A stretch of DNA of 38,216 nt from positions 30,505-68,720 of the forward strand of contig CAYGQI010000001.1 of assembly GCA_964351925.1 (NCBI GenBank). The letters are read 5' to 3'. Source of the stretch: an uncultured Anaerolineales bacterium. Lineage in GTDB: Bacteria > Chloroflexota > Anaerolineae > UBA7937 > B3-Chlor. Position numbers and translations under genes: made by a program. The notes beneath the pieces are model-generated. The model did not search any database, had not been told where the DNA came from, and saw only the letters and a list, made by a program, of their open reading frames with translations. Positions 1 through 38,216 of the stretch are shown here, piece by piece (positions within the stretch are counted from its first letter, which is position 1; each line of letters begins with the position of its first letter).

Positions 1-26
1 AAGGCGGCTATCTTGAGCGCGCCTTC

Positions 27-3000
27 ATGCCCGAGAAGTACGTCGAGCGTCAGGTAGCCGCAGCCGCGGAGAGGGTGTCCCAGACGGTGTCAGCCGAAGC
101 CACAACGTCTCTTCCTGTGGCTGTCACTCAGGCTGTTGTTCCTCCTGCGCCAAAGGTGGCTACACGTCTTTCAACAGAGGACTGGACTAGGGGAGTCAAG
201 GGAGCATCTTCGAAGGATGAGCTGCTCACTGCCTTGGACAACGGGCCTACCTTCAATGTCGAGAAGGTCGAGGGCCGCTTCCCGCCAGACCTACGAGAAG
301 GACGCTACATCCAGAGAGATCAGGCCGTGGCTCGTCTGGAAAGGGACGAGGCTGGTAAGCTGGTCAAGAAGAATGGCCGTTACACGATCCAGGTGGCCAT
401 GGGGATGGTGGACGAGGTTGAACTCACATCACTCAGACGAGTGTTGGCTCATGAGTGGGCACACTCTCTTGGCGATGCCATGCCCGTTGAAGTGGCGGCT
501 CTATGGAACGATGCCGAAGTCATGGCGGAGGATGTGCTCAGGTTCTTCAATGGAGAGCTGGATGAGACATCGGACGTCTATGCCCTAATCGCTGGCTTCG
601 CTTCTGACGAGCCAGACGAGTTCGCTGGTGTCATCACCTCGCTTCTTGGGCTGGCCACAGAGAAGGAAGCCAGAGCCAATGCTCGCAATATCTGGAGAAC
701 ATGGCTTCAGGCAACGCGGCCAGATGGCAAGTCGGTCCACTATCACTATGTCCAGACGACGTTCCGGGGACGTAGGGTGCTGGAGTCTCCTGAGACCTTC
801 ATGGAGTTCCTCGACAACTGGATCGGAGAGATGGAGCACTTGGGCATAGACGAGTCCAACATCGCTGCCATCCGCCAGCAGAAGATTGATCTTCAAGGCT
901 TCATGGACATGAAGTCGGCTAACGCGGCCTCCCTTGGCATCGAGCCTCCACCAATCTATCGTGGTTACTCACTGACGCAGCCGAGAGTCAATCGCTATGA
1001 CCCCGGCACGCTGACATGGCTGCTGGGCACACAGGATGCTCTGGCTCGTCAGAAGCTGTACGAGTCCATCTTGGACACGTGGTCAGGAGCACTCACGAAG
1101 CAGTTGGCCGAGAACCCATCTTTGGGCAAGCTGATGGCGGGTTCGGACATCGACATCATCAAGTCCCTACGTAATGGGTTCGTGGACAGCAAGGCCAACG
1201 CGGCCCGTATCGCCATGAATGGTGGTGAGCACCCAGCAATCGGTACTTGGAAGGGAGCCCTACCAAAGACCAACGAGTACATGCTGGACTACCAGACGTA
1301 CACGCGCTTCGATGAGTTCATGAAGAACCTGTACCCGTTCTGGATGTTCCCTAGCAGGTCGATCCCATTCTGGGTGAAGACGATGGCAGACCAGCCGTGG
1401 ATTCCGGCGATGTACTACAAGTACACTCGTTGGACGAACCAGAACCTGATCCAGAAGGGCATGTACAATTCTCTCGGAGAGCCTCTACCATCTAAGAGAG
1501 GCATGATGCGCATCCCAGGCACGGACATCTGGGTCAACCCGCTGTCTCCGCTGTCCTTCCGCTATGCCTTGATGATGTTTGACAGGTCATTCGAGTACTC
1601 GGGCGATGAGCAGCTGGAGAGCATGTCTATGGGAGAGCAGGTGGTTGGATGGTTGCAGACGGTTACGCGAGCCGCTGGCCTTGACATGCCATTCTGGATC
1701 ACCAGCCCAGCAGCTTTGGTGGGTATCATGGACGCCAACAAGCTGCCCACCTATCCGCCATACGCACCTTTGGCTCTCATCCCGCGCTGGTGGATAAACT
1801 CGATGGCCGACAAGGTGAAGGTGTTGGATGTGGTGTGGGACGGCTTCTTGCATCCCGACGTGCCTTGGAAGGACAGCAACGTTGAGCTATGGATACTCAA
1901 CGACATCCTACGCCGCTTCGATGAGGCTGTGACAGACACAGAGAAGATGGAGATCATCAAGGAAGCCAAGGAGGCTCTGGGCTACCGAGAGGACAGTAAG
2001 GGCAACTGGCACCTGGCTCCCCGCAAGGACAGTCCATACTGGAATCAGGCCGAGCATGAGGTGGACAAGAGCGAGTACTTCCAAGAGGTAGCAGGCTACT
2101 TCACTGGCATGTACCCACAGCCCTTCACGGATGCCCAGGCAAACATCTATGCTGTCCGCAGCTACAAGAACTTCCTGCGCGACATGATCAACAACGAGAC
2201 CGGAGCGAAGATTTTCGGGCTCGATCCGATCGCAGAGAACCGCTACAACAACTATGTCGAGAAGGGCTTCAAGTCCCCAATCGGACAGGTGGCCAGCCTA
2301 TACAACAACATGCGCTGGGTAATGACTCCTGGTGGAGAGCAGCTGTATGGAGAGGACCGTAGAAAGGCCATCGCTGAGAGCATTCATGAGGACGAGGCAA
2401 CATCCGCACGTTGGGACGCCATCAACGAGGCCAACGGTTGGCTGGACGCGCAGCTGAAGCTCATTCCTTTTGGGTCAGAGACTGCGGCTACCGAGGACAT
2501 CTGGACCAAGTGGTCAGAGTGGCGCGAGCAGATAGAACGCGACCCGATGTACGCCGACGCTCGCCGTAGCTGGTCCGTAGGCTACAAGCCCGAGTCGATG
2601 CTCTTCGATCAGTACCGTAGGCAGTTCTGGTCATACATCACAGAGACTCGCCCTCAGTGGGACAAAGAGAACGGAGAAGAGTACAAGGTATGGCAGGGCC
2701 GTATAGCGGAGTGGGAGAAGCAAATCCCGATGATTGCCCAGGCCATCATCAATGCCATGGTCTCTGAGAAGGTCGTTCCGTCTGTGGGTGGGCGAGAGGG
2801 AGCTCGCATAGTCCCAGGACAGTCCTTGCCGATCGCAGGCCGTCAGGGTTTCCAGCGTTACATCGACATCGACAAGTTGAAGACCAAGTTGCTGCAAGAG
2901 GCTACACCTTCTGGGTACCAGATGTGGTCGAAGGACAAGGCCACGTTGTACACTGCCATGGACAAGGCCTACGACGAGCTGTACCTAAACAAGTTCTGGG

Positions 3001-4097
3001 AAGGCCGTTCAGGCATGAAGGGCTATGCTCTGACAGCATTCGATGAGCAGTTCTTTGCGACCGTGAAGCCTCCGTCAGATCAAGCTATCATCGACTACGT
3101 CCTAACCAACTACCCAGGTCGCTGGACCGATGAGGAGATCGCGCAGGCTTTGGAGCACTCCGCGGGCAAGGTAACGGCGGAAGAGCGCATGGAGCCAACA
3201 ACCGAATACGAGAAGCAGGTACAGGAAGTCTGGGACATCCTCAACTGGGCTGGACCAAGTGCTGGTAGAACCAAGTTGGAGGCCGCTTTGTCGAAGGTCG
3301 GCGGCAATGTCGAGTCTGTCACCACGTGGTACGACACCAATGGAACATGGGGAGCAGACCAGAGCAACCCGAAGGTCAAGACCAAGTTTGAGGCGTTCCT
3401 GTCTGACCTCCGCCGCGCGGCTAATCTTCTGGACCTGAAGCCACCAACCGGGCCTCAGTTGCAGGAGTTGGTTCAGGCCGAGGCCGACAACAACGCTTTC
3501 AAGGCCCAGATCGCCGGACAGTATGGGGAAGGCTTCTGGGACCTACTGACGCTCTATGCCACGACGTCAGACAAGGCTGAGAAGAAGAAGGTTCGTCGGG
3601 AGAACCCCGAGATCGACGCCTACTACAAGGCCAAGGATGCCTACGCTCCCGAGCACCAGATTTGGGCCAAGTGGTACAACCCAGACCTGTATCGTGGGGA
3701 GGGGGGCGGCGGTGGAACAGCGGGAGGGGCTTGGTCTAGCCTCACCAATCCTAGCCGCGCGGCGAGGGCGGGTGCTCCGAAGGGCGGAGGTGTGGGCGGA
3801 GGAAAGTCCACTGTCTCTGCCAAGGGAAGTTGGGTGCCGATCGGCTTCCGCAGTGCCAACTATCTGACCAAGACAGGCTCCGGGGGCGCATCTGCCCAGC
3901 CGGTCTACCCGAAGGGCTTCCAGGCCGTTGTGGGGAAGCTGGCGATGAGGGAGATCGAGGGTCTGGCTGCGACCGGAGCGCCTCTGTCTGGACCTACAAC
4001 CCAGTTCCTACAGAACCTGATTGGCAGGCACCCAGATTGGCGGGAGTTCATCGAGTCCATTCTGAGCGACAGTCGCCGCTTGCTTTCGTCCGTGTAG
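27..4097 (+). CDS. Giant virion morphogenesis protein, probably portal-type or a portal fusion; the 5' end may lie upstream of the window
   Basis: 1356-aa ORF directly upstream of the scaffold and major capsid genes. The frame is open back to nt 3, so the start is uncertain. HEWAH (HExxH) at nt 450-464. Gly-rich tract near the C-terminus (GEGGGGGTAGG, GGGVGGGKS). Confidence 0.5.
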   Translation: MPEKYVERQVAAAAERVSQTVSAEATTSLPVAVTQAVVPPAPKVATRLSTEDWTRGVKGASSKDELLTALDNGPTFNVEKVEGRFPPDLREGRYIQRDQAVARLERDEAGKLVKKNGRYTIQVAMGMVDEVELTSLRRVLAHEWAHSLGDAMPVEVAALWNDAEVMAEDVLRFFNGELDETSDVYALIAGFASDEPDEFAGVITSLLGLATEKEARANARNIWRTWLQATRPDGKSVHYHYVQTTFRGRRVLESPETFMEFLDNWIGEMEHLGIDESNIAAIRQQKIDLQGFMDMKSANAASLGIEPPPIYRGYSLTQPRVNRYDPGTLTWLLGTQDALARQKLYESILDTWSGALTKQLAENPSLGKLMAGSDIDIIKSLRNGFVDSKANAARIAMNGGEHPAIGTWKGALPKTNEYMLDYQTYTRFDEFMKNLYPFWMFPSRSIPFWVKTMADQPWIPAMYYKYTRWTNQNLIQKGMYNSLGEPLPSKRGMMRIPGTDIWVNPLSPLSFRYALMMFDRSFEYSGDEQLESMSMGEQVVGWLQTVTRAAGLDMPFWITSPAALVGIMDANKLPTYPPYAPLALIPRWWINSMADKVKVLDVVWDGFLHPDVPWKDSNVELWILNDILRRFDEAVTDTEKMEIIKEAKEALGYREDSKGNWHLAPRKDSPYWNQAEHEVDKSEYFQEVAGYFTGMYPQPFTDAQANIYAVRSYKNFLRDMINNETGAKIFGLDPIAENRYNNYVEKGFKSPIGQVASLYNNMRWVMTPGGEQLYGEDRRKAIAESIHEDEATSARWDAINEANGWLDAQLKLIPFGSETAATEDIWTKWSEWREQIERDPMYADARRSWSVGYKPESMLFDQYRRQFWSYITETRPQWDKENGEEYKVWQGRIAEWEKQIPMIAQAIINAMVSEKVVPSVGGREGARIVPGQSLPIAGRQGFQRYIDIDKLKTKLLQEATPSGYQMWSKDKATLYTAMDKAYDELYLNKFWEGRSGMKGYALTAFDEQFFATVKPPSDQAIIDYVLTNYPGRWTDEEIAQALEHSAGKVTAEERMEPTTEYEKQVQEVWDILNWAGPSAGRTKLEAALSKVGGNVESVTTWYDTNGTWGADQSNPKVKTKFEAFLSDLRRAANLLDLKPPTGPQLQELVQAEADNNAFKAQIAGQYGEGFWDLLTLYATTSDKAEKKKVRRENPEIDAYYKAKDAYAPEHQIWAKWYNPDLYRGEGGGGGTAGGAWSSLTNPSRAARAGAPKGGGVGGGKSTVSAKGSWVPIGFRSANYLTKTGSGGASAQPVYPKGFQAVVGKLAMREIEGLAATGAPLSGPTTQFLQNLIGRHPDWREFIESILSDSRRLLSSV

Positions 4098-4120
4098 TTA
4101 TGGTATAGTTGACATAAGAG
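4080..4120 (+). promoter_or_regulatory. Putative extended -10 promoter plus conserved leader upstream of the scaffold and capsid genes
   Basis: TTGCTT (4080-4085), 18-nt spacer, TGgTATAGT (4101-4109), followed by AGTTGACATAAGAG (4107-4120). The same 14-mer occurs at 20202-20215. Confidence 0.4.
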
Positions 4121-4162
4121 TCGGGGAACCTTACAAACCAATAACCCGATATGGAGGCAACG

Positions 4163-4960
4163 ATGCCTGAGAACGTACTTCCAGTTGCTGGTGGCAGCAA
4201 CGATGGGGTTCCTTCTGGGACGCCCATTCCAGGCGGGGTTGAAACTACGGCTCCAGTAGCCGTACCAGCGACGCCCGTACAGCCATCAACCGACGCGGAG
4301 GACTGGAGATCAAAGTACGAGGAACTGCACACGCAGTTCACGCGCGACATCTCCCAGCAGAAGTCTACCTTCCAGTCGCAGATTTCTAGGATCGAGAACG
4401 AACGTCAGCAGGAGCGCAAGAATCTTGAGCAGGAACTGCACAAGCTTCGAACCGCCTCGATGGACGAGCCTGATCGCTTGAAGTACGAGAACCAGCTCTA
4501 CAGTCAGAAGCTGAGCGAGTACGAGACCCAAGTGGGACAGTACAAGCAGCAAGTGGAAGACGCCCAGGGCTTCGGTTCAGCGATCGGTGCATTCGCCAAG
4601 CTCGGCATTCCAGTTGACAGGCTGGACCTAGATCATGGCCCTGATGCTCTGGCAGAGAGCGGATGGAGAGCCGTGGCCGACCGCATGGCCTACCTGCAAT
4701 CTATCGCAGTGGGGCGTGCGCCTGCCCCTGTGACACCCAACCCGGTACAGGCCGCAAGACCCGTACCAAGGCCTGGAGAAGTGACGCCACCCCAGGTTGT
4801 ATCAGCACCTGGTTCTACCACCACCGGACGAACGTGGGGCGAAGTTACAGCCCAACTGACGAAGGAGTGGGGACGCCCAGTGACTGAGAGCGACGTCTAT
4901 GACGCAGTAGAAGCTGGCCAGCTACCGCACACAATCATTCCAGGCCTGGAGAACACCTAG
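4163..4960 (+). CDS. Scaffolding protein (probable)
   Basis: GGAGG sits 5 nt upstream of ATG 4163; the ORF-track start at 4151 has no RBS. Long Q/E/K-rich coiled-coil-like centre. Lies between the portal-type gene and the capsid gene. Confidence 0.6.
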   Translation: MPENVLPVAGGSNDGVPSGTPIPGGVETTAPVAVPATPVQPSTDAEDWRSKYEELHTQFTRDISQQKSTFQSQISRIENERQQERKNLEQELHKLRTASMDEPDRLKYENQLYSQKLSEYETQVGQYKQQVEDAQGFGSAIGAFAKLGIPVDRLDLDHGPDALAESGWRAVADRMAYLQSIAVGRAPAPVTPNPVQAARPVPRPGEVTPPQVVSAPGSTTTGRTWGEVTAQLTKEWGRPVTESDVYDAVEAGQLPHTIIPGLENT

Positions 4961-4984
4961 CACCTGGAAGACTGAGGTGCAACA

Positions 4985-5980
4985 ATGCCTAGCAATGTAA
5001 ATGAGACCGAGTATGCGAGTGCCGTAAAGACTTCTTACGAGCGCCGCTTGCTCACCCGAGCACTACCTCGACTGATCCACACGCGCTTTGGTGATCAGGC
5101 GAGAGTCAACCGCGGCTTCGGAACCCTTGAGTTCCGCAAGTACGCAGGTCTGTCAGCTGTGACGACTGCGCTGGACGAGGGCAACACCCCGAACAGCCAG
5201 CTTGCACCGAGCCTGTCTTCGATCACCATCACTCCTCTTTGGTACGGTGCTTGGCTCGGCTTCACAGACAAGATCGACATGGTCGCCTTCGACCCACTCG
5301 TCTCAGAAATGAGCGCGATCCTGGGAGAGCAGGCTGGTCTTTCGATCGACACGCTGACCCGCAACACCCTCGTGGCGGGAGCAACGGATGACTTCTCAAA
5401 TGGTGTGGCTGCTCGTGCCAACCTGGCCGCTGGCGACAAGATCGCCTACGCGGACTTCCTAGTTCAGATCGCTGAGTTGGAAGCAGGCAACGCACGTCCG
5501 GTCGATGGCCGCTACAAGGTCATCATCCACCCATACACGTGGGCAACGCTGATGCAGGATACGACCTTCGTGACCCTGTTCGCACGTGAAGCCAACAGTG
5601 CGATCCGCAGCGGTCTCGTGGGGACGCTTCTGAACTGCGACATCTACGTGTCAAGCAACGCAGCCAGCTACACACTTGCTGGTTCAGGCTCAGCCTACAC
5701 TGTTTACTCAGCGCTGTTCATTGGTGCAGAGAGCTACGGTGTCTACGGCATGGGCGACCTGACCCCGAACTTCAACATGGACGGGTCTGGTGCAGAGTAC
5801 AAGAACATGACCGGCATGAAGGTGAAGCCAGTCAACATCATCATCAAGGACCTGGGCTCAGCCGGAACGGCAGACCCATTGAACCAGCGCGGCACGCTTG
5901 CGTGGAAGTGCGCGCACATTGCCAAGATTTTGAACAGCGCGTGGATCAGGGACCTTGAGCACATCAACGACATGAGCTAG
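4985..5980 (+). CDS. Major capsid protein (HK97-fold type)
   Basis: 331 aa with a GAGGTG RBS. Position after the scaffold, and capsid-like sequence pattern (FRKY..L....LDEGNTP...PLWYG). Followed by a strong hairpin. Confidence 0.75.
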   Translation: MPSNVNETEYASAVKTSYERRLLTRALPRLIHTRFGDQARVNRGFGTLEFRKYAGLSAVTTALDEGNTPNSQLAPSLSSITITPLWYGAWLGFTDKIDMVAFDPLVSEMSAILGEQAGLSIDTLTRNTLVAGATDDFSNGVAARANLAAGDKIAYADFLVQIAELEAGNARPVDGRYKVIIHPYTWATLMQDTTFVTLFAREANSAIRSGLVGTLLNCDIYVSSNAASYTLAGSGSAYTVYSALFIGAESYGVYGMGDLTPNFNMDGSGAEYKNMTGMKVKPVNIIIKDLGSAGTADPLNQRGTLAWKCAHIAKILNSAWIRDLEHINDMS

Positions 5981-6011
5981 GCCAACTAGGCACATAGCTA
6001 GCGCATGACCC

Positions 6012-6035
6012 GAGGAGGGTCGCAAGGCCCTCCTC
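6012..6035 (+). terminator. GC-rich stem-loop after the capsid gene (attenuator or mRNA stabiliser; no U-tract)
   Basis: GAGGAGGGTC-GCAA-GGCCCTCCTC: 10-bp stem (one G.U) capped by a GNRA tetraloop. Confidence 0.5.
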
Positions 6036-6082
6036 AAACCAAACCCCGCTGAAGTGTGTTCCCACTCAGCAGGAGGAAACCA

Positions 6083-6529
6083 ATGAGTGTATTCGTGAAG
6101 GGAATGCCGCCAACACTGGGCGACAATCCTGCAATCAGACAGATCGCTGGCATGGGTCACTACTCTCTTCAGAGTGACACAACCATTGACACAACGGCCA
6201 CGTCGTGGACGCTGTTCAATGTACCGGCGAATGTGGTGATTGAGGCCGTATCGCTTGAGGTAACGACCGCGTTCACCTCAACAGGCGGTGCGGGTCTCGC
6301 AGTGCGTCTTGGCGATACTCCAGGCGGACGCCAATTTGGTGTGTTTGGTCTCGGCACTCTGGGAACTCTTGGAACGTACAAGAAGCCCGTCGGTGCCGAA
6401 TACGACACTCCGGTGGTGATCTACGGCACCTTGCTGGCTGGCGGCTCAACCGCAGCCACAGGCGCAGCCAACGTCTGGCTGACGTACCGTCCGAACTCAA
6501 ATGAGCAGAAGTGGAGCAACGTGAAGTAA
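6083..6529 (+). CDS. Small capsid-module protein, paralog A (possible decoration or head-fibre protein)
   Basis: AGGAGG RBS before ATG 6083. Shares the core LFNVPANVVIE with the next gene (LLNIPANIIVE) and is of similar length. Confidence 0.55.
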   Translation: MSVFVKGMPPTLGDNPAIRQIAGMGHYSLQSDTTIDTTATSWTLFNVPANVVIEAVSLEVTTAFTSTGGAGLAVRLGDTPGGRQFGVFGLGTLGTLGTYKKPVGAEYDTPVVIYGTLLAGGSTAATGAANVWLTYRPNSNEQKWSNVK

Positions 6530-6552
6530 CGTTGACTTCGTAGGAGGCACCA

Positions 6553-7005
6553 ATGGGTAGTGCAGCAGTAGGCTCAAAGACTCTCCCACAAGCTGGCGAG
6601 ATGTTCCTGGGCGACGATCCCGCGGTAGTGCGGGTAATCAAGATCACGGCAGGCTTCGACTGCGGTGACGTGACGGGCATCGAGACGCAGGCGGCACACG
6701 TCTTGCTCAACATCCCCGCCAACATCATCGTGGAGAAGGCCGCTGAGTACGTCGTAACAGCATGGACCGGATCGGTGACGATCTCGGTTGGTGACTGTGA
6801 CAGCGCGGCTCAGTTCATCGCAGCTGCGTCAAGCACGACCGCCGCAGCATGGAAGCTGGGACCAGACACGGTCGCCGTGTCTATGCAGATTTACACCGCG
6901 GCAAGCGCCATCACCATGACCGTTGGTGGAGCGAACCCAGCAGCGGGCAAGAGCGACTTCTTCATCTGGTACAACTTGGCTCCGTCAGTTCAGAGCTACG
7001 CGTAA
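6553..7005 (+). CDS. Small capsid-module protein, paralog B
   Basis: AGGAGG RBS, 150 aa. Similar by eye to 6083-6529. Confidence 0.55.
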   Translation: MGSAAVGSKTLPQAGEMFLGDDPAVVRVIKITAGFDCGDVTGIETQAAHVLLNIPANIIVEKAAEYVVTAWTGSVTISVGDCDSAAQFIAAASSTTAAAWKLGPDTVAVSMQIYTAASAITMTVGGANPAAGKSDFFIWYNLAPSVQSYA

Positions 7006-7025
7006 CCTGATGTGAGATCATAGGC

Positions 7026-7064
7026 GGAGGGAGGTGGGGCTCTTCCCCGGCCCTGCCTCCCTCC
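7026..7064 (+). terminator. GC-rich stem-loop downstream of the capsid-module paralogs
   Basis: GGAGGGAGG (7026-7034) pairs with CCTCCCTCC (7056-7064). Contains an inner GGGG/CCCC hairpin. No U-tract. Confidence 0.4.
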
Positions 7065-7078
7065 GGGGGAACATAGCT

Positions 7079-8101
7079 ATGAGAAAAGCAGATAAGGTGG
7101 CTCTTGTCGGATGGTGGCAAGAGACCCGAGAACTGGTACCATGGGACGACCCCAGTTTTGAAATCTGGGGGCTGAATGAAGCCTATGCTCGGCCATGGAT
7201 GAAGCGCTGGGACCGCTGGTTCCAGGTTCACGGTCGGTGGAACTTCAGCCGCCTGAACAATCCGAACGACCCCAATCACTTCGAATGGCTCAAAGCACAG
7301 AAGGCTGTGGCCGATGGCGGCTTCCCCATCTACATGCAGAGGGAGTGGACCGACATTCCGGCCAGTACCCGTTTCCCTCTGGAGGACATCACTCAAGCCT
7401 ACCTGGCTCCATACATCAAGCGCCTTCGCTTCCCCGGCACCGAAAAGGAGCTTGAGGAGGACACGAAGGGCTACTACACCAGCTCTGTAGCGCTCATGGT
7501 AGCGTTTGCTCTTCACGAAGGCTTCAAGGAGATTCACTTCTACGGCTTCACGATGGGGAGCGACACAGAGTACAAGTACCAACGGATCAATGGAGAGTTC
7601 TGGATCGGCCTGTGCGCTGGGCGAGGTGTCAAGATCGTACTGCCTGACCCCTGCACTCTCCTGACTTCATCAGGCTTGTATGGATACGAGGTGACTGAGA
7701 TGCTAGGACGACAGGACCTTGAGTTTCGAATGACGGACCTGAAGAGACTGGTTGACCAAAAGACGGCCATGGTCAACACGCTCCACGGAGCCATCCAGGG
7801 ATTGGGCAAGGTCGTGAACATCCATCCCGAGTTGGCAGAGACCGTGAAGCCCGAGATGGAGAAGTTCGAGCAGCAGGTCAAGGCCGCGGAGAACGAGCTG
7901 TACTCTGTCAAGGGAGCAGAGCTTGAGGTCATGAACTGGCTCAAGACGATCGATCTGCAACCAACCCATCCTGACTTCGGAAAGTATGTCATGGGAACCG
8001 AAGCCGAAGCAATCCGGGCACGTGAGGGTGAAGCGCTCCGAGAGTTCGGGAGAGAGTTTGCGGAACCCGCCATAGCCCGCAGTGATGGGCCAGATGCCTA
8101 A
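7079..8101 (+). CDS. CstII/DUF115-like glycosyltransferase-fold protein with a C-terminal coiled coil (tentative)
   Basis: YYTSSVALMVAFALHEGFKEIHFYGFTMG resembles the TSG..M...A.ALGYKEIYL.G.D motif of GT42/DUF115 enzymes. The N-terminal V.L.G....P.DD.FE.W..N.AY is analogous to IAGNGPS...FRCNQFY, but the GNGPS loop is not conserved. Confidence 0.4.
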   Translation: MRKADKVALVGWWQETRELVPWDDPSFEIWGLNEAYARPWMKRWDRWFQVHGRWNFSRLNNPNDPNHFEWLKAQKAVADGGFPIYMQREWTDIPASTRFPLEDITQAYLAPYIKRLRFPGTEKELEEDTKGYYTSSVALMVAFALHEGFKEIHFYGFTMGSDTEYKYQRINGEFWIGLCAGRGVKIVLPDPCTLLTSSGLYGYEVTEMLGRQDLEFRMTDLKRLVDQKTAMVNTLHGAIQGLGKVVNIHPELAETVKPEMEKFEQQVKAAENELYSVKGAELEVMNWLKTIDLQPTHPDFGKYVMGTEAEAIRAREGEALREFGREFAEPAIARSDGPDA

Positions 8102-8486
8102 AGCGACGGCAGACTGGTGGAAAAGGGAACCACCAGATGGAGACGAGCAGAGGCCCGCTGGGGCGCTCTACTGCCTCTTCTGCAAGCGCTACATCTCGCC
8201 TTTGCACCTAGAACGCCACAATGAGCAGCATGCTACTGTAGCGGAAGGATGGGAGGAACGGAATGGGAAAGCACAAGAACAGAAGGGGAAACCCCAATTC
8301 AGACCTGGGACCCAATCGGGACTTGAGTCGGGAGCAGGAGATTCTCCACAGCCAAAGGCATCTGGACCCCCAGATAGCCCGCCTGCTGGAGATGATCCCG
8401 AGCGCAACGGAGAGCCAGAAGCTGGAAATCTCGCTGATGCTTCAGAAGATAGCGAGGGGTCCGGCGTCGTTGCTGGAACGGCCTGA
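8082..8486 (+). CDS. Hypothetical ORF with a CxxC...HxxxxH zinc-finger-like motif; coding status of the 3' half is doubtful
   Basis: CLFCKRYISPLHLERHNEQH near the N-terminus. The last 224 nt overlap 8263-9060 out of frame, and that part translates to low-complexity sequence. Confidence 0.25.
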   Translation: MMGQMPKATADWWKREPPDGDEQRPAGALYCLFCKRYISPLHLERHNEQHATVAEGWEERNGKAQEQKGKPQFRPGTQSGLESGAGDSPQPKASGPPDSPPAGDDPERNGEPEAGNLADASEDSEGSGVVAGTA

Positions 8487-9060
8487 CGGTGGTCAACGCA
8501 TAGCCCAGCTGCGGCACAAGGCAGCTCAGGTTGATGCGACCACGGAGAAGTTCGAGAAGGACAGGGAAACCTTCATCGAGACGACTATCGAAGAGGCCGA
8601 ACGCAAGCTCAAGAAGACGGGGGCTGAGGCCGACAAGATCAAGGCCAAGGTCGCTACTGAACTACAGCACATGATCCAAGATGCTCGAGCTCGTCGTGGC
8701 TCGGACAAGATCAACATGGATCGCCTGCTGTCTACCATGCCAAAGAGGAAGATCGTCGTGACTGGATCGGTGGAGATGATCCGCCGTGGGGAGAACATCA
8801 TCCCTGAGATTCAGCCCGAGGTCATCCGCATCAAGCACCGCACGTTCGTCTTCCCGCCTGGGGAGTGGGAAGTCCCAGAGCTGGTAGCTCAGGTGCATGA
8901 TGAGAGACTACGTAAGGCCGAGGAGCAGCGCAAGCGAGAGAATGTGCTTCAGGCTGTTGGCGAGGCCGGACGTGATACCGAAGTGTTCAAGCAGTGGGAC
9001 AAGATCAATGAGGAGTACGGCTCACAGACCGATCGTGTTCCATCTTACGGAGTCTACTAG
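8263..9060 (+). CDS. Hypothetical protein, charged and coiled-coil rich
   Basis: GGGAGGA RBS 5 nt upstream of the ATG. 265 aa of protein-like sequence. Confidence 0.6.
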   Translation: MGKHKNRRGNPNSDLGPNRDLSREQEILHSQRHLDPQIARLLEMIPSATESQKLEISLMLQKIARGPASLLERPDGGQRIAQLRHKAAQVDATTEKFEKDRETFIETTIEEAERKLKKTGAEADKIKAKVATELQHMIQDARARRGSDKINMDRLLSTMPKRKIVVTGSVEMIRRGENIIPEIQPEVIRIKHRTFVFPPGEWEVPELVAQVHDERLRKAEEQRKRENVLQAVGEAGRDTEVFKQWDKINEEYGSQTDRVPSYGVY

Positions 9061-9102
9061 ACACGGTGAGCCCCCACCACAGAGCGGGCAACCGGAGACA
9101 CA

Positions 9103-9522
9103 ATGGGAGATCACTACTATCAATCAGACACAGCGGCTGCTGACAGTGACAAGTCCTTCACTGTCCCAGAATCCAGCATGTGGCACGTCGATGCTGTCAC
9201 TGTCAAGCTTACAGGATCAGTCACAGTGGGCAACCGCAGACCATGTGTTGAGTTCAAGGACACGCCCGGCAACGTCGTTGCCTTCGCTACCGCAGGAGCC
9301 ACGACAGCCGCCACTGAGGTACGCTACTACACCTTCTGGCCCGGAGCGCCTAACCTGACCTCCTTCATTGGAGGCGCTACCGCCGATCATCTGAGCACAC
9401 CACTTCCAGAGATGTTGCTGAGGAAGGGATGGACCGTGCGTGTCTACGACATTGCTGCCATCGCCGCTGACTCAGACGCCATGGAAGTGTTCCTGAACTA
9501 CACTCAAGAAAGAACCATGTAG
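9103..9522 (+). CDS. Hypothetical small virion protein
   Basis: 139-aa ORF in the late operon. FTVPESSMWHVDAVTVKLT weakly echoes the 6083/6553 paralog motif. Confidence 0.55.
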   Translation: MGDHYYQSDTAAADSDKSFTVPESSMWHVDAVTVKLTGSVTVGNRRPCVEFKDTPGNVVAFATAGATTAATEVRYYTFWPGAPNLTSFIGGATADHLSTPLPEMLLRKGWTVRVYDIAAIAADSDAMEVFLNYTQERTM

Positions 9523-9535
9523 GGGGAGGTGAGCT

Positions 9536-10669
9536 GTGGCTGAACCTACCTCAACTCTGGCCTCCCTACGACCAGTCATCGGTCGTCGCCTGGGTATGCC
9601 TTTCTTCAAGCTGTTCACCACGACCAGCATTTTGACAGGCACTCCCACAGCGGAGATACTGTATGACAGCGCTCTGACGCAGCCCGACCACTACTGGGAA
9701 GGCTCTTACGTCTATCTCGTGTCAGGCACCTACAAGAGCTCGGTTCGAGAGGTCATCAGCTTCCAGGCTAAGACGGATGCGATGATACTTGACCGCGTAC
9801 ACGGAGGTGCCCCAGCGCCCGCCGATACCTACGAACTTCATACGGGCTGGACAGGCTTCGAACTGAACGACGCCATCAATGCGGCGATCGATTCATCGTT
9901 CCCGGCCTTCTTCGACGTTACCTCAGATGAGACCACGTGCGCGTGCGAGGACACCCTGGAGTACTCTCTGGCAGGCCTTGCCATCACACCCTGGAAGATG
10001 CTTACCATCTGGGTAGAACAACCTACGAATGCAGTTACTGGGCTTGTGGCCACAGCTGATGCTACCCATGTCACGTTGGCATCAACGGACACCTGCGCTG
10101 ACATGGAGACCTTCCCAACTAACTACACCGTCAACATCTACGACGGAAAGGGCAAGGGTCAGGTAAGGACACCATCCGCATACAACAACACCACGAAGCA
10201 GGTGACAGTCGCAGCTTGGACCACGACCCCTGACACCACGTCGAAGTACAAGTACTATGACAAGACGGCCCAGCTTCAAGACTGGCAGCGCTTGTTCCCG
10301 GTGCGCTTTGATCAGAAGGACTGGCCATCCAAGATGTACTTCACGAGCCGCTACAGCGACCTGTGGGGCAACAGGTTCCGCCTACAGTACCTCAACAAGC
10401 CTCTTGCTCTAGCCCTGGAGGACAGCACGACTGTCGTCCCATCTGAATACATCATCCTCAAGGCGCTGTCCCTGCTGTACGCGAACAGGTCGAATGTCAA
10501 CCGCTTCGACCGTTCTCGCTTCGGACAGATGGCCCAGCAGTTTGCCCAAGAAGCGGAGAAGTACAAGAGGGAGCACATGTGGAGCCCGCCTCCGGCCTCC
10601 TTCTGGGCAGATCACGAAGCAGGCGGACGCTATCCACCAACAGACGGCGATCCGATGGGGTGGTTCTAA
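9536..10669 (+). CDS. Hypothetical structural protein
   Basis: GTG start with GGAGG 6 nt upstream. 377 aa. Its stop abuts the next ATG (TAAATG). Confidence 0.6.
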   Translation: MAEPTSTLASLRPVIGRRLGMPFFKLFTTTSILTGTPTAEILYDSALTQPDHYWEGSYVYLVSGTYKSSVREVISFQAKTDAMILDRVHGGAPAPADTYELHTGWTGFELNDAINAAIDSSFPAFFDVTSDETTCACEDTLEYSLAGLAITPWKMLTIWVEQPTNAVTGLVATADATHVTLASTDTCADMETFPTNYTVNIYDGKGKGQVRTPSAYNNTTKQVTVAAWTTTPDTTSKYKYYDKTAQLQDWQRLFPVRFDQKDWPSKMYFTSRYSDLWGNRFRLQYLNKPLALALEDSTTVVPSEYIILKALSLLYANRSNVNRFDRSRFGQMAQQFAQEAEKYKREHMWSPPPASFWADHEAGGRYPPTDGDPMGWF

Positions 10670-13168
10670 ATGGCTAATCCTCCGGTAACAGGAACCATAG
10701 AGCTGGACGGAAAGCCCTACCTGATCAACATCGAGAGCTGGAGGGGGAAGGACATCGTTGACTTCTCCCCTCCTGCCTCTGTTCCGGGCACGGGCACCAT
10801 CTACTCTGACTTGGGCTTGTATCAGCCCATTGCCATGCTGGACTTCAGTCACGGCATCGGCTTCGTTTGGCATACAGACGAGTCGGGGTATCTGAACACC
10901 GAAGGCTACATTGACACACGTCACTCGAACCTTGTCACGCTCTATACCCAGGAGACCCAGAAGACGGGCGGCTTGGCGATGCAGCGGGAAGGTGGGGTGA
11001 CGTTTGGCAACTACATCTACTTCTGGGGCACAGGCGGCGTAGAGCGCTGGAGTTCCGGTTCCGGCTTCGAGACCGTCAACTTCAAGAGCGTGACGGTGGA
11101 TACCGCAGCAGAGGCCAAGGTGACGGCGTCTGCTACCACGACTGCCTCCTTTACTGTAGGGGCAGATGGCAGCAACCGCATGTTGGTCGTCCTGATCGCT
11201 ATGGAGACGACCCAGACTGTTAGCACTATCACCTACGGCGGCGTGTCGATGACCGAGATCGACAGCATCTCATCGACCTCCAAGGTTTGTGCCTATCGCC
11301 TGTTGGCCCCGGCTACAGGAGCCAACACCCTCGCCATTACCCTGGGAGGATCAACGGACTGGGAATACTGTGTCATCTCGCTACTCAATGTGGACCAAGT
11401 CAGCCCGACGGGAGTGGCATCCAAGAACACGGCCTCCGCTCAGACATCGTCATCTATCACCCCCGCTGCCGTAGAGGGGAACTTGGTGCTGGACATCTTG
11501 TACAAGGTGGGAGCATCAACCGACACCTTGACCATCGGAGCTCTCCAGACACAGCGCATGTTGCAGTCTGACTCCAATGCTACGGCTACGCAGGGTGCTG
11601 CATCGACTGAGCCGTGGTCTACAGGCACAACCGTCACGATGAGCTGGACCTGGACGAACGCACGAGACGTCAGGCACATGGGGTTTGCGGTCAACCAATC
11701 TACTCATCTCGTGGCTGTCAACACCATGTTCTCAACGGGCGGCTACCTGTTCATGTGCCCGGACGGAGAGCGTATCAAGAAGTCCTCAACGGGCGGCATC
11801 ACCGCGAGCGGGTGGTCAGATGCTGGTGTGAACAGCAGGTCGGCTGACTACAAGTGGATGGCCATGCACGGAGGCTACGTCTTCGCGGGTAAGGACTCCA
11901 AGTCCATTGTCTACTATGACAGCTCGGAGACCCTAGCCAGCCTGTGCGGCGATCCTGCGGACGACACCACAGAGGTCTATGCTGGAGCCACAAGCGTCTC
12001 AACCATCCAGGGACTGTCCTACAACAACTACTTCTTCGCCTCTCGCCAGGACGGCATCTGGCAGATGGACCAGACAACCACCCCGTACACGATGAAGCCT
12101 GTCCTTCCATTCACGGACGAGGTGTCGAGCTACAACCTGCGCTGCATGAAGGTAAGTAACAGCTACTTGTACTTCTCCGTGCGAGACAGGCTGTATCGCT
12201 GGAATGGCTCTGCGCTGACCGACATCACCCCGAGCCGATTGACAGCCGATTGGCCGTTCGTCATGTATGGTCAATTCGACAACTTCGTGTCATTTGGCAA
12301 GTGGCTCTTCTTCACCGCCCGCACGAGCGCGACCACATACACAGAAAGCATCATCTGTTGGGATGGGGTGGGCTACCACAAGCTGTGCAGCCCGATCACG
12401 ACTGGCGTGGGTTCCATCACCTTCATGACCTACGACACCACCAACAACTACCTATGGTATGGAACAACCGATGGCTCTACTCACTCGATCTTTGAAATCC
12501 CGTTCAACGAGCGATCAGAGTATGCATACGCTCTCTTCCCGATCACGGGCACGAACGCTCTCACCTCAAGCCGAGTTGACTGTGGGTTCAGGCGTGTCAC
12601 GAAGTCAGCTCCGTTTCTACTGATCACAGCGCAGAACCTGACGACCGCCCGCTATATCCGGGTCTACTACAACGTGGATGACACTGGGTGGATTCAGTGG
12701 GCAGACGTCAAGAACGACGGACTGACCCAACTGGACTACCCTGGTGGTCAGATGTCCTTCGAGGCCGAGTCCTTCCTACAGCTGAAGTTCCAGCTCGTGA
12801 CGGACAGCTCATCCCAAAGCCCTATCCTAGAGGGTGCCATCCTGATGGTCATGCTTCGACCGGATGTCCACTGGGGCTACACCTTTGACATCCAGGCCAG
12901 CCGAGGCATGCTCTATGGTGGCTTTGCTGAGAGACGCTCTGCGGCGGACATCAAGGATGACGTCCGTGGAGTACGCAACTCAAAGTCTCCGGTCAAACTG
13001 GTGAGCCCGTTTGGTGAGGTGATCTACGGGTACATCTCATCCGTGAGCGAGACCCCGGTTGAGTACAACGAGGAAGGCGGCATCAGTGCTGGTAAGGCAG
13101 AGATCGAGATGGTACTGCGTTGCTCATTCGTGGAGTCGCTTGAAGTTGGTTCTTCTGAAGAGGGCTAA
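10670..13168 (+). CDS. Beta-propeller-repeat tail protein (nozzle/tubular-B-like) carrying an inserted ~200-aa beta-sandwich-like module
   Basis: About seven blade-like repeats (GNYIYFWG, GGYLFMCPDG, GGYVFAGKD, NNYFFASRQDG, NSYLYFSVRD, GKWLFFTAR, NNYLWYGTTDG). An insert at about nt 11087-11705 resembles the products of 15307-16026 and 16027-16755. Confidence 0.5.
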   Translation: MANPPVTGTIELDGKPYLINIESWRGKDIVDFSPPASVPGTGTIYSDLGLYQPIAMLDFSHGIGFVWHTDESGYLNTEGYIDTRHSNLVTLYTQETQKTGGLAMQREGGVTFGNYIYFWGTGGVERWSSGSGFETVNFKSVTVDTAAEAKVTASATTTASFTVGADGSNRMLVVLIAMETTQTVSTITYGGVSMTEIDSISSTSKVCAYRLLAPATGANTLAITLGGSTDWEYCVISLLNVDQVSPTGVASKNTASAQTSSSITPAAVEGNLVLDILYKVGASTDTLTIGALQTQRMLQSDSNATATQGAASTEPWSTGTTVTMSWTWTNARDVRHMGFAVNQSTHLVAVNTMFSTGGYLFMCPDGERIKKSSTGGITASGWSDAGVNSRSADYKWMAMHGGYVFAGKDSKSIVYYDSSETLASLCGDPADDTTEVYAGATSVSTIQGLSYNNYFFASRQDGIWQMDQTTTPYTMKPVLPFTDEVSSYNLRCMKVSNSYLYFSVRDRLYRWNGSALTDITPSRLTADWPFVMYGQFDNFVSFGKWLFFTARTSATTYTESIICWDGVGYHKLCSPITTGVGSITFMTYDTTNNYLWYGTTDGSTHSIFEIPFNERSEYAYALFPITGTNALTSSRVDCGFRRVTKSAPFLLITAQNLTTARYIRVYYNVDDTGWIQWADVKNDGLTQLDYPGGQMSFEAESFLQLKFQLVTDSSSQSPILEGAILMVMLRPDVHWGYTFDIQASRGMLYGGFAERRSAADIKDDVRGVRNSKSPVKLVSPFGEVIYGYISSVSETPVEYNEEGGISAGKAEIEMVLRCSFVESLEVGSSEEG

Positions 13169-13776
13169 TGGCGTACAGACGCCCGAAGCAGCTTACCTAT
13201 CGGTGGATGCCGACTGCTGGCTCCAAGAAGTCGAAGACCCGCAGAATCAGGATGCCGCAGTCTCCCTATCGTCCTCTCCGCATTCGTGGAAGGGATGCGG
13301 TCAAGGCGAGGGGAGAATGGCAGGTACCGAGGCCGGGCGGGCTGGTTATCCATCGACGCGGCAAGCGCACTCGTACCGAAGGCGTCGATCTGGAATCCAG
13401 GGCCAAGCATGGGCTACGGGGCACTTTGCCAGAGCGCGTCTTCTACAAGGCCCTCGAGGGTCGCTACTTCGTAGCGAACGTAGACTTCGACTTTCAGAGT
13501 TCGATGGACGGGGGGCGGCTGGAGCTTGGGGGCATCTTGGCCGACTTCATCTTCTGGCACCGCAGACTGGTGGTGCAGGTCCAGGGACCGACGCACGAGT
13601 ACTACCTTCGGTTCCGCAAGGACGAGGAGCAGCGAGACGTCCTGACAGACAAGGGCTTCTCCGTATTGGAGATCGATGACGACGATGTATTGGATCAACC
13701 AACGCTTGACGCGTGGCTCCGCCGCAACCTCGATGTTTCAAGAGGTGGTGTTGGCGCTACGTATCGTACTTTGTAA
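13168..13776 (+). CDS. DUF559/Vsr-like endonuclease-fold protein with an Arg/Lys-rich N-terminus
   Basis: TAATG overlap with the upstream gene. The C-terminal TLPERVFYKAL...FDFQ...ADFIFWHRRLVVQVQGPTH...KDEEQRDVLTDKGFSVLEIDDDDVL follows the DUF559 pattern, but has Q-V-Q where E-x-D is expected. Confidence 0.5.
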   Translation: MAYRRPKQLTYRWMPTAGSKKSKTRRIRMPQSPYRPLRIRGRDAVKARGEWQVPRPGGLVIHRRGKRTRTEGVDLESRAKHGLRGTLPERVFYKALEGRYFVANVDFDFQSSMDGGRLELGGILADFIFWHRRLVVQVQGPTHEYYLRFRKDEEQRDVLTDKGFSVLEIDDDDVLDQPTLDAWLRRNLDVSRGGVGATYRTL

Positions 13777-13948
13777 GCTGAACTGGGGATGGATCAGGGG
13801 CTGGCTTGGGTACAAGCTCGCTCGACCATTTCACAAGCTGACAGGTACGCTGGTCTTCACGACGGTGTGGAAGGCCAGGGACCTGACGCATGGAATTGAC
13901 TATGGCATCGTTGGCTTCCGCTGCGTGACCCAGCTGGGCGTGGCCAAG

Positions 13949-14290
13949 ATGATGGGGGACTGGCACAGCGACACCTCCACCATGTATGATGTCAAGTACT
14001 TCGGATATGGCATTGTCGCTACCGCAGAGAACACGGGAGACACAACGCTCTACTCCGAGGTCGAGACCAGAGACGGAGCCACGATGTACTTGGGCGGAGC
14101 GGGCAACTCTATCTCCTTCGTGACCACGCACACCTATGCGTCAGCCTACACTCTAAGAGAGATTGGGTTGCTCTCTGCACTATCCAACGGAACCCTATGG
14201 GACCGCACCGTTCTTTCCCCCACCGTGACCGTCGCTGGCGGCACCGCGGTGGAGTGGACTTACGTGATAACCGCTGTAGCGGGAGGCTAG
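13949..14290 (+). CDS. Hypothetical small tail-module protein (start uncertain)
   Basis: The ORF is open from 13676, but that part overlaps the previous gene. The first ATG after the upstream stop is 13949, with a weak RBS. Loosely resembles the 20656-21081 product. Confidence 0.4.
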   Translation: MMGDWHSDTSTMYDVKYFGYGIVATAENTGDTTLYSEVETRDGATMYLGGAGNSISFVTTHTYASAYTLREIGLLSALSNGTLWDRTVLSPTVTVAGGTAVEWTYVITAVAGG

Positions 14291-14291
14291 T

Positions 14292-14738
14292 ATGGCAAGA
14301 GTTTTCGGTTCAGCAGTCACATCCGAGGTCGCTCTGGCTGCAACTGTGGCCAAGACCGTAGTTCAGCTCGTGGCGGCATCCAATCACAAGGTGGCTCTGC
14401 TGGGATGGGGCGTATTCTTCGATGGCGTCTCAGTGACAGCCGAGCCTATCCAGGTCGTGCTGATGAGACAGACCGACGCGGGCACGGCATCTGCCCTGAC
14501 CTGCCGTCAAACGCAGACCGCCGCTGAGACCCTCCAGACCACGGCCCAGCACACGGCCACGGTTGAGCCTTCGTCAAGCGACATCTTGGATGTCCTTGAG
14601 GTTCACCCTCAGTCTGGCTACGAGATCAAGTTCCCGCCCGGACACGAGATTTGGGTGAACGGCGGGACCCGCGTGGGCATCGTCTGCACGTCTCCGTCTG
14701 TGCTGAACGTCAGAGCCAAGATGTTCTTTGAGGAGTAG
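14292..14738 (+). CDS. Conserved 148-aa tail-module protein, copy A
   Basis: GGGAGG RBS. 89/148 identical residues, with no gaps, to the 18309-18755 product (manual alignment). Confidence 0.7.
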   Translation: MARVFGSAVTSEVALAATVAKTVVQLVAASNHKVALLGWGVFFDGVSVTAEPIQVVLMRQTDAGTASALTCRQTQTAAETLQTTAQHTATVEPSSSDILDVLEVHPQSGYEIKFPPGHEIWVNGGTRVGIVCTSPSVLNVRAKMFFEE

Positions 14739-14960
14739 ATGTACTCAGTCGGAACCCGCTTCGCTTGGCAGAGACGAGCACGTCCGCCTTATGCCGAGGA
14801 CAAGACCTACTGGTACGACGCCAGCAACGTCGTGACCTTCACAGGCATCCTGTCATACATTCTGACGACGCCTGTTACTGGGTTCATCAACTTCTGGACC
14901 ACCGCAGGCAAGACCATCGGCTCGCACTTGGCCTTGATCAAGGTGCCTAGCCGCAAGTAG
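14739..14960 (+). CDS. Hypothetical small protein
   Basis: 73-aa ORF whose ATG directly follows the upstream TAG. Confidence 0.45.
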   Translation: MYSVGTRFAWQRRARPPYAEDKTYWYDASNVVTFTGILSYILTTPVTGFINFWTTAGKTIGSHLALIKVPSRK

Positions 14961-14972
14961 GAGGATACAACT

Positions 14973-15305
14973 TTGGAGCCACTTCGGGGCGTAATGACCG
15001 GATCGAAAGGACAACTCTGCCAGCTGACCTGCGTGGATGATGATGGTATCGCCCAGGACGTCTCTGGCTTCACCGACATCAAGGTCGTAGCTCAGTCAGA
15101 GGACGGGCGCAAGACTGCCATATCCACCGGGGCCTACACGACTGACGGCACGGACGGCAAGGTGCAGTTCTCTTGGGCAGCTAACGACATTGATCGTGGA
15201 GGCGACTGGAAGATTCAGATTGAGTTCCACAAGACCAACACGATCGCCCTGTCCTACATCAGCATCATGGAAGTGGGCGACGCCCTGAGAACCCCGAGCA
15301 CCTAG
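14973..15305 (+). CDS. Hypothetical Ig-like/beta-sandwich small protein
   Basis: TTG start 8 nt after AGGAGG; an alternative ATG is at 14994. The sequence looks beta-rich. Confidence 0.5.
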   Translation: MEPLRGVMTGSKGQLCQLTCVDDDGIAQDVSGFTDIKVVAQSEDGRKTAISTGAYTTDGTDGKVQFSWAANDIDRGGDWKIQIEFHKTNTIALSYISIMEVGDALRTPST

Positions 15306-15306
15306 C

Positions 15307-16026
15307 ATGGCAGACCAGGTCTACTTGCTTGATGACACACATGCCTTGAGCGGCCTGACCACGGGTGCATCGTTTGCCGTCACCGCCGCCTCTGGTACTA
15401 CTTTGCTCGTAGTGCTGGCAAGTGCTCTAGAGAACATCTCCATGTCAGCCTACACCTATGATGGGGACACGATGCCCTACTATGAGCTGGCGTATGGCTA
15501 TGGGGGTGGTGGCTATTCCTGGCTGTGGTATGTCACACCGAAGAGCGGCAGTAAGACGCTCTCCTTTACCTGGAGCGGCAGTCACTACGTTGGGTTTACC
15601 TGTTACCACTTCAAGGACATCTGTGTCTCTACTCCGGTGTACTCAAAGACCCAAGAAGCTGGATATGGCCCCAACTCCACTGGCCCGACTGTCGCAACGA
15701 TCAGCTCTGGGTTCTATGCTGTTCAAGCAGCAGCAACTAACTACGAGACGGACGTCGGTGCCTACCCCATGGACGGCCAGACGACGGACCAACAGTTCGC
15801 AACCTCCGTCAGCGGAAGTGGGGTCTGCTCCCTCTTTCACGATTCTGTAACTGGCGGCTCAGATACCTTTCGTTGGGACTGGCAGGACCACCTTGGATGG
15901 CAGAGCTGGGGGTCTGTGGTTTACCTGCTTCGATCCGAGCTGAGAGTCAAAGAGACCACCGATGTTCGAAGGCCGGTGATGAACTCGGACGTATGGAACC
16001 AGCGTCGAGCTGGGATAGGGTACTAG
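15307..16026 (+). CDS. Beta-sandwich-like module protein (family copy 2)
   Basis: ASFAVTAASGTTLLVVL...YTYDGDTM...PKSGSKTLSFTWSG parallels ASFTVGADGSNRMLVVL...ITYGGVSM...PATGANTLAITLGG inside the 832-aa protein. Confidence 0.6.
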   Translation: MADQVYLLDDTHALSGLTTGASFAVTAASGTTLLVVLASALENISMSAYTYDGDTMPYYELAYGYGGGGYSWLWYVTPKSGSKTLSFTWSGSHYVGFTCYHFKDICVSTPVYSKTQEAGYGPNSTGPTVATISSGFYAVQAAATNYETDVGAYPMDGQTTDQQFATSVSGSGVCSLFHDSVTGGSDTFRWDWQDHLGWQSWGSVVYLLRSELRVKETTDVRRPVMNSDVWNQRRAGIGY

Positions 16027-16755
16027 ATGCCCATCGTCTACGACAACTCTGCCTATGGGGCTTCTGCCTACAGCACATCGTTCACACTGGCCCATACGAT
16101 CACTTCTGGCTCAGGTCTCATTGGGCTGCTAGGTCTAGGCTTGATAGGACTCACAGACCGTATGCCCACCAATGAAACCTACAACAGCGATGCTGCCACA
16201 AACTTGGCTGATAGCTCTGGTGTCTCGATGGATAGGTTTAGAGCGGGCTATCTCTTTCCTCCAGACTCTGGGGCATACAGTTGGGCAGGATCGGCTGGGA
16301 ACTGGGACCTTCTTCTGAGACAATCCATCTCATTCACCGGGGTTGCGTCTCCAACATTCTATCGGGACACAGACGCACACGAAATCTATGCTTTCCAGCC
16401 CACGGCTACTGTCACTCTTACCACAGCGCCCGCCGATGTAGTAGTGTACTGGGGATATGCCCACTCTCAAAACGGAGCTATTGCTGGTAACGGCACTGAC
16501 GTACATGAGTTTGGGACATCTGTGGGCACCTACTATGTCCATGCAGTTCTGGGCTACAAACTGGCAACGTCGGACAGTACGACCATCAACATCACTGGGG
16601 GTTGGGGAACAGATCACTGGAAAGGTGTATGGGCCATTGCTCTCATCAATGGGCCAGCATACGGGTCCGGGCCTGACTTCCCGATAGGATTGGACCGCGG
16701 CCTCGTTGGTCTTGGGGCCAAGCTCCGTAGACGTCAGAGATGGGGGTATAGTTAG
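16027..16755 (+). CDS. Beta-sandwich-like module protein (family copy 3, more divergent)
   Basis: ATG abuts the upstream TAG. TSFTLAHTITSGSGLIGLLGL...PPDSGAYSWAGSAG has the same pattern as the neighbouring gene. Confidence 0.55.
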   Translation: MPIVYDNSAYGASAYSTSFTLAHTITSGSGLIGLLGLGLIGLTDRMPTNETYNSDAATNLADSSGVSMDRFRAGYLFPPDSGAYSWAGSAGNWDLLLRQSISFTGVASPTFYRDTDAHEIYAFQPTATVTLTTAPADVVVYWGYAHSQNGAIAGNGTDVHEFGTSVGTYYVHAVLGYKLATSDSTTINITGGWGTDHWKGVWAIALINGPAYGSGPDFPIGLDRGLVGLGAKLRRRQRWGYS

Positions 16756-18300
16756 ATGACCCTCGGATACGGCGGCGACTTTACCTACACCTACAACAAC
16801 AAGCGTATCCACGTCTTCCACTCAGCAAGCAGCACTTGGGTGTGCCAAAGTGGTGGGGATGTGGAACTACTCGTGATTGCGGGTGGCGGTGGAGGAGGGT
16901 CAAGCTCTCCCACCTATTGGGAAGGTGGCGGTGGTGGAGCAGGCGGGCATATCTATGAGGCATCCCACACCGTAGCACCAGGGAACTATACCGTCACTGT
17001 AGGAGGGGGCGGAGGGACCAACAACAATGGCAATCCCTCCATCTTTGATACTCACACGGCGGTCGCGGGCGGGGCAGGAGGCGGTGGGGTCAACAACGAT
17101 CCTGGTAGTTCTGGAGGATCGGGCGGAGGCGGTGGGGCCTCTGGCGCTGCTGGTGCGTCTGGAACTAGTGATCAGGGATATGCCGGTGGTAATTCAACCA
17201 GCAACAATGGTGGTGGAGGCGGCGGATCAGGCGGAGTGGGCGGCTCTCCAACTACAGCTGGCGTTGGAACTTCCCGCAGTATCACAGGACTTGCTTACAC
17301 CTTCTCCAGTGGTGGAACCGGCAATAATGGAAGCTACGCTCGCGACAGTTACACGGGTCATGGTGGACCGGGCAGCAACACAAGTGGTGGGTCTGGAGGA
17401 ACTGGCGGATCGGGCGTGGTTGTATTGTCCTATGACTGTACGGACACGGCCTACATGTCTGCCGAAGGAACTGGTGGGACCATCACCGCAAGCGGGCTAG
17501 ACAGAATCCACACCTTCACATCCTCTGGCACTTTCACTCCAGTAGGAGGGGCAGGCTACGCCAGAGTTCTTGTAGTGGGTGGAGGTGGTGGTGGAGGTAA
17601 TGGTGGTGGTGAGTGGGAGGCTGGCGGAGGCGGAGGCGGTCACGTCATGTATGACTCACTCTGCTACATCGGTGGGGCTACGACTGTCACAGTAGGAGCA
17701 GCAGTGGGAGCGGCGACTGTTGGTCAGAACTCATCCTTTGGTTCATACAACCTCTCGTTGGGAGGTGGGTACGGAGGTAGTTCATCTCCTGGCGGTCCTG
17801 GTGGTTCTAGCGGTGGCGGAAGCTATTCCCAGAGTGGGGGGTCTGTTCGAGCTGCTATCCCATTTGGGTATGTGGGAGCACATGGAACAAGTGGTCCCAA
17901 CTACGGTGGAGGCGGAGGCGGAGCTGGAGAGGTAGGAAACACGGATGGCGCTCGCTACGGCGGAGACGGTATCATCTGCACCATCTATGACGGCTCCAAC
18001 ATCTATTATGGCGGAGGAGGAGGAGGCGCTCCATCTGGCCCAGGGGGAGATGGGGGTGGTGGAACTGGAACAGGCGGGACCGGGGGCTCAGGTTCAGCCA
18101 ACACAGGCGGCGGCGGGGCAGGCGGCTACTCAAGTGGTGGAGGAAATGGCGGTAGTGGCATTGTCATCGTTCGCTATACTATCCTGCCAGTTGCCGCCCC
18201 TTGGCCAGACTTGATCGGATTGACACAATCGTCTGCTGGTCCCATGCAGACATCCATGAAATCAGCACCACGTAGGCGTAATAGGAACGCCTACTACTAG
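16756..18300 (+). CDS. Glycine-rich tail fibre-type protein with two tandem glycine-rich domains
   Basis: Two similar halves. Half 1: RIHVFHSASSTWV..VELLVIAGGGGGG...GNYTVTVGGGG...GSGVVVLSYD. Half 2: RIHTFTSSGTFTP..ARVLVVGGGGGGG...TTVTVGAAVG...GSGIVIVRYT. Confidence 0.65.
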   Translation: MTLGYGGDFTYTYNNKRIHVFHSASSTWVCQSGGDVELLVIAGGGGGGSSSPTYWEGGGGGAGGHIYEASHTVAPGNYTVTVGGGGGTNNNGNPSIFDTHTAVAGGAGGGGVNNDPGSSGGSGGGGGASGAAGASGTSDQGYAGGNSTSNNGGGGGGSGGVGGSPTTAGVGTSRSITGLAYTFSSGGTGNNGSYARDSYTGHGGPGSNTSGGSGGTGGSGVVVLSYDCTDTAYMSAEGTGGTITASGLDRIHTFTSSGTFTPVGGAGYARVLVVGGGGGGGNGGGEWEAGGGGGGHVMYDSLCYIGGATTVTVGAAVGAATVGQNSSFGSYNLSLGGGYGGSSSPGGPGGSSGGGSYSQSGGSVRAAIPFGYVGAHGTSGPNYGGGGGGAGEVGNTDGARYGGDGIICTIYDGSNIYYGGGGGGAPSGPGGDGGGGTGTGGTGGSGSANTGGGGAGGYSSGGGNGGSGIVIVRYTILPVAAPWPDLIGLTQSSAGPMQTSMKSAPRRRNRNAYY

Positions 18301-18308
18301 GAGGAAAC

Positions 18309-18755
18309 ATGGCAGCTTTGAATGGTGTAGCACTGACGTCTGAGGTGGCCCTTGTAGCGGCTACGCCTAAGACGGTCATCCAGCTGATCGCGGCGTCCAA
18401 CCACAGGGTTCGTGTCCTTGGCTGGGGCGTCTTCTTTGATGGTGTCAGCGCCACGGCTGAGCCAGTGCAGGTGCGTCTGCTCCGTCAGTCCACCGCGGGC
18501 ACGATGTCGGCTTTGACCCCAGTAGAGATGCACCCTGCGGACGAGACGATGCAAACCACAGCCTCGTATGGGGCATCTGCTGAGCCGACAGCCGGTGACG
18601 TACTCGATTGTATCGAGTGCCATCCCCAGGGCGGCTACGAGAAGTGGTTCCCGCCCGGATACGAGGTAATCGTGCCCGGCAGCGGGAGGCTTGGTCTGGA
18701 GCTTACAGCACCAGCAGGCGTGAACGTCAGAGCGAAGTTCTTCTTCGAGGAATAG
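18309..18755 (+). CDS. Conserved 148-aa tail-module protein, copy B
   Basis: AGGAGG RBS. 60% identical, with no gaps, to the 14292-14738 product. Confidence 0.7.
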   Translation: MAALNGVALTSEVALVAATPKTVIQLIAASNHRVRVLGWGVFFDGVSATAEPVQVRLLRQSTAGTMSALTPVEMHPADETMQTTASYGASAEPTAGDVLDCIECHPQGGYEKWFPPGYEVIVPGSGRLGLELTAPAGVNVRAKFFFEE

Positions 18756-18758
18756 TCC

Positions 18759-19598
18759 ATGGCCGAACCGTCTGGAAGCAACTTCCCAACGTCGCTGGAC
18801 GACGCCACGTCTCTGTTGGCGGCTGTGACCAACCAGAAATCCTTTGTGGTTTCTGGTGCTCATGGCGGCGGGGCCACAACCATCACTGTCACCGGGGCCA
18901 TCTCTGGCGTTACAGCCCCAGGCTATGTGATCAACGGACGCACAGGAGAGATTGTTCACTTCGGTGGCATCTCTGGCTCTGACTTCACGGGATGTACTCG
19001 TGGGGCAGACGGCACTTCGTCCACCGGAATGAACGACTTGGATGTACTCTATCATGCCAGTGTGGCAAAGTACCACAACCAGCTACGAGCAGCTGCCATA
19101 GCCATCGAGACGATCTTGGGAGTGAGTCCGAATGTGATCGATGATACGGTGGCGGCATCCGCCAGCCCCACGTCGGTCGCTCAGTATCTCGACATGGTGG
19201 CGAACAGACTCAAGGCCATCACTGGCGAGGCCAGCTGGGTCACAGCTCCCGACGCCTCCCTCTCCACACTCAACGGGTACTTCTCCACCCTCACATGGAC
19301 GAACTTCACGTATGAGCACGGCTGGGTAGACTATGACACTACCTACAACCCTGGCGGATATGTCAAGGACCCGTTTGGATGGGTTCATCTGCGGGGTTTG
19401 GTTAGGACTGGGACTGTGGGAACGAGTATCGCCACGCTACCGGCTGGCTATAGACCATCTCACATAGTGTTGTGGGATTCACAGGCCAATGGTGCCCTGT
19501 GCAGGACGGACGTCAATCCATCGGGCACCGTCGTTGCCAGCTCTGGTAGCAACGCCTGGTGGTCTCTCGAGGGCTGTGTCTGGTTGGCTTATCAATGA
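18759..19598 (+). CDS. Tail fibre / receptor-binding-type protein
   Basis: 279 aa. C-terminal GWVHLRGLV..G.....IATLPAGYRP....W....G.........G.V.....N.WWSLEG resembles a globular fibre-tip pattern. Confidence 0.5.
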   Translation: MAEPSGSNFPTSLDDATSLLAAVTNQKSFVVSGAHGGGATTITVTGAISGVTAPGYVINGRTGEIVHFGGISGSDFTGCTRGADGTSSTGMNDLDVLYHASVAKYHNQLRAAAIAIETILGVSPNVIDDTVAASASPTSVAQYLDMVANRLKAITGEASWVTAPDASLSTLNGYFSTLTWTNFTYEHGWVDYDTTYNPGGYVKDPFGWVHLRGLVRTGTVGTSIATLPAGYRPSHIVLWDSQANGALCRTDVNPSGTVVASSGSNAWWSLEGCVWLAYQ

Positions 19599-20194
19599 CC
19601 GATCCTAACGTCGAGGGCAAGATAGAAGCGATAGTGGGTTATGGGGATGACCCGGAGCACATCTCGGCGGTCCCGCTACGTGCCTACATTCAGCGCCCAT
19701 GGCGTCTCTTCCTGACAGGCGCGAGGAGCATAGGCAACTATGCTCTTGCATCCGGAACGATCCTGATTGATCTCGTTCCAGAAACCTCTGCCCTTTATCT
19801 GGCCTACTCCACATTGACCGGGGATGCTGATGCCCACTCGTGGGGAGAAGCATACGCCTGGGGTTCAGCTGACCTGTGTTGGGGAGGCGTCGAGTCTCTG
19901 CATTATGTCGAGCCAACCTTCGATCTGGGCGAGATTCTGTACATCTCTCCAGACTCACAGGACATCAAGGTTGAGTCGGGGTCCAAGCATGAAAGCCAGG
20001 TGTGGACGCAGACAGGCGGGATCATGCGCGGGCATCCTGCTCAGTGGTGGGTGTCCTACATGCCCAGCCACATCGTGGACTACGGTTTCAGCTCGGCATC
20101 CAGCAAGACAAGGATGGGGGACCTGTCAGGCACCACCAGCGCCGAGATAGCTCCACACGGCACCGCCAACGTGCGAACCAAGGGCGGTATATGA
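19595..20194 (+). CDS. Hypothetical tail-module protein
   Basis: ATGA overlap with the upstream stop at 19595-19598. 199 aa. Confidence 0.55.
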   Translation: MTDPNVEGKIEAIVGYGDDPEHISAVPLRAYIQRPWRLFLTGARSIGNYALASGTILIDLVPETSALYLAYSTLTGDADAHSWGEAYAWGSADLCWGGVESLHYVEPTFDLGEILYISPDSQDIKVESGSKHESQVWTQTGGIMRGHPAQWWVSYMPSHIVDYGFSSASSKTRMGDLSGTTSAEIAPHGTANVRTKGGI

Positions 20195-20216
20195 TACAAT
20201 GAGTTGACATAAGAGG
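20188..20216 (+). promoter_or_regulatory. Putative extended -10 promoter plus conserved leader upstream of 20224
   Basis: TGaTACAAT (20192-20200), then AGTTGACATAAGAG (20202-20215), whose AAGAGG also serves as the RBS. Confidence 0.4.
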
Positions 20217-20223
20217 ACAGTGC

Positions 20224-20646
20224 ATGACACCCAACCTCAAGCTTACCCAGGAAAAGCTGCTGGCCGAAAACTGCGAATGGCAGTCCTTCGACCCCCAGCT
20301 GGCCCTAGATGCGGACTACACTTTCGGCCTGTCCGATAACCCCACAGCCACCGGCATGATCTTGCAGGTCACTGTGGGCACGCTGACGGGCACCCCGACG
20401 TACAGACCGTCGCTTCAGGGCTACGACGCGGATGGTGTGCCCTACGCCGTGTGGACAGCGGCCTCGGCCATCTCGTCTGCCAGCACGAAGTACTATTGGC
20501 TCGGCCCTGGAGCGTCAACCATCGGAGACTACACCGAGGGCGTAGGAGCTCCTGTGCCTCGCCTTTGGAGTGTCTTCATCGACTACACCGGAACACCCGG
20601 AGCACACTATGCTGACGTGACAGTACACGTCCAGCTACTTCGTTAG
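20224..20646 (+). CDS. Hypothetical virion protein
   Basis: AAGAGGA RBS. 140 aa. Confidence 0.6.
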   Translation: MTPNLKLTQEKLLAENCEWQSFDPQLALDADYTFGLSDNPTATGMILQVTVGTLTGTPTYRPSLQGYDADGVPYAVWTAASAISSASTKYYWLGPGASTIGDYTEGVGAPVPRLWSVFIDYTGTPGAHYADVTVHVQLLR

Positions 20647-20655
20647 GAGGACTAC

Positions 20656-21081
20656 ATGAGTCTATCGAACGCTTCCGAGAATGATGTCCTGAAGATGTTC
20701 TTGCAGGGCACCGATCCGTCTTATCGTTCTGGAGCTACCCAGTACATGGCCCTTGTGTCGGACGCTGGAGGCGGAGGCAGCGTGAGTGAAGCTACTCCTA
20801 TCGCCAACGAGCTGACCTACACGGGCTATGCCCGAGTGCCGCTGACCAAGGCAACAGCTTGGACCGACAACGGCTCCAACTTCACCAACGCGACGCAGGT
20901 TCTGTTTGGCAAGAGAACCGACGGCGGAGCCACCCAGACGGCGACAGCGTTCGTGGTGGTTGACACCGACAGTGGAGCCATCAACATGGGCATCATCGGG
21001 GACTTGACCGCCGATTTGGACATCAGCCAGAACATTCAGCCCCTGTTCGAAATTGGAACGCTAACCGTCACGGCGGAGTAG
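20656..21081 (+). CDS. Hypothetical virion protein
   Basis: AGGAGG RBS. 141 aa. Confidence 0.6.
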   Translation: MSLSNASENDVLKMFLQGTDPSYRSGATQYMALVSDAGGGGSVSEATPIANELTYTGYARVPLTKATAWTDNGSNFTNATQVLFGKRTDGGATQTATAFVVVDTDSGAINMGIIGDLTADLDISQNIQPLFEIGTLTVTAE

Positions 21082-21082
21082 T

Positions 21083-21964
21083 ATGGCCGGGTTCATCAAG
21101 TTCTCGTCTGTGACAGACGCCTATGACGCAGGCCGAGTAACAAGGGCTGGCTTCCGCAAGGCCATATCTGCCACCACCGCTACTGGCGTGTGGATGGACA
21201 TGGGTATGACTGGCGGAGGCCCGCCCCCGAACTACTACGCGTCTACGCCCCTCACCTGGGCCACACTGACCCAGAGTGGGGATGGTGGGCTGTATCACGG
21301 CGGGAACGTCTCTCCGGCGAGCACACACTTGAAGTCGCTGTTGATCCAGTCGAGCGTCGTGACTACCGCAACTCCATCAACGTGGGTCCTGTGTGACTAC
21401 CTTGGCTACTGGCCCTTCATCGAGCAGGTGGGGTCGCAAACACTCATCGGCTCCGGGCTTACCCGCTACACAGATGGTGTGGGGGTGCTGGCGATGGTGG
21501 TGAACCAAGCGGCGGCGGCTGGCGGGGCAACCTTCTCCTTGAACTACACCAGCCCTGCTGGATCGGGCAGAACGTCCCAGACCATGAAGTGCAACACGTC
21601 CACCAACATTGGAAACATCATGACCACGATGCCGGTTCACACGGCCACCTACTCCAGCAGCCCGTTCGTTGGCTTGCAGGACGGAGACACTGGAATCCTG
21701 TCCGTTCAGACAGTTGATTGGGTGCAAGAGGACGTGGGGCTGTGCGCCCTCGTCCTCGTGAAGCCTATCGCTCAAATCTCGTTGGAGCCCGTGTCTTCTG
21801 GCCCAACCATCTACCCTCCATCCGAAAAGGACTTTGCCATAGATGCCGTGGGAACTCTCCCCGTCATCCAAGACAATGCCTATCTGAACTTCATCGCGCA
21901 CCCGGCTGGCACGTTTGCTACCGCTGTAGTTTGGGGCATGATCGAGACCATCTGGAGCGCATAG
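21083..21964 (+). CDS. Hypothetical structural protein, tandem paralog 1
   Basis: Shares the MAGF start, LYHGGNV/LHNGNV, LNYTSPAGSGRTSQT/INYTNSAGTGSRQT and C-terminal blocks with 21974-23128. Confidence 0.6.
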   Translation: MAGFIKFSSVTDAYDAGRVTRAGFRKAISATTATGVWMDMGMTGGGPPPNYYASTPLTWATLTQSGDGGLYHGGNVSPASTHLKSLLIQSSVVTTATPSTWVLCDYLGYWPFIEQVGSQTLIGSGLTRYTDGVGVLAMVVNQAAAAGGATFSLNYTSPAGSGRTSQTMKCNTSTNIGNIMTTMPVHTATYSSSPFVGLQDGDTGILSVQTVDWVQEDVGLCALVLVKPIAQISLEPVSSGPTIYPPSEKDFAIDAVGTLPVIQDNAYLNFIAHPAGTFATAVVWGMIETIWSA

Positions 21965-21973
21965 GAGATACCA

Positions 21974-23128
21974 ATGGCAGGTTTCACTTCGCTAGACAAC
22001 CTCATCACCAACGTGTCCAACTCGGGCAAGTTCTGGCGCACCGACTGGAACAAGAACTCCGCCACAGCAGGTACAGTGGTTGCCGGTACGTGGCAATGCT
22101 TTGCTCCGGGGGCGGGCAATCCTCCAGCGAACACCACGCACGTAGCTGCCGTGACAAAGACATGGCATCCAAGCTACGACTTCACTTCAGGCAACAACGG
22201 CATCCTGCACAACGGGAACGTCGGGACTGCCTGGGATGACTACAAGGTCATCCTCAATGCGTCGGTGTTCTCGGGTGCGGCCACCTCCGCTCCCATCGTG
22301 TTCATGCTGGTGGATGTGCTGGCCCACTCGCAACTGACTGCCGCTACACTCGCTACGGCAGGCACCTACACGTTCCTCAACACCGAGAACGTCACCTTCG
22401 ACAGCTCTTCTGGCCTGCGTATGATTACCACCAACGACTACGACACCTACACCCCATTCTCGCTGTCTGGGGCAGGAACGCCTCCGACTGGTATGTCAGC
22501 AGGGACGATCTATTGGACCATCCGCCAAGACGCCACGCACTCCAAGATCGCCACGTCCCTCCAGAACGCCATCGCCAACACCTACATCGCATGGACCGAC
22601 AACGGCACCCCGGTCAACACGCTCACCTGCCGCTGGCCTCGTTATTCCACTGGAGCTGGCGTAGACATTCTAGCCTACAACCTTGTGGCATTTGGCACGG
22701 CGGGCACGTCCAACCACACAATCAACTACACCAACTCGGCTGGGACAGGAAGCAGACAGACCCCAGCTACCCTGCCAGCATCCCCGACCTCAGTGCCGAT
22801 CTTCACTATCCCGTATTCTGGAACAGCAGCCGGTAGATATGGTCCTGGCTTTCCACGACAATCAACGGATGCCGGTGTCCAGTCCATACAATCGTATGTG
22901 ACTTCTGGCAACTTGGCCAATGGCGCATTGGCAGTGCTGGCCTACAAGCCGATCCTGACCCTGCCCATCACCACTATCGGTGTGGCGTCTGAGCGTGACC
23001 TCGTGAACCAACTGCCTAGCATGCCGAGAGTGTATGACGGTGCCTGCCTCATGTGGCTTGTCTACACACAGGTCGCCATCCCGAACAACACCGCCTACTA
23101 CGGACACATGGACTTCGGCTGGAGCTAA
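21974..23128 (+). CDS. Hypothetical structural protein, tandem paralog 2 (with a ~90-aa insertion)
   Basis: AGGAG RBS. Collinear similarity to 21083-21964 plus an extra central segment. Confidence 0.6.
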   Translation: MAGFTSLDNLITNVSNSGKFWRTDWNKNSATAGTVVAGTWQCFAPGAGNPPANTTHVAAVTKTWHPSYDFTSGNNGILHNGNVGTAWDDYKVILNASVFSGAATSAPIVFMLVDVLAHSQLTAATLATAGTYTFLNTENVTFDSSSGLRMITTNDYDTYTPFSLSGAGTPPTGMSAGTIYWTIRQDATHSKIATSLQNAIANTYIAWTDNGTPVNTLTCRWPRYSTGAGVDILAYNLVAFGTAGTSNHTINYTNSAGTGSRQTPATLPASPTSVPIFTIPYSGTAAGRYGPGFPRQSTDAGVQSIQSYVTSGNLANGALAVLAYKPILTLPITTIGVASERDLVNQLPSMPRVYDGACLMWLVYTQVAIPNNTAYYGHMDFGWS

Positions 23129-24190
23129 ATGACCCTTCTAGGGCGATACTCCATCTCCACCAAACTGCCGCTACGCTATCGAGCCGGAACGACAACGGCT
23201 GGCTCTAGCTTCGGCTACACCTATGGCAACTCCGCTCCAGGCTGGTCGCACATGATCTGGACGGACGGGGCCAATGAGTCCCTCCCCCACATCGAGTACC
23301 CGTCCGGCTATCGTGGGACGGGCTGGAAGATGCCGCTCGGACTAAACACGTCCCTCAGCGTGAAGTACGGGCTTCTAAGCGGCCAGACGGCTGTCATCAC
23401 CGTGACTACATCTGCAACCGGCAGCACTGCTCGTCCGGGCACCGGCTCCGCTACCATCACCATAACGGCAGACGGCACGGCTGGTCTGGTGACGATGGGT
23501 GAGGGAGCTGCCACGATCACCCTCAGCGCTCTTGGCGAGATCGTAGCCCAGTTGGCGGCTGAGGGTGCTGCAACCATCACTATCACGGCTGAGGGCGACG
23601 CTCTGACTGCTCTTGGCTGGCCAGAAGGGACGTCTACCATCACGATCACCGCCGAGGGCGTACCCATGGCCTACGGGTTCATGGAAGGCACCACAGACTG
23701 GCCGAGTGGTACTCTGACCGCAGATGAAGTAGCCAACGCTGTTTGGGAAGAACTGGCGGTTGACCACGATGGCGCGGGCACAATGGGCGAGCTGCTGAAT
23801 GGAGCTGGCTCAGCTGGAGACCCATGGTTGACAACCCTACCAGGTGGCTACACAGGCGACCAAGCTGGAGCCATCATCGGAAACGACGTGTATCAGGCCA
23901 AGATTTGGATGACGCACGGATCGGTACGAGACTACTACCTGATGGCGTGGTTCCATGATGGAGAGCCTATCATCACTGGCATCACCAGTCCTAAGATCGA
24001 GGTCATCAAGGCTGAGGATGGAACAGACTTGGTGCCAGAGGACAACATGACGCAGGTCGGTTCGTTGGGCCTGTACAAGTACGAGTCAGCCTACATGGTG
24101 ACAGCAGGACAAATCTACATGGCCAAGGTGAGCGCCACGATCGACGGTGCCACCCAAACGTGGTATCAGCCCGTAGGCATCAATGCCTAG
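23129..24190 (+). CDS. Tail fibre/spike-type protein with TITxxAEG repeats
   Basis: Four ~20-aa repeats (SATITITADGTAG / AATITLSALGEIV / AATITITAEGDAL / TSTITITAEGVPM) at about nt 23441-23689. Confidence 0.55.
   Translation: MTLLGRYSISTKLPLRYRAGTTTAGSSFGYTYGNSAPGWSHMIWTDGANESLPHIEYPSGYRGTGWKMPLGLNTSLSVKYGLLSGQTAVITVTTSATGSTARPGTGSATITITADGTAGLVTMGEGAATITLSALGEIVAQLAAEGAATITITAEGDALTALGWPEGTSTITITAEGVPMAYGFMEGTTDWPSGTLTADEVANAVWEELAVDHDGAGTMGELLNGAGSAGDPWLTTLPGGYTGDQAGAIIGNDVYQAKIWMTHGSVRDYYLMAWFHDGEPIITGITSPKIEVIKAEDGTDLVPEDNMTQVGSLGLYKYESAYMVTAGQIYMAKVSATIDGATQTWYQPVGINA
23441..23689 (+). repeat. Intragenic tandem repeat, ~60-nt period, four units
   Basis: Repeated ACCATCAC[C/G/T]AT[A/C]AC[G/C]GC[A/T/C]GA[C/G]GGC-type units encoding xTITITAxG. 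Confidence 0.6.
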
Positions 24191-24389
24191 CAAGACACCA
24201 TGGAATGCCTTCATCATCTTGGATGAGGTCCTCGCCTCCTTTGGTGAATCTGGAGGAGGCGGTCCTAGTGGTGCAGCAATGCGAGTCCACTGGGGCAGGC
24301 TGGACAATCAGAGAGCTCATAGGCCAGGTGGAGGAGACTCAGTCTTCACCGCCGTTGCTGGAGCTACGAGGAAGAGGAAGAAGAGATGA
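24183..24389 (+). CDS. Hypothetical small ORF upstream of the endolysin
   Basis: 68 aa. ATGA overlap with the endolysin start. Low-complexity, basic C-terminus, no TM segment. Confidence 0.3.
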   Translation: MPSKTPWNAFIILDEVLASFGESGGGGPSGAAMRVHWGRLDNQRAHRPGGGDSVFTAVAGATRKRKKR

Positions 24390-25141
24390 TCCAAGGACAA
24401 GACTACTCACACTACAACGCCAAGGTGAACTTCCCGCTGGCCATCAAGAATGGTCAGAAGGTCTTCTACCTCAAGTCGTCCGAGGGCAACAACTGGAGCG
24501 ACGACACCTACGAGGAGAAGCGCCTGGCCTGCATCCCTACCAAGGCTCCCTTCGCTCCCTACCACTTCATGAAGATGGCCTACACGGCTGTCAGTCAGGC
24601 GGCATGGTTCAAGAAGTGTGCTCCAGACCCAACACCTCTTCCACCGATCGCAGACATCGAGCAGCACCCGGCTGAGCCGGACAACCTGCTCATCCCTATG
24701 GCCAAGAAGCGCTCACATGTACAAACGCTTCTCCTAGAGACCGAGAGGCTGTTTGGTCGCAGGCCCATTATCTACACTGGGGTCTACTGGTGGAAGGACA
24801 ACATCGGGGACGTGTCTTGGGCGAAGGACTACAAGTTCATCATCGCTGGCTACCTGTTCTTCAAGCAAGCCATCCCTGCCAACTTCAACATCTGGTGGCC
24901 AGGACCCCGCACCCTGTTCTACATCCCACGCGAGAACGTGATTGGATGGCAGTGGGCGGGCGACATCCCGAACATCAGCAATACCACATACCCCTGGTCT
25001 ACTGGAGCTCAAGACTTCAACGTGTTTGACGAAGTTCAGATCGCTGCTCTCGTGAGCGGCAGTACAGAGACGCCTCCGCTGACTGAGGCCGAGAAGCTTG
25101 ATCTCGTGTACAAGTGGTATCTCGAATCTCACGGAGGCTAA
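24386..25141 (+). CDS. Endolysin, glycoside hydrolase family 25 (muramidase)
   Basis: GQDYSHY (D-x-S-H-W/Y box), SSEGNNWSDDTY, APYHF, PPIADIEQ: the usual GH25 motif order. Confidence 0.75.
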   Translation: MIQGQDYSHYNAKVNFPLAIKNGQKVFYLKSSEGNNWSDDTYEEKRLACIPTKAPFAPYHFMKMAYTAVSQAAWFKKCAPDPTPLPPIADIEQHPAEPDNLLIPMAKKRSHVQTLLLETERLFGRRPIIYTGVYWWKDNIGDVSWAKDYKFIIAGYLFFKQAIPANFNIWWPGPRTLFYIPRENVIGWQWAGDIPNISNTTYPWSTGAQDFNVFDEVQIAALVSGSTETPPLTEAEKLDLVYKWYLESHGG

Positions 25142-25142
25142 C

Positions 25143-25520
25143 ATGGCACCCAAGAAGCGCGTGTCCCAAATCAACGCTGAATGTCAGGCACTCATGATCT
25201 CCATCCCGCCGCTGCTGGTCGATCTGAAAGAAGGACAAACGGAGTTGGGGAAGAAAATCCAGAATGTTGATGAGGCCATTCGGGGCAACGGCAAGGAGGG
25301 CCTTGTCGCCAGGGTGACGCGTTTGGAAACTGCGAACACTCTTGATCGCCAACAAACTGTGGAGGCGAAGGAACTGGCTCTCGATCTGGTCAAGAACCCC
25401 CCAAAACCGCCTAGCCCAACCCAGTGGTGGTACGCGCCCATCTTCGGTATCGGAGCGTCTATCCTGATCTGGTTCTTCACACAGGAACTTCCCAAGATTA
25501 TCGCCCATATTGGTCCATAA
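25143..25520 (+). CDS. Tail-anchored membrane protein, probably lysis-associated
   Basis: GGAGG RBS. 125 aa. Coiled-coil N-terminus and one C-terminal TM segment (WWYAPIFGIGASILIWFF). Lies immediately after the endolysin. Confidence 0.5.
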   Translation: MAPKKRVSQINAECQALMISIPPLLVDLKEGQTELGKKIQNVDEAIRGNGKEGLVARVTRLETANTLDRQQTVEAKELALDLVKNPPKPPSPTQWWYAPIFGIGASILIWFFTQELPKIIAHIGP

Positions 25521-25534
25521 TCCAAAGGGGGGAC

Positions 25535-25563
25535 TTGACAAACCTCAAAAAGAGGTGTATTCT
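25535..25563 (+). promoter_or_regulatory. Sigma70-like promoter for the tRNA array
   Basis: TTGACA (25535-25540), 17-nt spacer, TATTCT (25558-25563). The first tRNA starts at 25573. Confidence 0.55.
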
Positions 25564-25572
25564 TAGACAGTC

Positions 25573-25645
25573 CGAGGAATGGTGTAGACCGGGAGCACGC
25601 TAGCCCTGGGAGCTAGTGGCGGTGGTTCAAACCCACCTTCTTCGA
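25573..25645 (+). tRNA. tRNA-Pro(TGG)
   Basis: Acceptor CGAGGAA/TTCTTCG. D GTGT/GCAC. AC stem CTAGC/GCTAG, loop CCTGGGA (C33). T arm GGTGG-TTCAAAC-CCACC. Confidence 0.75.
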
Positions 25646-25647
25646 CC

Positions 25648-25720
25648 TGCGGGTTAAGTTGGAGTGGAACCACGGTGGCCTCATAAGCCGCGTAGACGAG
25701 TTCAATTCTCGTACCCGCTA
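25648..25720 (+). tRNA. tRNA-Met(CAT) type (Met, fMet or Ile2 not resolved)
   Basis: AC stem GTGGC/GCCGC, loop CTCATAA. T arm ACGAG-TTCAATT-CTCGT. Acceptor GCGGGT/ACCCGC with an unpaired 1:72 or an irregular acceptor-D junction. Confidence 0.6.
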
Positions 25721-25727
25721 CCTTCAT

Positions 25728-25799
25728 ACCAGAGTGGCGCAACGGTAGCGCAAGCCGCTGTTAACGGCGAGGTTGCAGGTCCGAATCCTGCCTTTGGTG
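25728..25799 (+). tRNA. tRNA-Asn(GTT)
   Basis: Acceptor ACCAGAG/CTTTGGT. D GCGC/GCGC. Loop CTGTTAA. T arm GCAGG-TCCGAAT-CCTGC. CCA encoded. Confidence 0.85.
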
Positions 25800-25847
25800 C
25801 CAAGAAGTCGAGTACCGCTTACCTTTACAACTGATCGGCAATAACAG

Positions 25848-25920
25848 GCCAGTGAAGCACAATCGGCAGTGCGGTCGCCCTGTAAGCGACAGGCAGTGGG
25901 TTCGACTCCCACCTCTGGCT
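25848..25920 (+). tRNA. tRNA-Thr(TGT)
   Basis: Acceptor GCCAGTG/CTCTGGC (one mismatch). D GCAC/GTGC. AC GTCGC/GCGAC, loop CCTGTAA (C33). T arm GTGGG-TTCGACT-CCCAC. Confidence 0.8.
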
Positions 25921-25988
25921 CCTGAGAGTTCTGCACATCAGCGTTGAAATCTGGCTGTTCTCACGGCGCGCTAAAGAGACAGCAACAC

Positions 25989-26060
25989 GCAGGCATGGGG
26001 TAAAGGATAGCCCAGCACCCTCCTAAGGTGCGTGTGAGCGTTCGAGTCGCTCTGCTTGCT
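25989..26060 (+). tRNA. tRNA-Arg(CCT)
   Basis: Acceptor GCAGGCA/TGCTTGC. AC GCACC/GGTGC, loop CTCCTAA. T arm GAGCG-TTCGAGT-CGCTC. Confidence 0.85.
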
Positions 26061-26064
26061 CCTT

Positions 26065-26136
26065 GCTTCTGTAGATAACGGACAGTCGCTCCGGCTTCTA
26101 ACCGGATGAGTGCAGGTTCGAATCCTGCCAGAAGCT
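26065..26136 (+). tRNA. tRNA-Arg(TCT)
   Basis: Acceptor GCTTCTG/CAGAAGC. AC TCCGG/CCGGA, loop CTTCTAA. T arm GCAGG-TTCGAAT-CCTGC. Weak D stem. Confidence 0.75.
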
Positions 26137-26202
26137 CCTGCCGGGGGTCTCTCTTTGAGAGCACGGCGTCCGAAATTCCCTCTGCCCCCGAGGGTCGGCT
26201 AC

Positions 26203-26273
26203 GCATCTGTAGGCTAATGGATGACCGTTGGGCCACGGACCCAAAGGTGAGCGTTCAAGTCGCTCCAGATGCT
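26203..26273 (+). tRNA. tRNA-Arg(ACG)
   Basis: Acceptor GCATCTG/CAGATGC. AC TTGGG/CCCAA, loop CCACGGA (C33). T arm GAGCG-TTCAAGT-CGCTC. Confidence 0.75.
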
Positions 26274-26317
26274 CCTGTGGAAATTGACAGAGTCACCACT
26301 CAAAGAACTGTCCACAC

Positions 26318-26389
26318 AGACTGTTCGTCTAGCGGCCAGGATAAGCGTCTCCAAAACGTTTGACGGGGGTTCGAGTCCCTCACGGTCTG
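26318..26389 (+). tRNA. tRNA-Trp(CCA)
   Basis: Acceptor AGACTGT/ACGGTCT. D GTCT/GGAT. AC AGCGT/ACGTT, loop CTCCAAA. T arm GGGGG-TTCGAGT-CCCTC. Confidence 0.8.
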
Positions 26390-26395
26390 CCTCGT

Positions 26396-26468
26396 TAGGT
26401 GGTGGTGTAACCGGCAAGCACAGTAGGCTGTGGACCTGCGGGAGAGGGTTCAAGGCCCTCCCATCTGA
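26396..26468 (+). tRNA. tRNA-His(GTG)
   Basis: Acceptor TAGGTGG/CCATCTG. D GTGT/GCAC. AC GTAGG/CCTGC, loop CTGTGGA. T arm GAGGG-TTCAAGG-CCCTC. The -1 position is T opposite A73, not G-1:C73. Confidence 0.8.
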
Positions 26469-26502
26469 CCTAGCAAGAATAGTCACTTAAAGTGACTACA
26501 AT

Positions 26503-26573
26503 GGTTCTGTGGCGTAACGGCAGCGCAACTCCCTGTCGAGGAGTAGGCGAGGGATCGACACCCTTCAGGACCG
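26503..26573 (+). tRNA. tRNA-Asp(GTC)
   Basis: Acceptor GGTTCTG/CAGGACC. D GCGT/GCGC. AC ACTCC/GGAGT, loop CTGTCGA. T arm GAGGG-ATCGACA-CCCTT (A54). Confidence 0.8.
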
Positions 26574-26578
26574 CCTTT

Positions 26579-26650
26579 GGGCGCGTGATGTCAACGGGAG
26601 CATGCTGCACCTGCAATGCAGCCGTGGGAGTTCAAATCTCCCCGTGTCCA
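26579..26650 (+). tRNA. tRNA-Ala(TGC)
   Basis: Acceptor GGGCGCG/CGTGTCC with the G3:U70 alanine identity pair. AC CTGCA/TGCAG, loop CCTGCAA (C33). T arm GGGAG-TTCAAAT-CTCCC. Confidence 0.85.
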
Positions 26651-26657
26651 CCTTCAT

Positions 26658-26728
26658 TCAAGAGTCGGCTAACGGTAGGCCGTAGGGCCTTGGACCCTAC
26701 TGTGGAGGTCCGAATCCTTCCTCTTGAA
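26658..26728 (+). tRNA. tRNA-Gln(TTG)
   Basis: Acceptor TCAAGAG/CTCTTGA (U1:A72). D GGCT/GGCC. AC TAGGG/CCCTA, loop CCTTGGA (C33). T arm GGAGG-TCCGAAT-CCTTC. Confidence 0.8.
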
Positions 26729-26733
26729 CCTAC

Positions 26734-26818
26734 GGAGTGGTGGCAGAGCGGCTGAATGCGCTTCCCCGCTAAGGAAGTTGGGGTAACTCCCACGTTGGTT
26801 CGAATCCAACCCTCTCCG
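26734..26818 (+). tRNA. tRNA-Ser(GCT)
   Basis: Acceptor GGAGTGG/CCTCTCC (one mismatch). AC CTTCC/GGAAG, loop CCGCTAA (C33). Long variable arm TTGGGGTAACTCCCAC. T arm GTTGG-TTCGAAT-CCAAC. Confidence 0.8.
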
Positions 26819-26824
26819 CCTCGT

Positions 26825-26894
26825 GGATGTATGGTGTAACGGTGCACGCATGACTGTAGATCATCAGGGCGTGGTTCGACTCCACGTGCATCCA
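26825..26894 (+). tRNA. tRNA-Tyr(GTA), short variable arm
   Basis: Acceptor GGATGTA/TGCATCC. D GTGT/GCAC. Loop CTGTAGA. 4-nt variable region. T arm CGTGG-TTCGACT-CCACG. A73. Confidence 0.75.
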
Positions 26895-26901
26895 CCTTCG
26901 A

Positions 26902-26972
26902 TCTCTCCTAGTGCAACGGTAGCACGCTTGGCTCTGAACCAAGTAATCTACGTCCGAATCGTGGGGAGAGAA
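26902..26972 (+). tRNA. tRNA-Gln(CTG)
   Basis: Acceptor TCTCTCC/GGAGAGA (U1:A72). D GTGC/GCAC. AC CTTGG/CCAAG, loop CTCTGAA. T arm CTACG-TCCGAAT-CGTGG. Confidence 0.85.
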
Positions 26973-26977
26973 CCTAT

Positions 26978-27050
26978 GCCGCTGAAGCTAACCCAGTGGA
27001 AGCGTCTGCCTGAAGAGCAGAAGGGGTCGGCGCGACACCGACTGGCGGCA
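26978..27050 (+). tRNA. tRNA-Phe(GAA)
   Basis: Acceptor GCCGCTG/TGGCGGC. AC TCTGC/GCAGA, loop CTGAAGA. T arm GTCGG-CGCGACA-CCGAC (non-canonical T-loop). Confidence 0.75.
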
Positions 27051-27056
27051 CCTTAC

Positions 27057-27143
27057 GGAAGAGCTAACATCGGTGTGTGCAGCCGTCTTGAAAACGGTAG
27101 TCCGGTGAAACCCGGATTGGGAGTTCAACTCTCTCCTCTTCCG
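27057..27143 (+). tRNA. tRNA-Ser(TGA)
   Basis: Acceptor GGAAGAG/CTCTTCC. AC GCCGT/ACGGT, loop CTTGAAA. Long variable arm with a CCGG/CCGG stem. T arm GGGAG-TTCAACT-CTCTC. Irregular D arm. Confidence 0.75.
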
Positions 27144-27148
27144 CCTCT

Positions 27149-27219
27149 GGCTTCTAGTCCGAACGGCTAGGAAGTCGCCTGCAAAGCGACCGTAGAGAGT
27201 TCGACTCTCTCAGAAGCCT
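27149..27219 (+). tRNA. tRNA-Cys(GCA)
   Basis: Acceptor GGCTTCT/AGAAGCC. AC GTCGC/GCGAC, loop CTGCAAA. T arm GAGAG-TTCGACT-CTCTC. Discriminator U73. Confidence 0.85.
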
Positions 27220-27225
27220 CCTCGT

Positions 27226-27300
27226 GCGCCCATAGGAGAATCGGCATATCCGCTGGTCTTAGAAACCAGGTCAATGGTGGTTCGAATCCACCTGGGCGTA
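27226..27300 (+). tRNA. tRNA-Leu(TAG), short variable arm
   Basis: Acceptor GCGCCCA/TGGGCGT. AC CTGGT/ACCAG, loop CTTAGAA. 6-nt variable region. T arm GGTGG-TTCGAAT-CCACC. A73. CCA encoded. Confidence 0.75.
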
Positions 27301-27381
27301 CCAAAAGGCCCTCGGAAGTACAACGGGTGGTCGGCACAACAGTGCCTTCTGGCTTGGGGACGCCAAAAACAATCCCCACCA

Positions 27382-27456
27382 GCATCCTGGCCGGTAAGGT
27401 GATCGGAGACTGTCTTATAAACAGTCCACAATCTGGTCCGATGCCAGAAGGATGCA
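27382..27456 (+). tRNA. tRNA-Ile(TAT)
   Basis: Acceptor GCATCCT/AGGATGC. D CCGG/TCGG. AC GACTG(T)/(A)CAGTC, loop CTTATAA. T arm TCTGG-TCCGATG-CCAGA. Confidence 0.7.
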
Positions 27457-27461
27457 CCTAT

Positions 27462-27532
27462 GGTCTCATCCGCTAAAGGGAGGCGAGCGGCCCCTCAAGC
27501 CGCAAATGCGATTTCGAGATTCGCTGAGACCA
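27462..27532 (+). tRNA. tRNA-Glu(CTC)
   Basis: Acceptor GGTCTCA/TGAGACC. D CGCT/GGCG. AC GCGGC/GCCGC, loop CCCTCAA (C33). T arm GCGAT-TTCGAGA-TTCGC with a U.U at the loop-closing pair. Confidence 0.7.
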
Positions 27533-27537
27533 CCTAC

Positions 27538-27610
27538 GTCACCATCGTCTAACGGTTCAGGATGGGACCCTTTCAAGGTCTGGATCGGAGTTCGAATCTC
27601 CGTGGTGATA
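27538..27610 (+). tRNA. tRNA-Glu(TTC)
   Basis: Acceptor GTCACCA/TGGTGAT. AC GGACC/GGTCT, loop CTTTCAA. T arm CGGAG-TTCGAAT-CTCCG. Confidence 0.8.
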
Positions 27611-27615
27611 CCTGC

Positions 27616-27687
27616 GCATTCGTAGCTGAGCGGTAAAGCAGTTCGTTGCCAACGAACAGATCGTGGGTCCAAATCCCACCGAATGCT
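27616..27687 (+). tRNA. tRNA-Gly(GCC)
   Basis: Acceptor GCATTCG/CGAATGC. AC GTTCG/CGAAC, loop TTGCCAA. T arm GTGGG-TCCAAAT-CCCAC. Confidence 0.85.
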
Positions 27688-27693
27688 CCTCGT

Positions 27694-27767
27694 GCCTGTG
27701 TAGCTCAATTGGTCAGAGCGCTTCTCCTACAAAGAAGAGGCTGGTGGTTCGAGCCCACCCAGAGGCA
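27694..27767 (+). tRNA. tRNA-Val(TAC)
   Basis: Acceptor GCCTGTG/CAGAGGC (one mismatch). D GCTC/GAGC. AC CTTCT/AGAAG, loop CCTACAA (C33). T arm GGTGG-TTCGAGC-CCACC. Confidence 0.8.
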
Positions 27768-27771
27768 CCTT

Positions 27772-27846
27772 GCTCTCATAGCCCAACATGGCAGAGGCGG
27801 CAGCTTCAAAACCTGTCCAGTGCTAGTTCGAATCTAGCTGGGAGCA
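27772..27846 (+). tRNA. tRNA-Leu(CAA), short variable arm (anticodon-arm register uncertain)
   Basis: Acceptor GCTCTCA/TGGGAGC. AC GCAGC/CCTGT (C31.C39 mismatch), loop TTCAAAA. An alternative fold gives a 9-nt loop. T arm GCTAG-TTCGAAT-CTAGC. A73. Confidence 0.6.
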
Positions 27847-28027
27847 CCTGCGGCTGAGACTCGGTGAAACGCCGAGGGAAGGGAGAACAAACCGGAAAGT
27901 AGACGGTCTCCTGTGCGTAAGTGGGAAACTCGACCCAGAGTAGCGAGGGTGTCCAGCGGTGAATGGGTATTGCCAGCGCAAGCCCCTACTGGGCGGTGAC
28001 ACCGAAACCCACCTTGAGGCCGCACAT
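27847..28027 (+). ncRNA. Unclassified structured RNA embedded in the tRNA array (not a tRNA)
   Basis: 181 nt between two complete tRNAs with no plausible + strand ORF. Terminal helix TGCGGC (27849-54)/GCCGCA (28019-24). Internal hairpins: CTCGG-TGAAACG-CCGAG (27860-76), GGAGA..CCG-GAAAGTAGA-CGG..TCTCC (27882-911), GGTGTC (27948-53)/GACACC (27998-28003) enclosing TTGC-CAGC-GCAA (27970-81). Confidence 0.5.
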
Positions 28028-28100
28028 GCTCTGCGAGCCAGTCGGTCGAAGGCACTCGTCTGATACACGAGTTTGCGTGGTTCAACTCCACGGCGGAGCA
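28028..28100 (+). tRNA. tRNA-Ile(GAT)
   Basis: Acceptor GCTCTGC/GCGGAGC. AC CTCGT/ACGAG, loop CTGATAC. T arm CGTGG-TTCAACT-CCACG. Confidence 0.8.
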
Positions 28101-28139
28101 CCTGTTTCAGTTGTTTAGCAATATTGCTAAACATCTCAT

Positions 28140-28211
28140 ACCAGCATAGCTCAGATGGAGAGCAAGCGGCCTTTACCCGCGAGGTCGGGGACCCGAGCCC
28201 CCCTGCTGGTA
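28140..28211 (+). tRNA. tRNA-Lys(TTT)
   Basis: Acceptor ACCAGCA/TGCTGGT. D GCTC/GAGC. AC (A)GCGG/CCGC(G), loop CCTTTAC (C33). Aberrant T arm GGGGA-CCCGAGC-CCCCC. Confidence 0.65.
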
Positions 28212-28218
28212 CCTAAAT

Positions 28219-28291
28219 GCTTCTGTGGCGCAATCGGCAGCGCAACCGGCCCTTAACCGGAAGGCTGGAGGATCATACCCTCCCAGGAGCA
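28219..28291 (+). tRNA. tRNA-Lys(CTT)
   Basis: Acceptor GCTTCTG/CAGGAGC. D GCGC/GCGC. AC (A)CCGG/CCGG(A), loop CCCTTAA (C33). T arm GGAGG-ATCATAC-CCTCC (A54). Confidence 0.75.
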
Positions 28292-28296
28292 CCTGT

Positions 28297-28369
28297 GCTT
28301 CGGTAGTTGAGTAGGCAAAACACCCCTTTCGTAAAGGGGAGGACAGAGGTTCGAAGCCTCTCCGAAGCT
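28297..28369 (+). tRNA. tRNA-Thr(CGT)
   Basis: Acceptor GCTTCGG/CCGAAGC. AC CCCCT/AGGGG, loop TTCGTAA. T arm AGAGG-TTCGAAG-CCTCT. Confidence 0.85.
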
Positions 28370-28455
28370 CCTTGGGTAAGGCTCCTAGCCGACACGGCAT
28401 CAGGCGCGGGGCTGACCGATGGGACATAACCGTGGATCACCCCATCTCCCAACAT

Positions 28456-28528
28456 GCCACTGTAGCTCAGCCGGTAGAGCGCCGACTCGGTAAGTCGGAG
28501 GCCGACGGATCATCACCGTCCTGTGGCT
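28456..28528 (+). tRNA. tRNA-Thr(GGT)
   Basis: Acceptor GCCACTG/CTGTGGC (one mismatch). D GCTC/GAGC. AC CCGAC/GTCGG, loop TCGGTAA (C33). T arm GACGG-ATCATCA-CCGTC (A54). Confidence 0.8.
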
Positions 28529-28533
28529 CCTAT

Positions 28534-28604
28534 GCGGGCTTGGTATATGGGTTGTGCCTCAGCCTTCCAAGCTGATGAAGCGAGTCCGAATCTCGCAGCC
28601 CGCT
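28534..28604 (+). tRNA. tRNA-Gly(TCC)
   Basis: Acceptor GCGGGCT/AGCCCGC. AC TCAGC/GCTGA, loop CTTCCAA. T arm GCGAG-TCCGAAT-CTCGC. CCA encoded. Confidence 0.85.
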
Positions 28605-28615
28605 CCAAGAAAGAG

Positions 28616-28650
28616 AAGACCCCAGGTTGTTTGCCTGGGGTCTTTTCGTT
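28616..28650. terminator. Bidirectional intrinsic terminator between the convergent tRNA array and the - strand operon
   Basis: AAGACCCCAGG-TTGTTTG-CCTGGGGTCTT: 11-bp perfect stem. TTTCGTTT follows on the + strand and a T-rich CTCTTTCTT follows on the - strand. Confidence 0.8.
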
Positions 28651-29415
28651 TCAGATCGACTTGCGTGTCCACTTGCTGTATGGCTCCAACTTCTGGAACA
28701 GGTTTTGGAGTATCTCGACGTCCTTCTTGTTGTGCTCCACGATGAAGCCCAGAGCAGTCTTATCTCCATACCCCGCCTCCATCCACAGTTCGATGTCAAC
28801 GTTGTCCTTCTCTCCGGTCTTGCCCTGCAAGCGCAAGAAGCGAGACACGGCTCCGAGATTGCGCCTGTGTAGTCTCAAGTTGGAGCGGGCGCGGTAGAAG
28901 AGATCGAAGTGGTAGATGGAACCATACTCTGGAAAGGGCAGGTCCCAGAACAGCGCACGGCTCCGCATGTATGGTATGTCGAAGCCGGTCCCATAGAAGG
29001 TGGCCACAATATGCACGTCCTGTATGGCCTCCAGCAGTTCGGTAACGATTCGCTTGTCTCGTAGCTTGGGGTCGGTACATTCTTTCGGCGTGATGATCCC
29101 ATGACGGGGCCTCTTCTCATCCTCAACCTTCATGAACCACGACAACATGAAGCCGTGATTGGCGGCTAGGTCGGTGGTCTCGATGTCAAGGAAGCCGATC
29201 TTCATGCCCTGCTTGCGGAACCAGGGGATAGCCCTCACCGGCACTTCCACGTCAGGGTCATTCTCGTGACGCATATCGTTCAGCCGGTTGGCTACCGATC
29301 GTTCAGTGCGGTCCATCCTGACCGCCATAGTCCTCTGGCTCAGGCCCTTCTTGAAGAGCCGCTTCAGTTCTCGTTCCTCCGCCTTCGTCCACTTCTTCGG
29401 CTTGTAGTCATCCAT
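28651..29415 (-). CDS. DEDDh (DnaQ/RNase H-like) 3'-5' exonuclease with an N-terminal Myb/HTH-like segment
   Basis: ExoI FLDIETTD, ExoII FYGTGFDIPY, ExoIII HNKKD. N-terminal WTKAEERELKRLFKKGLSQRTMAVRM. Confidence 0.7.
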   Translation of the reverse strand: MDDYKPKKWTKAEERELKRLFKKGLSQRTMAVRMDRTERSVANRLNDMRHENDPDVEVPVRAIPWFRKQGMKIGFLDIETTDLAANHGFMLSWFMKVEDEKRPRHGIITPKECTDPKLRDKRIVTELLEAIQDVHIVATFYGTGFDIPYMRSRALFWDLPFPEYGSIYHFDLFYRARSNLRLHRRNLGAVSRFLRLQGKTGEKDNVDIELWMEAGYGDKTALGFIVEHNKKDVEILQNLFQKLEPYSKWTRKSI

Positions 29416-29434
29416 GACGTCTCCCTTTCATGAT

Positions 29435-29468
29435 GGAAGAGAGGGAGCTTTTCGGCCCCCTCTCTTCC
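29435..29468 (-). terminator. Strong stem-loop between the membrane-protein gene and the exonuclease gene (no clear U-tract)
   Basis: GGAAGAGAGGG (29435-45) pairs with CCCTCTCTTCC (29458-68): 11-bp perfect stem. Confidence 0.45.
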
Positions 29469-29479
29469 GGGTCGCCCCA

Positions 29480-29833
29480 CTAGGCCGGACGTGCGTCCTT
29501 TGCCACAGTTACGTCCTTGGCCTCCGGTAGCAATCCAAATGCTCCCTGTCCTGCTCCAATCGCAACCAACACGCCAAATGCGAAGTTCACAAAGGCGGAA
29601 GATGTCACGCATAGAAGCGGTAGTCCGAGGGCATTTGCGAATGCTGGGAAGCAACCTCCAAAGGCGACGATAGCACCAGCCACCAAGTAGATGCCCAAGA
29701 TGATGTACTTCTTGGTCTCCGTGGCCAGAGCTCCCCACTTCACACGCAGTCCCGGCACGTACTGGAACAGCAGCGTGAAGAAGAGAACCACGATAGTCGT
29801 GATCCCCGCAACAGAAAACAGTCCTTCAGACAT
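29480..29833 (-). CDS. Small multi-pass membrane protein (holin-like topology; function unknown)
   Basis: Start taken at MSEGLF (ATG 29833), which overlaps the upstream stop by 8 nt. Three to four hydrophobic segments. Confidence 0.55.
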   Translation of the reverse strand: MSEGLFSVAGITTIVVLFFTLLFQYVPGLRVKWGALATETKKYIILGIYLVAGAIVAFGGCFPAFANALGLPLLCVTSSAFVNFAFGVLVAIGAGQGAFGLLPEAKDVTVAKDARPA

Positions 29834-30692
29834 ATTCAGCCTCCTGTGCCTGTTCGGCAACTACTTCTATTGTAGCAGGTTTCGGTCTCGCAATCAACGT
29901 GATATCGGACGTGAGGTGAGGCAGATAGGGGTCCATCGTGACTCCAACCCATATCACCTCGAAGCCCGCACGCTCCGCGAGGAACTTCAGCGTCTCTGGC
30001 AAGAATGCCCCTACATGTGGCAATCCAAGAACTCTCGACGGACGACCAGTCAGATGTGGGATGTCGATGACCAAGTAACCTGTACTCTTCAGTCTGCTCT
30101 TAAGTGAGAGCAAGTAGTCGTAGGGCTCCACGATGTGCTCAAGGACATGCAGCGAGCTTACCACGTCCCACATGTCATCAGCGGCATCACCGAGGCTTGG
30201 GCGCACTTCTAGGCGCTTGTCCAAGCACATCTTGCGTGTATTGTCGTTGGGCTCAATGCCAATGGCATGGGCTCCCTCCCCATACTGCTTCCAGACATGC
30301 TCAAGTAGCTCACCTGACCCACATCCCACATCGAGCCACCAGAAGATGTTGGGCAGCTCCATCCCCGCCTCTTTGGCATACCTCAGCACACGCTCGGCTC
30401 TCTGTCTCTCGAGGATGATGTCCATTGGACGCAGGCCCTCACGCATGCCATTGTTGGTCACGGTGCGGTACTCCTTCTCATAGAAACGCTTCATGCTTTC
30501 CTCGTCCAGCGTGCTCCCCTGAAAGACCATGCCGCAGTCGGGACAGGCGATGTAGAAGATCATGATGTAGGGCTTGACGCGGCCCTCCATGGATGAGCCA
30601 TACACCACGAAGGCCCCATCCGACTTGCCGCAGGCCGGGCAGTGTGTGCGCTTCTCCCAACTCCACTTGAGTGTCTGCTCACCCTCTGTCAT
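29826..30692 (-). CDS. Class I SAM-dependent methyltransferase with an N-terminal zinc ribbon
   Basis: Motif I WWLDVGCGSGE. HVLEH block. N-terminal CPACG...(x24)...CPDCG. Confidence 0.7.
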   Translation of the reverse strand: MTEGEQTLKWSWEKRTHCPACGKSDGAFVVYGSSMEGRVKPYIMIFYIACPDCGMVFQGSTLDEESMKRFYEKEYRTVTNNGMREGLRPMDIILERQRAERVLRYAKEAGMELPNIFWWLDVGCGSGELLEHVWKQYGEGAHAIGIEPNDNTRKMCLDKRLEVRPSLGDAADDMWDVVSSLHVLEHIVEPYDYLLSLKSRLKSTGYLVIDIPHLTGRPSRVLGLPHVGAFLPETLKFLAERAGFEVIWVGVTMDPYLPHLTSDITLIARPKPATIEVVAEQAQEAEYV

Positions 30693-30889
30693 TTCATCAC
30701 CAGCAGTCGAATGGCAATGAAAGCTGCCAAGACCTCCCAGTAGCTAAGGACCGGCCACCCGAACTTGCTGGCAAACCCACCGTAGACCAACCATACGATC
30801 ATAGCTCCCAAGAAGAATGTGAGAAGCAGAGCTCCGATCGCCACCAACAACGTTTCTCCAACACCCATCCCGTCCTTCTTGAAGTTCAT
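30689..30889 (-). CDS. Small membrane protein with two TM segments
   Basis: 66 aa. Hydrophobic segments LLVAIGALLLTFFLGAMIVWLVYGG and VLAAFIAIRLLV. ATGA-type overlaps on both sides. Confidence 0.55.
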   Translation of the reverse strand: MNFKKDGMGVGETLLVAIGALLLTFFLGAMIVWLVYGGFASKFGWPVLSYWEVLAAFIAIRLLVMK

Positions 30890-31455
30890 CGTTCTACCCC
30901 TTTCTTGTATCCAGAGGCGTACAGCGCCACCCCAATGGCATCTGCCGCGTTGTGGTCCATCGTGGGCCAGTACCCATACATGCCGCCGAACTCCTTGTGC
31001 TCTTCCCTGCCCATCACCACAGCTCGGATGTGGGCTGGCGGGGAGATGCAGACATCGTACTTCTGGACGTACAGCCCGTAGGCGAACCCGAAACGAATTT
31101 CAGCCAGCCCTACTTGGCCGAACTCAGAGTGGTAAGCCGCCCCCTCTACGACTGCTGGGTATCCCTGCTTATCACCTCCGGCCTTACTGCACATCGTCTT
31201 GATGATGTCCACAGCTGTGATGCCATAGCGCCACCTCAATCCGGCGTCCTCCTGCTTCATCTCTCCGTAGAGAACATCAATGATGTTGCCTGCGATAACA
31301 CAGAGACCGAACTTCCTACCAGGATCGACGCCGATGCCCCTTCGATTGACCCCAAGCTCCGGCACTGATGTCACTAGACGCCTCAACCTGACGCCCGACA
31401 TCTTGACGATGGGCTCTTTCTCCTCCCACTTGACCCTAGACCAATCAGTCATCAT
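30886..31455 (-). CDS. RuvC-like Holliday junction resolvase
   Basis: IGVDPG (Asp), VVEGAAY (Glu), HNAADAIGVALY (Asp), in RuvC-family order. Confidence 0.65.
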   Translation of the reverse strand: MMTDWSRVKWEEKEPIVKMSGVRLRRLVTSVPELGVNRRGIGVDPGRKFGLCVIAGNIIDVLYGEMKQEDAGLRWRYGITAVDIIKTMCSKAGGDKQGYPAVVEGAAYHSEFGQVGLAEIRFGFAYGLYVQKYDVCISPPAHIRAVVMGREEHKEFGGMYGYWPTMDHNAADAIGVALYASGYKKGVER

Positions 31456-31886
31456 TCCTCGGCAGAGGCCGACTCGAAACGTAGGAGAGACGACAGCAAG
31501 ATAGCCTGCGTCCTCAGCGTTCCGATGCGCTCGCTCAGGTTCAGCATGTCGGCCTGAGAGTACAAGTAGGCCGCATTGGCGTTGTTGTGCTTGACCATAG
31601 CATCCATGAATTCCTCATCGCCCTCCAACTTGGCCTCGATGACCCACTTGCGCCACTCCTCGTTGCTCTTACCAGTACGAGGATCGACGCTGGTTGCCAC
31701 ATCGGGGTCATTGGCCAGCTCCATCATGCGTGCTCGAGCGACCCTGTTGGCCTCTTCCTTCGATCGCTCAAACATGACATGGGCCTCAGCCTCGACCTTG
31801 CGCTTCTTTTCCAAGATGTCCATGGTCTCGTTCATAGCCTTCATGAGACCTTCTACCTGACCCTTCACCTCAATCGTCTTTGTCAT
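31452..31886 (-). CDS. Hypothetical coiled-coil protein
   Basis: Start at MTKTIEV (ATG 31886), preceded by GAGGAGAGAAGC. The longer ORF-track start lies inside the upstream gene. Confidence 0.55.
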   Translation of the reverse strand: MTKTIEVKGQVEGLMKAMNETMDILEKKRKVEAEAHVMFERSKEEANRVARARMMELANDPDVATSVDPRTGKSNEEWRKWVIEAKLEGDEEFMDAMVKHNNANAAYLYSQADMLNLSERIGTLRTQAILLSSLLRFESASAEE

Positions 31887-32571
31887 GCTTCTCTCCTCTC
31901 TTGTTGTATTGGCTCTTCCACCCCTTGACCTCGAAGCAGGCGGACTTGAAGTCACACCACTTGCACAGGAACCCCCGATTGTGAGGGAACAGGCCACGCT
32001 TGCTGGCATCCTTCACGATCTCAGCAGCTTGCAGAAGATTGATCTGGTCATCTCCATGATAGAAATGGGAGTAGATTCCAAACTCCCCTGAAACCCCAGC
32101 CACGATGAAGTCGATACGGGCGGGCCATGGCTTACTGATGCCTTTGGGGTTGTCTGCCAGATAGGCCGCGGCCTGAAAGCCCATCGCCTTTGGCACATAC
32201 TTCCCAAAGCTATCCCAGTCATAGGATGCCGTCTTCCAGTCCACGATGACCGGGTCCCCATCAGGAGCCTGTCCCACAGCGTCCACGCGCCTCTCAATGG
32301 CGATCGTGTTGCTGATCGGGAACACCTCATGGAGCTCTCGTATCGGCAAGTGGTAATCAGCGGCCATTCCCATGAGCCTATAGGCAATAGCTCGTTCGGC
32401 GAAAGTGCCCTCGTAGGGGTCCAACTTGTTGTCCATCATGGCGTGGACATTGGTCCCCTGTACCAACACACCGGACGACGACTTGGGCGTGTACGCCTTG
32501 CCCAACTGGTACTGCTTGGGACAGGTAAAGAAGCGAGCCAGTCCGCTGGGGCTAACAATGAACCTGCTCAT
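31870..32571 (-). CDS. PD-(D/E)XK nuclease, Cas4/RecB-like, with a Cys cluster
   Basis: FFTCPKQY near the N-terminus, IVDWKT (D-x-K), C-terminal CKWCDFKSAC. Start chosen at ATG 32571 (ATGA overlap, GGAGAGA RBS); an alternative is 32580. Confidence 0.7.
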   Translation of the reverse strand: MSRFIVSPSGLARFFTCPKQYQLGKAYTPKSSSGVLVQGTNVHAMMDNKLDPYEGTFAERAIAYRLMGMAADYHLPIRELHEVFPISNTIAIERRVDAVGQAPDGDPVIVDWKTASYDWDSFGKYVPKAMGFQAAAYLADNPKGISKPWPARIDFIVAGVSGEFGIYSHFYHGDDQINLLQAAEIVKDASKRGLFPHNRGFLCKWCDFKSACFEVKGWKSQYNKRGEKHDKDD

Positions 32572-32870
32572 TCTCTCCATGCCTTATTCTTGCACCCACA
32601 AATACACTTCGATGCCCTGTGTTTATGCCCACAGTCTGGGCATGGAGTACATGAAGGGATGAGCGAATTCAACAAGTTGTCGTTGTAGTCCACGTGGATG
32701 ACAGGGGTGTAGGTCCCGTCCGTGTTCGGTTCTCCCCACTCAACCCGTAGCCGATTGCCCTGGTTGTCTCTTGTACACAACTTTTCCATGAGATCAATGT
32801 TCATCCTCATCACACGCTCCCACGGGTACACCTCAGTCGTGACGACCGTCTTGATCGGCAACTCACTCAT
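32568..32870 (-). CDS. Hypothetical protein with a Cys-rich C-terminus
   Basis: 100 aa. CTPCPDCGHKHRASKCICGC. ATGA overlaps on both ends. Confidence 0.55.
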   Translation of the reverse strand: MSELPIKTVVTTEVYPWERVMRMNIDLMEKLCTRDNQGNRLRVEWGEPNTDGTYTPVIHVDYNDNLLNSLIPSCTPCPDCGHKHRASKCICGCKNKAWRE

Positions 32871-33079
32871 TCTCCACCATCCTCTCTGAGCACCTTCATT
32901 CCAAGAGTAGCAGCACCGTCATTCTGGTCGTGCTGAATGTAGAATGTCCGTTGGCTGTGCGTCTCCGAGTAGTGAGCCGTGACCTTGTAGGTGCATAACG
33001 TGTCCACTTCCGCTCCGATATTCCTGATGTAGTACCGACGGATAGTGCGATCGTTGATGCCGAGCGTCAAGACCATCAT
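32867..33079 (-). CDS. Hypothetical small protein
   Basis: Start at ATG 33079, overlapping the upstream TGA by 1 nt. 70 aa. Confidence 0.45.
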   Translation of the reverse strand: MMVLTLGINDRTIRRYYIRNIGAEVDTLCTYKVTAHYSETHSQRTFYIQHDQNDGAATLGMKVLREDGGE

Positions 33080-34077
33080 CACTCGTCCTCCTCTTCCTCT
33101 CCGCCATCGCTGTACTTGGCCAGGGCCTCGTAGAATGGCTCGAACTTCTTGGTCTCGTGTGTCTTGGCCCACTCGATCAGGTTCTTCTCCAGAAAGCCCA
33201 TGCTGGTACTCTTGAACTTTCCACTCTTCACATCCAAGATGTCCATCTTGACCGTTGTGCCTCGCTCGGCCAGCTCCAGTTGAACACAGTCCATCACAGC
33301 CGTCATCTCTGGGCTGACCCCGATGCCGGGTATGACCACCATCAGCCCCTTACGCTTGATGTTAGCCCCGCCATACTTCAGCTTCTCCACCTTGATCTCG
33401 GAGCAGAAGCTGCCATCCTTGAACGTCTCTACTCTGTACACCCACAGGCGGACATTGGCCATGTACTTCAGCGTCTCACCACCCGGAGTGGTGTGGCCTC
33501 GGCCCCCTATGACATCGTGGATGTGATTGACCACAAACACAGCCTTGGGTAGCGGGGCAAGCAGGAGCTTGTTGGCCACCCTGCGAGCAAAGTCCGCCGT
33601 CCTCTTAGCACGGACGCCCATGTTGGCTTCGCCCAAGTCCTTCCCCTGTTCTGGGATAGGGCTGAACATGCCAAGACTGTCGAGGATGCCGGAGGTGACG
33701 TCTTCGTCTTCCAGCAGGCGATCGGCCAACTCCTGTATCTGCTCCTCATGTGAGCGCGGCTTGCCCTTGGCATCTCTGTAGTCTGTCGCCTGCACTGTGC
33801 CCTCGAAGCCCGCCTGCAAGATGCTAGACACGGTGTAGTCCTTGTTCATGTTGGCTTCTAGATCAGCGATCAAGATGCGTCCTGGGGAACGCACCCTGCC
33901 CGCCAGATAGTAGGCCAACGACGACTTTCCACTGCCCGGCCTGCCAAAGATTTCGTACAGCGATCGCAGGGGCATACCGTGGCTTCCCTGAAAGCTGAGG
34001 GCTATGTGGTCAAGCGTGTACAACCCTGTCGGTACCCGGACAATCTCCGGCGTTTGACCCTCAAACTTGACCGTCAT
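33079..34077 (-). CDS. RecA-family recombinase/ATPase
   Basis: Walker A GRPGSGKSS. Walker B-like SGILDSLG. GGETLKYMANVRL resembles RecA GGNALKFYASVRL. Acidic C-terminal tail. Confidence 0.7.
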   Translation of the reverse strand: MTVKFEGQTPEIVRVPTGLYTLDHIALSFQGSHGMPLRSLYEIFGRPGSGKSSLAYYLAGRVRSPGRILIADLEANMNKDYTVSSILQAGFEGTVQATDYRDAKGKPRSHEEQIQELADRLLEDEDVTSGILDSLGMFSPIPEQGKDLGEANMGVRAKRTADFARRVANKLLLAPLPKAVFVVNHIHDVIGGRGHTTPGGETLKYMANVRLWVYRVETFKDGSFCSEIKVEKLKYGGANIKRKGLMVVIPGIGVSPEMTAVMDCVQLELAERGTTVKMDILDVKSGKFKSTSMGFLEKNLIEWAKTHETKKFEPFYEALAKYSDGGEEEEDE

Positions 34078-34748
34078 CTCTTCATCGCCCCTATACGGCG
34101 GATGGCTGTCTCGACCGCCTCCTGAACATCCGTGTCCTCACTTCCGATGTTGAAGAACCCGGCTTCCTTGTACTTCGAGTTGCCCTTGCGGAACTTGAGG
34201 TACCCATCTCGCTCCACGAGGTAGATCGTGGCGTTGTTGGCTGACGTTCGAAGACCGCGTACTTCACGAACAATCTGCTTGACGGATGCAACATCATGAG
34301 CCTTGACGACGTTGTCCCAGCTCTCCTCATTCATCTGGTTGTCAGCCGCCGCCGCAGAAACGGCCATCAGTGCATTCATGGGCTTCCCGAGCAGTCTTTC
34401 CTTGGTAGGATCAGCAATCGCCGGGTTCTCAAAGATGCGCCCCCAGACAGCGATGTACTTGTCTACCGTCTGCTGGCTATATCCCATGCGTTTGAACACA
34501 GCGTCCTCGAAGGTGTCATCCGTAGGGAAGCTCGACCACTTCTCTTTCAGCTCGTACAGCAGGTGGGCAATGGACAACGCTCGGGTGTGCCCCTCCATTC
34601 GAAGAGCTGCACCATAGCGCAGTGCGTTCTCTGGCCCTGACCGCATCGCACCATCGATGATCTCGTGAACGTCATCGAAGATTTCCTTGTGTGACTCCGC
34701 GCTTATGGGCAGAGTCTGATCCAGACTTGTTGTTACCTCATCACTCAT
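34074..34748 (-). CDS. Hypothetical protein (replication/recombination module)
   Basis: Start at MSDEVTT (ATG 34748) in ATGA overlap with the UDG stop. 224 aa. Confidence 0.55.
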   Translation of the reverse strand: MSDEVTTSLDQTLPISAESHKEIFDDVHEIIDGAMRSGPENALRYGAALRMEGHTRALSIAHLLYELKEKWSSFPTDDTFEDAVFKRMGYSQQTVDKYIAVWGRIFENPAIADPTKERLLGKPMNALMAVSAAAADNQMNEESWDNVVKAHDVASVKQIVREVRGLRTSANNATIYLVERDGYLKFRKGNSKYKEAGFFNIGSEDTDVQEAVETAIRRIGAMKR

Positions 34749-35254
34749 GTAGCCCTCCACGGTGCGCTCCACTTGGCGAAGCGCTCGATTGCAAGTCGTA
34801 CTTCTCCTACCGACATCTTGGCCTTGCCGATCAGGATGGCAGGGTTGTAGCACGCAACGGCCAACTCAACGGACTCTGGGAACAGATCACTCTTCACTCT
34901 TAGCCCGGTCACGTCTGTGACAGAGACGCCCAAGAAGGCCTTGGCGACCTCGCTCCCCAACAACAGCACAGCCTTCCTTCCCTTCAATTCCTTCTTCGCC
35001 TGAGCCAGATGCCAGTCGAAGTTGCAGTCTTTCACCTTGCCATGTAGCCACAAGTTGGCCACCCGGCAGTCCTCGTACCGTACACCAGCACGAGAGAGTT
35101 CTGCTCGAAGAACCTGTCCCGCTGGTCCCACCCATGGCCTTCCCTCCTTGACTTCTTCCTCACCGGGGAACTCTCCCAAGATGAGGACCTTCGAGCGTAA
35201 CGGACCATCAGACGGCACCAGCAGGCGAGGGCAATGAGGACACGTGGTCCTCAT
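34745..35254 (-). CDS. Uracil-DNA glycosylase superfamily protein, family 4-like
   Basis: LILGEFPGEEEVKEGRPWVGPAGQVL matches the GE.PG..E...G.PF.G.AG..L motif. N-terminal CPHC. Confidence 0.7.
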   Translation of the reverse strand: MRTTCPHCPRLLVPSDGPLRSKVLILGEFPGEEEVKEGRPWVGPAGQVLRAELSRAGVRYEDCRVANLWLHGKVKDCNFDWHLAQAKKELKGRKAVLLLGSEVAKAFLGVSVTDVTGLRVKSDLFPESVELAVACYNPAILIGKAKMSVGEVRLAIERFAKWSAPWRAT

Positions 35255-35496
35255 GATCTATGAACCCTCGGCATGGCCTGGTCAGACGCCACGAAGCCCT
35301 TACGCTTGGCACATTCCCAATTCAGACAGCGCTTGCCGCCCTCTTTGCAGATGAACTCAGGACGTCTGCCGAGGGCCTCTCTGGCGATATTGCGTAGAGA
35401 TAGAGCATCCAGTCTGTCGGAGATGGTGATTTCCTTCAGCGCCGTCTCGTAGCGTTCCTTGGCACATACTGTCGCGAGCACATCGTAGAAGTCCAT
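35251..35496 (-). CDS. Hypothetical small Cys-containing protein
   Basis: 81 aa. Abuts the polymerase stop. ATGA overlap downstream. Confidence 0.5.
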   Translation of the reverse strand: MDFYDVLATVCAKERYETALKEITISDRLDALSLRNIAREALGRRPEFICKEGGKRCLNWECAKRKGFVASDQAMPRVHRS

Positions 35497-37158
35497 CTAC
35501 TCCCCTTTCGCCGCCCAGCTCCTACCCAAGTATACTTCAATGTGAGTAGGGGTTCCAGGCAGAAGCTTCTTTCCGGCCTCTGTCCAAGACGTTCGGTCCA
35601 GCCTCTTATACTTGGCTCCCAAGCCGGTGGTCACATCTGAAACCTTCTCGTCATGGATGACCATGTTTGTCCTGAATTGGAGATCCTCAGCTTTACATAA
35701 CTTGTGCATGTTGACCAAGGATAGCTTGGTCCAGTCCGCCGCCGTCCCTTGAATTGGACTATTGATGGCATTATTCTCCCACTGGTAGTGGTGGAGGTTC
35801 AGCCAGCAGCGCCTGCCCGACGCTGTGCGAACGAACTCGTGCTCCCTGCCCTCCATCTTCTTCTGGCCCATCCACTTGTGGACGCCCTTGTACTCAGTAA
35901 AGAAGCTCGTCATGAAGGCCCTCGCTTGGGGCAATGTGATGTTCAACTGCTTGGCCAAGCCATACTCGGTCAATCCGTAGTTGGAGCCAAGAAAGACCTT
36001 CTTAGCTCCGTCTCTAGGAACGCCCAGGGCTGCTCCAATGGGCCTGTACACGTCGCCAGTGGCCAAAGCGGCTAGAAGTGCCCGATCCCCGCTCAGGGCC
36101 GCTGTGATGGTCGGCTCCTGTTGGGCCACATCCGAGATCAACATGCTCCCATTAGAGGGTATGAAGAAGGTGCGGTAGATAGGGAACTCCCTGATGGGGA
36201 TGTTCTGGAGATTGGGGTCGGCACAGGCCATGCGTCCTGTCTTGTCCGCCCCGGTGATCTTCCAATCGGCGTATACCAAACCGCCCCTCTCCACATTCTC
36301 CTCCAACCACTGCGTCCCATACTTGCTGGACATGTCCCGATACTGGCGAACCTGGAGGATGGCCGTCACCAGCTTGCCCGCCTTGCTTCTCTCGCCTTCC
36401 TTCTCCCGCAAGCTTAGAAGCACGTCGGCCCCGGTGCTATTAAGCGATATGCCAAGTTCCTTGAATGCCGCTGGAACTTGTTTAATGGACTTGACGTTGA
36501 AGCCCAGCTTACCCTCAAGACGAGCCGCCTCTTTGGCCGCGAACTCGGCCTGTGTGCGCCACGCATCCACATCCACCTTGACGGGCGGCATGTCGAGCAC
36601 CGCCCAGATGCACGGTTGGTCGATCTCGTAGTACCAGCGGAAGGTCTCACGCTTCTCCTGAATGTAGGCCATCTGTTTGGCCCCGATCTCTACCACAGCC
36701 GAGGCGTCCATTGCCGCGTACCGTTTCATATCCTGCGTCATGCTGTCTCTCTCGGAGAACTTCTCTCGCACGTCCTTGGGCAGTTCCTTGTTGAGCCAAC
36801 GCCTAGACAGATCAGCCAGCCCGAAGTTGTCGTACCAGCCCCCAAACAGGTCCTGCTCTACTAGCATGGCGTCCCACACGAAGCGCTCATTGATGGTGGC
36901 CCAGCGACGAAGGTGGCGCAGATCGAACAGCGAGTTCTGGATGACCCACTGGCCCTTCTTGACACGCTTGAGTGCCTCTCGCAAATCGGGGATGCCCTGC
37001 ACCTGATACACGTCGCCCCCAAGGAACCCGATACTCAGGCAAGCGAACGTGCCTGTGGGTCGATGGAGGCGAGGCCAATCCATCTTGTAGACCTCGATGT
37101 CTAGGCCCACCAACTCACCCTCATGAGCTTCCCTCGGCAGACCCTCAACGAAGTGCAT
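35497..37158 (-). CDS. Family A DNA polymerase (Pol I-like) with a 3'-5' exonuclease domain and no 5' nuclease domain
   Basis: Exo motifs GLDIEV, QNSLFDLRHL, YAAMDA. Pol motifs DPNLQNIP, RDGAKKVFLGSNYG, VIHDE. GGAGGA RBS. Confidence 0.9.
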   Translation of the reverse strand: MHFVEGLPREAHEGELVGLDIEVYKMDWPRLHRPTGTFACLSIGFLGGDVYQVQGIPDLREALKRVKKGQWVIQNSLFDLRHLRRWATINERFVWDAMLVEQDLFGGWYDNFGLADLSRRWLNKELPKDVREKFSERDSMTQDMKRYAAMDASAVVEIGAKQMAYIQEKRETFRWYYEIDQPCIWAVLDMPPVKVDVDAWRTQAEFAAKEAARLEGKLGFNVKSIKQVPAAFKELGISLNSTGADVLLSLREKEGERSKAGKLVTAILQVRQYRDMSSKYGTQWLEENVERGGLVYADWKITGADKTGRMACADPNLQNIPIREFPIYRTFFIPSNGSMLISDVAQQEPTITAALSGDRALLAALATGDVYRPIGAALGVPRDGAKKVFLGSNYGLTEYGLAKQLNITLPQARAFMTSFFTEYKGVHKWMGQKKMEGREHEFVRTASGRRCWLNLHHYQWENNAINSPIQGTAADWTKLSLVNMHKLCKAEDLQFRTNMVIHDEKVSDVTTGLGAKYKRLDRTSWTEAGKKLLPGTPTHIEVYLGRSWAAKGE

Positions 37159-37567
37159 AGAGCTTCCTCCCCATCACCTGATAAAGCTTGTCCTTGTGAC
37201 GGACAATCATCTCGTCCGGCCATCCCCCATCCCTCAAGGTATACTTGAAGTCGTAGCCCCGGATGAACCCCATGAAGAAGCCTGTTGGATCGCGCACAAC
37301 CCAATACCCATTGATCTTCTCTTGGCGTTCTCTCGCGGCGATCTTGACGCTCCGGTTCTCTGCCCGAGCTGCCTGACGAGCCATGGCCCCCCTGCTGTCG
37401 CACGCTTTGCAGAGAGACCTGTATCCATTCTTGGATCGGTAGAAGTGTGTCTCGATCGGGAATACACCGGAGCATATTGAACAGCACTTGCTACCAGACA
37501 CGGACTTCTTGACGTTCTGCGGCGCGGTCTTCATGGGATAGTAGGGAACATCGCCCCATGTTGTCAT
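37145..37567 (-). CDS. Hypothetical zinc-ribbon protein
   Basis: 140 aa. CCSICSG...(x19)...CKAC. Confidence 0.55.
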   Translation of the reverse strand: MTTWGDVPYYPMKTAPQNVKKSVSGSKCCSICSGVFPIETHFYRSKNGYRSLCKACDSRGAMARQAARAENRSVKIAARERQEKINGYWVVRDPTGFFMGFIRGYDFKYTLRDGGWPDEMIVRHKDKLYQVMGRKLYALR

Positions 37568-37839
37568 GTGTCAAAGCCCTCCTCCTCGTGACTGTCCGAC
37601 CTTACCATGAGCCCAGACGGTAGTACAACCCATGTCTTACGTATCTCCTGCTTCACTGGCTCCAAACCAAGGCGCACCCGAGCCATGTTCCAGCACTGTT
37701 GGCAATCGTCCCGAGTAGCCTCAGTGCCCAACCGGCTCTGATGAATCTGGTAGGCCAGTTCCCGAAGCTCAGGCAGCTTGGTCTTCCACGGCATTTCCGG
37801 CTGTTGTCCATAGAAGGTCTTGTGTCCGTCGTCGCTCAT
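37564..37839 (-). CDS. Hypothetical protein
   Basis: 91-aa ORF with 4-nt overlaps on both sides. Confidence 0.5.
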   Translation of the reverse strand: MSDDGHKTFYGQQPEMPWKTKLPELRELAYQIHQSRLGTEATRDDCQQCWNMARVRLGLEPVKQEIRKTWVVLPSGLMVRSDSHEEEGFDT

Positions 37840-38102
37840 GCTTCCCCCTTCGGCACCCCATGATCACGAACCCACTCAGCTGTTGGACCATAGACGTACA
37901 GTTGACCATTTCCATACGGGCTTCCCCCATAGCCGGGGGCCTGTAGCCAGAAGTCCGTCCCATCATTCCAAAGAGCCGAGATGGTGAATGGGAAACCTGA
38001 TGGTATACCTCGATGGATGGCGAAGTCTTGCCCGTACAGGAAGTTGTTGCATGGTGGGAATGTCACGTGCCCGTAATCCCCGTGGTCGAATATGCTACTC
38101 AT
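37836..38102 (-). CDS. Hypothetical protein
   Basis: 88 aa. AAGGAGGA RBS upstream of ATG 38102. Confidence 0.55.
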   Translation of the reverse strand: MSSIFDHGDYGHVTFPPCNNFLYGQDFAIHRGIPSGFPFTISALWNDGTDFWLQAPGYGGSPYGNGQLYVYGPTAEWVRDHGVPKGEA

Positions 38103-38111
38103 AGTCCTCCT

Positions 38112-38165
38112 TTACACAACTGGACTTGTGGCTATCTTTCTTTCCACAAAGGGGGGTGTCGTCAT
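38112..38165 (-). CDS. Possible 17-aa micro-ORF
   Basis: ATG 38165 in ATGA overlap with the upstream gene's stop, with GGAGGAG upstream. Encodes MTTPPFVERKIATSPVV. Too short to validate. Confidence 0.2.
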   Translation of the reverse strand: MTTPPFVERKIATSPVV

Positions 38166-38216
38166 GGCTTCTCCTCCCCTACGAGGGCGTCCCACTGCTC
38201 ACACATGCAGGCATCG
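38162..38216 (-). CDS. 3' end of a gene that continues beyond the window
   Basis: Open frame ...DACMCEQWDALVGEEKP ending at TGA 38164-38162. Confidence 0.4.
   Translation of the reverse strand, partial: DACMCEQWDALVGEEKP

Follow-up and report, generated by a model that had tools for sequence, protein, structure and literature searches.

The window, by which we mean the whole stretch of 38,216 nucleotides that was analyzed, carries two paralogous genes that each encode a protein of 148 amino acids: copy A (14292..14738, + strand) and copy B (18309..18755, + strand). The two products align by BLASTP without gaps, with 89/148 identities and 113/148 positives (E 7e-66), and the ORFs and shared motifs described in an earlier sequence-only reading of this DNA are all present. 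Shine-Dalgarno sites lie upstream of both (GGGAGG 5' of A, AGGAGG 5' of B), and both copies are retained in three close relatives. Orthologues of A are 84–89% identical in the related loci L001, L074, and L077, and those of B are 72–80% identical in L001 and L074; for the same genomes, identity in the capsid protein (72%) and in an 832-aa protein (66–69%) lies below that of A and B. The dN/dS ratio is 0.04–0.15 for A and B, with dS saturated, and these comparisons point to two conserved, functional copies under strong purifying selection. B falls near the family consensus, while A is a derived paralogue on a long stem branch of the tree. The copies are not sisters in the free tree; joining A and B in one clade is not rejected by an AU test (p 0.70) and yields a tree even better than the free one, so that both transfer of one copy and duplication within the lineage fit these two results. 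A scan for promoters and terminators between A and B gave no signal exceeding shuffled expectation.

As previously listed, copy A is followed by genes for proteins of 73, 110, 239, 242, and 514 aa and copy B by genes for 279 aa and 199 aa (211 aa from a GTG start at 19559). The 73-aa gene (14739..14960, +) starts directly behind the stop codon of A (TAG ATG). Residues 1–18 of its product, MYSVGTRFAWQRRARPPY, are identical in two relatives and differ by Y2F alone in a third, and the 54 nt coding for them show 10–13 nucleotide differences among relatives, all but one synonymous; the remainder of the protein retains about 45% identity within the window's clade. The 110-aa gene (14973..15305, +, TTG start) is 63–70% conserved beside the 73-aa gene in 4/4 relatives. 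Both ORFs are real genes, with products 55–70% identical in four related contigs. Two variable module proteins follow. The 239-aa protein (15307..16026, +) shows weak likeness to an insert of the 832-aa protein (E 0.001) and to the minor tail protein family phrog_2106 (E 1.2e-3), and relatives carry two to three different proteins of 229–246 aa at its position. The 242-aa protein (16027..16755, +) shares 44% identity with a 243-aa protein of L001. Paralogy of these two genes found no support in BLASTP, which detects no similarity between them (E 3.5). The 514-aa protein (16756..18300, +) matches Pfam Gly_rich_2 (E 2e-28) and phrog_2295, in keeping with its earlier description as glycine-rich, and its gene is missing from the equivalent position in L001, L074, and L077.

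Behind copy B, the 279-aa protein (18759..19598, +) was proposed to be a fiber, and its modular make-up bears this out: over its N-terminal 117 aa, it shares 73.5% identity with a 352-aa protein behind copy B in L074, its C-terminus is unrelated and has been swapped, and its C-terminal half matches PHROG minor-tail-protein families (best E 3.9e-9). L001 has no 279-aa gene, and there a counterpart of the next protein in the window (34% identity) lies directly behind B. In the window, this protein (19559..20194, +) has 199 aa from an ATG at 19595 or 211 aa from the GTG at 19559. Further downstream lies a 141-aa member of the Gp80 family (20656..21081, +), which matches Pfam PF23140, the fiber I bead of podophage GP4. 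Upstream, the 832-aa protein with its minor-tail-protein-like insert (10670..13168, +) is the positional equivalent of a large tail protein encoded two genes 5' of the 148-aa gene in many loci and is by position a candidate nozzle-like large tail protein. Iterative HMM searches with the window's neighboring genes in 72 viral loci found almost no homologues beyond L001.

The sequence-only reading did not recognize the 148-aa family, and neither did our searches: Pfam (E<=0.01 for A and B), PHROG, and PDB-sequence searches with A, B, and two family profiles found nothing. The family nevertheless comprises 3178 clusters at 50% identity. A tblastn search with A, B, and one divergent member gave zero matches in 50,697 cultured phage genomes, and a scan of 185,579 species genomes yielded 15 MAG contigs and no isolate genome. 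Members are almost always stand-alone proteins of 146–155 aa, with natural double-domain tandem fusions in P0121, P0148, and P0264, and they share about 60% identity between phages that cannot otherwise be aligned. With a median pI of 5.2, the family is acidic, and its C-terminal EE is nearly invariant. By hhalign, it shows no kinship to the window's 204-, 140-, and 141-aa proteins.

The AF2 model of the 148-aa protein (pLDDT 89, pTM 0.84) has 12 strands and zero helices, and its predicted fold is an all-beta jelly roll. The Foldseek comparison that had been suggested as a check returned generic viral single jelly rolls from the PDB. A BFVD lead, Pantoea phage LIMEzero ORF57, was set aside, being the last gene of its genome with neither a known function nor a Pfam hit. 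Some phages, such as Bordetella phage BPP-1, use single jelly rolls for cement or decoration, and the best PDB fold hits of our model were capsid jelly rolls. The 148-aa protein could then be a structural protein unrelated to fibers, for example, capsid decoration, cement, or a tail-tip component, whose adjacency to fiber genes reflects operon order only. We regard this as very improbable. In loci that show both genes, the 148-aa gene lies 5–9 kb downstream of the capsid gene and never adjoins it, two other small paralogues directly behind the capsid gene are better candidates for decoration, and the tendency of the next gene to show plug and rope features, described below, has strong statistical support.

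In ~90% of 92 loci, a single copy of the 148-aa gene is present, placed midway through the receptor-binding region, with lectin-like genes upstream and a rope- or fiber-like gene downstream. The proposal that each copy heads a fiber-gene cassette does not fit this arrangement, which makes the cassette boundary arbitrary; the genes at 15307–18300 could equally belong with B. The related idea of two fiber sets, each with its own adaptor copy, survives in part. Both copies are conserved, and in the synteny comparison that had been called for, the two-copy layout recurs in L001 and L074/75, with variable genes behind the copies. However, the conserved partner appears from the sequences to be the immediately downstream gene only, by way of a short basic N-terminal peptide, or “plug.”

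In most loci, the next gene starts 0–12 nt past the 148-aa stop codon. A conserved fusion of the two products by read-through or frameshifting was rejected, as only ~45% of the gaps are multiples of 3. The first 20 residues of the next-gene products are basic (net +2.5, compared with +0.45 in 1039 control ORFs, p 2e-10), and repeats of 16–21 aa exceed the control 95th percentile in 17/47 of these products (p 3e-6). Past residue 25, BLASTP sorts the partners into 34 clusters with no relation to one another. Profile A5, built from the C-terminal ~150 aa of the partners, matches residues 462–615 of PDB 26gp_Q/44nx (E 5e-25) and phrog_26502 (E 7e-18). This domain was found in 18 loci. It always follows the 148-aa gene at a distance of <=2 kb, and in 14/18 it is encoded by the directly adjacent gene. 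By sequence, the C-terminal parts of the downstream partners in these 18 loci are homologous to the nozzle-insertion C-terminal domain of gp39 from podophage A1002, which is made up of beta-propeller-C and platform-C. Two adjacent 148-family genes lie directly 5' of the rope homologue in L020 and L082, and three occur in tandem in L081.

Small, tightly coupled genes of this kind could also encode a non-virion assembly factor, that is, a chaperone that holds the downstream protein during assembly, by its basic and aggregation-prone N-terminal or repeat region, and is released afterward. The small size of the 148-aa protein, its tight translational coupling, and the EE codons 0–12 nt ahead of the next start agree with such a role. 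However, known fiber chaperones (T4 gp38/gp57A, lambda Tfa) are encoded after the fiber gene and co-vary with its C-terminus, whereas in all loci the 148-aa gene precedes its partner and is highly conserved while the partner bodies form 34 unrelated clusters. Tandem multi-copy arrays and fused double domains are also more typical of structural subunits, and we give the chaperone reading very little credence. The EE codons themselves are GAGG-containing pairs (mostly GAGGAG/GAGGAA) in 41/56 cases and GAAGAG or GAAGAA in 15/56. The latter share speaks against retention of EE solely as a Shine-Dalgarno site and indicates that at least some of the constraint acts on the protein.

Chain-like tail fibers, whose small subunits are strung along a rope protein, were first reported between 2023 and 2026, in GP4, VP1, and A1002. 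[quoted passage not shown] Two kinds of bead dock in A1002, gp40 (147 aa) and gp41, which share 16% identity, and the known Gp80-type beads act as dimers. A1002-like phages carry two small bead genes just 5' of the rope gene. The corresponding phiR18 genes encode, in order, proteins of 171, 147, and 620 aa; the 147-aa protein matches 44nx_B, a 147-aa chain deposited with A1002, and the 620-aa protein matches 26gp_Q (gp39). In related loci, though not in the window itself, the 148-aa gene stands next to the rope homologue in this same order. The closest known relative of the downstream partner, as opposed to the 148-aa protein, is A1002 gp39 (26GP/44NX; phrog_26502). As in gp39, the N-terminal part of the partners is extended, with a basic start and very variable length (50 to about 770 aa). 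Unlike gp39, the partners have regular 16–21-aa repeats and no inserted Ig-like domain, and in three loci rope and C-terminal domain are separate genes.

Based on the homology of the partner to gp39 and the shared gene order, we read the 148-aa protein as a docking partner, either bead or terminal cap, of rope-like fiber proteins, an interpretation that in our judgment stands at about even chances. The 148-aa proteins would be small all-beta jelly-roll virion subunits that bind an extended peptide segment of the product encoded immediately downstream. The bound segment would be the short basic N-terminal plug, often followed by 16–21-residue repeats, and the subunit would sit on a chain-like fiber as a bead or at its end as a cap. 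An acidic family with a near-invariant C-terminal EE complements the basic plug, and the double-domain fusions fit a subunit that, like the known beads, functions as a dimer. We infer the physical binding, the virion location, and the stoichiometry of the 148-aa proteins from these features. Two points qualify the bead or cap reading: such strong conservation is unusual for a receptor-contacting subunit and counts against it, and the partners' repeats could instead form a trimeric fiber shaft.

The resemblance to Gp80-type beads (A1002 gp40/gp41, GP4 gp80, VP1 gp11) is one of organization. Sizes are similar (140–171 aa against 146–155 aa), the gene is tightly coupled and immediately 5' of a nozzle-rope homologue, and two to three diverged paralogues may stand side by side, with double-domain fusions that are consistent with dimer action. 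By contrast, the predicted fold of the 148-aa family lacks the N-terminal helix of the Gp80-type model, and the family is far more conserved (~60% identity, compared with 16% between gp40 and gp41). Neither A nor B matches PF23140, although this criterion is insensitive, as phiR18 gp80 and gp81 also fail it despite being the counterparts of the A1002 beads (gp81 matches 44nx_B). In hhalign comparisons of the family profile with local Gp80 homologues and with phiR18 gp80/gp81, probabilities were <1%, and a PDB profile search with the family found no bead chain. The model of the window's 141-aa Gp80 member (pLDDT 72) shows an N-terminal helix and ~7 strands, and its top-50 BFVD hits have zero entries in common with those of the 148-aa model. 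GP4 8JOU was not among the top-50 PDB Foldseek hits of the 148-aa model; these fold comparisons are indirect, and the A1002 bead structures are probably outside the library. The 148-aa proteins constitute a new, non-Gp80 family, unrelated to Gp80 beads in sequence and apparently in fold.

The Pfam match indicates that the window's phage encodes a classical chain-fiber bead as well. Since a Gp80 bead occurs alongside a 148-aa protein in the window, L010, and L015, the Gp80 protein could be the bead there and the 148-aa protein could serve otherwise, for example, as a cap or anchor. In a rival reading, the jelly roll is a fiber-to-tail adaptor or collar. Here, it would oligomerize on the tail, for example, as a ring on the head-to-tail adaptor or nozzle, its sockets would take the plugs of exchangeable fibers, and the two paralogues would be two socket types for two fiber sets. 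Podophage adaptors and collars link fibers to the tail, and small beta-sandwich fiber adaptors with genes of their own have precedents: the 93-aa tail-fiber adapter of GP4 forms a 15-mer, DEV gp53 builds a collar from its N-terminal barrel, and the collar protein of A1002, gp33, is a double jelly roll. The 148-aa family resembles them as a small beta-sandwich or jelly roll with single- and double-domain versions. A conserved plug on unrelated partners, together with double-domain fusions, fits a ring-forming socket equally with a bead, and the Gp80 protein of L010 and L015 could fill the bead role.

However, the A1002 rope is held by its C-terminal domain, so an N-terminal socket would be unneeded wherever that domain exists. 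The tail proteins to be bound vary between loci, whereas the 148-aa protein is conserved, and its conserved neighbor is a rope or fiber, unlike in podophage collars and adaptors, rather than a head-to-tail adaptor. There was also no sequence match to a known collar or adaptor and no collar chain in the top-50 Foldseek PDB hits, although the jelly-roll fold is compatible with one. We therefore consider the adaptor or collar reading unlikely, if clearly the strongest of the alternatives. The earlier idea of a common adaptor fares accordingly: the family does lie in the tail-fiber region, but the gp39 homology of the partner points to a rope-docking bead or cap rather than an adaptor from which fibers hang. 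An analogy for the plug comes from adenovirus, where the penton base, a jelly-roll protein, binds a short conserved N-terminal fiber peptide, the shaft repeats are ~15 residues long, and the distal part varies. This is analogy only, from an unrelated virus lineage and a capsid vertex context, with no homology implied.

Within the window, the docking reading would pair A with the 73-aa protein, a candidate docking peptide or mini-rope, and B with the 199/211-aa protein, perhaps also with the 279-aa fiber. The 279-aa protein directly behind B lacks a basic plug, which places the candidate partner of B one gene further on. There, the 199/211-aa protein has a basic motif, R-x-Y-I-Q-R-P-W-R-L-F-L, that is similar to the plug motifs of downstream genes elsewhere; counted from the ATG start, it lies ~35 residues from the N-terminus. 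With one partner for each copy, two kinds of docked units would be present on the virion, much as gp40 and gp41 are in A1002. Unlike in Gp80-type systems and in gp39 itself, neither candidate partner (73 aa, 199 aa) has the gp39-type C-terminal domain, and a search of the window and its close relatives detected none. Only the 148-aa gene, which is shared, and the plug motif thus connect the window to the rope analogy.

Taken beyond this locus, our results link a large metagenome-only family (3178 clusters at 50% identity, with no Pfam, PHROG, or PDB entry) to homologues of a rope protein. This suggests that the chain-fiber architecture is common in uncultured phages, with a different small subunit. 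A broader possibility, which we hold tentatively and think somewhat doubtful, is that thousands of otherwise unrelated uncultured phages share the 148-aa jelly roll as a near-universal and highly conserved socket or bead, a common standard to which exchangeable rope-like fibers attach by a short basic N-terminal plug. If this is true, chain-like fibers, known to date from three cultured podophages, would be common among environmental phages and would be built with a second, non-Gp80 bead fold, and the number of paralogues (one to three, or fused pairs) would set the bead types per fiber. A conserved plug peptide with a very conserved partner would be a compact protein-peptide interface, and the pairing would help explain the exchange of fiber modules between distant phages. 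The same pairing could also mark the receptor-binding region when viral metagenomes are annotated.

Copy A (14292-14738) and copy B (18309-18755), both on the + strand and both encoding 148 aa, are paralogues, as the sequence-only reading had proposed. BLASTP aligns their products without a single gap at 89/148 identical and 113/148 similar residues (E 7e-66), and an ORF check recovered the same gene content after each copy as had been listed. Each gene is preceded by a good ribosome-binding site. At the nucleotide level the copies are 62% identical, and the sole exact-seed repeat between them lies at their 3' ends. A scan found no promoter- or terminator-like signal between copies A and B, and the capsid gene (4985-5980, a phrog_1357 match), the tail genes, the two-copy region, and the endolysin gene (24386-25141) read as one operon. 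For the two proteins labelled as beta-sandwich modules, of 239 and 242 aa, BLASTP detected no relationship to each other and the label is putative; the 239-aa protein has weak similarity (E 0.001) to an insert of the 832-aa protein.

The duplication is genuine and old, and it has been maintained. Among close relatives, A is 84-89% and B 72-80% identical, compared with 72% for the capsid protein and 66-69% for the 832-aa protein, and dN/dS is 0.04-0.15 for A and B, with synonymous sites saturated. We compared neighborhoods across 72 IMG/VR loci carrying the 148-aa gene, and BLASTP and iterated HMMs found essentially nothing of the window's other structural genes in these loci beyond the closest relative. 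The few exceptions are capsid homologues with 25-27% identity, found in loci whose 148-aa protein retains 43-46%. The 148-aa protein is the slowest-evolving protein of the module. In the family tree, A groups with its orthologues in a long-stemmed clade, and B sits near the family consensus; an approximately unbiased (AU) test did not reject A and B as one clade (p 0.70). These data are compatible with duplication within the lineage followed by divergence of A, though one copy could instead have been acquired by transfer.

A single copy within the available sequence is the rule (83/92 loci). More than one copy occurs in the window's clade (the window and related loci L001 and L074/L075), two adjacent copies in L020 (9516-10438), L082 (9515-10444), and L054, three in tandem in L081 (838-2238), and two with one gene between them in L043. 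Profile searches also revealed chains in which two domains are naturally fused (P0121, 303 aa; P0148, 299 aa; P0264, 317 aa). Together with the arrays of two to three paralogues, these fusions sketch a possible path by which a single jelly roll could become double.

The family is new to databases. Neither A nor B matched Pfam or PHROGs, family profiles matched no PDB sequence, and tblastn with A, B, and one divergent member found none in 50,697 cultured phage genomes. By contrast, a word-indexed search returned 322 proteins, nearly all of 147-150 aa and 56-68% identical to A, and an exhaustive profile search returned 3178 clusters at 50% identity with E<=1e-3 (1761 of these <=1e-10). Members are acidic (median pI 5.2), with a mean column identity of 75% in a 32-sequence alignment, invariant blocks that include WGVFFDG, RQ(T/S)xAGT, AEPT, and HPQ, and a C-terminus that is almost always EE. 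An alignment-based AlphaFold2 model of the 148-aa protein (pLDDT 89, pTM 0.84) has 12 strands and zero helices. Foldseek against the PDB gave no more than weak, generic matches to single jelly rolls (E>1e-3, TM 0.3-0.4), namely capsid proteins of nodavirus, STMV, circovirus, and birnavirus, the HS1 needle knob, and Ena fibres. Against BFVD, uncharacterised phage proteins matched the model at TM 0.7-0.86. One of them, LIMEzero ORF57, was set aside as a functional lead, being the last gene of its genome and having no known function.

The conserved partner of the 148-aa gene lies directly after it. In most loci, this next + strand gene starts 0-12 nt past the stop codon. The first 20 residues of its product carry a net charge of +2.5, against +0.45 for 1039 control ORFs taken from these loci (p 2e-10), with a net charge of at least +3 in 60% of these N-termini vs. 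20% of controls. Recurring motifs in this short basic peptide, or "plug", include (R/H)P(V/A/L)S(K/R)xxP(Y/F/W) and RRGxx(L/F)(L/F)P. Past residue 25, the next-gene proteins fall into 34 unrelated BLASTP clusters among 52, and 17/47 have internal repeats with a 16-21-aa period above the control 95th percentile (p 3e-6). The 69-73-aa protein that follows A in the window's clade begins with the 18 residues MYSVGTRFAWQRRARPPY, identical in two of three relatives and altered only by Y2F in the third. The codons for this stretch differ at 10-13 nucleotides per 54 nt, all synonymous apart from Y2F, and the remainder of the protein is ~45% identical. The terminal EE codons of the 148-aa gene are GAGGAG or GAGGAA in 41/56 family genes and lie 0-12 nt before the next start (14730-14741 and 18747-18761 in the window), indicating that they double as the partner gene's Shine-Dalgarno site.

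Members of the largest partner cluster have a common C-terminal domain (~150 aa), preceded by N-terminal regions that vary from 50 to ~770 aa. The profile of this domain matches phrog_26502 and residues 462-615 of the 620-aa PDB chain 26gp_Q (E 5e-25; entries 26GP, 26LA, and 44NX). This chain is gp39, the "nozzle-rope" protein of Pseudomonas podophage A1002, in which residues 469-620 (beta-propeller-C and platform-C) complete a truncated nozzle and the rest, residues 3-32 included, forms a rope ~300 Å long (PMC13730344). Eleven dimers of gp40 (147 aa) and gp41 (171 aa) dock on this rope by beta-sheet augmentation to give a "chain-like fibre", with related fibres in GP4 and VP1 (PMC13730344). 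The KPP25-like phage phiR18 encodes, in order, proteins of 398, 171, 147, and 620 aa. The last matches 26gp_Q (1420 bits), and the 147-aa protein matches 44nx_B, a chain deposited with the A1002 fibre whose 147-aa length is that published for gp40; by length alone, the 398-aa protein is a candidate nozzle base gp42 and the 171-aa protein a candidate gp41. Taken together, this gene order and these matches place the bead genes of the solved system, which encode the small subunits docked on the rope, directly before the rope gene.

The gp39-type domain occurs in 18 of our loci, always downstream of the 148-aa gene and in the next gene in 14/18. Two loci, L020 and L082, match the A1002 arrangement exactly: two small paralogues side by side, followed by the rope gene. 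In L013, L014, and L033, this nozzle-insertion domain has its own 155-158-aa gene, located behind a repeat protein. The length of rope homologues varies from 216 to 931 aa with the number of 16-21-aa repeats, as in the downstream genes of L002 (10451-12241) and L006 (10457-13252), the latter a single-copy locus whose 931-aa rope has ~40 copies of an LNQSWALAxYxYDTY-like unit. A search of the window and its close relatives detected no gp39-type domain.

By analogy with A1002, the best-supported reading is that the 148-aa jelly roll is a putative bead or cap in a tail fibre of the rope type, where it would bind the protein encoded next through that protein's extended, basic N-terminal segment or its repeats. 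Paralogues A and B would then serve two partners. A serious rival is an adaptor or collar role, in line with the earlier proposal of two fibre cassettes, each attached through its own copy of a common adaptor.

A bead role raises the question of kinship with Gp80 (PF23140), the bead of GP4 chain-like fiber I. The window has its own member, a 141-aa protein (20656-21081) that scores above the curated cut-off (E 1.3e-12) and weakly matches GP4 PDB 8jou_a over its full length; the phrog_240 label "head protein" for its family is probably a mis-annotation. A and B do not match PF23140, and profile-profile comparison found no similarity between the 148-aa family and either local Gp80 homologues or the phiR18 proteins. 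PF23140 also misses the phiR18 counterparts of the A1002 beads, which makes sequence a poor bead criterion. Even so, we do not file the 148-aa family under Gp80. The 141-aa member is modelled with an N-terminal helix, whereas the 148-aa model has none, and the two models share zero BFVD neighbours among the top 50 of each. The 148-aa family thus has the genomic position of a bead with a different predicted fold. Because the 148-aa and Gp80 genes lie within 2 kb of each other in L010, L015, and the window, the 148-aa protein may not be the sole bead; it could be another type of bead, or could cap the N-terminal plug of the rope.

The proposed division into two sets was upheld in part: the arrangement recurs in relatives, but the set boundaries are arbitrary. 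In the window's clade, A forms a conserved triad with a 73-aa and a 110-aa protein. Behind this triad come two or three variable proteins of 229-246 aa, to which the window alone adds the 514-aa Gly_rich_2 protein. B is followed by a modular fibre gene, missing in L001, and then by a 184-260-aa protein whose internal basic motif resembles those of the plug. The modular fibres of the window (18759-19598, 279 aa) and L074 (12898-13956, 352 aa) are 73.5% identical over the N-terminal 117 aa and have unrelated C-terminal domains, with the break directly after the motif YHNQLRAA(A/I)(I/L)AIE; the pair is a classical fibre mosaic. In phages with a single copy, lectin-like genes precede the 148-aa gene (Pfam Laminin_G_3 in 15/50 upstream neighbours, Gly_rich_2 in one upstream neighbour), so the genes at 15307-18300 may go with B just as readily as with A.

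Nearby, a DUF559 (Vsr-fold) gene (13168-13776) sits between the 832-aa gene and the next gene. It is present in the window, L001, L075, L076, and L077 and absent from L074, which has an identical 148-aa protein (compare L074 8857-9330 with L075 8858-9469). The following gene is called shorter where DUF559 is present (146 vs. 222 aa). This polymorphism is typical of a free-standing homing-endonuclease-like insertion.

Across 185,579 species genomes (one per species), the 148-aa family was found on 15 MAG contigs only (L079-L093), seven of them binned as Planctomycetota or Phycisphaerae. Two of the seven, at 127 and 191 kb, are possibly prophages or mis-binned phage. These Planctomycetota and Phycisphaerae bins provide a possible host lead for the 148-aa family.

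Follow-up and report, generated by a model that had tools for sequence, protein, structure and literature searches.

Within the window, the whole 38,216-nt stretch of DNA that was analyzed, we identified 31 tRNA genes at 25573-28607, all on the + strand, which occupy 3,035 bp at a density of 10.2 tRNAs/kb and whose anticodons represent all 20 amino acids. Genes were called with ARAGORN, with Rfam model RF00005 at its gathering score, and with a custom covariance model, R1, built from the 25 Rfam-supported class-I tRNAs of the array and searched against the whole window with filters off. The genes and associated features are as follows.

25535-25563 (+): putative sigma-70-like promoter, TTGACA-17-TATTCT; 10/12 consensus matches; 9 nt 5' of the first tRNA
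25573-25647 (+): tRNA-Pro TGG; ARAGORN; Rfam 53.0 bits; C33, loop CCTGGGA
25648-25722 (+): tRNA-Met CAT, initiator-like; ARAGORN; Rfam 31.3 bits; R1 45.3 bits
25728-25802 (+): tRNA-Asn GTT; ARAGORN; Rfam 59.4 bits; CCA encoded; T-loop TCCGAAT
25848-25922 (+): tRNA-Thr TGT; ARAGORN; Rfam 56.5 bits; C33
25989-26062 (+): tRNA-Arg CCT; ARAGORN; Rfam 52.9 bits
26065-26138 (+): tRNA-Arg TCT; ARAGORN; Rfam 51.4 bits
26203-26275 (+): tRNA-Arg ACG; ARAGORN; Rfam 49.5 bits; C33
26318-26391 (+): tRNA-Trp CCA; ARAGORN; Rfam 50.2 bits; G73
26396-26470 (+): tRNA-His GTG; ARAGORN; Rfam 43.9 bits; U1.G72, A73, G-1 not encoded
26503-26575 (+): tRNA-Asp GTC; ARAGORN; Rfam 57.1 bits; T-loop ATCGACA
26579-26652 (+): tRNA-Ala TGC; ARAGORN; Rfam 45.3 bits; G3.U70, A73; C33
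26658-26730 (+): tRNA-Gln TTG; ARAGORN; Rfam 52.0 bits; C33; T-loop TCCGAAT
26734-26820 (+): tRNA-Ser GCT; ARAGORN; Rfam 49.3 bits; class II, long variable arm; C33
26825-26896 (+): tRNA-Tyr GTA; ARAGORN; Rfam 50.9 bits; 72 nt, no long variable arm
26902-26974 (+): tRNA-Gln CTG; ARAGORN; Rfam 57.1 bits; T-loop TCCGAAT
26978-27052 (+): tRNA-Phe GAA; Rfam 40.8 bits; ARAGORN only at -ps90; T-loop CGCGACA
27057-27145 (+): tRNA-Ser TGA; ARAGORN; class II; tRNA-Sec model 42.8 bits, below its cut-off of 47
27149-27221 (+): tRNA-Cys GCA; ARAGORN; no RF00005 match; held-out R1 55.1 bits; U73
27226-27303 (+): tRNA-Leu TAG; ARAGORN; Rfam 56.2 bits; 78 nt with CCA, short variable loop
27382-27458 (+): tRNA-Ile TAT; ARAGORN; no RF00005 match; held-out R1 28.4 bits (weakest class-I member); T-loop TCCGATG
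27462-27534 (+): tRNA-Glu CTC; ARAGORN only at -ps90; held-out R1 50.2 bits; C33; T.T mismatch 53:61
27538-27612 (+): tRNA-Glu TTC; ARAGORN; Rfam 54.8 bits
27616-27689 (+): tRNA-Gly GCC; ARAGORN; Rfam 68.3 bits; U73; T-loop TCCAAAT
27694-27769 (+): tRNA-Val TAC; Rfam 63.8 bits with alignment; C33; labelled Cys ACA by ARAGORN
27772-27848 (+): tRNA-Leu CAA; ARAGORN; Rfam 44.8 bits; 77 nt, short variable loop, 31:39 mismatch
27849-28027 (+): 179-nt non-tRNA spacer; 7-bp closing helix; fold z = -2.0
28028-28102 (+): tRNA-Ile GAT; ARAGORN; no RF00005 match; held-out R1 39.4 bits
28140-28213 (+): tRNA-Lys TTT; no ARAGORN call; Rfam 43.2 bits with alignment; C33, C38; T-loop CCCGAGC
28219-28293 (+): tRNA-Lys CTT; ARAGORN; Rfam 53.8 bits; C33; A54...T58 swap
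28297-28371 (+): tRNA-Thr CGT; ARAGORN; Rfam 62.9 bits
28372-28455 (+): 84-nt spacer; two strain alleles
28456-28530 (+): tRNA-Thr GGT; ARAGORN; Rfam 53.7 bits; C33; A54...T58 swap
28534-28607 (+): tRNA-Gly TCC; ARAGORN; Rfam 50.0 bits; CCA encoded; T-loop TCCGAAT
28616-28652 (both strands): predicted hairpin terminator, hairpin proper 28616-28644

Detection of the 31 tRNA genes

Default ARAGORN found 28 tRNAs and the Rfam covariance scan 26, and the union of the two comprises 30. Phe GAA and Lys TTT, absent from default ARAGORN, were recovered by Rfam, and Cys GCA, Ile TAT, Ile GAT and Ser TGA were called by ARAGORN and not by RF00005; the thirty-first gene, Glu CTC, was matched by ARAGORN only at the relaxed threshold. 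Cys, Ile TAT, Ile GAT and Glu CTC gave no RF00005 match even at E ≤ 10. All four passed R1 when held out of it, and the best R1 match outside the array within the window scored 16.5 bits. All 31 genes thus have the backing of one or more tRNA finders, and each folds into a cloverleaf with 18-25 standard pairs.

The ARAGORN call of Cys ACA at 27694-27769 was rejected, as the Rfam alignment reads this gene as Val UAC, with all 5 bp of the stem CUUCU/AGAAG paired and CCUACAA as its loop; the miscall arises because the tRNA carries C33. Neither program alone recovered the full set of 20 isotypes, Rfam lacking Cys and Ile, and default ARAGORN lacking Phe and mislabelling Val, but the pooled set is complete and all 31 anticodons agree with the original prediction. 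A spacing of 4-7 nt was predicted for most neighbors; 21 of 30 junctions measure 0-5 nt after C75 (2-7 nt after N73), with Pro TGG adjoining Met CAT at 0 nt, and the other nine measure 32-179 nt.

Flanking signals, genomic setting and strain variation

The array is bracketed, as predicted, by a promoter-like site and a bidirectional hairpin. The TTGACA-17-TATTCT-type site occurs once in 24500-29500, where shuffled sequence averages 1.5; the match is no better than chance would give in 5 kb. The terminator hairpin has an 11-bp stem with 7 G-C pairs (-31 kcal/mol, z = -6.8) and T-rich tails on both strands, and is common to the array (+) and a convergent exonuclease gene (-), whose stop codon (28651-28653) is overlapped by the T-tail. 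From these motifs we infer that the whole array is a single transcription unit. The 179-nt spacer had no Rfam or R1 match and no homologue among 171 other loci, and the alleles of the 84-nt spacer differ at 17 sites while keeping the pairing of the same four helices.

Upstream of the array lie capsid, minor tail protein and GH25 lysin genes, and downstream, on the opposite strand, genes for PolA, UDG, a RecA-like protein, a PD-(D/E)XK nuclease and the exonuclease, placing the array where converging phage late and replication genes meet. This setting supports the predicted carriage by a phage. The genes identified within the window include none for a CCA-adding enzyme or for tRNA processing. 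The same array was recovered at >99.7% identity in at least 11 sequencing runs, and 16 contigs showed one variable site within a tRNA gene over 3 kb.

Departures from canonical tRNA structure

U33 and T54-U55 are almost invariant in working tRNAs. Besides its unusual density, the array stands out for the number of tRNAs that depart from such 'universal' rules: C33 replaces U33 in 11 of 31, a non-standard T-loop without T54-U55 is likewise present in 11 of 31, and 18 of 31 deviate at one or the other, so that full function is not to be assumed. C74C75 is encoded in all 31 genes (chance p about 1e-34), and position 76 is T rather than A in 28 of them (p about 1e-16); these 28 tRNAs therefore need a CCA-adding enzyme. 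Bacterial Tyr and Leu tRNAs typically have a long variable arm, which the Tyr and both Leu tRNAs of the array lack. The sole Met (CAT) tRNA looks like an initiator (U1.U72 mismatch, G2-C71, C3-G70, G4-C69, A73, loop CUCAUAA), so that AUG at internal positions, which makes up 2.3% of codons, may go unserved. Identity elements are of bacterial type: Ala G3.U70 and A73; U73 in Gly and Cys; G73 in Trp, Asn, Asp and Ser; and G1-C72 and C2-G71 in Thr.

Comparison with known tRNA arrays

The original prediction held that a phage array for every amino acid is uncommon, which stands, but mycobacteriophages, mycobacterial chromosomes and plasmids are known to carry arrays covering all 20 amino acids (PMC5966550), and the present one is therefore not new in kind. 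By the published definition it qualifies as a tRNA array unit. Its known counterparts, in mycobacteriophage clusters C, M and V and Mycobacterium chromosome and plasmid units (Tran et al. 2016; Morgado & Vicente 2018, PMC5966550), share at least 20 tightly packed same-strand tRNA genes, all 20 isotypes, carriage on mobile elements and a repertoire that overlaps that of the host itself. In contrast to them, the present array has no internal ORFs or HNH endonucleases, is denser (10.2 tRNAs/kb versus about 4-6/kb in mycobacteriophages and 2-9/kb in chromosomal arrays; PMC5966550), and shows C33 and T-loop departures far more often. No array-level sequence similarity was found to any GenBank phage or plasmid, and the closest syntenic relative has zero tRNAs.

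The Streptomyces phage TunaTartare (Stanwilliamsviridae, 131 kb) has an almost equal anticodon repertoire, the shared orders Ile TAT-Glu CTC-Glu TTC-Gly GCC and Val TAC-Leu CAA, and a homologous short Leu(CAA) with the 31:39 mismatch (75% identity); most genes in both lack a fully encoded CCA, with N73-C-T ends in TunaTartare versus N73-CC-T here. Its tRNAs, however, lie scattered across about 35 kb and are interspersed with small ORFs, HNH endonucleases, an RNA ligase, a polynucleotide kinase and a Ro-like protein, and all 28 called by ARAGORN have U33 and a TTC T-loop.

Uncultured phages represented by 52-112 kb contigs from IMG/VR and JGI (L107/L057/L058, L068, L103/L120, L109 and L141) carry arrays of 12-22 tRNAs, fewer than the 31 here, located no more than about 3 kb downstream from a homologous DEDD exonuclease gene (44-47% identity). 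As in the present array, their genes end most often in CCT, several have a short Leu and Tyr, and an initiator-like Met and a Trp-His-Asp block are present. The order Ile TAT-Glu CTC-Glu TTC recurs in L107 as in TunaTartare, Val-UAC with C33 is found in L107 and L068, and tRNA-Tyr GTA is 91% identical to short Tyr tRNAs in L041 and L044. The phages with arrays of 12-22 tRNAs have 32-40% GC, and their PolA is only 19-24% identical to that of the present phage; unlike the present array, theirs share a strand with the exonuclease gene, are interrupted by ORFs and contain at most one C33 tRNA each, versus 11 here.

The tRNA genes of phages T4 and T5 form polycistronic clusters processed by host RNase P, and some T4 tRNAs do not encode CCA and require host 3' trimming and CCA addition. 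The T4 operon has only 8 tRNAs and also encodes two small stable RNAs with no assigned role, to which the structured spacers of the array may be analogous. T5-like arrays encode full CCA and have interspersed ORFs; T5-like phage FZ41 shares a terminal Thr-Gly(TCC) pair and a 78-nt Leu with the present array but, unlike it, encodes full CCA in 9/9 genes.

Functional interpretation

The original interpretation is partly supported overall, and we consider it probable that this is a genuine phage-borne array whose 31 tRNAs are made from one precursor and processed and charged by the host to yield a near-complete decoder set. Host RNA polymerase would start at the sigma-70-like promoter and stop at the shared hairpin, giving a precursor of ~3.1 kb. 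In bacteria, the CCA end of a tRNA pairs with RNase P RNA; by this established biology, host RNase P would cut each tRNA 5' end, with C74C75 able to pair with its RNA. The cut would leave 0-5 extra bases on 21 tRNAs, to be trimmed by exonuclease to CC, 28 of the 31 would receive A76 from a CCA-adding enzyme, and host synthetases would charge the tRNAs, whose identity elements are of bacterial type.

The set matches the phage's codon usage: 84% of the phage's own codons could be read under standard wobble, rising to 99.6% with U34 reading whole four-codon boxes, the only sense codons without a possible reader being TTA (2 of 10,766 codons) and CGG (46). This match, the backing of all 31 genes by tRNA finders and of the held-out genes by R1, the cloverleaf pairing, the bacterial-type identity elements, the promoter-like site and terminator, the phage flanks, recovery in at least 11 runs, variation that spares the tRNAs, CC at 74-75 and T at 76, and the gene order and CCT ends common to distant relatives' arrays support the proposed explanation. 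Weighing against it are C33, the absent T54-U55, the four RF00005-invisible genes, the short Tyr and Leu, His without G-1, the chance-level promoter match, the lack of a CCA-adding or processing gene in the window, and the tRNA-less syntenic relative.

An unlikely alternative is that the array mainly replaces host tRNAs lost to cleavage by anticodon nucleases or to other defences that target tRNAs, with C33 and altered T-loops making the phage tRNAs poor substrates. Anticodon-loop changes at nuclease sites in phage tRNAs are a published hypothesis (PMC10264068; see also PMC11555353). C33 is found in 11/31 tRNAs here versus 6/170 in other phage loci (Fisher p = 1.4e-6) and 0/28 in TunaTartare, and Val-UAC with C33 is retained in three lineages ranging from 35% to 57% GC. 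PrrC targets tRNA-Lys, and both Lys tRNAs carry C33; VapC-type nucleases, however, are known to cut on the 3' side of the anticodon loop and are not known to cut at position 33, and the tRNA set is complete rather than aimed at a few isotypes. Moreover, for gamma-toxin, the one nuclease with data considered here, U33C left cleavage unchanged (PMC2275089).

Compensation for codons that the phage uses more than its host, the classical account of phage tRNAs (PMC10264068, PMC13015707), is consistent with the matched set and with the two unread codons being among the phage's rarest; nearly every codon is covered rather than a chosen few, however, including the phage's own rare AAA (7% of Lys codons) and ATA (8% of Ile codons), and we regard this account as improbable.

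Least plausible is a partly decayed array of many pseudogenes or non-translational tRNA-like RNAs with a working set below 20 amino acids, to which the 18 deviating tRNAs, Lys TTT (T-loop CCCGAGC, A.C pair at 53:61), Glu CTC (T.T at 53:61), Met (irregular D-arm, only 31 bits), the representation of Val, Ala, Pro and Lys by C33 tRNAs only, and short tRNA-part matches in the 179-nt spacer (families D11 and D18; possible tRNA relics) would point, but against which stand intact stems in all array tRNAs, A54...T58 swaps that keep the 54:58 pair reversed, a Val anticodon arm identical in L068 (35% GC), a short Tyr conserved across distant phages and strain variation that spares tRNA genes.

If the array is indeed a host-processed decoder set, it would provide the phage with near-complete decoding matched to its own codons, and would sustain phage translation when host tRNAs are scarce, degraded or cleaved.

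Thirty-one tRNA genes on one strand cover all 20 amino acids

The genes in 25573–28607 are tRNA genes within a phage. The original prediction, an array of 31 tRNA genes on the + strand at 25535–28650 serving all 20 amino acids, is correct and well described, and its count was recovered by the gene finders jointly, with each of them falling short when used alone. ARAGORN at default settings, run on the whole window, called 28 tRNA genes, all on the + strand within 25573–28607, and no tRNA elsewhere in the window. Twenty-six of the 31 genes reached the Rfam RF00005 gathering score of 29 bits (31.3–68.3 bits). United, the two sets comprise 30 genes: Phe GAA (40.8 bits) and Lys TTT (43.2 bits) were contributed by Rfam and not by default ARAGORN, and Ser TGA, Cys GCA, Ile TAT and Ile GAT, which lie below the RF00005 gathering score, by ARAGORN. 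The remaining gene, Glu CTC (27462–27534), was called by ARAGORN once its threshold was reduced to 90%.

Four genes (Cys GCA, Ile TAT, Ile GAT and Glu CTC) gave no RF00005 match even at E ≤ 10. A custom covariance model, R1, was trained on the 25 class-I array genes with Rfam support and run unfiltered across the entire window. The genes withheld from training reached 55.1 (Cys), 50.2 (Glu CTC), 39.4 (Ile GAT) and 28.4 bits (Ile TAT), in support of the full count, and the top match outside the array reached 16.5 bits; Ser TGA, at 16.3 bits, was on a par with that best non-array match. All 30 ARAGORN structures contain 18–25 standard cloverleaf pairs per gene, and the cloverleaf of Lys TTT was taken from the Rfam alignment. 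The acceptor, D, anticodon and T stems and the 7-nt anticodon loop are those of a canonical cloverleaf.

The predicted anticodons agree in 31 of 31 cases after a single correction of the ARAGORN output, and they cover 20 of 20 amino acids. ARAGORN labelled the gene at 27694 Cys ACA because it prefers U33; this label is an artefact, as the Rfam alignment gives Val UAC with a perfect stem (CUUCU/AGAAG) and the loop CCUACAA.

The array is densely packed between predicted transcription signals

The array is flanked by two predicted signals:

25535–25563: predicted promoter, TTGACA-17-TATTCT, 9 nt 5' of tRNA-Pro
28616–28644: predicted hairpin terminator, 11-bp stem, -31 kcal/mol, z = -6.8

The promoter is the sole consensus match in 5 kb, where shuffled sequence averages 1.5. 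The terminator hairpin begins 9 nt past the final tRNA, and its T-tail overlaps the stop codon of a convergent exonuclease gene (28651–29415, - strand); the hairpin can therefore serve both units. Beside this one consensus promoter and one strong terminator, the array contains a weak terminator-like site at 26134–26148.

With 31 genes in 3,035 bp (10.2 tRNAs per kb), the array qualifies as a tRNA array unit, a term that calls for 20 or more tRNA genes packed at 2 or more per kb (Tran 2016; Morgado & Vicente 2018; PMC5966550), also when counted by default ARAGORN (28 genes). Densities of 2–9 per kb have been reported for known units (PMC5966550). No ORFs lie inside the array. Twenty-one of the 30 inter-tRNA junctions have 0–5 nt after C75, the Pro and Met genes adjoining with no gap, and the other nine measure 32–179 nt. 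Among the short spacers, TCGT is used four times, TAT three times, and TAC and TTCAT twice each.

Codon coverage fits a complete tRNA set

Codon usage was counted over 10,766 codons in 43 window ORFs. Watson–Crick reading by the array anticodons accounts for 60% of phage codons, and standard wobble (G:U, U:G and inosine) renders 84% readable; the value rises to 99.6% if four-codon reading is granted to the single U34 tRNAs of the Leu, Val, Ser, Pro, Thr and Ala boxes. The only codons with no possible reader are CGG (n = 46) and TTA (n = 2), the latter being nearly missing from the phage (2 of 779 Leu codons, 2 of 10,766 overall). Internal ATG, at 2.3% of codons, joins the unread set if the CAT tRNA serves initiation only. 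Because coverage is nearly full and includes readers for the phage-rare codons AAA and ATA (7% of Lys and 8% of Ile codons, respectively), the codon pattern is more in keeping with a complete set than with selective compensation.

Array tRNAs depart repeatedly from canonical sequence rules

Position 33 is C in 11 of the 31 tRNAs (Pro, Thr TGT, Arg ACG, Ala, Gln TTG, Ser GCT, Glu CTC, Val, Lys TTT, Lys CTT and Thr GGT) and U in the remaining 20. All 11 C33 loops are unambiguous 7-nt loops with Watson–Crick closing pairs. C33 occurred in 6 of 170 distinct tRNAs of the other loci compared (Fisher p = 1.4e-6) and in 0 of 28 tRNAs of the Streptomyces phage TunaTartare. Val-UAC carries C33 in the array and in two uncultured phages, L068 and L107, and its anticodon arm is identical in the array phage (57% GC) and L068 (35% GC). 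Since the same substitution recurs in three phages, and the same arm across such different base compositions, C33 is tolerated and inherited, not a product of random decay.

The T-loop is similarly affected. T54-U55 is absent from 11 of 31 tRNAs (six have TC, three AT, Phe has CG and Lys TTT has CC), compared with 22 of 170 in other loci (p = 0.006), and C56 is present in all 31. Lys CTT and Thr GGT have A54 with T58, such that the usual T54-A58 pair is reversed.

C74C75 is encoded in 31 of 31 genes (chance approximately 1e-34). Position 76 is T in 28 genes (chance approximately 1e-16) and A in three (Asn, Leu TAG and Gly TCC), with the Lys TTT entry set by hand from the Rfam alignment. CCT is also the most frequent 3' ending in distant relatives, at 50–75% in L107, L068, L103 and L109. 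TunaTartare tRNAs end in C-T-T in place of the CC-T of the array, and the T5-like phage FZ41 encodes CCA in 9 of 9 tRNAs, compared with 3 of 31 here.

Tyr (72 nt) and both Leu tRNAs (77–78 nt) lack the long variable arm, which both Ser tRNAs have. The short Tyr is 91% identical to the Tyr tRNAs of two other loci (L041 and L044), and short Leu tRNAs also occur in L107, L068, L109, TunaTartare and FZ41.

The sole CAT tRNA has U1.U72, G2-C71, C3-G70, G4-C69, A73 and the loop CUCAUAA. Its acceptor end is thus that expected of an initiator (unpaired 1:72, G2-C71, C3-G70 and A73), a type assigned by comparison with E. coli tRNA-fMet. Bacterial initiators also have G-C pairs at all three of 29-31:39-41 and a purine at 11 opposite a pyrimidine at 24. 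Here the anticodon stem reads G29-C41, G30-C40 and C31-G39, with the third G-C pair inverted; the D-arm is irregular, and its best reading is G11-C24. The Met tRNAs of several relatives are likewise unpaired at 1:72. tRNA-His (26396–26470) has A73 and U1.G72 and no encoded G-1; the T at its -1 position could form a pair with A73. Relatives have C, A or T at position 73 of tRNA-His. A tRNA-His of this kind, with A73 and lacking G-1, is known from eukaryotes and from one alphaproteobacterial clade.

Strain variation is concentrated in one structured spacer

Sixteen near-identical contigs contain 19 variable sites across 25535–28650, only one of them inside a tRNA gene. The avoidance of tRNA genes fits purifying selection, with the caveat of a very low overall diversity. 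Of the 19 sites, 17 fall in the 84-nt spacer at 28372–28455, which separates Thr CGT from Thr GGT. All 17 changes come from one strain and affect 20% of the spacer sites with zero indels. The divergent copy is:

L008 9215–9298, - strand: allele B of the 84-nt spacer

A four-helix fold of this spacer is completely paired in both alleles. All six stem changes keep pairing, including two double compensatory changes and two G.U to G-C changes, a pattern of weak statistical weight with two alleles only. The spacer may be a small stable RNA freed by tRNA processing.

The longest spacer, 179 nt at 27849–28027, separates Leu CAA from Ile GAT; it is closed by a 7-bp helix and has a fold z of -2.0. It matched neither Rfam nor R1, and no homologues of the spacers were found in 171 other loci. 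Its only tRNA-like matches are two short ones, to a Ser variable arm (family D18) and an Asn/Asp D-arm region (family D11); given these, it may derive from one or two former tRNAs or be an RNA in its own right. A general origin of the long spacers as decayed tRNAs is disfavoured, as R1 finds nothing in them. Two perfect AT-rich spacer hairpins, at 26480–26499 (AGTCACTTAAAGTGACT, z = -4.0) and 28109–28134 (GTTTAGCAATATTGCTAAAC, z = -5.7), may be processing signals or protein-binding sites.

The array lies inside a mid-sized phage genome

Structural genes lie upstream of the array and replication genes downstream. The upstream genes are on the + strand and specify a major head protein, a minor tail protein, a glycine-rich domain protein and a GH25 lysin; those downstream, on the - strand, specify the exonuclease, a methyltransferase, a PD-(D/E)XK nuclease, a RecA-like protein, UDG and a family-A DNA polymerase (PolA). 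No integrase was found in the window. Most ORFs other than those named match no family; of the 19 ORFs scanned against PHROGs, 15 had no family match. A 1,356-aa ORF at 27–4097, just 5' of the capsid gene, matches nothing in Pfam or PHROG and corresponds to no exact protein on record. The window has no close match among GenBank phages or plasmids, and the capsid is approximately 31% identical to capsids of Bacillus megaterium podophages and human-gut phage contigs.

The phage is mid-sized, the longest contig with the exonuclease gene measuring 68,720 nt, and was recovered at >99.7% identity from assemblies of at least 11 sequencing runs. One strain (ERR4334736, L014) is >99.8% identical from 19966 on and divergent upstream save for a 479-nt piece at 18288–18766. 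The region divergent from this strain at 18767–19965 encodes Laminin_G_3-domain proteins, which are probably tail fibres, and the divergence suggests receptor-binding module swapping.

The lysin is 63% identical to one on L186 (JBBAAB010000001.1; 45.9 kb, 58% GC), a contig binned with a groundwater Thermoleophilia (Actinomycetota) metagenome-assembled genome. L186 also encodes a 51%-identical homologue of the 126-aa protein at 29480–29860, and no tRNAs were found in the 10.7 kb of it examined. The lysin gives the only hint, a weak one, that the host may be an actinobacterium.

The methyltransferase (29826–30692, - strand) has an N-terminal zinc-ribbon-like stretch and weakly matches the family of the tRNA cmo5U34 enzyme CmoB, at 28.8 bits (PF08003) and at 33.6 bits against a cut-off of 275 (TIGR00452). 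We do not favour a CmoB-like role in tRNA modification: the match is limited to the SAM-binding core, probably reflecting the common fold alone, and the gene is kept in the array-less relative L020. A role of the exonuclease in tRNA trimming was likewise rejected, as its nearest solved relatives are family-B DNA polymerase exonuclease domains and the DNA repair exonuclease MrfB, and it also occurs in relatives without tRNAs.

Related tRNA clusters recur at the exonuclease module boundary

The nearest syntenic relative, L020 (SRR22452315), has the same gene order and is 56%, 74% and 53% identical in PolA, the RecA-like protein and the exonuclease, respectively. At its junction (in 8159–9020), approximately 100 nt and a hairpin lie between the exonuclease gene and the convergent genes, and no tRNA is present in 17.6 kb. 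The convergent junction is thus the same but tRNA-free, and arrays have therefore been gained or lost at it. Three groundwater relatives (L022–L024) also have no tRNAs.

A search seeded by an alignment of exonuclease homologues returned 160 loci. Among them, ARAGORN identified several more distant uncultured phages (L107/L057/L058, L068, L103/L120, L109 and L141) that carry 12–22 tRNAs no more than approximately 3 kb downstream of the homologous exonuclease gene. Their GC content is 32–40%, with exonuclease identities of 44–47% and PolA identities of 19–24%. Local gene orders common to these arrays and the one described here are Trp-His-Asp and Ile TAT-Glu CTC-Glu TTC. Because these distant phages carry tRNAs at a homologous gene and share local order, the exonuclease module boundary is a recurrent home of related tRNA clusters. 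The present array is the largest and most compact of the clusters found, and its orientation relative to the exonuclease gene is opposite to that in the distant relatives. TunaTartare shares the Ile TAT-Glu CTC-Glu TTC-Gly GCC block and the Val TAC-Leu CAA pair with the array.

BLAST of the array against GenBank phages, near and distant, and against plasmids returned single-tRNA matches only, never an array. Pattern scans of IMG/VR matched neither the short Leu(CAA) nor the anticodon arm of the C33 Val tRNA, and the Val-Leu junction had no exact match in GTDB genomes. Genes for the Ro-like RNA-binding protein Ro60/TROVE (L022 124–1704, L023 404–1987 and L025 10259–11893) are carried by array-less groundwater relatives and by the TunaTartare tRNA region, and the window has none.

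Proposed processing and role of the array

We propose that the array would be transcribed as one RNA from promoter to terminator. RNase P would cleave every 5' end, aided by the C74C75 of all genes, and exonucleases would remove the trailers, which are very short, as far as CC. A76 would then come from a CCA-adding enzyme, a step that would be obligatory for 28 of the tRNAs, and host synthetases would presumably charge the products. Identity elements are mostly bacterial, including G3.U70 in Ala, U73 in Gly and Cys, and G73 in Trp.

The probable role would be to sustain phage translation, and candidate reasons for such a need are codon mismatch, host tRNA loss in infection and tRNA-cleaving defences. 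With respect to the last, an anti-nuclease reading of C33 (PMC10264068) is attractive but unproven. Nuclease-resistant phage tRNAs (van den Berg et al. 2023) would be expected to differ from the host tRNA in the anticodon loop, at the nuclease cleavage site. The idea that C33 blocks anticodon nucleases in general is weakened by the finding that U33C left gamma-toxin cleavage unchanged (PMC2275089). A far-reaching version would make the array a hardened, near self-sufficient decoder set, in which C33 (in a third of tRNAs), altered positions 54-55 (in another third) and T76 throughout were selected to evade tRNA-targeting nucleases or modification-dependent toxins while remaining ribosome-competent, and the structured spacers were released as small RNAs with a role in host–phage conflict; we regard this as improbable.

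The original prediction saw an uncommon phage array that suggested independence from, or competition with, the host tRNA pool. That interpretation is reasonable, but the rarity was overstated: mycobacteriophages, as well as the chromosomes and plasmids of mycobacteria, are already known to carry arrays of all 20 isotypes (PMC5966550). The array stands out by its density, its lack of internal ORFs, its potential to read almost every codon of the phage and its heavy load of non-canonical nucleotides. The features most worth pursuing, none of them part of that prediction, are C33, the CC-U ends, the short Leu and Tyr tRNAs and the structured hypervariable spacer.

Phage tRNA arrays have been debated as compensation for codon usage, as replacements for degraded host tRNAs, or as a means of escaping tRNA-cutting defences, and the array described here is a compact, extreme case for this debate. 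Because many of its tRNAs break the rules of U33, T54-U55, encoded A76 and a long Leu/Tyr arm, it is also a natural test set for which tRNA features are needed by the ribosome, synthetases and processing enzymes, or are used by defence nucleases.

Follow-up and report, generated by a model that had tools for sequence, protein, structure and literature searches.

A metagenomic phage in the window, the 38,216-nt stretch of DNA analysed here, encodes a tRNA operon in which about a third of the tRNAs carry C33, a frequency ~12 times that of other phage tRNAs. The array has lost conserved uridines more widely, and C33 belongs to that pattern: the four that are universally conserved (U8, U33, T54 and U55) are depleted ~7-fold in the array. 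They appear to have been selectively replaced in this lineage while other conserved features and the helices were kept. The replacements may have been favoured, or no longer selected against, through changed recognition by proteins that read these uridines, a reading to which we assign a probability of about 0.4.

Results

The operon comprises 31 genes, all on the + strand (25573–28607; ARAGORN, Rfam and a cloverleaf fold for Glu(CTC)), at ~10 tRNAs per kb, and covers every one of the 20 amino acids; an earlier note on this DNA had ended the array too soon, at 28528. ARAGORN called 28 tRNAs and Rfam RF00005 called 26 at the gathering score plus Ile(GAT) at 41.8 bits, giving a union of 30. A putative sigma-70-like promoter (TTGACA-17-TATTCT, 10/12 consensus matches; 25535–25563, + strand) lies 10 nt 5′ of the first tRNA. 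At the other end, between the convergent tRNA operon and exonuclease gene, an 11-bp G+C-rich hairpin (28616–28644, scored on the − strand and followed on the + strand by TTTTCGTTT) is a likely bidirectional terminator. The array would form one operon of 31 functional-looking tRNA genes, from promoter-like site to terminator-like hairpin. Homology identifies the left flank of the insertion site as a GH25 lysin (24386–25141, + strand) and the right flank as an RNase H-like 3′–5′ exonuclease (28651–29415, − strand); their homologues, at 55–66% and 42–53% identity respectively, lie on contigs without tRNAs. The array probably entered a tailed phage as one block, landing between its lysis and replication modules. 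It is not an assembly error, because its sequence is 100% identical in five independent assemblies and one SNP apart in two others.

Rfam covariance-model alignments place C at position 33, with top posterior probability, in ten tRNAs, all on the + strand: Pro(TGG) (25573–25647, loop CCTGGGA, C33 at 25606), Thr(TGT) (25848–25922, CCTGTAA, 25880; A8 too), Arg(ACG) (26203–26275, CCACGGA, 26234), Ala(TGC) (26579–26652, CCTGCAA, 26611; G3:U70), Gln(TTG) (26658–26730, CCTTGGA, 26689; C55 too), Ser(GCT) (26734–26820, CCGCTAA, 26767), Val(TAC) (27694–27769, CCTACAA, 27727), Lys(TTT) (28140–28213, CCTTTAC, 28171; Rfam 43.2 bits), Lys(CTT) (28219–28293, CCCTTAA, 28251) and Thr(GGT) (28456–28530, TCGGTAA, 28488), the last two with an A54/U58 swap. 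The structures drawn by ARAGORN have the same register for eight of the ten. It missed Lys(TTT). In Val(TAC) it kept T33 by shifting the stem one base, at the cost of a C.A mismatch, and miscalled the gene as Cys(ACA). The eleven loop sequences quoted in the earlier note are all correct, and its register is confirmed for these ten tRNAs; its 5-bp anticodon stems fail for both Lys tRNAs, which have 4 bp and an A.G or A.A mismatch at 27:43.

The note's count of eleven C33 tRNAs in 31 is completed by Glu(CTC) (27462–27534, + strand, loop CCCTCAA, C33 at 27493). Its sequence folds, at minimum free energy, into a perfect cloverleaf (loop CCCUCAA, z = −2.67) that has a T53.T61 mismatch in the T arm. 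The gene ends in the N73-CC-T tail of the array, and its place between Ile(TAT) and Glu(TTC) is matched in the homologous array L093. Neither ARAGORN nor Rfam, even at E ≤ 10, matches it, so we count it as a probable eleventh C33 tRNA only.

The U33 tRNAs, also on the + strand, are Met(CAT) and Asn(GTT) (25648–25802), Arg(CCT) and Arg(TCT) (25989–26138), Glu(TTC) and Gly(GCC) (27538–27689), Leu(CAA) and Ile(GAT) (27772–28102, separated by a 179-nt spacer at 27849–28027) and Thr(CGT) (28297–28371), all from ARAGORN and Rfam alignment. ARAGORN and Rfam further give Trp(CCA), His(GTG) and Asp(GTC) (26318–26575), Tyr(GTA), Gln(CTG), Phe(GAA), Ser(TGA), Cys(GCA), Leu(TAG) and Ile(TAT) (26825–27458; Phe(GAA), at 26978–27052, by Rfam only) and the final gene, Gly(TCC) (28534–28607). 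The array reads at least 83% of phage codons, which bears out the note's view of it as a replacement set, here a complete one, and may serve as the phage's own decoder for every amino acid. Codons in heavy use, AAG, ACC and GAG among them, are served by C33 tRNAs, which are also the sole readers of 26% of codons and the phage's only tRNAs for Pro, Ala, Val and Lys.

We compared the array with 1,347 tRNAs from 119 other viral loci, picked regardless of C33. Only 36 of these (2.7%) have C33, with at most 3 per locus, a ceiling that also applies to the 31 loci carrying 15 tRNAs or more. The array, at 10/30, greatly exceeds this rate (binomial P = 3.8 × 10⁻⁹). The enrichment is likewise clear against register-validated viral controls (36.7% versus 3.0%, p = 2 × 10⁻⁹) and for ARAGORN-found genes alone (9/28, p = 2 × 10⁻⁷). 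Locus G+C does not account for the enrichment: high-G+C viral loci have C33 in 2/82 tRNAs. The C33 isoacceptors here also differ from those prone to C33 elsewhere. C33 Val(TAC) has evolved repeatedly: it is found in 52 viral genes from 33 sequence clusters, 4 of them mixed.

The only homologous tRNA array found, L093 (IMG/VR contig IMGVR_UViG_3300005821_000002, 96 kb), has 27 tRNAs in one orientation and the common block Ile-TAT / Glu-CTC / Glu-TTC / Gly / Val-TAC ... Lys, Lys. Its tRNAs are 55–83% identical to those here, with a nearly identical Ser(GCT) variable arm, and 22/27 have the rare N73-CC-T gene end, which among 134 loci carrying 8 or more tRNAs occurs in these two arrays only. However, L093 has U33 in 27/27 tRNAs, including every same isoacceptor, canonical T54 and U55, a locus G+C of 44% versus 57% here, and another phage backbone with no common flanking genes found. 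The difference in C33 (10/26 versus 0/26) is significant (Fisher p = 0.0007). Because this homologue has U33 throughout, C33 is, by the comparison, derived and specific to this array's lineage. Changes at position 33 are only to C: T to A or G is seen at 0/26, against 26/97 at unconstrained sites. T to C at this position (38%) does not significantly exceed the 31% for those unconstrained T sites that remained a pyrimidine (P = 0.26). In the stems, 41% of sites differ and pairing is kept by compensatory changes. A homologue of Thr(GGT) in locus L314 (81.6% identity) retains both C33 and the A54/U58 swap, with its changes in the stems.

Other conserved uridines deviate more often in the array than in viral controls: U8 in 20% versus 5.9%, T54 in 16.7% versus 2.4%, and U55 in 23.3% versus 2.2%. 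U33 is replaced by C in 11 tRNAs, U55 in 7 (mostly by C), T54 in 5 and U8 in 6, where the replacements include A and G. No deviation (0/30) occurs at G18G19, Y32, R37, C56 or R57, and the pooled odds ratio is 9.1 for conserved uridines versus 1.7 for conserved non-uridine positions. At least one deviation is present in 21/31 tRNAs, versus ~20.8 expected by chance. The acceptor, anticodon and T stems are intact, anticodons and identity elements are kept, and the tRNAs look functional, since G18G19, R37, C56 and R57 are intact. Lys(TTT) (ACCCGAG), Phe and Glu(CTC) have aberrant T loops, and several array genes score low or below threshold in Rfam; C33 and U33 scores overlap, and in three data sets C33 tRNAs show no greater degeneracy than U33 ones.

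Outside viruses, C33-rich long tRNA arrays occur in Acidobacteriota and Actinomycetota genomes (10–35%; L244 7/20, L308 7/25, L266 7/37, L279 7/30), and position 33 flips among related Acidobacteriota arrays at the average-site rate (14.8–16.7%). C33 climbs from 0/187 in small loci on chromosomes, through 2.7% for phage tRNAs, to 14% in long bacterial arrays (Val left out). C33 Val(TAC) apparently serves as the housekeeping copy in many MAGs of Clostridia and Bacteroidales and in some isolates, where other tRNAs have C33 in 0/187; our scan saw no bacterial lineage with widespread C33.

Discussion

The nucleotide states, their enrichment, derived status and uridine specificity are read from sequence. 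If expressed, the C33 tRNAs should still function in translation, because position 33 is a pyrimidine throughout and the sole Val(TAC) tRNA of many bacteria has C33. Changed recognition would in the first place concern an anticodon-loop nuclease or toxin cutting beside U33, as PrrC and RloC do, and in the second place modification enzymes such as E. coli TsaBCDE, whose t6A modification is abolished by U33C (PMC8887486). That PrrC cleaves 3′ of U33 (PMC2610378) favours a nuclease, and PARIS-resistant phage tRNA variants are experimentally established (PMC12409363). Against it, γ-toxin cleavage is unchanged by U33C (PMC2275089), colicin E5 needs only a pyrimidine at 33 (PMC1635277), and no nuclease is known to need U33 over C33 or to be blocked by U33C. 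PARIS and Schlafen cleavage determinants lie in the stem, and those of phage tRNA escape at positions 39–41 or 30–31. Tyr, His, Asn and Asp, the classic targets of colicin E5 and retrons, have U33 here; the C33 set is idiosyncratic, with the Q-family and Tyr absent. The T-to-C rate relative to L093, compatible with a neutral, pyrimidine-only site, the chance-like spread over tRNAs and the average-site flipping in Acidobacteriota also count against the changed-recognition reading. Folded tRNA buries U8, T54 and U55, and it is not obvious how one nuclease could lie behind all four positions. Nuclease escape by C33 is plausible but unproven.

The earlier note's interpretation, a coordinated U33C change yielding a nuclease-resistant set, is thus partly supported. 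Register, enrichment and lineage specificity stand; "coordinated" is too strong, because C33 is one part of a wider uridine loss, and any resistance is putative. The idea that phage tRNAs evade tRNA-cleaving defences is indeed published (PMC10264068), but position 33 is never mentioned there.

We consider it somewhat less probable than changed recognition that C33 is a slightly deleterious or neutral state with no dedicated function, built up by chance under weak selection and a shift to higher G+C in accessory, horizontally moving tRNA sets whose position 33 needs only a pyrimidine. The chromosomal-to-array gradient, the repeated Val(TAC) origins, the flip rate, the unexceptional T-to-C rate, the lack of an isoacceptor pattern and the higher G+C than in L093 all fit such drift, as do published U33C mutants that remain substrates or functional in several systems. 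Yet L093 (0/27) and phages overall (2.7%) indicate that U33 is normally held, so a lineage-specific cause is still needed; high-G+C viral loci are not enriched, and a quarter of phage codons depend exclusively on C33 tRNAs. Moreover, the loss is uridine-specific, unlike in generally eroded bacterial arrays, and therefore the array does not look like simple relaxed selection. It is improbable that the phage mirrors a host in which C33, C55 or A54 are already in use, whether by its tRNAs or by its machinery for translation and modification. Some Actinomycetota lack m5U54, the lysin's nearest named homologue is on a contig binned as Thermoleophilia, and Val(TAC) offers a housekeeping precedent, but C33 does not extend beyond Val(TAC) in those genomes or become widespread in any lineage scanned.

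Aberrant T loops and low Rfam scores would suit gene copies in decay, or tRNA-like decoys that titrate a tRNase, and a role of viral tRNAs as inhibitors is speculated on by the PARIS authors (PMC12409363). The intact stems with compensatory changes, the retained anticodons, R37 and G3:U70, degeneracy no greater than in U33 tRNAs, and four amino acids served only by C33 tRNAs make such non-decoders quite improbable. Least credible is C-to-U editing that restores canonical mature tRNAs. Other organisms do edit tRNAs in this way, at other positions, but no editing is known at position 33, the readable part of the phage has no deaminase gene, and A54 and the purines at position 8 would be left unexplained.

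Among known systems, the array stands close to phage tRNA clusters that counter, or are proposed to counter, tRNA-cleaving defences, such as those of mycobacteriophage cluster C1, T5 tRNA-Lys/Thr/Asn versus PARIS and T5 tRNA-Tyr versus retron Ec78. Here too a lytic-type phage has a tRNA set with anticodon-arm substitutions off the canonical form, and the PARIS targets Lys and Thr(TGT) are both among the variants. However, published protective substitutions lie at or beside cleavage sites (36–41, or stem 39/41), never at 33, whereas here the change hits universally conserved uridines in many isoacceptors. The long bacterial arrays resemble ours in having 20 or more tRNA genes in one orientation, packed at >2 per kb, that are horizontally acquired and supernumerary, but they are chromosomal, mostly encode CCA and are generally eroded (GG18/19 14% and C56 7% deviant) with T54 kept (1.9% deviant); the papers describing them are silent on position 33. 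The eukaryotic cytoplasmic initiator tRNA-Met is a natural, functional C33 tRNA in which C33 alters t6A-enzyme recognition (PMC8887486). It is a single initiator species of multicellular eukaryotes, whereas this array has eleven bacterial-type C33 elongators for nine amino acids and its single Met(CAT) has U33.

Results

The tRNA array occupies positions 25573-28607 of the plus strand, where 31 genes, all on the same strand, fit into 3,035 bp; the end assigned to it in an earlier note fell short. A promoter-like site (TTGACA-17-TATTCT, 25535-25563, plus strand) precedes the array and an 11-bp terminator-like hairpin (28616-28644) follows it. With 31 co-oriented genes, one promoter-like site and one terminator-like hairpin, it is an L-array (at least 20 tRNA genes at two or more per kb; PMC4758250), its genes being spaced so as to permit co-transcription. 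It sits where the structural/lysis module converges with the replication module.

ARAGORN identified 28 tRNAs, and the Rfam tRNA model 26 at gathering score plus Ile-GAT in a local search, for a union of 30; the 29-bit gathering score of RF00005 is reached by 27 of the 31 array genes. Ser-TGA, Cys-GCA and Ile-TAT were found by ARAGORN only, and Lys-TTT was missed by it. Neither tool detects Glu-CTC (27462-27534), in which a T.T mismatch closes the T loop. At minimum free energy it folds into a textbook cloverleaf (z = -2.67), it carries the characteristic tail of the array, and it stands in the same place as the Glu-CTC of L093, a 96-kb IMG/VR contig with a homologous array (IMGVR_UViG_3300005821_000002; L-numbers are our handles for fetched loci). 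For the gene at 27694-27769, ARAGORN shifted the anticodon stem by one base, accepted a C.A mismatch, kept T33 and reported Cys-ACA. A perfect 5-bp stem and the Rfam covariance model identify this gene as Val-TAC with C33, and annotation pipelines will misname C33 tRNAs in the same way.

Several spacers in the array lack a tRNA call (25923-25988, 26139-26202, 27304-27381, 27849-28027 and 28372-28455). The 179-nt spacer at 27849-28027, which lacks an Rfam match, folds with a 7-bp terminal helix (minimum free energy -67.3 kcal/mol, z = -2.0) and may represent a degenerate tRNA or some other small RNA. The array also has an Ile tRNA whose anticodon is TAT in the genome (27382-27458) and a single CAT tRNA (25648-25722, Rfam 31 bits), a candidate initiator, elongator Met or Ile2.

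Few nucleotides in biology vary as little as U33. In the array, the Rfam covariance model places C at position 33 with maximal posterior in Pro-TGG, Thr-TGT, Arg-ACG, Val-TAC, Lys-CTT, Thr-GGT, Lys-TTT, Gln-TTG, Ser-GCT and Ala-TGC, and the structures drawn by ARAGORN support eight of these ten. The earlier note had read C33 in eleven tRNAs from their anticodon loops. Its quoted loop strings are all correct and its loop register is upheld by covariance alignment in ten cases; the eleventh, Glu-CTC, is probable on fold and synteny, and U33 is found in the remaining 20 of the 31. The clean 5-bp anticodon stems that it described do not extend to the two Lys tRNAs, whose stems have 4 bp and a 27:43 mismatch. 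Stem mismatches and other deviations are no more frequent in C33 than in U33 tRNAs. There is no enrichment of C33 among the t6A (ANN-decoding) tRNAs of the array (5/12 vs 6/19), and the retention of U33 in all four Q-family tRNAs is not significant (P about 0.15). Data sets do not agree on which isoacceptors have C33.

The background rate was taken from a viral control. IMG/VR was scanned for Val-TAC with a canonical D arm and a U33 loop (at least 120 loci), and the tRNAs found by ARAGORN in 119 of the listed loci were used. C33 occurs in 36 of these 1,347 tRNAs (2.7%), a background somewhat underestimated because ARAGORN disfavours C33, although in the window it still found nine of the eleven C33 tRNAs. 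A or G at position 33 occurs in six. No control locus has more than three C33 tRNAs, a maximum that also holds among the 31 loci with at least 15 tRNAs, and the chance of 10 in 30 at the control rate is 3.8e-9. This confirms the C33 excess, which for a phage is statistically extreme. G+C pressure was rejected as a sufficient cause, as viral loci of at least 55% G+C show C33 in 2 of 82 tRNAs.

Register-validated parsing of 30 window tRNAs against the viral control reveals a deviation specific to the four universally conserved uridines. U8 is replaced in 6/30 (control 5.9%), U33 in 11/30 (3.0%), T54 in 5/30 (2.4%) and U55 in 7/30, six of them C (2.2%). For U8, T54 and U55 the replacement rate is 3-10 times that of other phage tRNAs. 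Non-U8 tRNAs are Thr (25848), Phe (26978), Ser (27057), Cys (27149) and Ile (27382 and 28028). C55 is found in Asn (25728), Gln (26658 and 26902), Ile (27382) and Gly (27616 and 28534), A54 in Asp (26503), Lys (28219) and Thr (28456), and aberrant T loops in Phe (26978) and Lys (28140). G18G19, Y32, R37, C56 and R57 are kept in 30/30, while A14, A21, G53, A58 and C61 deviate at no more than about four-fold the control rate, none significantly. A58 is lost in two tRNAs, Lys-CTT and Thr-GGT, both with a compensated swap of the 54-58 pair to A54/U58, whose frequency across the phage and bacterial tRNAs surveyed is about 1% (29 of about 2,580). The pooled odds ratio is 9.1 for the conserved uridines and 1.7 for other conserved positions, and the uridine effect persists with ARAGORN-detected genes alone.

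L093 is the one recognisable homologue of the array. It has 27 tRNAs, shares the block Ile-TAT, Glu-CTC, Glu-TTC, Gly, Val-TAC ... Lys, Lys, and is 55-83% identical to the window in pairwise tRNA comparisons. Helices are intact: 41% of stem sites differ between the two arrays with pairing kept, indicating compensatory change. In contrast to the window, L093 is canonical at positions 54 and 55 and has U33 in all 27 tRNAs, including the ten C33 isoacceptors (C33 in 10/26 vs 0/26; Fisher p = 0.0007). C33 in the window is therefore derived, or at least lineage-specific. Searches for further relatives with the Ser-GCT variable-arm and Val D-arm patterns matched L093 only. A Thr-GGT pattern with the A54 T loop matched nothing in IMG/VR and a single 1.5-kb JGI contig (L314, 32% G+C). 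Its Thr-GGT behaves the other way from the L093 tRNAs: it is 81.6% identical to that of the window and keeps the TCGGTAA loop and the A54/U58 T loop, with differences confined to stems.

The window and L093 also share an unusual gene end. N73-CC is followed by T, not CCA, in 28/31 window genes and 22/27 L093 genes. In the window array only Asn, Leu-TAG and Gly-TCC encode CCA, and every non-A position 76 is T. No other locus has the CC-T end among 134 loci with at least eight tRNAs. These ends suggest an unusual 3' maturation, for example one in which trimming to CC precedes the addition of A.

Elsewhere among viruses, Val-TAC with a CCTACAA loop, and hence C33, is found in 59 contigs (L015-L073, the complete IMG/VR list). 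Their Val genes form 33 sequence clusters, indicating that the variant arose or persisted many times. The same pattern occurs in at least 120 bacterial contigs (L194-L313). Most of the bacterial matches listed are small loci from Clostridia and Bacteroidales MAGs and a few isolates, and in these, among the matches listed, Val-TAC is the sole C33 tRNA (0/187 others), which makes C33 compatible with housekeeping function. In many MAGs of Clostridia and Bacteroidales, as well as in isolates such as Fructilactobacillus florum and Prevotella sp. KH2C16, the housekeeping copy of Val-TAC appears to be the C33 form.

A dozen of the bacterial matches listed are long tRNA arrays of Acidobacteriota and Actinomycetota with 10-35% C33 and 15-37 genes in less than 6 kb (L244, L258, L218, L273, L294, L308, L266, L279, L304, L228, L260 and L313). 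C33 reaches 7/20 in L244, 7/25 in L308, 7/37 in L266 and 7/30 in L279, all four with perfect 5-bp anticodon stems and good Rfam scores. The commonest C33 tRNAs in the long arrays are Val-TAC, Ala-TGC, Ile-GAT, Gly-GCC and Pro-TGG. Inside the L308 array, on a Pyrinomonadaceae MAG contig, lies a GOLLD RNA (RF02032, 176 bits, L308:1714-2193), whose internal tRNA-like part ARAGORN names an odd tRNA. A Ro60-type vWA protein (L228:1120-2739) adjoins the C33-rich array of a Bryobacterales genome.

The array is phage-encoded. Its flanks carry genes for the major capsid, tail, DNA polymerase A, a UvsX-like protein and a lysin. The window, which comes from a tailed phage, encodes a major head protein, minor tail proteins, DNA polymerase A, a UvsX/RecA-like recombinase, a UDG, a PD-(D/E)XK nuclease, a GH25 lysin and an RNase H-like exonuclease. 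Independent assemblies of the same phage come from at least seven sequencing runs, and their tRNA regions are 100% identical or one SNP apart; population variation was dropped as a source of information, the array being identical across assemblies. Megablast against 50,697 deposited phage records (INPHARED) returned no near relative, capsid and polymerase matches are at most 32% identical, and capsid peptide patterns had no match in IMG/VR. The array is a horizontally acquired block: contigs with the nearest lysin (55-66%) and exonuclease (42-53%) homologues have no tRNAs, and the homologous array lies in an unrelated phage contig. Groundwater phage contigs related through the exonuclease gene carry Ro60/TROVE genes (L010:124-1704 and L011:404-1987).

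A class I SAM methyltransferase (29826-30692, minus strand), encoded two genes away from the array, has an N-terminal zinc-ribbon-like segment and a weak CmoB-family (PF08003) match. It was rejected as an array-linked gene, since the array-less relative L008 keeps it, and is probably unrelated to the tRNAs. The first open reading frame of the window (27-4097, plus strand) precedes the capsid gene on its upstream side. It represents the C-terminal portion of a giant protein that has at least 2,332 residues (L318-L320) and no PHROG match.

Discussion

The array has tRNAs for all 20 amino acids and, under simple wobble, for at least 83% of phage codons. Of all codons, 26% are read by C33 tRNAs alone, among them the dominant AAG, ACC/ACT and GAG, and the phage tRNAs for Pro, Ala, Val and Lys are C33 only. 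This coverage argues for working tRNAs, and an array of non-decoding genes is improbable. RNA editing as the explanation is far less probable still. C33 as the norm of the host is also improbable. C33 is found in about 3% of phage tRNAs and in 10-35% of the tRNAs of some bacterial arrays, and the state of position 33 flips between related long arrays. The sole hint of a host is weak and comes from the lysin (24386-25141), whose closest named homologue, 63% identical, is on a phage-like contig of 46 kb, L321, binned as Thermoleophilia (Actinomycetota). We tentatively rank first, with a probability of roughly 0.4, an altered protein recognition of conserved uridines that would give a lineage-specific advantage. 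In E. coli, t6A formation by TsaBCDE is abolished by U33C (PMC8887486), so C33 can blind an anticodon-loop enzyme. Near-neutral drift at a site restricted to pyrimidines comes a close second, possible but somewhat doubtful. Across orthologous window and L093 tRNAs, position 33 changed from T to C in 10/26 and to A or G in 0/26, while unpaired non-conserved sites with T in L093 changed to C in 22/97 and to A or G in 26/97; the zero indicates that position 33 is held as a pyrimidine. Compared with free sites that stay pyrimidine, T to C at 33 is not slower and not significantly faster (38% vs 31%, P = 0.26), and in related Acidobacteriota arrays position 33 flips at the average-site rate. On the other side, the window array does not look simply relaxed: its loss is uridine-specific, whereas the long bacterial arrays erode generally (GG 14% and C56 7% deviant, T54 only 1.9%).

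Under the first-ranked reading, the recognition altered could be that of a nuclease. The earlier note had proposed a nuclease-resistant replacement set, which is a reasonable and plausible extension of a published idea. Published work points both ways. The anticodon nucleases PrrC and RloC cleave between positions 33 and 34 (PMC2610378), and phage tRNA variants demonstrably defeat PARIS (PMC12409363). The known escape determinants of phage tRNAs sit elsewhere in the anticodon arm (PMC12409363), U33C gives no protection from gamma-toxin cleavage (PMC2275089), and colicin E5 demands just a pyrimidine at 33, so that U33C is not protective (PMC1635277). The literature searched reports no C33 substrate of PrrC, and position 33 goes unmentioned in that on tRNA arrays and phage tRNA counter-defence. 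A broader reading, which we consider unlikely, is that the phage marks its own full tRNA set by replacing U8, U33, T54 and U55, a self/non-self code in the invariant core. Such a set would escape a uridine-dependent tRNA inactivation, either by a broad host defence tRNase or toxin or by the phage's own host-shutoff enzyme, and the C33-rich arrays of soil bacteria would share the same strategy.

With a third of the set C33 and a quarter of the conserved uridines replaced in tRNAs that apparently work, the array is a natural experiment on the roles of these uridines. If the replacements do confer resistance to tRNA-targeting immunity, the counter-defence idea would reach beyond stem and loop changes in particular isoacceptors to the universal tRNA core, and cleavage and translation assays would gain ready-made C33/U33 pairs. 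As an element, the array belongs to a known kind, phage or mobile tRNA arrays; the novelty lies in how far conserved uridines have been lost from a complete tRNA set, together with the C33-rich arrays of soil bacteria.

Follow-up and report, generated by a model that had tools for sequence, protein, structure and literature searches.

In phage T4, part of the tRNA cluster is encoded without CCA and depends on the host RNase BN/Z and CCA-adding enzyme, and in Aquifex, Deinococcus and cyanobacteria the addition of CC and that of A are split between two enzymes. The CCA-less tRNA precursors of Bacillus subtilis are cut by a uracil-activated RNase Z (Pellegrini et al. 2003, 2012, as cited in PMC10100781 and PMC1874595), which is stimulated ~200-fold by a uracil ≤2 nt 3' of the discriminator and trims back by its own exonuclease activity (PMC10100781). 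In RNase Z, the uracil occupies a dedicated pocket (PMC11649783). In Thermotoga maritima and in methanomicrobial archaea, RNase Z cuts just 3' of an encoded CCA (PMC7479834; for the T. maritima type, see PMC3161902). Bacterial lineages vary in CCA templating, with initiator genes templating CCA most often (Ardell and Hou 2016, PMC5143459).

Here, we analysed the tRNA array of a phage contig, within a 38,216-nucleotide stretch of DNA (hereafter the window). The contig was binned with an Anaerolineae (Chloroflexota) MAG of 83% completeness, in whose bin contig C1 is the tetranucleotide outlier. The putative phage-host link is drawn from the binning and from common tRNA habits; no CRISPR spacer match linking the phage to the host was found. 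The array comprises 31 tRNA genes, all in the same orientation, representing all 20 amino acids (Table 1). ARAGORN called 28 of them, the Rfam tRNA model supplied tRNA-Phe(GAA) and tRNA-Lys(TTT), and a cloverleaf overlooked by both programs corresponds to tRNA-Glu(CTC). The distance from position 76 to the next tRNA is ≤4 nt at 21 of 30 junctions. A promoter-like site precedes the array and is likely the start of a single array transcript, although by chance alone the region should contain 0.9 sites of this kind. Downstream, a hairpin is likely to serve as a two-way terminator for the array transcript and a convergent exonuclease gene, as judged from its sequence.

Table 1. Features of the tRNA array, in window coordinates; gene spans include positions 74-76.
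Feature	Position	Strand	Positions 74-76	Basis and remarks
Promoter-like site	25535..25563	+		TTGACA, 17 nt, TATTCT; consensus match only; 10 nt before first tRNA
tRNA array, 31 genes	25573..28607	+		ARAGORN, Rfam, cloverleaf inspection
tRNA-Pro(TGG)	25573..25648	+	CC 25646-25647, T 25648	tRNA 25573-25645
tRNA-Met(CAT)	25648..25723	+	CCT 25721-25723	U1xU72 unpaired, like MAG initiator tRNA
tRNA-Asn(GTT)	25728..25802	+	CCA 25800-25802	exception; then purine-rich AGAAG, 45-nt spacer
tRNA-Thr(TGT)	25848..25923	+	CCT 25921-25923	65-nt spacer
tRNA-Arg(CCT)	25989..26063	+	CCT 26061-26063	
tRNA-Arg(TCT)	26065..26139	+	CCT 26137-26139	63-nt spacer
tRNA-Arg(ACG)	26203..26276	+	CCT 26274-26276	41-nt spacer
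tRNA-Trp(CCA)	26318..26392	+	CCT 26390-26392	spacer CGT
tRNA-His(GTG)	26396..26471	+	CCT 26469-26471	31-nt spacer
tRNA-Asp(GTC)	26503..26576	+	CCT 26574-26576	
tRNA-Ala(TGC)	26579..26653	+	CCT 26651-26653	
tRNA-Gln(TTG)	26658..26731	+	CCT 26729-26731	
tRNA-Ser(GCT)	26734..26821	+	CCT 26819-26821	spacer CGT
tRNA-Tyr(GTA)	26825..26897	+	CCT 26895-26897	
tRNA-Gln(CTG)	26902..26975	+	CCT 26973-26975	
tRNA-Phe(GAA)	26978..27053	+	CCT 27051-27053	Rfam (26978-27050); not called by ARAGORN
tRNA-Ser(TGA)	27057..27146	+	CCT 27144-27146	
tRNA-Cys(GCA)	27149..27222	+	CCT 27220-27222	spacer CGT
tRNA-Leu(TAG)	27226..27303	+	CCA 27301-27303	exception; then AAAGG, 78-nt spacer
tRNA, anticodon TAT (called Ile)	27382..27459	+	CCT 27457-27459	ARAGORN
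tRNA-Glu(CTC)	27462..27535	+	CCT 27533-27535	cloverleaf (27462-27532), 7-bp acceptor stem; C33
tRNA-Glu(TTC)	27538..27613	+	CCT 27611-27613	
tRNA-Gly(GCC)	27616..27690	+	CCT 27688-27690	spacer CGT
tRNA-Val(TAC)	27694..27770	+	CCT 27768-27770	C33; anticodon loop CCTACAA in sequence; miscalled Cys(ACA) by ARAGORN
tRNA-Leu(CAA)	27772..27849	+	CCT 27847-27849	178-nt structured spacer
tRNA-Ile(GAT)	28028..28103	+	CCT 28101-28103	36-nt spacer
tRNA-Lys(TTT)	28140..28214	+	CCT 28212-28214	Rfam only (28140-28211); C33
tRNA-Lys(CTT)	28219..28294	+	CCT 28292-28294	
tRNA-Thr(CGT)	28297..28372	+	CCT 28370-28372	83-nt spacer
tRNA-Thr(GGT)	28456..28531	+	CCT 28529-28531	
tRNA-Gly(TCC)	28534..28607	+	CCA 28605-28607	last gene, exception; followed by AGAAAGAGAAG, then terminator (likely)
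Hairpin	28616..28644	.		sequence; 11 bp, G+C-rich, T runs flanking both sides

Next to the discriminator, 28 genes read CCT and three (Asn GTT, Leu TAG and Gly TCC) read CCA, exactly as a sequence-only reading of the window had counted. That reading had allowed that corrected gene boundaries might abolish the pattern, but the Rfam model, which stops at the discriminator, and ARAGORN independently agree on the gene ends, and at this register the acceptor stems form 6-7 of 7 pairs in all 31 genes. C occupies positions 74 and 75 throughout, and position 76 is T in 28 genes and A in three. Conservation ends there, position 77 being unconstrained (T9/A9/G8/C5). With the base composition of the array, finding only T at position 76 in the 28 genes without A there has a chance probability of ~7e-17. 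Some whole spacers recur, namely CCTCGT (four times), CCTAT (three times) and CCTAC (twice), all noticed before, as well as CCTTCAT (twice). BLAST comparisons among the phage tRNAs revealed no similarity beyond 19-nt T-arm pieces. The CCT pattern is therefore not a duplication relic, because the tRNAs of the array are no longer alike, and it is real and under selection rather than due to chance. The earlier view that such regularity is unlikely to be drift is supported, since the CC and the T were kept while the tRNAs diverged past BLAST detection.

U76 occurs both where the neighbouring tRNA follows after 0-4 nt and where it follows after 31-178 nt, all seven CCT genes with long spacers having kept it, and it is therefore part of the upstream tRNA rather than of the leader of the next one. 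The 65-nt spacer after tRNA-Thr(TGT), for instance, makes its U76 independent of a close neighbour. At the first junction, the T of the tRNA-Pro CCT doubles as nucleotide 1 of tRNA-Met, and RNase P cleavage of the latter would leave tRNA-Pro with an ...A-CC end.

Of the 30 tRNA genes of the MAG, 7 carry CCA, 6 CCT and 9 CT followed by any base, and their first departure from CCA is a T in 20 of 23 cases. All three Met(CAT) genes found, including the initiator, carry CCA. In 12 relatives, a search for trailers that begin with CC and have A, C or T as base 76 gave ~230 matches; among the matches listed, ~35-50% per genome are CCT and the remainder are nearly all CCA, CCC being rare. CCG gave 4 matches, versus 8 in a reversed-pattern control, which places G76 at chance level. 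Orthologous tRNA genes alternate between CCA and CCT in congeners. The MAG and its relatives follow the CCT/CCA rule less strictly, with CC trailers completed by A or T and almost never by G or C. The CCT trailer is not peculiar to the phage, a point that the sequence-only reading had not reached: the putative host clade has the same habit, which the phage array takes to an extreme.

Trailers were also compared across other phages. At least five other phage arrays from IMG/VR have CCT shares of 60-100% (L164, 18/18; L162, 27/28; L146, 7/8; L080, 23/27; L175, 12/20), and over 58 sampled arrays with ≥8 tRNAs the CCT share is bimodal. These arrays are independent: the CCT phages are at most distant kin, with 25-26% identity between PolA proteins, no capsid match and different tRNA gene orders, and the other CCT arrays have 38-44% G+C. 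In 990 other viral tRNAs, T is the commonest first departure from CCA, both at position 74 (235/276) and at position 75 (229/369). Some phage arrays prefer CAA, without U, indicating that U is not a universal requirement.

As A76 is needed for charging and 28 genes do not encode it, trailer removal followed by addition of A or CCA is required, which bears out the sequence-only reading that CC is encoded without the terminal A and calls for a uniform maturation route. We found no PolyA_pol, NTP_transf_2 or RNase Z-like genes on the phage contig, and the records of the five other CCT phages, one of them a complete genome of 96 kb, gave neither PolyA_pol nor Lactamase_B_2 matches. The CCA-adding enzyme and RNase Z are both present in the host clade. 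One PolyA_pol gene was found in the MAG; many Chloroflexota have two paralogues. Full-length RNase Z is present in 12/12 relatives and was not found in the 83% complete MAG, which encodes an MBL protein of 260 residues devoid of the flexible arm. RNase PH is present in 13/13 genomes, the MAG included.

The CCU 3' ends probably mark the site at which the RNA is trimmed by the host, the final A being added afterwards. In the route that we favour, whose chances we judge to be about even, the array would be transcribed as one RNA from the promoter-like site to the hairpin, and host RNase P would separate it into single tRNAs, 28 of which would then bear C74-C75 and a trailer starting with U76. This trailer would be 1-5 nt long in 21 tRNAs, including tRNA-Pro, for which RNase P alone would leave ...CC. 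U76 would be a selected signal read by a host 3'-end nuclease, the best candidate being RNase Z activated by uracil as in B. subtilis, and the host CCA-adding enzyme would supply the missing A; alternatively, the nuclease may trim to the discriminator and the host enzyme rebuild the whole CCA. The single transcript, the enzyme reading U76 and the exact cut site are the parts of this route that we infer. The invariant CC suggests either that it is retained in the mature tRNA, with a cut between C75 and U76, or that it is needed in the precursor, and archaeal RNase Z, which cuts after CCA, indicates that the cut site is movable. The sequence-only reading allowed the U to be a processing determinant or an anti-determinant; the determinant role has comparative support, from the host clade, the 990 viral tRNAs, the other CCT arrays and B. 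subtilis RNase Z.

Eukaryotic RNase Z is blocked by C74-C75 of CCA, the third position being irrelevant, and in human mitochondria a CCU trailer cannot be processed (PMC11649783); B. subtilis RNase Z is blocked by CCA too (PMC1874595). If the host RNase Z were likewise blocked by CC, CCU precursors would escape it. It is thus possible, if rather unlikely, that RNase PH, PNPase and RNase R/II nibble the short trailers after RNase P cleavage and that the CCA-adding enzyme restores A76, U76 being favoured as easily removed, or A76 followed by extra bases being harmful. The ubiquity of RNase PH and the 1-5-nt trailers are in line with such trimming, as are the documented role of CC as an anti-determinant for RNase Z (PMC11649783, PMC1874595) and the maturation of B. 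subtilis CCA-containing precursors via RNase PH (cited in PMC10100781). Free swapping of CCA and CCT among orthologues would be expected if both shared one route. However, exonucleolytic trimming leaves unexplained the near-absence of G and C at position 76 in a 57-60% G+C genome and why 28 of 31 phage genes do without an encoded CCA, the simpler solution, and we know of no U requirement of distributive exonucleases.

We consider it improbable that CC is kept for pairing with the RNase P RNA and that the T is there because RNase P prefers a U in the 5' leader of the closely packed tRNA that comes next. In E. coli and B. subtilis, the contact between RNase P and CCA does matter in vivo (PMC1874595). 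In the array, base -1 is T in 19/31 tRNAs, and CC is present in 31/31 phage genes versus 13/30 in the MAG. Nevertheless, the variable distance of U76 to the next tRNA argues against a -1 signal, and the type-A RNase P RNA of a congener has GUGAU where the GGU loop is expected, in a region of uncertain alignment; RNase P could account for the CC but not for the U. Omission of A76 as a means of control or evasion, such as tRNAs that stay inactive before the host CCA-adding enzyme has worked on them or precursors hidden from attackers of the CCA end, is very improbable: CCT is far more frequent in the phage than in the binned host (28/31 versus 6/30, Fisher p = 2e-8) and acceptor-end tRNA toxins such as MenT are known, but the host clade has the habit in its ordinary cellular tRNA genes as well, no linked phage enzyme was found on this contig or in the five other records, and the sequence indicates no defence context. 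Lastly, growth of the array by copying one tRNA-plus-spacer unit ending in CCT that has not yet decayed, as the recurring CCTCGT and CCTAT spacers and similar acceptor stems (e.g. GCTTCTG in Arg TCT and Lys CTT) might suggest, is close to refuted by the divergence of the tRNA bodies, the randomness from position 77 onward, and the occurrence of CCT in arrays of other gene order and G+C content and in cellular genes of the host clade.

We found no earlier description of the CCT trailer pattern in the literature; it is a variation on known partial-CCA templating, apparently undescribed in itself. As in T4, a presumably co-transcribed phage tRNA cluster would rely on host trimming and CCA addition for its 3' ends, but T4 has 8 tRNAs with mixed ends and no uniform CC-U rule over ~30 genes. 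As in the split-enzyme systems, a CC-ending tRNA would be a natural intermediate needing only A, although a single PolyA_pol gene was found in the MAG. The CCA of the MAG Met(CAT) genes agrees with the initiator trend of Ardell and Hou (2016, PMC5143459), who scored CCA as present or absent, with no mention of a CCU/CCT trailer and no description of a rule that restricts position 76 to A or U. In common with the T. maritima and archaeal enzymes, the putative cleavage beyond position 73 would leave encoded 3' nucleotides on the tRNA; unlike the phage array, the genes served by those enzymes carry a complete CCA and no nucleotide has to be added, whereas the absence of A76 in 28/31 phage genes makes a nucleotidyltransferase step unavoidable. 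The phage genes resemble those of the B. subtilis CCA-less precursors in not encoding the full CCA, in having a uracil no more than 2 nt from the discriminator (exactly two in the phage, after C and C), in the availability of a full-length RNase Z among the host relatives and, as proposed here, in the order of events, with RNase P acting first on long leaders and the CCA-adding enzyme last. They differ from them in that the intervening bases are always CC, the very bases that make CCA block RNase Z, and B. subtilis substrates such as pre-tRNA-Thr carry U74-A75-A76 where the phage has CCU.

ARAGORN called 28 tRNAs in the array; the Rfam tRNA model confirmed most of these calls and added Phe(GAA) and Lys(TTT), and Glu(CTC), which folds as a clean cloverleaf, is the 31st tRNA. 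Position 33 is a U near-universally in tRNAs, and the C33 present in three array genes (see table) makes ARAGORN miss two of the three and call the third, Val(TAC), as Cys(ACA). Because the Rfam model stops at the discriminator, position 73 was set by two independent methods, and in that register six or seven of the seven acceptor pairs form in all 31 genes. The concordance of ARAGORN, Rfam and acceptor-stem pairing rules out a boundary artefact, and the tRNA boundaries do not shift away from the pattern that the sequence-only reading had described. The tabulated trailers bear out CCT after 28/31 tRNAs and CCA after three (Asn GTT, Leu TAG and Gly TCC), and every recurrent spacer that it had quoted is present in the array.

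Positions 74 and 75, directly after the discriminator, are C in 31/31 genes. Position 76 is T in 28 and A in 3, and position 77 is mixed (T9/A9/G8/C5, n=31). With 21% T in the array, the probability that all non-A bases at position 76 are T is ~7e-17. The array tRNAs show no BLAST similarity to one another or to those of the MAG, the Anaerolineae bin that contains the phage contig, which rules out recent duplication and indicates that the CCT triplet is maintained rather than carried over from recent copies. CCA is thus incompletely templated in 28/31 genes, which hence depend on a CCA-adding enzyme, and A76 is certainly added post-transcriptionally.

The array is flanked by a promoter-like site, 10 nt upstream of the first tRNA, and by a strong hairpin after the final one. 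All 31 genes are on the same strand, and 21 of the 30 junctions leave ≤4 nt beyond position 76; the natural reading is that the array would be one transcript cut by RNase P. RNase P alone would give a tRNA-Pro ending in CC, since the T of its CCT doubles as nucleotide 1 of the next tRNA. As U76 is retained in 7/7 CCT genes with long downstream spacers (31-178 nt), it is part of the upstream tRNA's end and not of the neighbour's leader. Base -1 is also T in 19/31 tRNAs, a signal separate from U76 and consistent with the known leader preference of RNase P.

Several other traits of the array were recorded (see table). The runs that follow the three CCA genes are succeeded by a long spacer or a terminator, and the purine-rich, U-free bias is absent after CCT genes. 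The usual bacterial initiator tRNA has C1xA72, and the phage Met(CAT) resembles the MAG initiator tRNA at these positions; the GGG:CCC anticodon-stem initiator mark is missing from the phage Met copies.

Positions of array features, related loci and trailer counts of other CCT-rich phage arrays
Feature	Sequence	Position	Detail
tRNA array	window	25573-28607 (+)	31 tRNAs
Met(CAT)	window	25648-25720	unpaired U1xU72
Encoded CCA and following run	window	25800-25810	purine-rich, U-free AGAAG
Encoded CCA and following run	window	27301-27311	purine-rich, U-free AAAGG
Encoded CCA and following run	window	28605-28620	purine-rich, U-free AGAAAGAGAAG
Glu CTC	window	27462-27532	C33
Val TAC	window	27694-27767	C33
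Lys TTT	window	28140-28211	C33
Leu(CAA)-Ile(GAT) spacer	window	27850-28027	178 nt; no tRNA/Rfam match at E ≤ 1
Initiator tRNA	MAG (G000)	C318:676-750	U1xU72
PF01743 match	MAG (C3)	L001 670-3330	886-aa fusion
tRNA array	L164		CCT 18/18; gene order as L162, tRNAs near-identical to it
tRNA array	L162		CCT 27/28
tRNA array	L146		CCT 7/8
tRNA array	L080		CCT 23/27; complete 96-kb genome
tRNA array	L175		CCT 12/20; gene order as L080
Met tRNA	L080	3806-3881	U1xU72
Met tRNA	L162	3215-3289	U1xU72
Met tRNA	L164	13417-13491	U1xU72
Met tRNA	L175		A1xC72

The window forms the final 38 kb of C1, a 68.7-kb contig whose + strand carries capsid, tail and lysis genes, identifying it as a phage. The - strand holds a convergent module for replication, with genes for an exonuclease, a methyltransferase, a PD-(D/E)XK nuclease, a RecA-like protein and PolA, and primase-like and SNF2 helicase genes are found in the upstream part. 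Terminal repeats were looked for and are absent, so C1 is perhaps incomplete. The bin is a 2.2-Mb MAG of 387 contigs, 83% complete, from an Anaerolineales bacterium (Anaerolineae, Chloroflexota). C1 has a G+C content of 57% vs ~60% for the remaining bin and is its tetranucleotide outlier, and searches for CRISPR spacer-like or other sequence links between C1 and the other MAG contigs found none. On the basis of binning and tRNA habits, the lineage of the MAG is the probable, if unproven, host of the phage.

We then considered the cellular tRNA genes of this clade. The 30 usable tRNA genes of the MAG have CCA (7), CCT (6), CT plus any base (9), T-first (5) or other (3) trailers, and of the 23 that depart from CCA, 20 do so first with a T. 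Twelve relatives (8 congeners and 4 members of the same order), which are non-independent samples, were searched with a T-arm-anchored pattern, and pattern searches were judged by reversed-pattern controls instead of E-values. Across these 12 genomes, trailers with CC and then A, C or T at position 76 gave ~230 matches; among the matches listed, CCT makes up roughly 35-50% per genome, the remainder being nearly all CCA, with CCC rare. CCG gave 4 matches vs 8 for the reversed-pattern control. Some orthologues differ between congeners, with CCA in one and CCT in the other; examples are Ser TGA, Thr CGT, Ser CGA and an elongator Met. In a set of 70 Chloroflexota genomes, all the Anaerolineae sampled and several further families have CCT genes, and other families have none. 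From these pattern counts, orthologue switches and taxonomic distribution, A or U, not G or C, at position 76 is a habit of the lineage's cellular genes. Phage and host clade differ in degree: CC-type genes amount to 31/31 in the phage vs 13/30 in the MAG, and CCT genes to 28/31 vs 6/30 (Fisher p = 2e-8).

Close phage kin in which orthologous trailers could be tracked were not found. This phage has no megablast match among phages, its PolA reaches <30% identity at best, its capsid has no match in IMG/VR, and an exonuclease search yielded relatives at 35-53% identity. The closest syntenic relative found, L270 (a 17.6-kb Logan contig from SRR22452315 with a 53% identical exonuclease), keeps the order PolA-UDG-RecA-PDDEXK-methyltransferase-exonuclease but has zero tRNAs, with ~100 nt in place of the 3-kb array, which indicates that the array is a module gained or lost. 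Nine other loci (L272-L275, L268, L269 and L002-L004) have no tRNA or two.

To find other arrays, IMG/VR was scanned for T-arm-plus-CCT patterns, and ARAGORN was run on the resulting loci. As these were chosen for having at least one CCT, the counts are inflated, but the bimodality of the CCT share is not: among 58 sampled arrays of at least 8 tRNAs, five are at 60-100% and the rest at ≤33%. The five CCT-rich loci have G+C contents of 38-44%. The gene orders of L162/L164, of L080/L175 and of the window are all mutually different; the PolA proteins of the CCT-rich phages are only 25-26% identical to that of this phage, no capsid match to it was found, and only L175 shares its exonuclease (45% identity). 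Other arrays have contrasting habits, L086, L103 and L076 being nearly all CCA. Some favour CAA, which has no uracil (12/19 genes in L077, 7/13 in L081). Orthologous tRNAs swap CCT, CCA, CTT and CAA between L162 and L164 and between L080 and L175. In L162 and L164, A nearly always comes next after CCT (CCTAT, CCTAA, CCTAC), whereas position 77 is unconstrained in the window. Since arrays come and go, as the tRNA-less L270 indicates, the processing machinery of the hosts is a better explanation for the shared CCT habit than descent of the phages from a common ancestor.

Which enzymes are available was therefore of interest. The sequence-only reading had raised the presence of a CCA-adding enzyme or RNase Z in phage or host; such genes were found in the host clade but not on C1. 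There, profile searches (PF01743, TIGR02651, PF01909, and Pfam for the larger ORFs) detected no gene of the PolyA_pol or NTP_transf_2 family and none resembling RNase Z, and hence no phage candidate for adding CCA or A or for RNase Z cleavage. Neither PolyA_pol (PF01743) nor Lactamase_B_2 (PF12706) has a match in the records of the five other CCT phages. A76 is required for tRNA charging and no phage enzyme was found, so it is close to certain that the host CCA-adding enzyme supplies it. The single PF01743 match of the MAG is a DHH-DHHA1-CBS-PolyA_pol fusion of a phosphoesterase and a CCA-adding enzyme, conserved in many Anaerolineae MAGs at 45-95% identity; other Chloroflexota have a stand-alone ~440-aa enzyme and a second paralogue. 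Trimming of the U by the fusion enzyme was dropped as an explanation, because the fusion does not correlate with the CCT habit across Chloroflexota families: f2, of the same class, has many CCT genes yet the stand-alone ~440-aa enzyme, and f14 and f23 have the fusion yet 0-2 CCT matches. Full-length RNase Z matches are present in 12/12 relatives, at 265-283 bits, slightly below the 293-bit cut-off. In the MAG, which is 83% complete, the search found no full-length RNase Z, the best match being a 260-aa MBL protein devoid of the flexible arm. RNase PH is present in 13/13 genomes. As the host clade has both RNase Z and RNase PH, endonucleolytic and exonucleolytic routes would both be open to the phage.

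By analogy with known enzymes, we consider it an evenly balanced proposition that U76 would be a signal read by a uracil-activated host nuclease. The best precedent is the RNase Z of B. subtilis, which is stimulated ~200-fold when a uracil lies no more than 2 nt 3' of the discriminator and which trims back with a 3' exonuclease activity of its own (PMC10100781). The RNase Z pocket takes uracil and is needed for hydrolysis (PMC11649783). A uracil lies within this distance in 28/31 array genes (U76, with two bases between). More widely, U is mostly the first base to depart from CCA in the putative host and among 990 other viral tRNAs, as a nuclease keyed on the first uracil would produce. A cut past position 73 is not exotic, since archaeal RNase Z enzymes and that of Thermotoga cut after an encoded CCA (PMC7479834); the full encoded CCA needed for that mode is present in 3/31 genes only. 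That CC is invariant in phage arrays speaks for a use of both Cs, which would be either retained after a cut before U76 or needed in the precursor.

In such a mechanism, the first uracil that follows a partial CCA would be recognised by an endonuclease, RNase Z or other, which would cut immediately 5' of it. The product would end in N73, N73-C or N73-CC, to which the CCA-adding enzyme would add the missing bases only. CCU would be the optimal form, requiring a single cut and a single added A, and phage arrays pressed for quick tRNA supply might converge on it in separate lineages. We tentatively suggest a third bacterial route to tRNA 3' ends, perhaps in use in Anaerolineae and their phages, that would combine a first-uracil cut, fill-in and convergent CCU arrays.

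Removal of the trailer by exonucleases appears rather unlikely to us. It draws on the main objection to a uracil signal, which is that within CCA it is the CC that inhibits the eukaryotic RNase Z ELAC2, by which a CCU trailer is unprocessable (PMC11649783), and that the B. subtilis enzyme is blocked by CCA (PMC1874595). If CC blocks RNase Z in Anaerolineae too, the exonuclease route applies, but it then stays unexplained why position 76 is so strictly U and not G or C. Historical accident, a phage strategy and a reading based on RNase P are less likely; as to the latter, C74-C75, needed for the RNase P 3' CC contact, are present in 31/31 precursors, and the type-A RNase P RNA found in the host genus reads GUGAU in the loop aligned to GGGUA, where the GGU that pairs with CC would be expected, with low alignment confidence there.

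The rules of bacterial tRNA 3'-end formation are drawn from few model species, and they separate genes with an encoded CCA, processed by exonucleases, from those without, processed by RNase Z plus CCA addition. The genes described here form an in-between class, with CC encoded and then U, never G or C; it is found in Chloroflexota, a poorly studied phylum, and is taken to an extreme by the tRNA arrays of several phages. Should U76 mark a cut after C75, a bacterial RNase Z site would be set by the first uracil, not by the discriminator, and CC would not necessarily be an anti-determinant. Whether the trailers of an array are all CCT, all CCA, CAA-rich or mixed can be read cheaply from sequence; this trait may help to connect uncultured phages with groups of hosts and could also serve as a check on annotated tRNA boundaries.

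In a partial search of the literature within reach, we found no description of the CCU/CCT trailer pattern: CCU does not appear in a survey of CCA templating (PMC5143459), and the phage tRNA papers retrieved do not treat trailers. The CCT array combines partial CCA templating with a putative uracil determinant, both known separately, a combination that we did not find described. Compared with the uracil-activated RNase Z substrates of B. subtilis, the CCU trailers of this phage match the distance rule exactly, but C74-C75, the anti-determinant, is present in 31/31 array genes.

Follow-up and report, generated by a model that had tools for sequence, protein, structure and literature searches.

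In a complete phage tRNA set, about one third of the members are without the T54-pseudouridine55-C56 motif, yet the fold of these tRNAs appears to be under purifying selection. The motif is regarded as (near-)universal in elongator tRNAs. The window, that is the whole stretch of 38,216 nucleotides that was analysed, carries an array of 31 tRNA genes (25573..28607, + strand) for all 20 amino acids, and 11 of them have letters other than TTC at positions 54-56. The variants look like functional tRNAs that work for the phage and not like pseudogenes. The contig of the array is phage-like, with tail, PolA and RecA-like genes, and belongs to a bin that RpoB places in Chloroflexota/Anaerolineales. 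No spacer-length matches were found between the phage contig and the bin's other contigs; the host assignment is that of the binning alone. By DNA polymerase, the closest relatives have no array, and phages of such kind can thus dispense with one.

ARAGORN called 28 of the tRNAs (25573-28607), and a search with Rfam added Phe(GAA), with its match at 26978-27050, and Lys(TTT), with its match at 28140-28211, both of which ARAGORN had missed. The 31st, tRNA-Glu(CTC) at 27462-27534, has a canonical TTC loop; the frequency tests given below were run without it on 30 tRNAs, and the true count is therefore 11/31. Within 25300-28800, the only promoter-like site of the type TTGACA-17-TATTCT (25535..25563, + strand) lies 10 nt 5' of the first tRNA. 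An 11-bp GC-rich hairpin (28616..28644, no strand assigned) separates the array from the convergent exonuclease gene. It was called on the - strand, is followed on the + strand by TTTTCGTTTC and is a probable two-way terminator. The whole array is probably transcribed as a single operon off one promoter.

All eleven T-loop strings listed in a first-pass annotation were found in the sequence exactly as given, and its estimate that about a third of the array deviates holds, the deviations being real, concentrated and non-random. All eleven genes lie on the + strand and fall into four classes. For comparison we used L289, a homologous array from a metagenome with variant T-loops in 11/25 tRNAs. 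In the first class (seven tRNAs), C55 occurs with G18 retained. It includes tRNA-Asn(GTT) (25728..25802; loop TCCGAAT at 25780-25786), which keeps G18G19 and whose T arm is identical in the counterparts of L289, L293/L133 and L111, with stems that differ by compensatory changes. The same loop is found in tRNA-Gln(TTG) (26658..26730; 26709-26715), which also has C33, and in tRNA-Gln(CTG) (26902..26974; 26953-26959); their L289 counterparts read TCCGAAT and TTCGAAC, respectively. tRNA-Ile(TAT) (27382..27458; TCCGATG at 27437-27443, with C55 and G60) was called by ARAGORN alone and not by Rfam at the thresholds applied, has 21 Watson-Crick pairs and shares C55 with Ile(TAT) of L120, L128, L293 and L268. 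The top Rfam score of the array, 68.3 bits, belongs to tRNA-Gly(GCC) (27616..27689; TCCAAAT at 27668-27674, C55), the L289 counterpart of which has an identical T arm and seven compensatory stem changes. tRNA-Lys(TTT) (28140..28213; CCCGAGC at 28192-28198) combines C54 and C55 with an A53.C61 mismatch and C33, and scores 43.2 bits in Rfam, with alignment. Finally, tRNA-Gly(TCC) (28534..28607; TCCGAAT at 28585-28591, C55) is 92% identical to its L289 counterpart, which has TTCGAGT, and a more distant copy in L295 has TTCGAAT; C55 is derived in the window's lineage here.

The second class, G55 with A18, is represented by tRNA-Phe(GAA) (26978..27052; CGCGACA at 27031-27037, C54 and G55), identified by Rfam alone (40.8 bits) and a hand fold. 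Its D-loop has A18-G19 (CAGT), as does that of L289 tRNA-Phe, which has the T-loop TGCGATA. The string singled out earlier as further off is thus real, but it falls within the A18/G55 class. Class three, A54 with U58, comprises tRNA-Lys(CTT) (28219..28293; ATCATAC at 28272-28278), in which the A54-U58 pair is swapped, and tRNA-Thr(GGT) (28456..28530; ATCATCA at 28509-28515, also with A60), whose L289 counterpart has TCCAAGT. Both carry C33. The fourth class is tRNA-Asp(GTC) (26503..26575; ATCGACA at 26554-26560, 57.1 bits) with A54, A58 and A60. C33, also pointed out earlier, is indeed present in the same array, in 11 members.

The deviations are restricted to positions 54, 55, 58 and 60. Among 30 tRNAs, position 54 is T in 25, A in three and C in two, and position 55 is T in 22, C in seven and G in one, alongside a purine at 57 (30/30), C61 (30/30) and G53 (29/30). 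C56 is invariant (31/31), which leaves the G19-C56 corner of the elbow untouched. A 7-nt T-loop with C56 is found in 11/11 variants and G53-C61 in 10/11, Lys(TTT) being the exception. Every C55 and A54 tRNA of the array has G18-G19; the D-loop GG was tallied as 30/30, while Phe is assigned A18-G19 with G55. Covariation gave a corresponding picture across roughly 780 tRNAs taken from viral as well as metagenome loci. Positions 54/58 were T-A in 690, A-T in eight, A-A in two and T-T in none, so that U58 was seen exclusively with A54 (8/8). The D-loop GG accompanied C55 in 80/80 and U55 in 669/686 cases but G55 in 1/19, the other 18 having A18 (AG in the D-loop). The first-pass annotation had noted that the D-loop/T-loop elbow normally requires T54-Psi55-C56; the covariation points to matched alternatives instead of a loss of the elbow.

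Could the variant genes be decaying pseudogenes or non-decoding tRNA look-alikes? We give this very little credence. Ile(TAT) was missed by Rfam, Phe and Lys(TTT) by ARAGORN, and Lys(TTT) has its A53.C61 mismatch, but the variants form complete cloverleaves with anticodon loops of 7 nt, and their anticodons are sensible. The good stems described earlier were confirmed (on average 20.7 pairs in variants versus 20.8 in canonical members), and the mean Rfam score of the variants exceeds that of canonical tRNAs (56 versus 50 bits). Scored one by one against the covariance model, 10/11 variants reach 40.8-68.3 bits, above the RF00005 gathering score of 29 bits, with Ile(TAT) detected by ARAGORN only; all 11 depart from the bacterial-type T54-U55-C56, with 54 and/or 55 replaced. 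Alternative folds might restore canonical T-loops, as the earlier annotation had considered, but no register gave TTC in Rfam covariance-model alignments of five tRNAs (Lys TTT, Lys CTT, Thr CGT, Thr GGT and Gly TCC), in which the T-loop letters were placed at high posterior probability. The proposed comparison with orthologous tRNAs was run on L289, where variants recur and folds are kept by compensatory changes. Among 357 stem pairs, 213 were identical, 123 had changed on both sides with pairing retained, 13 had changed on a single side and still paired, and only eight were unpaired in one member. The excess of compensatory over broken pairs argues against decay and points to purifying selection on the folds.

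The letters at 54 and 55 are less constant than the fold. In 22 same-anticodon pairs between the window and L289, position 55 differs in nine, position 54 in four, C56 in none and the free position 59 in 13. Five variants are shared, two are found in the window only and six in L289 only (p=0.36). The state of 54/55, as compared between these two loci, is evolutionarily labile. With a different, overlapping subset of variants in L289 and position 55 flipping in 9/22 pairs, the earlier description of the array as systematically re-engineered is too strong.

Such lability is what site-specific relaxed constraint would produce, with 54, 55 and 60 drifting among allowed letters in an old phage-resident array and no benefit involved. 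Its premise is that U54, U55 and Y60 serve long-term stability, modification and quality control, none of which a short-lived phage pool needs. We consider this explanation possible, and nearly as likely as the escape from host factors discussed below. Position 55 changes almost at the rate of the free position 59, the variant subsets of the two arrays overlap weakly, position 60 is loosened too, only one third of the tRNAs are variants and U remains the most frequent letter at 55. In addition, identity between the phage tRNAs and isoacceptors of the host bin is only about 60%, which indicates a long independent history. Against drift, however, A was never seen at 55. Drift biased towards transitions would not predict array L208 either, in which G55 sits on five different stems and U has changed to G five times independently, with A18 to match. 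The C55 T arms of Asn and Gly(GCC) are identical across arrays in which the other stems have diverged. Likewise, arrays rich in variants are not enriched in other deviations. Across arrays, the share of 54/55 variants was uncorrelated with deviations at 8, 14, 53, 56 or 61 or with stem mismatches, which argues against general decay; its only correlates were non-Y60 (rho 0.47) and non-U33 (rho 0.45).

The distribution among phages speaks against general relaxation as well, since TTC is retained in most phage arrays and variants are absent from half of the arrays with at least eight tRNAs. All 32 tRNAs on the bin's other contigs have TTC and U33 (0/32 non-TTC versus 11/30 in the window; Fisher p=1e-4). 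In a sample of 441 tRNAs from viral contigs, chosen via an unrelated canonical tRNA, 26 (5.9%) were non-TTC (p=3e-6 against 11/30), and TCC alone occurred in three, compared to 6/30 in the window (p=3e-6). Where loci were chosen by one TCC tRNA, 25% of the remaining tRNAs were non-TTC, versus 5.9% in canonical-chosen loci (p=1e-11 for TCC). The pattern is not unique to this phage, being shared by a minority of the arrays of other uncultured phages. Cultured controls were almost canonical (Klebsiella phage FZ41, 1/20 variant; Streptomyces phage TunaTartare, 0/5), and a literature search found no published description of such variants.

Our leading explanation, which we put slightly below an even chance, is that the variants were driven by escape from host factors recognising U54-U55, for example T-loop endonucleases like CbCash. 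CbCash is a CRISPR-associated Schlafen nuclease from a Chloroflexi bacterium that cuts 5' of U55 and whose cleavage is abolished by a single mutation of U54 or U55; the 2026 paper on it explicitly leaves the matter of phage tRNAs open (PMC13462974). CdiA-CT E479 likewise cleaves between T and pseudouridine (PMC9086364). In the variants, U54 and U55 are swapped for substitutions that tRNA structure tolerates, within a retained framework of G53-C61, C56-G19, a purine at 57 and a 54-58 pair. G18-C55 or A18-G55 stands in for the G18-pseudouridine 55 contact, and A54-U58 or A54-A58 for T54-A58. L shape and decoding should persist. Methylation of U54 or pseudouridylation at 55 would be ruled out, and the variant tRNAs are without the U54-U55 dinucleotide that T-loop-directed nucleases require. 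The phage-carried tRNAs differ at U54/U55 in 11/31 cases versus 0/32 in the bin, the role of this dinucleotide as a recognition site being taken from PMC13462974 and not from this host. We found no T-loop nuclease in the host bin (83% complete), and no Cash, Cas10 or CdiA homologue. The one AlbA_2/Schlafen-domain ORF in the bin is split, and a separate ORF of 303 aa follows it. Among its PDB matches by sequence, the Schlafen ORF had eukaryotic Schlafens, at marginal similarity (E about 0.02), and none from prokaryotes.

Other observations also weigh on the side opposed to escape. Since only 11/31 tRNAs are changed, the other 20 would still fall to a T-loop nuclease of broad specificity, and the near-neutral rate at 55 and the differing sister subsets suit relaxed constraint equally.

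Since the changed positions 54, 55 and 58 coincide with modified ones (reviewed in PMC7912444), a tRNA burst might instead hard-code letters for which m5U54, pseudouridine 55 or m1A58 is not required, and so be independent of TrmA/TrmFO, TruB or TrmI. In published work, U55C stops pseudouridine 55 formation and serves as a negative control, and TruB is encoded in the host bin. But U54-U55 remains in 20/31 tRNAs. Neither truB nor trmA is essential in laboratory bacteria, which would make for little benefit, and we regard such avoidance of modification as unlikely. Still less probable, to a degree that we would barely entertain it, is that the phage shuts off its host with a U54-U55-dependent nuclease of its own and marks part of its tRNAs as immune. 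An array for all 20 amino acids could substitute for the host pool, but such a nuclease would cut most tRNAs of the phage as well. The annotated replication module contains no RNase candidate (the structural half of the contig is only partly annotated), and the PD-(D/E)XK gene two small genes 3' of the RecA-type recombinase sits in a replication/recombination block, as is typical of recombination exonucleases.

In layout, with about 30 genes, 20 amino acids and an operon-like, mobile and patchy character, the array resembles L-arrays (Santamaria-Gomez et al. 2021, PMC8421152) and the tRNA islands of large phages, though PMC8421152 does not mention T-loop deviations. tRNA-Asp recalls the eukaryotic initiator tRNA, whose T-loop has A54, A58 and A60 (review PMC7912444), and the exact initiator loop ATCGAAA is present in the phage arrays L155 and L201. 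Unlike the initiator, however, tRNA-Asp has the elongator anticodon GTC and not CAU, in a bacterial virus, and the pairing of A54 with U58 in Lys(CTT) and Thr(GGT) is a swap not known from initiators. CbCash (PMC13462974) and CdiA-CT E479 (PMC9086364) cut between U54 and U55, exactly where the window variants are altered; the bin is Chloroflexota too, but with no homologue found and UUC in 20/31 tRNAs the link is circumstantial. The near-identical Gly(UCC) pair, C55 in the window and U55 in L289, is a ready test substrate, and these natural 'mutants' bear both on what U54 and U55 are needed for and on phage tRNA escape from T-loop-cutting immune nucleases. Phage tRNAs are known to evade host anticodon nucleases by substitutions in the anticodon loop (van den Berg et al. 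2023, eLife, PMC10264068; Azam et al. 2024, PMC11555353). Here, too, a phage-borne set has changed conserved loop nucleotides relative to the host, and C33 in 11 members would fit the same logic, whereas the changes at 54, 55, 58 and 60 lie in the T-loop, a region that PMC10264068 does not cover. The broader proposition, which we hold more tentatively than escape in this phage, is that matched elbow pairs (G18-C55, A18-G55, A54-U58) are a recurrent phage strategy hiding spare tRNAs from T-loop-reading nucleases such as Cash-type Schlafens. If true, they would parallel, in the T-loop, the escape known from the anticodon loop, and the 'universal' T-psi-C would be dispensable for translation.

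We found in the sequence all eleven T-loop strings that the first-pass annotation had reported as non-canonical: TCCGAAT in Asn, Gln TTG, Gln CTG and Gly TCC, TCCAAAT in Gly GCC, TCCGATG in Ile TAT, ATCGACA in Asp, ATCATAC in Lys CTT, ATCATCA in Thr GGT, CGCGACA in Phe and CCCGAGC in Lys TTT. Alternative folds restoring TTC at positions 54-56 were ruled out, because in the five tRNAs checked (Lys TTT, Lys CTT, Thr CGT, Thr GGT and Gly TCC) the Rfam covariance model placed the letters in the T-loop at high posterior probability. Among 30 window tRNAs, position 54 was T in 25, A in three and C in two, position 55 was T in 22, C in seven and G in one, and position 58 was A in 28 and T in two. Six of the 30 carried a purine at position 60 (7/31 including Glu CTC), R57 and C61 were invariant, G53 was present in 29/30 and GG in every D-loop. 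The departure from T54-Psi55-C56 concerns positions 54 and 55; C56 is invariant. The stems are good, as the annotation had also stated (20.7 pairs in variants versus 20.8 in canonical tRNAs, with fewer G-U pairs), and the per-tRNA covariance-model scores it had suggested looking at were higher for the variants (56.4 versus 50.5 bits, Rfam). The Phe loop, described there as further off, has real deviant letters and belongs to an A18/G55 class, since its D-loop ACCCAGTGG aligns with AGACAGTTA of the counterpart in a sister metagenome array (L289) to give A18-G19. Intra-array duplication as the origin of the common C55 was rejected, as the T stems all differ, and so was a link to Asn/Gln transamidation, as C55 is present in many other isoacceptors.

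The altered T-loop letters covary with their tertiary partners. In a pool of about 780 tRNAs from the fetched viral and metagenome loci, 54/58 pairs were T-A in 690, A-T in eight, C-A in six, A-A in two, G-G in two and T-T in none; U58 thus occurs only alongside A54, the state of Lys CTT and Thr GGT in the window. The D-loop GG was kept in 80/80 tRNAs with C55 and in 669/686 with U55, AG replaced it in 18/19 with G55, and A at position 55 was never seen. Trp, Ala, Thr TGT, Leu TAG/CAA and Arg ACG were never variant in the pooled set, and all of them are canonical in the window too.

ARAGORN detected 28 tRNAs in the array (25573-28607, + strand), and Rfam added Phe(GAA) at 26978-27050 and Lys(TTT) at 28140-28211. 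Neither ARAGORN nor Rfam, at the thresholds applied, detected the 31st gene, tRNA-Glu(CTC) at 27462-27534 (+); we located it via a BLAST match to the sister array, whose Glu(CTC) is its homologue. No more than 0.1 kcal/mol separates its cloverleaf from the minimum-energy fold, the sole difference being that a T53.T61 mismatch is left unpaired in the latter; the gene carries C33 and the T-loop TTCGAGA. The 'tRNA-Cys(ACA)' called by ARAGORN at 27694-27769 (+) is instead Val(TAC) with C32-C33, as the program shifts register to keep T at 33; the counterparts in the sister array and in Streptomyces phage TunaTartare are Val(TAC), with Leu(CAA) next in each. The array is flanked by a promoter-like site (TTGACA-17-TATTCT, 25535-25563) on one side and a strong hairpin (28616-28644) on the other.

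Several further features of these genes were observed. C33 replaces U33 in 11 window tRNAs spanning 25573-28530 (+), namely Pro, Thr TGT, Arg ACG, Ala, Gln TTG, Ser GCT, Glu CTC, Val TAC, Lys TTT, Lys CTT and Thr GGT, and non-U33 counts are in general underestimates because the ARAGORN register shift dodges C33; Ser(GCT) has C33 in the sister array as well. Nearly all array genes end in N73-CC followed by T rather than CCA, the sister array likewise has CC without A, and the full CCA is encoded in three more distant arrays (L293, L122 and L128). tRNA-Ser(TGA) at 27057-27145 (+) was not reported as RF00005 and scored 42.8 bits against the tRNA-Sec model (cut-off 47); it is 82% identical to its sister counterpart. 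Tyr (26825-26896), Leu(TAG) (27226-27303) and Leu(CAA) (27772-27848; all +) are short, at 72-78 nt, and have no long variable arm. Since their counterparts in the sister array (421-504, 508-594 and 147-233) are long, at 84-87 nt, the window lineage appears to have lost the arm recently. In TunaTartare, too, Leu(CAA) and Leu(GAG) are short, at 75 nt.

Variants are more frequent in the window than chance would give. The 32 tRNAs from the bin's remaining contigs all had TTC at 54-56 and all had U33 (non-TTC 11/30 in the window versus 0/32, p=1e-4). For a viral background, a canonical Gln/Asn-type pattern was run against IMG/VR and the other tRNAs of the 80 loci returned were counted; as these loci were picked by sequence patterns, the selecting tRNAs were left out of the counts. 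Non-TTC loops made up 26/441 (5.9%) and TCC 3/441, and the window lies above both (p=3e-6 for each). The two cultured phages matched by BLAST were nearly canonical (1/20 variant in FZ41, 0/5 in TunaTartare). Among 400 other Chloroflexota genomes, the TCC pattern gave two matches, just one of them a tRNA; the canonical pattern gave 11 matches in 45 Chloroflexota genomes.

The trait recurs in other arrays. The TCC pattern matched 40 IMG/VR contigs, 28 of them within tRNAs, and 25% of the other tRNAs at TCC-selected loci were non-TTC (TCC in 24/167 versus 3/441 at canonical-selected loci, p=1e-11). Variant-rich arrays were L120 (11/19), L289 (11/25), L121 (6/16), L122 (10/29) and L109 (9/36). In L208 (IMGVR_UViG_3300031997_000001, 235 kb), six of 11 tRNAs were variant; five of these carry G55, in loops such as TGCAACT, on T stems that differ, always with AG for GG in the D-loop and in three cases with C33. 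L120 also encodes a 74-nt tRNA (4415-4488) with anticodon TCA and a C55 T-loop, a possible UGA suppressor. Half of the arrays with at least eight tRNAs lacked any variant. Across arrays, the fraction of 54/55 variants tracked non-Y60 (rho 0.47) and non-U33 (rho 0.45) and was uncorrelated with deviations at 8, 14, 53, 56 or 61 or with stem mismatches; within single tRNAs, T-loop variants and C33 were not associated (odds ratio 1.05). Because it correlates solely with non-Y60 and non-U33 among the measures tested, the variant trait belongs to whole arrays and to specific sites and does not reflect general decay.

We then compared relatives of the phage. The array is unchanged in near-identical copies of the phage recovered from other samples (L007-L009, 99.9%). 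IMG/VR searches based on PolA and on the exonuclease beside the array gave no useful relatives, and the nearest phages by PolA (L004-L006, 57% and 56% identity) lack a tRNA array at the equivalent junction, so that an array comparison with them was impossible. L004 (57% PolA identity) has a lone tRNA-His (7310-7381) beside an RtcB RNA ligase gene (8184-9326), which we read as a different way of handling tRNA damage. An exact 48-nt Asn search of IMG/VR found no match, and GenBank phages gave short single-tRNA matches only. A scan of metagenome contigs with the Asn T arm recovered L289, a 4.8-kb contig that is itself a 25-tRNA array, homologous to that of the window. Both contain the gene blocks Arg CCT-TCT-ACG, Glu TTC-Gly GCC, Val TAC-Leu CAA-Ile GAT and Thr CGT-Thr GGT-Gly TCC, and single tRNAs reach 93% identity. 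The 11 non-TTC tRNAs of L289 are only partly the same as those of the window: Asn, Gln TTG and Gly GCC (with identical TCC arms), Phe (G55 in both) and Thr GGT (with differing variants) are variant in both, Gln CTG and Gly TCC in the window only, and Ile GAT, Val, Tyr, Ala, Arg ACG and Arg TCT in L289 only. Over 22 same-anticodon pairs taken as counterparts, the most divergent of which may not be true orthologues, we counted nine differences at position 55, four at 54, none at 56 and 13 at the unconstrained position 59. Of 357 acceptor, anticodon and T-stem pairs, 213 were identical, 123 had changed on both sides and 13 on one side with pairing kept, and just eight were unpaired in one member. 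Gly(TCC), 92% identical across the arrays, differs in U55 versus C55 and one compensated stem pair; a distant copy in L295 has U55, so that C55 in the window is derived. The cloverleaf is therefore under purifying selection in both arrays, with positions 54 and 55 free, or pushed, to change.

Two site-specific explanations survive. Relaxed constraint on exactly these positions would account for the high turnover, for the weak overlap of variant subsets between the sister arrays and for the change of just a third of the genes, but it conflicts with the sharp array-to-array differences, the lack of other kinds of decay, the exclusion of A55 and the coordinated G55/A18 changes in L208; we regard it as somewhat less likely than the other. 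The other explanation, escape from factors that read U54-U55, we adopt tentatively, giving it not quite an even chance. C33 and a T-loop change occur together in Gln TTG, Thr GGT and the two Lys tRNAs, which would fit escape.

The window takes up the right-hand 38 kb of C1, the largest contig (68.7 kb, 57% G+C) of a 2.2 Mb bin with 387 contigs. C1 is phage-like and encodes minor tail proteins, a family-A DNA polymerase, a RecA/UvsX-like recombinase, UDG, a PD-(D/E)XK nuclease, a methyltransferase and an RNase-H-fold exonuclease. It also contains two stretches of N, each exactly 100 long (C1 24470-24569 and 30405-30504, the second directly preceding the window), so that C1 is either a scaffold or a contig with parts withheld. 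The remaining contigs are Chloroflexota (RpoB nearest to Anaerolineales, 68% identity); phage and host were paired solely by binning, and no spacer-length or spacer-like k-mer matches were found between C1 and the other bin contigs. Against escape, we found no Cas10 in the bin, and its only Schlafen-domain ORF has no sequence similarity to prokaryotic Schlafens in the PDB. This Schlafen/AlbA_2-domain ORF of 141 aa and the 303-aa ORF that follows it both lie on contig C354 of the bin (45-956 and 1018-1443, minus strand), and the pair looks like a single gene broken by a frameshift or assembly error. Moreover, RtcB and the CCA-adding enzyme are encoded on host contigs only and not by the phage, and the phage tRNAs share only some 60% identity with the host-bin isoacceptors, so the array is old.

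In the open literature, we found no description of phage tRNA T-loops without U54/U55, nor of A18/G55 or G18/C55 elbows, and the L-array paper makes no mention of T-loops (PMC8421152). New here are the A54-U58 swap, the sister-array comparison with its 54/55 turnover beside compensated stems, the array-level statistics and the explicit link to T-loop nucleases. If escape is the cause, altered loops would evade readers of U54-U55 such as CbCash. This Schlafen nuclease of a Chloroflexi bacterium is CRISPR-associated and cuts tRNAs 5' of U55, and its activity is lost when U54 or U55 alone is mutated; phage tRNAs were an open question to its authors (PMC13462974). CdiA-CT E479 cuts the same bond (PMC9086364). 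Asp of the window, with A54, A58 and A60, shares a combination known from eukaryotic initiator tRNAs (PMC7912444). Escape from anticodon nucleases via loop mutation is established in work that does not treat the T-loop (PMC10264068); there the changes lie in the anticodon loop, whereas those of the window lie in the T-loop.

Follow-up and report, generated by a model that had tools for sequence, protein, structure and literature searches.

A segment of 179 nt lies between two tRNA genes of a phage tRNA array, on the same strand as the tRNAs, and is neither coding nor a tRNA. It is predicted to fold autonomously into a closed structure carrying several hairpins. We tentatively favor the view that this element is a phage-specific, structured non-tRNA RNA, which would be part of the polycistronic tRNA precursor and would be freed from it by tRNA processing. 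What favors this view is that the element shares its strand and unit with 31 tRNAs, that it contains helices with probabilities >0.9, that its ends pair in a helix rarely formed by chance (p ~0.007), and that the folding signal is confined to one strand. The element is also neither a tRNA remnant nor a coding sequence, and the rnaC and rnaD genes of phage T4 provide a precedent. The view is weakened by the absence of any homolog, by the identity of all recovered copies, by phage relatives that carry no tRNA array, and by a borderline folding z-score (p 0.05-0.075).

The element in its tRNA operon

The window, by which we mean the whole 38,216-nt stretch of DNA analyzed here, is phage-like and is part of a genome of ~68.7 kb. 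Its + strand carries a structural module that includes a capsid protein (4985-5980) and a glycine-rich protein (16756-18300). Besides the RNase H-like gene listed in Table 1, the minus strand encodes a methyltransferase, a RecA-like protein, UDG and a family A DNA polymerase. The tRNA array occupies positions 25573-28607 of the + strand, between the window's + structural block and its minus-strand gene block. In total it holds 31 tRNAs, comprising 28 that were found by ARAGORN with default settings, two that Rfam added at 26978-27050 and 28140-28211, and one that was recovered by relaxed ARAGORN.

We counted the spacer lengths after adding the three tRNAs that default ARAGORN had missed. Most spacers are 2-5 nt long, eight measure 32-84 nt, and one, between tRNA-Leu(CAA) and tRNA-Ile(GAT), measures 179 nt (27849-28027). 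A first-pass annotation of this DNA had described a 181-nt insert (27847-28027) between the same two tRNAs, with spacers of mostly 4-7 nt elsewhere. The placement is right, the length had to be corrected to 179 nt, and the range given for the other spacers was only roughly accurate. All array spacers longer than 30 nt are self-closing, and their sequences are mutually unrelated; in this operon, five non-tRNA units were counted. Self-closing, unrelated spacers also occur in the tRNA array of a groundwater contig (L050).

A promoter-like match precedes the first tRNA and a terminator-like hairpin follows the last one (Table 1), so that the array reads as one transcription unit, both calls resting on consensus matches only. 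Judged from its sequence, the hairpin is likely to be a bidirectional terminator between the tRNA array and the convergent RNase H-like gene (28651-29415). The earlier proposal that the insert would be excised through processing of the flanking tRNAs fits this apparently single unit. Most tRNAs of the array end in CC followed by U, and the terminal A must therefore be added post-transcriptionally.

Table 1 Positions of the features discussed, in coordinates of the window
Feature	Position	Strand	Description
GH25 lysozyme	24386-25141		
Sigma-70-like promoter match	25535-25563	+	TTGACA-17-TATTCT; consensus match only; 10 nt 5' of the first tRNA
tRNA-Phe	26978-27052		Odd T-loop; found by Rfam, missed by default ARAGORN
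tRNA-Glu(CUC)	27463-27535		Found by relaxed ARAGORN, missed by default
tRNA-Leu(CAA)	27772-27848	+	Without long variable arm (type-I); upstream neighbor of the 179-nt element
Element, non-tRNA and non-coding	27849-28027	+	179 nt; gap between tRNA-Leu(CAA) and tRNA-Ile(GAT)
Terminal helix P1, 5' strand	27849-27855	+	UGCGGCU; 7 bp with 28018-28024; mean pair probability 0.96 (ViennaRNA ensemble)
Hairpin A	27860-27876	+	5-bp stem CUCGG/CCGAG, 7-nt loop UGAAACG; probability 1.00
Hairpin B	27882-27911	+	GGAGA/UCUCC (27882-86 / 27907-11), inner CCG/CGG, loop GAAAGUAGA; probabilities 0.91, 0.99
Long-range helix, 5' strand	27921-27925	+	GUGGG; pairs with 28008-28012, probability 0.96; encloses hairpins C and D
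Hairpin C	27929-27947	+	CUCG/CGAG, 11-nt loop; probability 0.42; least certain helix
Hairpin D	27948-28003	+	GGUGUC/GACACC (27948-53 / 27998-28003), encloses hairpin E; probability 0.93
Hairpin E	27965-27985	+	Tip UUGC-CAGC-GCAA; probabilities 0.61, 0.94
Long-range helix, 3' strand	28008-28012	+	CCCAC; pairs with 27921-27925
Terminal helix P1, 3' strand	28018-28024	+	GGCCGCA; pairs with 27849-27855
tRNA-Ile(GAT)	28028-28102	+	Downstream neighbor of the 179-nt element
tRNA-Lys	28140-28213		Found by Rfam, missed by default ARAGORN
Terminator-like hairpin	28616-28644		G+C-rich, 11 bp, then TTTTCGTTTC on the + strand (to 28653 with TTTTCGTTTC); just 3' of the last tRNA (28607)
RNase H-like gene	28651-29415	minus	Convergent with the tRNA array

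Predicted fold of the element

Folding with ViennaRNA gave an overall four-way junction formed by the terminal helix P1, hairpin A, hairpin B and a domain that contains hairpins C and D/E. The folded core spans 27849-28024 and is followed by a 3-nt tail, CAU. Six helices of the element exceed an ensemble probability of 0.9, and the same fold was obtained when both flanking tRNAs were included. Hairpin A might be regarded as T-arm-like in its proportions, to go by its 5 bp, its 7-nt loop, the closing G-C pair, and U1 and A5 of the loop.

Most of the structure proposed in the first-pass annotation reappeared in the ensemble. The pairing of the ends, given there as TGCGGC (27849-54) with GCCGCA (28019-24), extends to 7 bp. 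The CTCGG-TGAAACG-CCGAG hairpin, the GGAGA/TCTCC stem with its inner CCG/CGG, and the GGTGTC/GACACC stem around TTGC-CAGC-GCAA were all recovered with the probabilities listed in Table 1 (for the last, 0.93 for the outer stem and 0.94 for the tip). A GGG/CCC helix (27923-25 / 27934-36) had to be abandoned: its probability is 0.03, and GUGGG at 27921-25 prefers the CCCAC at 28008-12. A closed multi-hairpin with four to five well-supported hairpins remains, with a folding energy z no stronger than that of the neighboring tRNAs.

How far does this fold exceed chance? A 7-bp end helix was present in 0.67% of shuffles (p ~0.007). The folding energy of the whole element corresponds to z = -1.67 to -1.83 (p ~0.05-0.075), and the minus strand folds at z = -0.15 versus -1.67 on the + strand. 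For comparison, we folded the array's 31 real tRNAs, which gave a mean z of -1.67, with a range of -3.7 to -0.4. Since the z of the element equals this mean, the energy signal says little either way. The modeled thermodynamic signal is typical of a real structured RNA, yet it is too weak to serve as proof. It is worth noting that a G+C-rich sequence of this length folds well anyway.

Relatives, known RNA families and rival readings

The first-pass annotation had suggested looking for homologs with BLASTN or nhmmer in phage and metagenome data. None was found, and the copies that we recovered, all from one phage, are identical. Neither blastn with 11-nt words, run on INPHARED phages and PLSDB plasmids, nor megablast with 6 kb around the element returned a homolog. 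The same result was obtained with exact, gapped and stem-wildcard (descriptor) patterns of the element in IMG/VR and GTDB genomes. Six degenerate codon patterns that follow the open antisense frame and tile the element drew a blank in IMG/VR, JGI metagenomes and GTDB genomes. A six-frame pseudo-protein of the element, meant to catch spurious ORFs called across homologous DNA, likewise matched nothing among 5.8 billion predicted proteins.

Genomic context was also used as an anchor. The nearest phage relatives, identified via the RNase H-like and lysozyme genes on either side (35-63% protein identity), carry no tRNA array at all. The neighbor pair tRNA-Val(UAC)/tRNA-Leu(CAA) is kept in the Streptomyces phage TunaTartare. 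A pattern derived from the short-arm tRNA-Leu(CAA) brought up 26 loci from IMG/VR and JGI; among them, the tRNA-Leu closest to that of our array belongs to L050, the groundwater contig mentioned above, which is of similar G+C. The element is absent from these 26 tRNA-Leu(CAA)-anchored arrays as judged by blastn and nhmmer, and R1, a model built on the element's structure and applied to the majority of the 26 loci, matched only the element itself. The claim that it represents a new class of non-coding RNA was therefore given up, because a class needs relatives and no search route produced any.

Logan yielded about ten contigs of the same phage (from runs ERR43347xx and ERR38043xx), and the element shows 100% identity wherever a recovered contig covers it. 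With all copies identical and from one phage, the element offers no conservation or covariation signal. Relative to the window, the strain variant L019 carries 28 differences over 10,525 positions, and 17 of these fall within the 84-nt non-tRNA spacer at 28372-28455. All 18 predicted pairs of that spacer survive in the variant: two are kept via double compensatory changes (GAUGGG/CCCAUC to GAGAGG/CCUCUC), and two shift from G-U to G-C. This compensatory change indicates that at least one non-tRNA unit of the operon is under selection for structure. Such selection on the 84-nt spacer raises the prior for the 179-nt unit and says nothing direct about the latter.

These results bear on the main rival to a stable RNA, which we consider nearly as likely. 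The element could be a passive spacer with no function of its own, for example a remnant of insertion or recombination, that is tolerated or mildly selected only because, by folding on itself, it leaves the folding and processing of the neighboring tRNAs undisturbed, and that is degraded after processing. The lack of homologs in any collection searched, the lack of variation among copies and the borderline folding z are all in line with this possibility. So is the rule, here and in L050, that longer spacers are self-closing and unrelated, which points to a generic need for self-folding. Against it, a multi-helix fold of 179 nt with a 7-bp closure (p 0.007) exceeds what insulation needs, the other long spacers being 32-84 nt. 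The compensatory change in the 84-nt spacer argues that neutrality does not extend to every spacer of the array. Moreover, phages have compact genomes, and the majority of spacers in this array are only 2-5 nt.

Every other reading is far less probable. In agreement with the earlier remark that the element could not be matched to tmRNA, SRP RNA, 6S RNA, a hammerhead or a group I intron, a search of Rfam 15 at gathering thresholds was blank. At E <= 10, using a 341-nt and a 186-nt sequence containing the element, it gave nothing beyond two meaningless short matches. Resemblances seen by eye to the hammerhead, HDV-like, T-box, TPP, cobalamin and SRP cores were dropped, since none was accompanied by an Rfam match.

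Several RNAs that share some features with the element were considered individually. A tmRNA is found as a non-tRNA RNA in some phage tRNA arrays (e.g. L035) and has paired ends, but it possesses a tRNA-like domain with a T-arm and a tag reading frame, and the element has neither. It was rejected after ARAGORN tmRNA searches at default and 80% thresholds were negative and Rfam gave no match. The GOLLD and ROOL RNAs, structured non-coding RNAs of unknown function that often lie beside phage tRNA genes, are ~580-800 nt long and form their own Rfam families; the 176-nt core of the element matches neither. YrlA and other Y RNAs resemble it in that some are phage-encoded, have a stem closing the 5' and 3' ends, and are tRNA-related. 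YrlA was considered because two phage relatives (L014 and L015) carry a TROVE/Ro60 gene. YrlA is recognized by its T and D arms, a GNCGAAN0-1G motif and a Ro60 gene within ~4 kb (PMC4201824). The element has neither canonical T and D arms nor the motif, and no TROVE domain turned up when ten proteins of the window were scanned, nor among the genes called in L005 and L018. The assignment was rejected.

One resemblance was pursued further. In this reading, a miniaturized RNA akin to RNase P RNA or to the module with which it binds tRNA elbows, or else a mimic of either, would act on phage tRNA precursors or bind to them; we regard this as improbable. Like class A RNase P RNA, the element has P1-paired ends, a P4-like long-range helix, a tRNA-linked context, and purine-rich motifs similar to CR-II, CR-III and CR-V in the same order. 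Specifically, GGUGAAAC (27863-70) is like CR-II, GGGAAACUCGACCCAGAG (27923-40) agrees with positions 229-246 of E. coli M1 (CR-III) at 15/18 positions, and ACCGAAACCCACCUUGAGGCCGC (28000-22) is like ACAGAACCCGGCUUACAGGCCGGC, the stretch that combines CR-V with the P1 3' strand. By inspection of the sequence, UAAGUGGG would pair with CCCACCUU in the manner of helix P4. In addition, a pairwise collinear alignment with the RNase P RNA of a phage array (L054) reached z = 2.7 (p 0.003), one with E. coli M1 gave z = 2.3, and a model covering CR-II to CR-III had its best match in the window inside the element. Some viral contigs do carry RNase P RNA genes within tRNA arrays: in five IMG/VR loci (L054, L058-L060 and L062), apparently one lineage, a divergent RNase P RNA lies inside the array. 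The motif scan of IMG/VR returned RNase P RNAs only.

Fairer tests did not bear this resemblance out. The Rfam model of class A RNase P RNA (RF00010, threshold 100 bits) matched neither at its gathering threshold nor at E <= 10. The CR-II-P13-P14-CR-III model built from RNase P sequences only (R2) scored 10.5 bits (E 1.2) at 27916-27999, equal to random matches and in a register that differs from that of the pairwise alignment. Collinear alignment with two further RNase P sequences gave p 0.05 and 0.24. Aligned to a profile, the element reached z = 1.8 (p 0.05), a score that 2% of ordinary 176-nt phage windows attain. RNase P RNAs measure 340-400 nt versus 176 nt for the element, which has no P2, P3, P5, P15 or P18. 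A test for helix P4, comprising CR-I GGAAAGUCC with its bulged U, CR-V as ACAGAA...CUUA and a pseudoknot with P2, was negative. As read from the sequence, the UAAGUGGG/CCCACCUU helix carries its bulge on the 3' strand, which is the wrong one, has no P2 and is nested rather than pseudoknotted.

Besides, the comparison was made only after the resemblance had been noticed. The resemblance is not significant, and we treat it as a long shot and not as a finding. That the phage encodes, in this element, a drastically reduced derivative or mimic of RNase P RNA, which retains P1, a P4-like helix and CR-II/III/V-like motifs and binds or helps to process the phage's own unusual tRNA precursors, seems to us doubtful in the extreme. 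If true, no smaller bacterial-type RNase P-like RNA would be known, and, taken with the full-length RNase P RNA genes in tRNA arrays of viral contigs, phages would turn out to bring along RNAs of their own for tRNA processing.

A ribozyme, which the first-pass annotation had also raised, is less probable still. Small HDV-like 'theta' ribozymes are known to process phage tRNA trailers, and a new self-cleaving ribozyme might help to cut the tRNA precursor here; all that speaks for it is the location beside tRNA ends and the complex predicted fold. Nothing in the element points to catalysis, and, as far as can be read from its sequence, neither a hammerhead nor an HDV-like core can be threaded through it. 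Rfam 15 gave no match, up to E <= 10, to the known self-cleaving ribozymes (hammerhead, HDV-like, twister, twister-sister, hatchet, pistol, glmS and the other Rfam classes). The remaining junctions of the array manage without such an element, and there are no homologs from which a conserved core could be defined.

Equally remote, and largely refuted, is the idea that one or two tRNA genes, either decayed or strongly aberrant, make up the element, an outcome that the first-pass annotation had itself raised. The array does hold aberrant tRNAs that default tools missed (Glu(CUC), Phe and Lys), the 7-bp terminal helix is like an acceptor stem, and hairpin A is T-arm-proportioned. Nevertheless, when 29 of the array's tRNAs were used to build a covariance model (R3), which was run with filters off, no match of at least 3.7 bits appeared in 27849-28027 on either strand, although the model recovered all 31 tRNAs. 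The Rfam tRNA family (RF00005) had no match there at E <= 10. ARAGORN at an 80% threshold and with introns of up to 300 nt found no tRNA in the element, in keeping with the earlier view that it contains no cloverleaf. Two units are further contradicted by the single terminal helix that spans all 176 nt.

Lastly, all three + frames of the element are interrupted by stop codons, as the first-pass annotation had noted. Membership in a minus-strand protein gene is effectively refuted: a 103-aa frame (28134-27823) is open across the entire element, but it runs antisense through tRNA-Ile into tRNA-Leu, is S/P/R-rich, is uncalled in any Logan contig, and has no homolog in the 5.8 billion proteins searched above or, by phmmer, in 1.84 billion representatives, where it gave low-complexity matches only.

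A processing model and the T4 precedent

Returning to a structured RNA released from the tRNA precursor, our model suggests the following steps. Transcription would begin at the promoter-like site 5' of the first tRNA and end at the hairpin 3' of the last. Within this transcript, the element would fold autonomously into its closed four-way junction, with the 7-bp terminal helix, two 5' hairpins and the long-range helix around two more. If established bacterial tRNA maturation applies, an RNase P cut at G28028 would create the 3' end of the element with its CAU tail, and removal of the tRNA-Leu 3' trailer after ...ACC (27848) would create its 5' end. The product of ~176-179 nt, with paired ends and a tail of only 3 nt, would be expected to resist exonucleases and to accumulate, as T4 RNA C and RNA D do. 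With regard to its activity, we would guess first at an accessory RNA connected with tRNAs, for instance one that binds a tRNA-recognizing factor or acts as its decoy, rather than at an enzyme.

The closest known system is the T4 tRNA cluster, where two annotated small stable RNAs ('species 1 and 2'), rnaC of 139 nt and rnaD of 119 nt, lie directly 3' of tRNA-Arg. No biological role is yet known for either of them (PMC3014915). Like them, the element is non-tRNA and non-coding, lies on the tRNA strand, and adjoins tRNAs inside a phage tRNA cluster; the sizes fall within 120-180 nt, and predicted paired ends are also present in rnaC. There are differences as well. A canonical T-arm (CCGGGUUCGAAUCCCGG), which the element lacks, lies close to the 3' end of T4 rnaC, and the T4 RNAs are found at the end of their cluster and the element at an internal position. 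The T4 RNAs are known to be stable; for the element, the predicted paired ends are compatible with stability.

In sequence, the element and the T4 RNAs are unrelated: blastn against rnaC and rnaD gave 7-9-nt matches at chance level (one shared 8-mer), and model R1 had no match in the T4 locus (L024). By being non-tRNA, non-coding, on the tRNA strand and within a tRNA unit, the element is of the T4 RNA C/D kind, which is an operational kind and not a homology family. The concept of non-tRNA stable RNAs between phage tRNAs goes back to T4 RNA C and RNA D and is thus not new. An orphan from one phage, outside every catalogued family and with borderline statistics, the element is probably best filed as a new, sequence-unrelated example of a non-tRNA RNA within a phage tRNA operon.

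Taken alone, the element leaves existing knowledge unchanged, as a function and a tolerated self-folding spacer are not separated by the present data. If it is a real stable RNA, it would add a sequence-unrelated case to the ~50-year puzzle of non-tRNA RNAs in phage tRNA operons. An operon with five such units, one of which shows compensatory change between strains, would be a compact system in which to test what these RNAs do, with insulation of the precursor, decoys against tRNA-targeting host defenses and help with processing as candidate roles.

Non-canonical tRNAs in the array and its counterparts

The tRNA array contains several non-canonical tRNAs. Position 33, a near-universal U, is apparently C in tRNA-Glu(CUC), in tRNA-Lys(UUU) and in a third tRNA, called Cys(ACA) by ARAGORN, that reads as Val(UAC). 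The T-loop of tRNA-Phe(GAA) is CGCGACA in place of TTCGAAT. CCA is incompletely encoded, as the 3' end of most of the tRNAs is CC followed by T.

Unlike bacterial leucine tRNAs, the array's tRNA-Leu(CAA) has no long variable arm, and its anticodon stem has a 31/39 mismatch or else a 9-nt loop. With TTCAAAACCTGTNCAGTGNNAGTTCGA as its conserved core, this short form was also observed in 26 loci from IMG/VR and JGI metagenomes (L025-L050) and in Streptomyces phage TunaTartare; where it recurs, tRNA-Val(UAC) often adjoins it. In another phage array (L028), the short tRNA-Leu(CAA) is directly followed by a tRNA-like unit of about 130 nt, for which ARAGORN made no call. Its acceptor stem, D-arm and T-arm (GAAGGTTCGAATCCTTC) are normal, and the anticodon and variable region carries about 55 additional nucleotides.

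RNase P RNA within tRNA arrays of putatively viral contigs

In several high-G+C contigs listed as viral in IMG/VR, a tRNA array encloses a divergent RNase P RNA of class A. Our literature search found no description of RNase P RNA encoded by a phage. These RNAs score 110-140 bits, against a threshold of 100. The P1-P3 portion of the alignment overlaps the 3' half of a tRNA (in L054, 2841-2912).

Relatives of the phage and a short match to T4

Two groundwater relatives of the phage (L014, L015) share with it an RNase H-like protein at 45% identity. They also encode transketolase-like, short-chain dehydrogenase and FtsH-like (AAA plus peptidase M41) genes; the tRNA array is absent from both. A Ro60/TROVE protein is likewise encoded by these relatives. 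A very large gene, located directly upstream of the capsid gene, contributes its C-terminal part as the window's first ORF. Its product exceeds 2,330 aa in public contigs, and a Pfam scan of 1,356 aa gave no match.

Hairpin C, the least certain helix of the 179-nt element, carries in its loop the 8-mer GAGUAGCG, which is present twice in T4 RNA C (L024). With a blastn E-value of 0.5, this match is probably due to chance.

Non-tRNA spacers of the array

A tRNA model built from the window's own array found no match in the 66-, 64-, 42- and 78-nt spacers. Another array, L050, contains two comparable closed units, one 77 nt and the other 127 nt long.

Coordinates of the features
Feature	Sequence	Positions	Remarks
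Non-tRNA spacer, 66 nt	window	25923-25988	
Non-tRNA spacer, 64 nt	window	26139-26202	ends paired UGCCG/CGGCU
Non-tRNA spacer, 42 nt	window	26276-26317	ends paired UGUGGA/UCCACA
Non-tRNA spacer, 78 nt	window	27304-27381	
Non-tRNA spacer, 84 nt	window	28372-28455	between tRNA-Thr(CGU) and tRNA-Thr(GGU)
Counterpart of 84-nt spacer	L019	9215-9298	minus strand
Closed units	L050	890-966; 1553-1679	77 nt; 127 nt
Non-canonical tRNAs	window	26978-27052 (Phe); 27463-27535 (Glu); 27694-27769 (reads as Val); 28140-28213 (Lys)	
Short tRNA-Leu(CAA)	window	27772-27848	
Short tRNA-Leu(CAA)	L023 (TunaTartare)	3078-3152	
tRNA-like unit	L028	3479-3606	
RNase P RNA	L054	2876-3257	
RNase P RNA	L058	7979-8360	
RNase P RNA	L060	7965-8346	
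RNase P RNA	L062	1235-1616	
RNase P RNA	L059	1-213	
Ro60/TROVE gene	L014	124-1704	
Ro60/TROVE gene	L015	404-1987	
Very large gene	window	27-4097	C-terminal part
Very large gene	L022	1-6999	public contig
GAGUAGCG	window	27938-27945	hairpin C loop
GAGUAGCG	T4 rnaC	32-39; 91-98	

The 84-nt spacer was compared with its counterpart in L019, a second strain of the same phage. It is a mutation hotspot, holding 17 of the 28 differences between the two strains over 10.5 kb. All 18 predicted base pairs are retained in L019, two of them through double compensatory changes and two through replacement of G-U by G-C. The spacer looks like a structured RNA with rapidly changing loops, whose variation may stem from diversifying selection or from exchange of a cassette.
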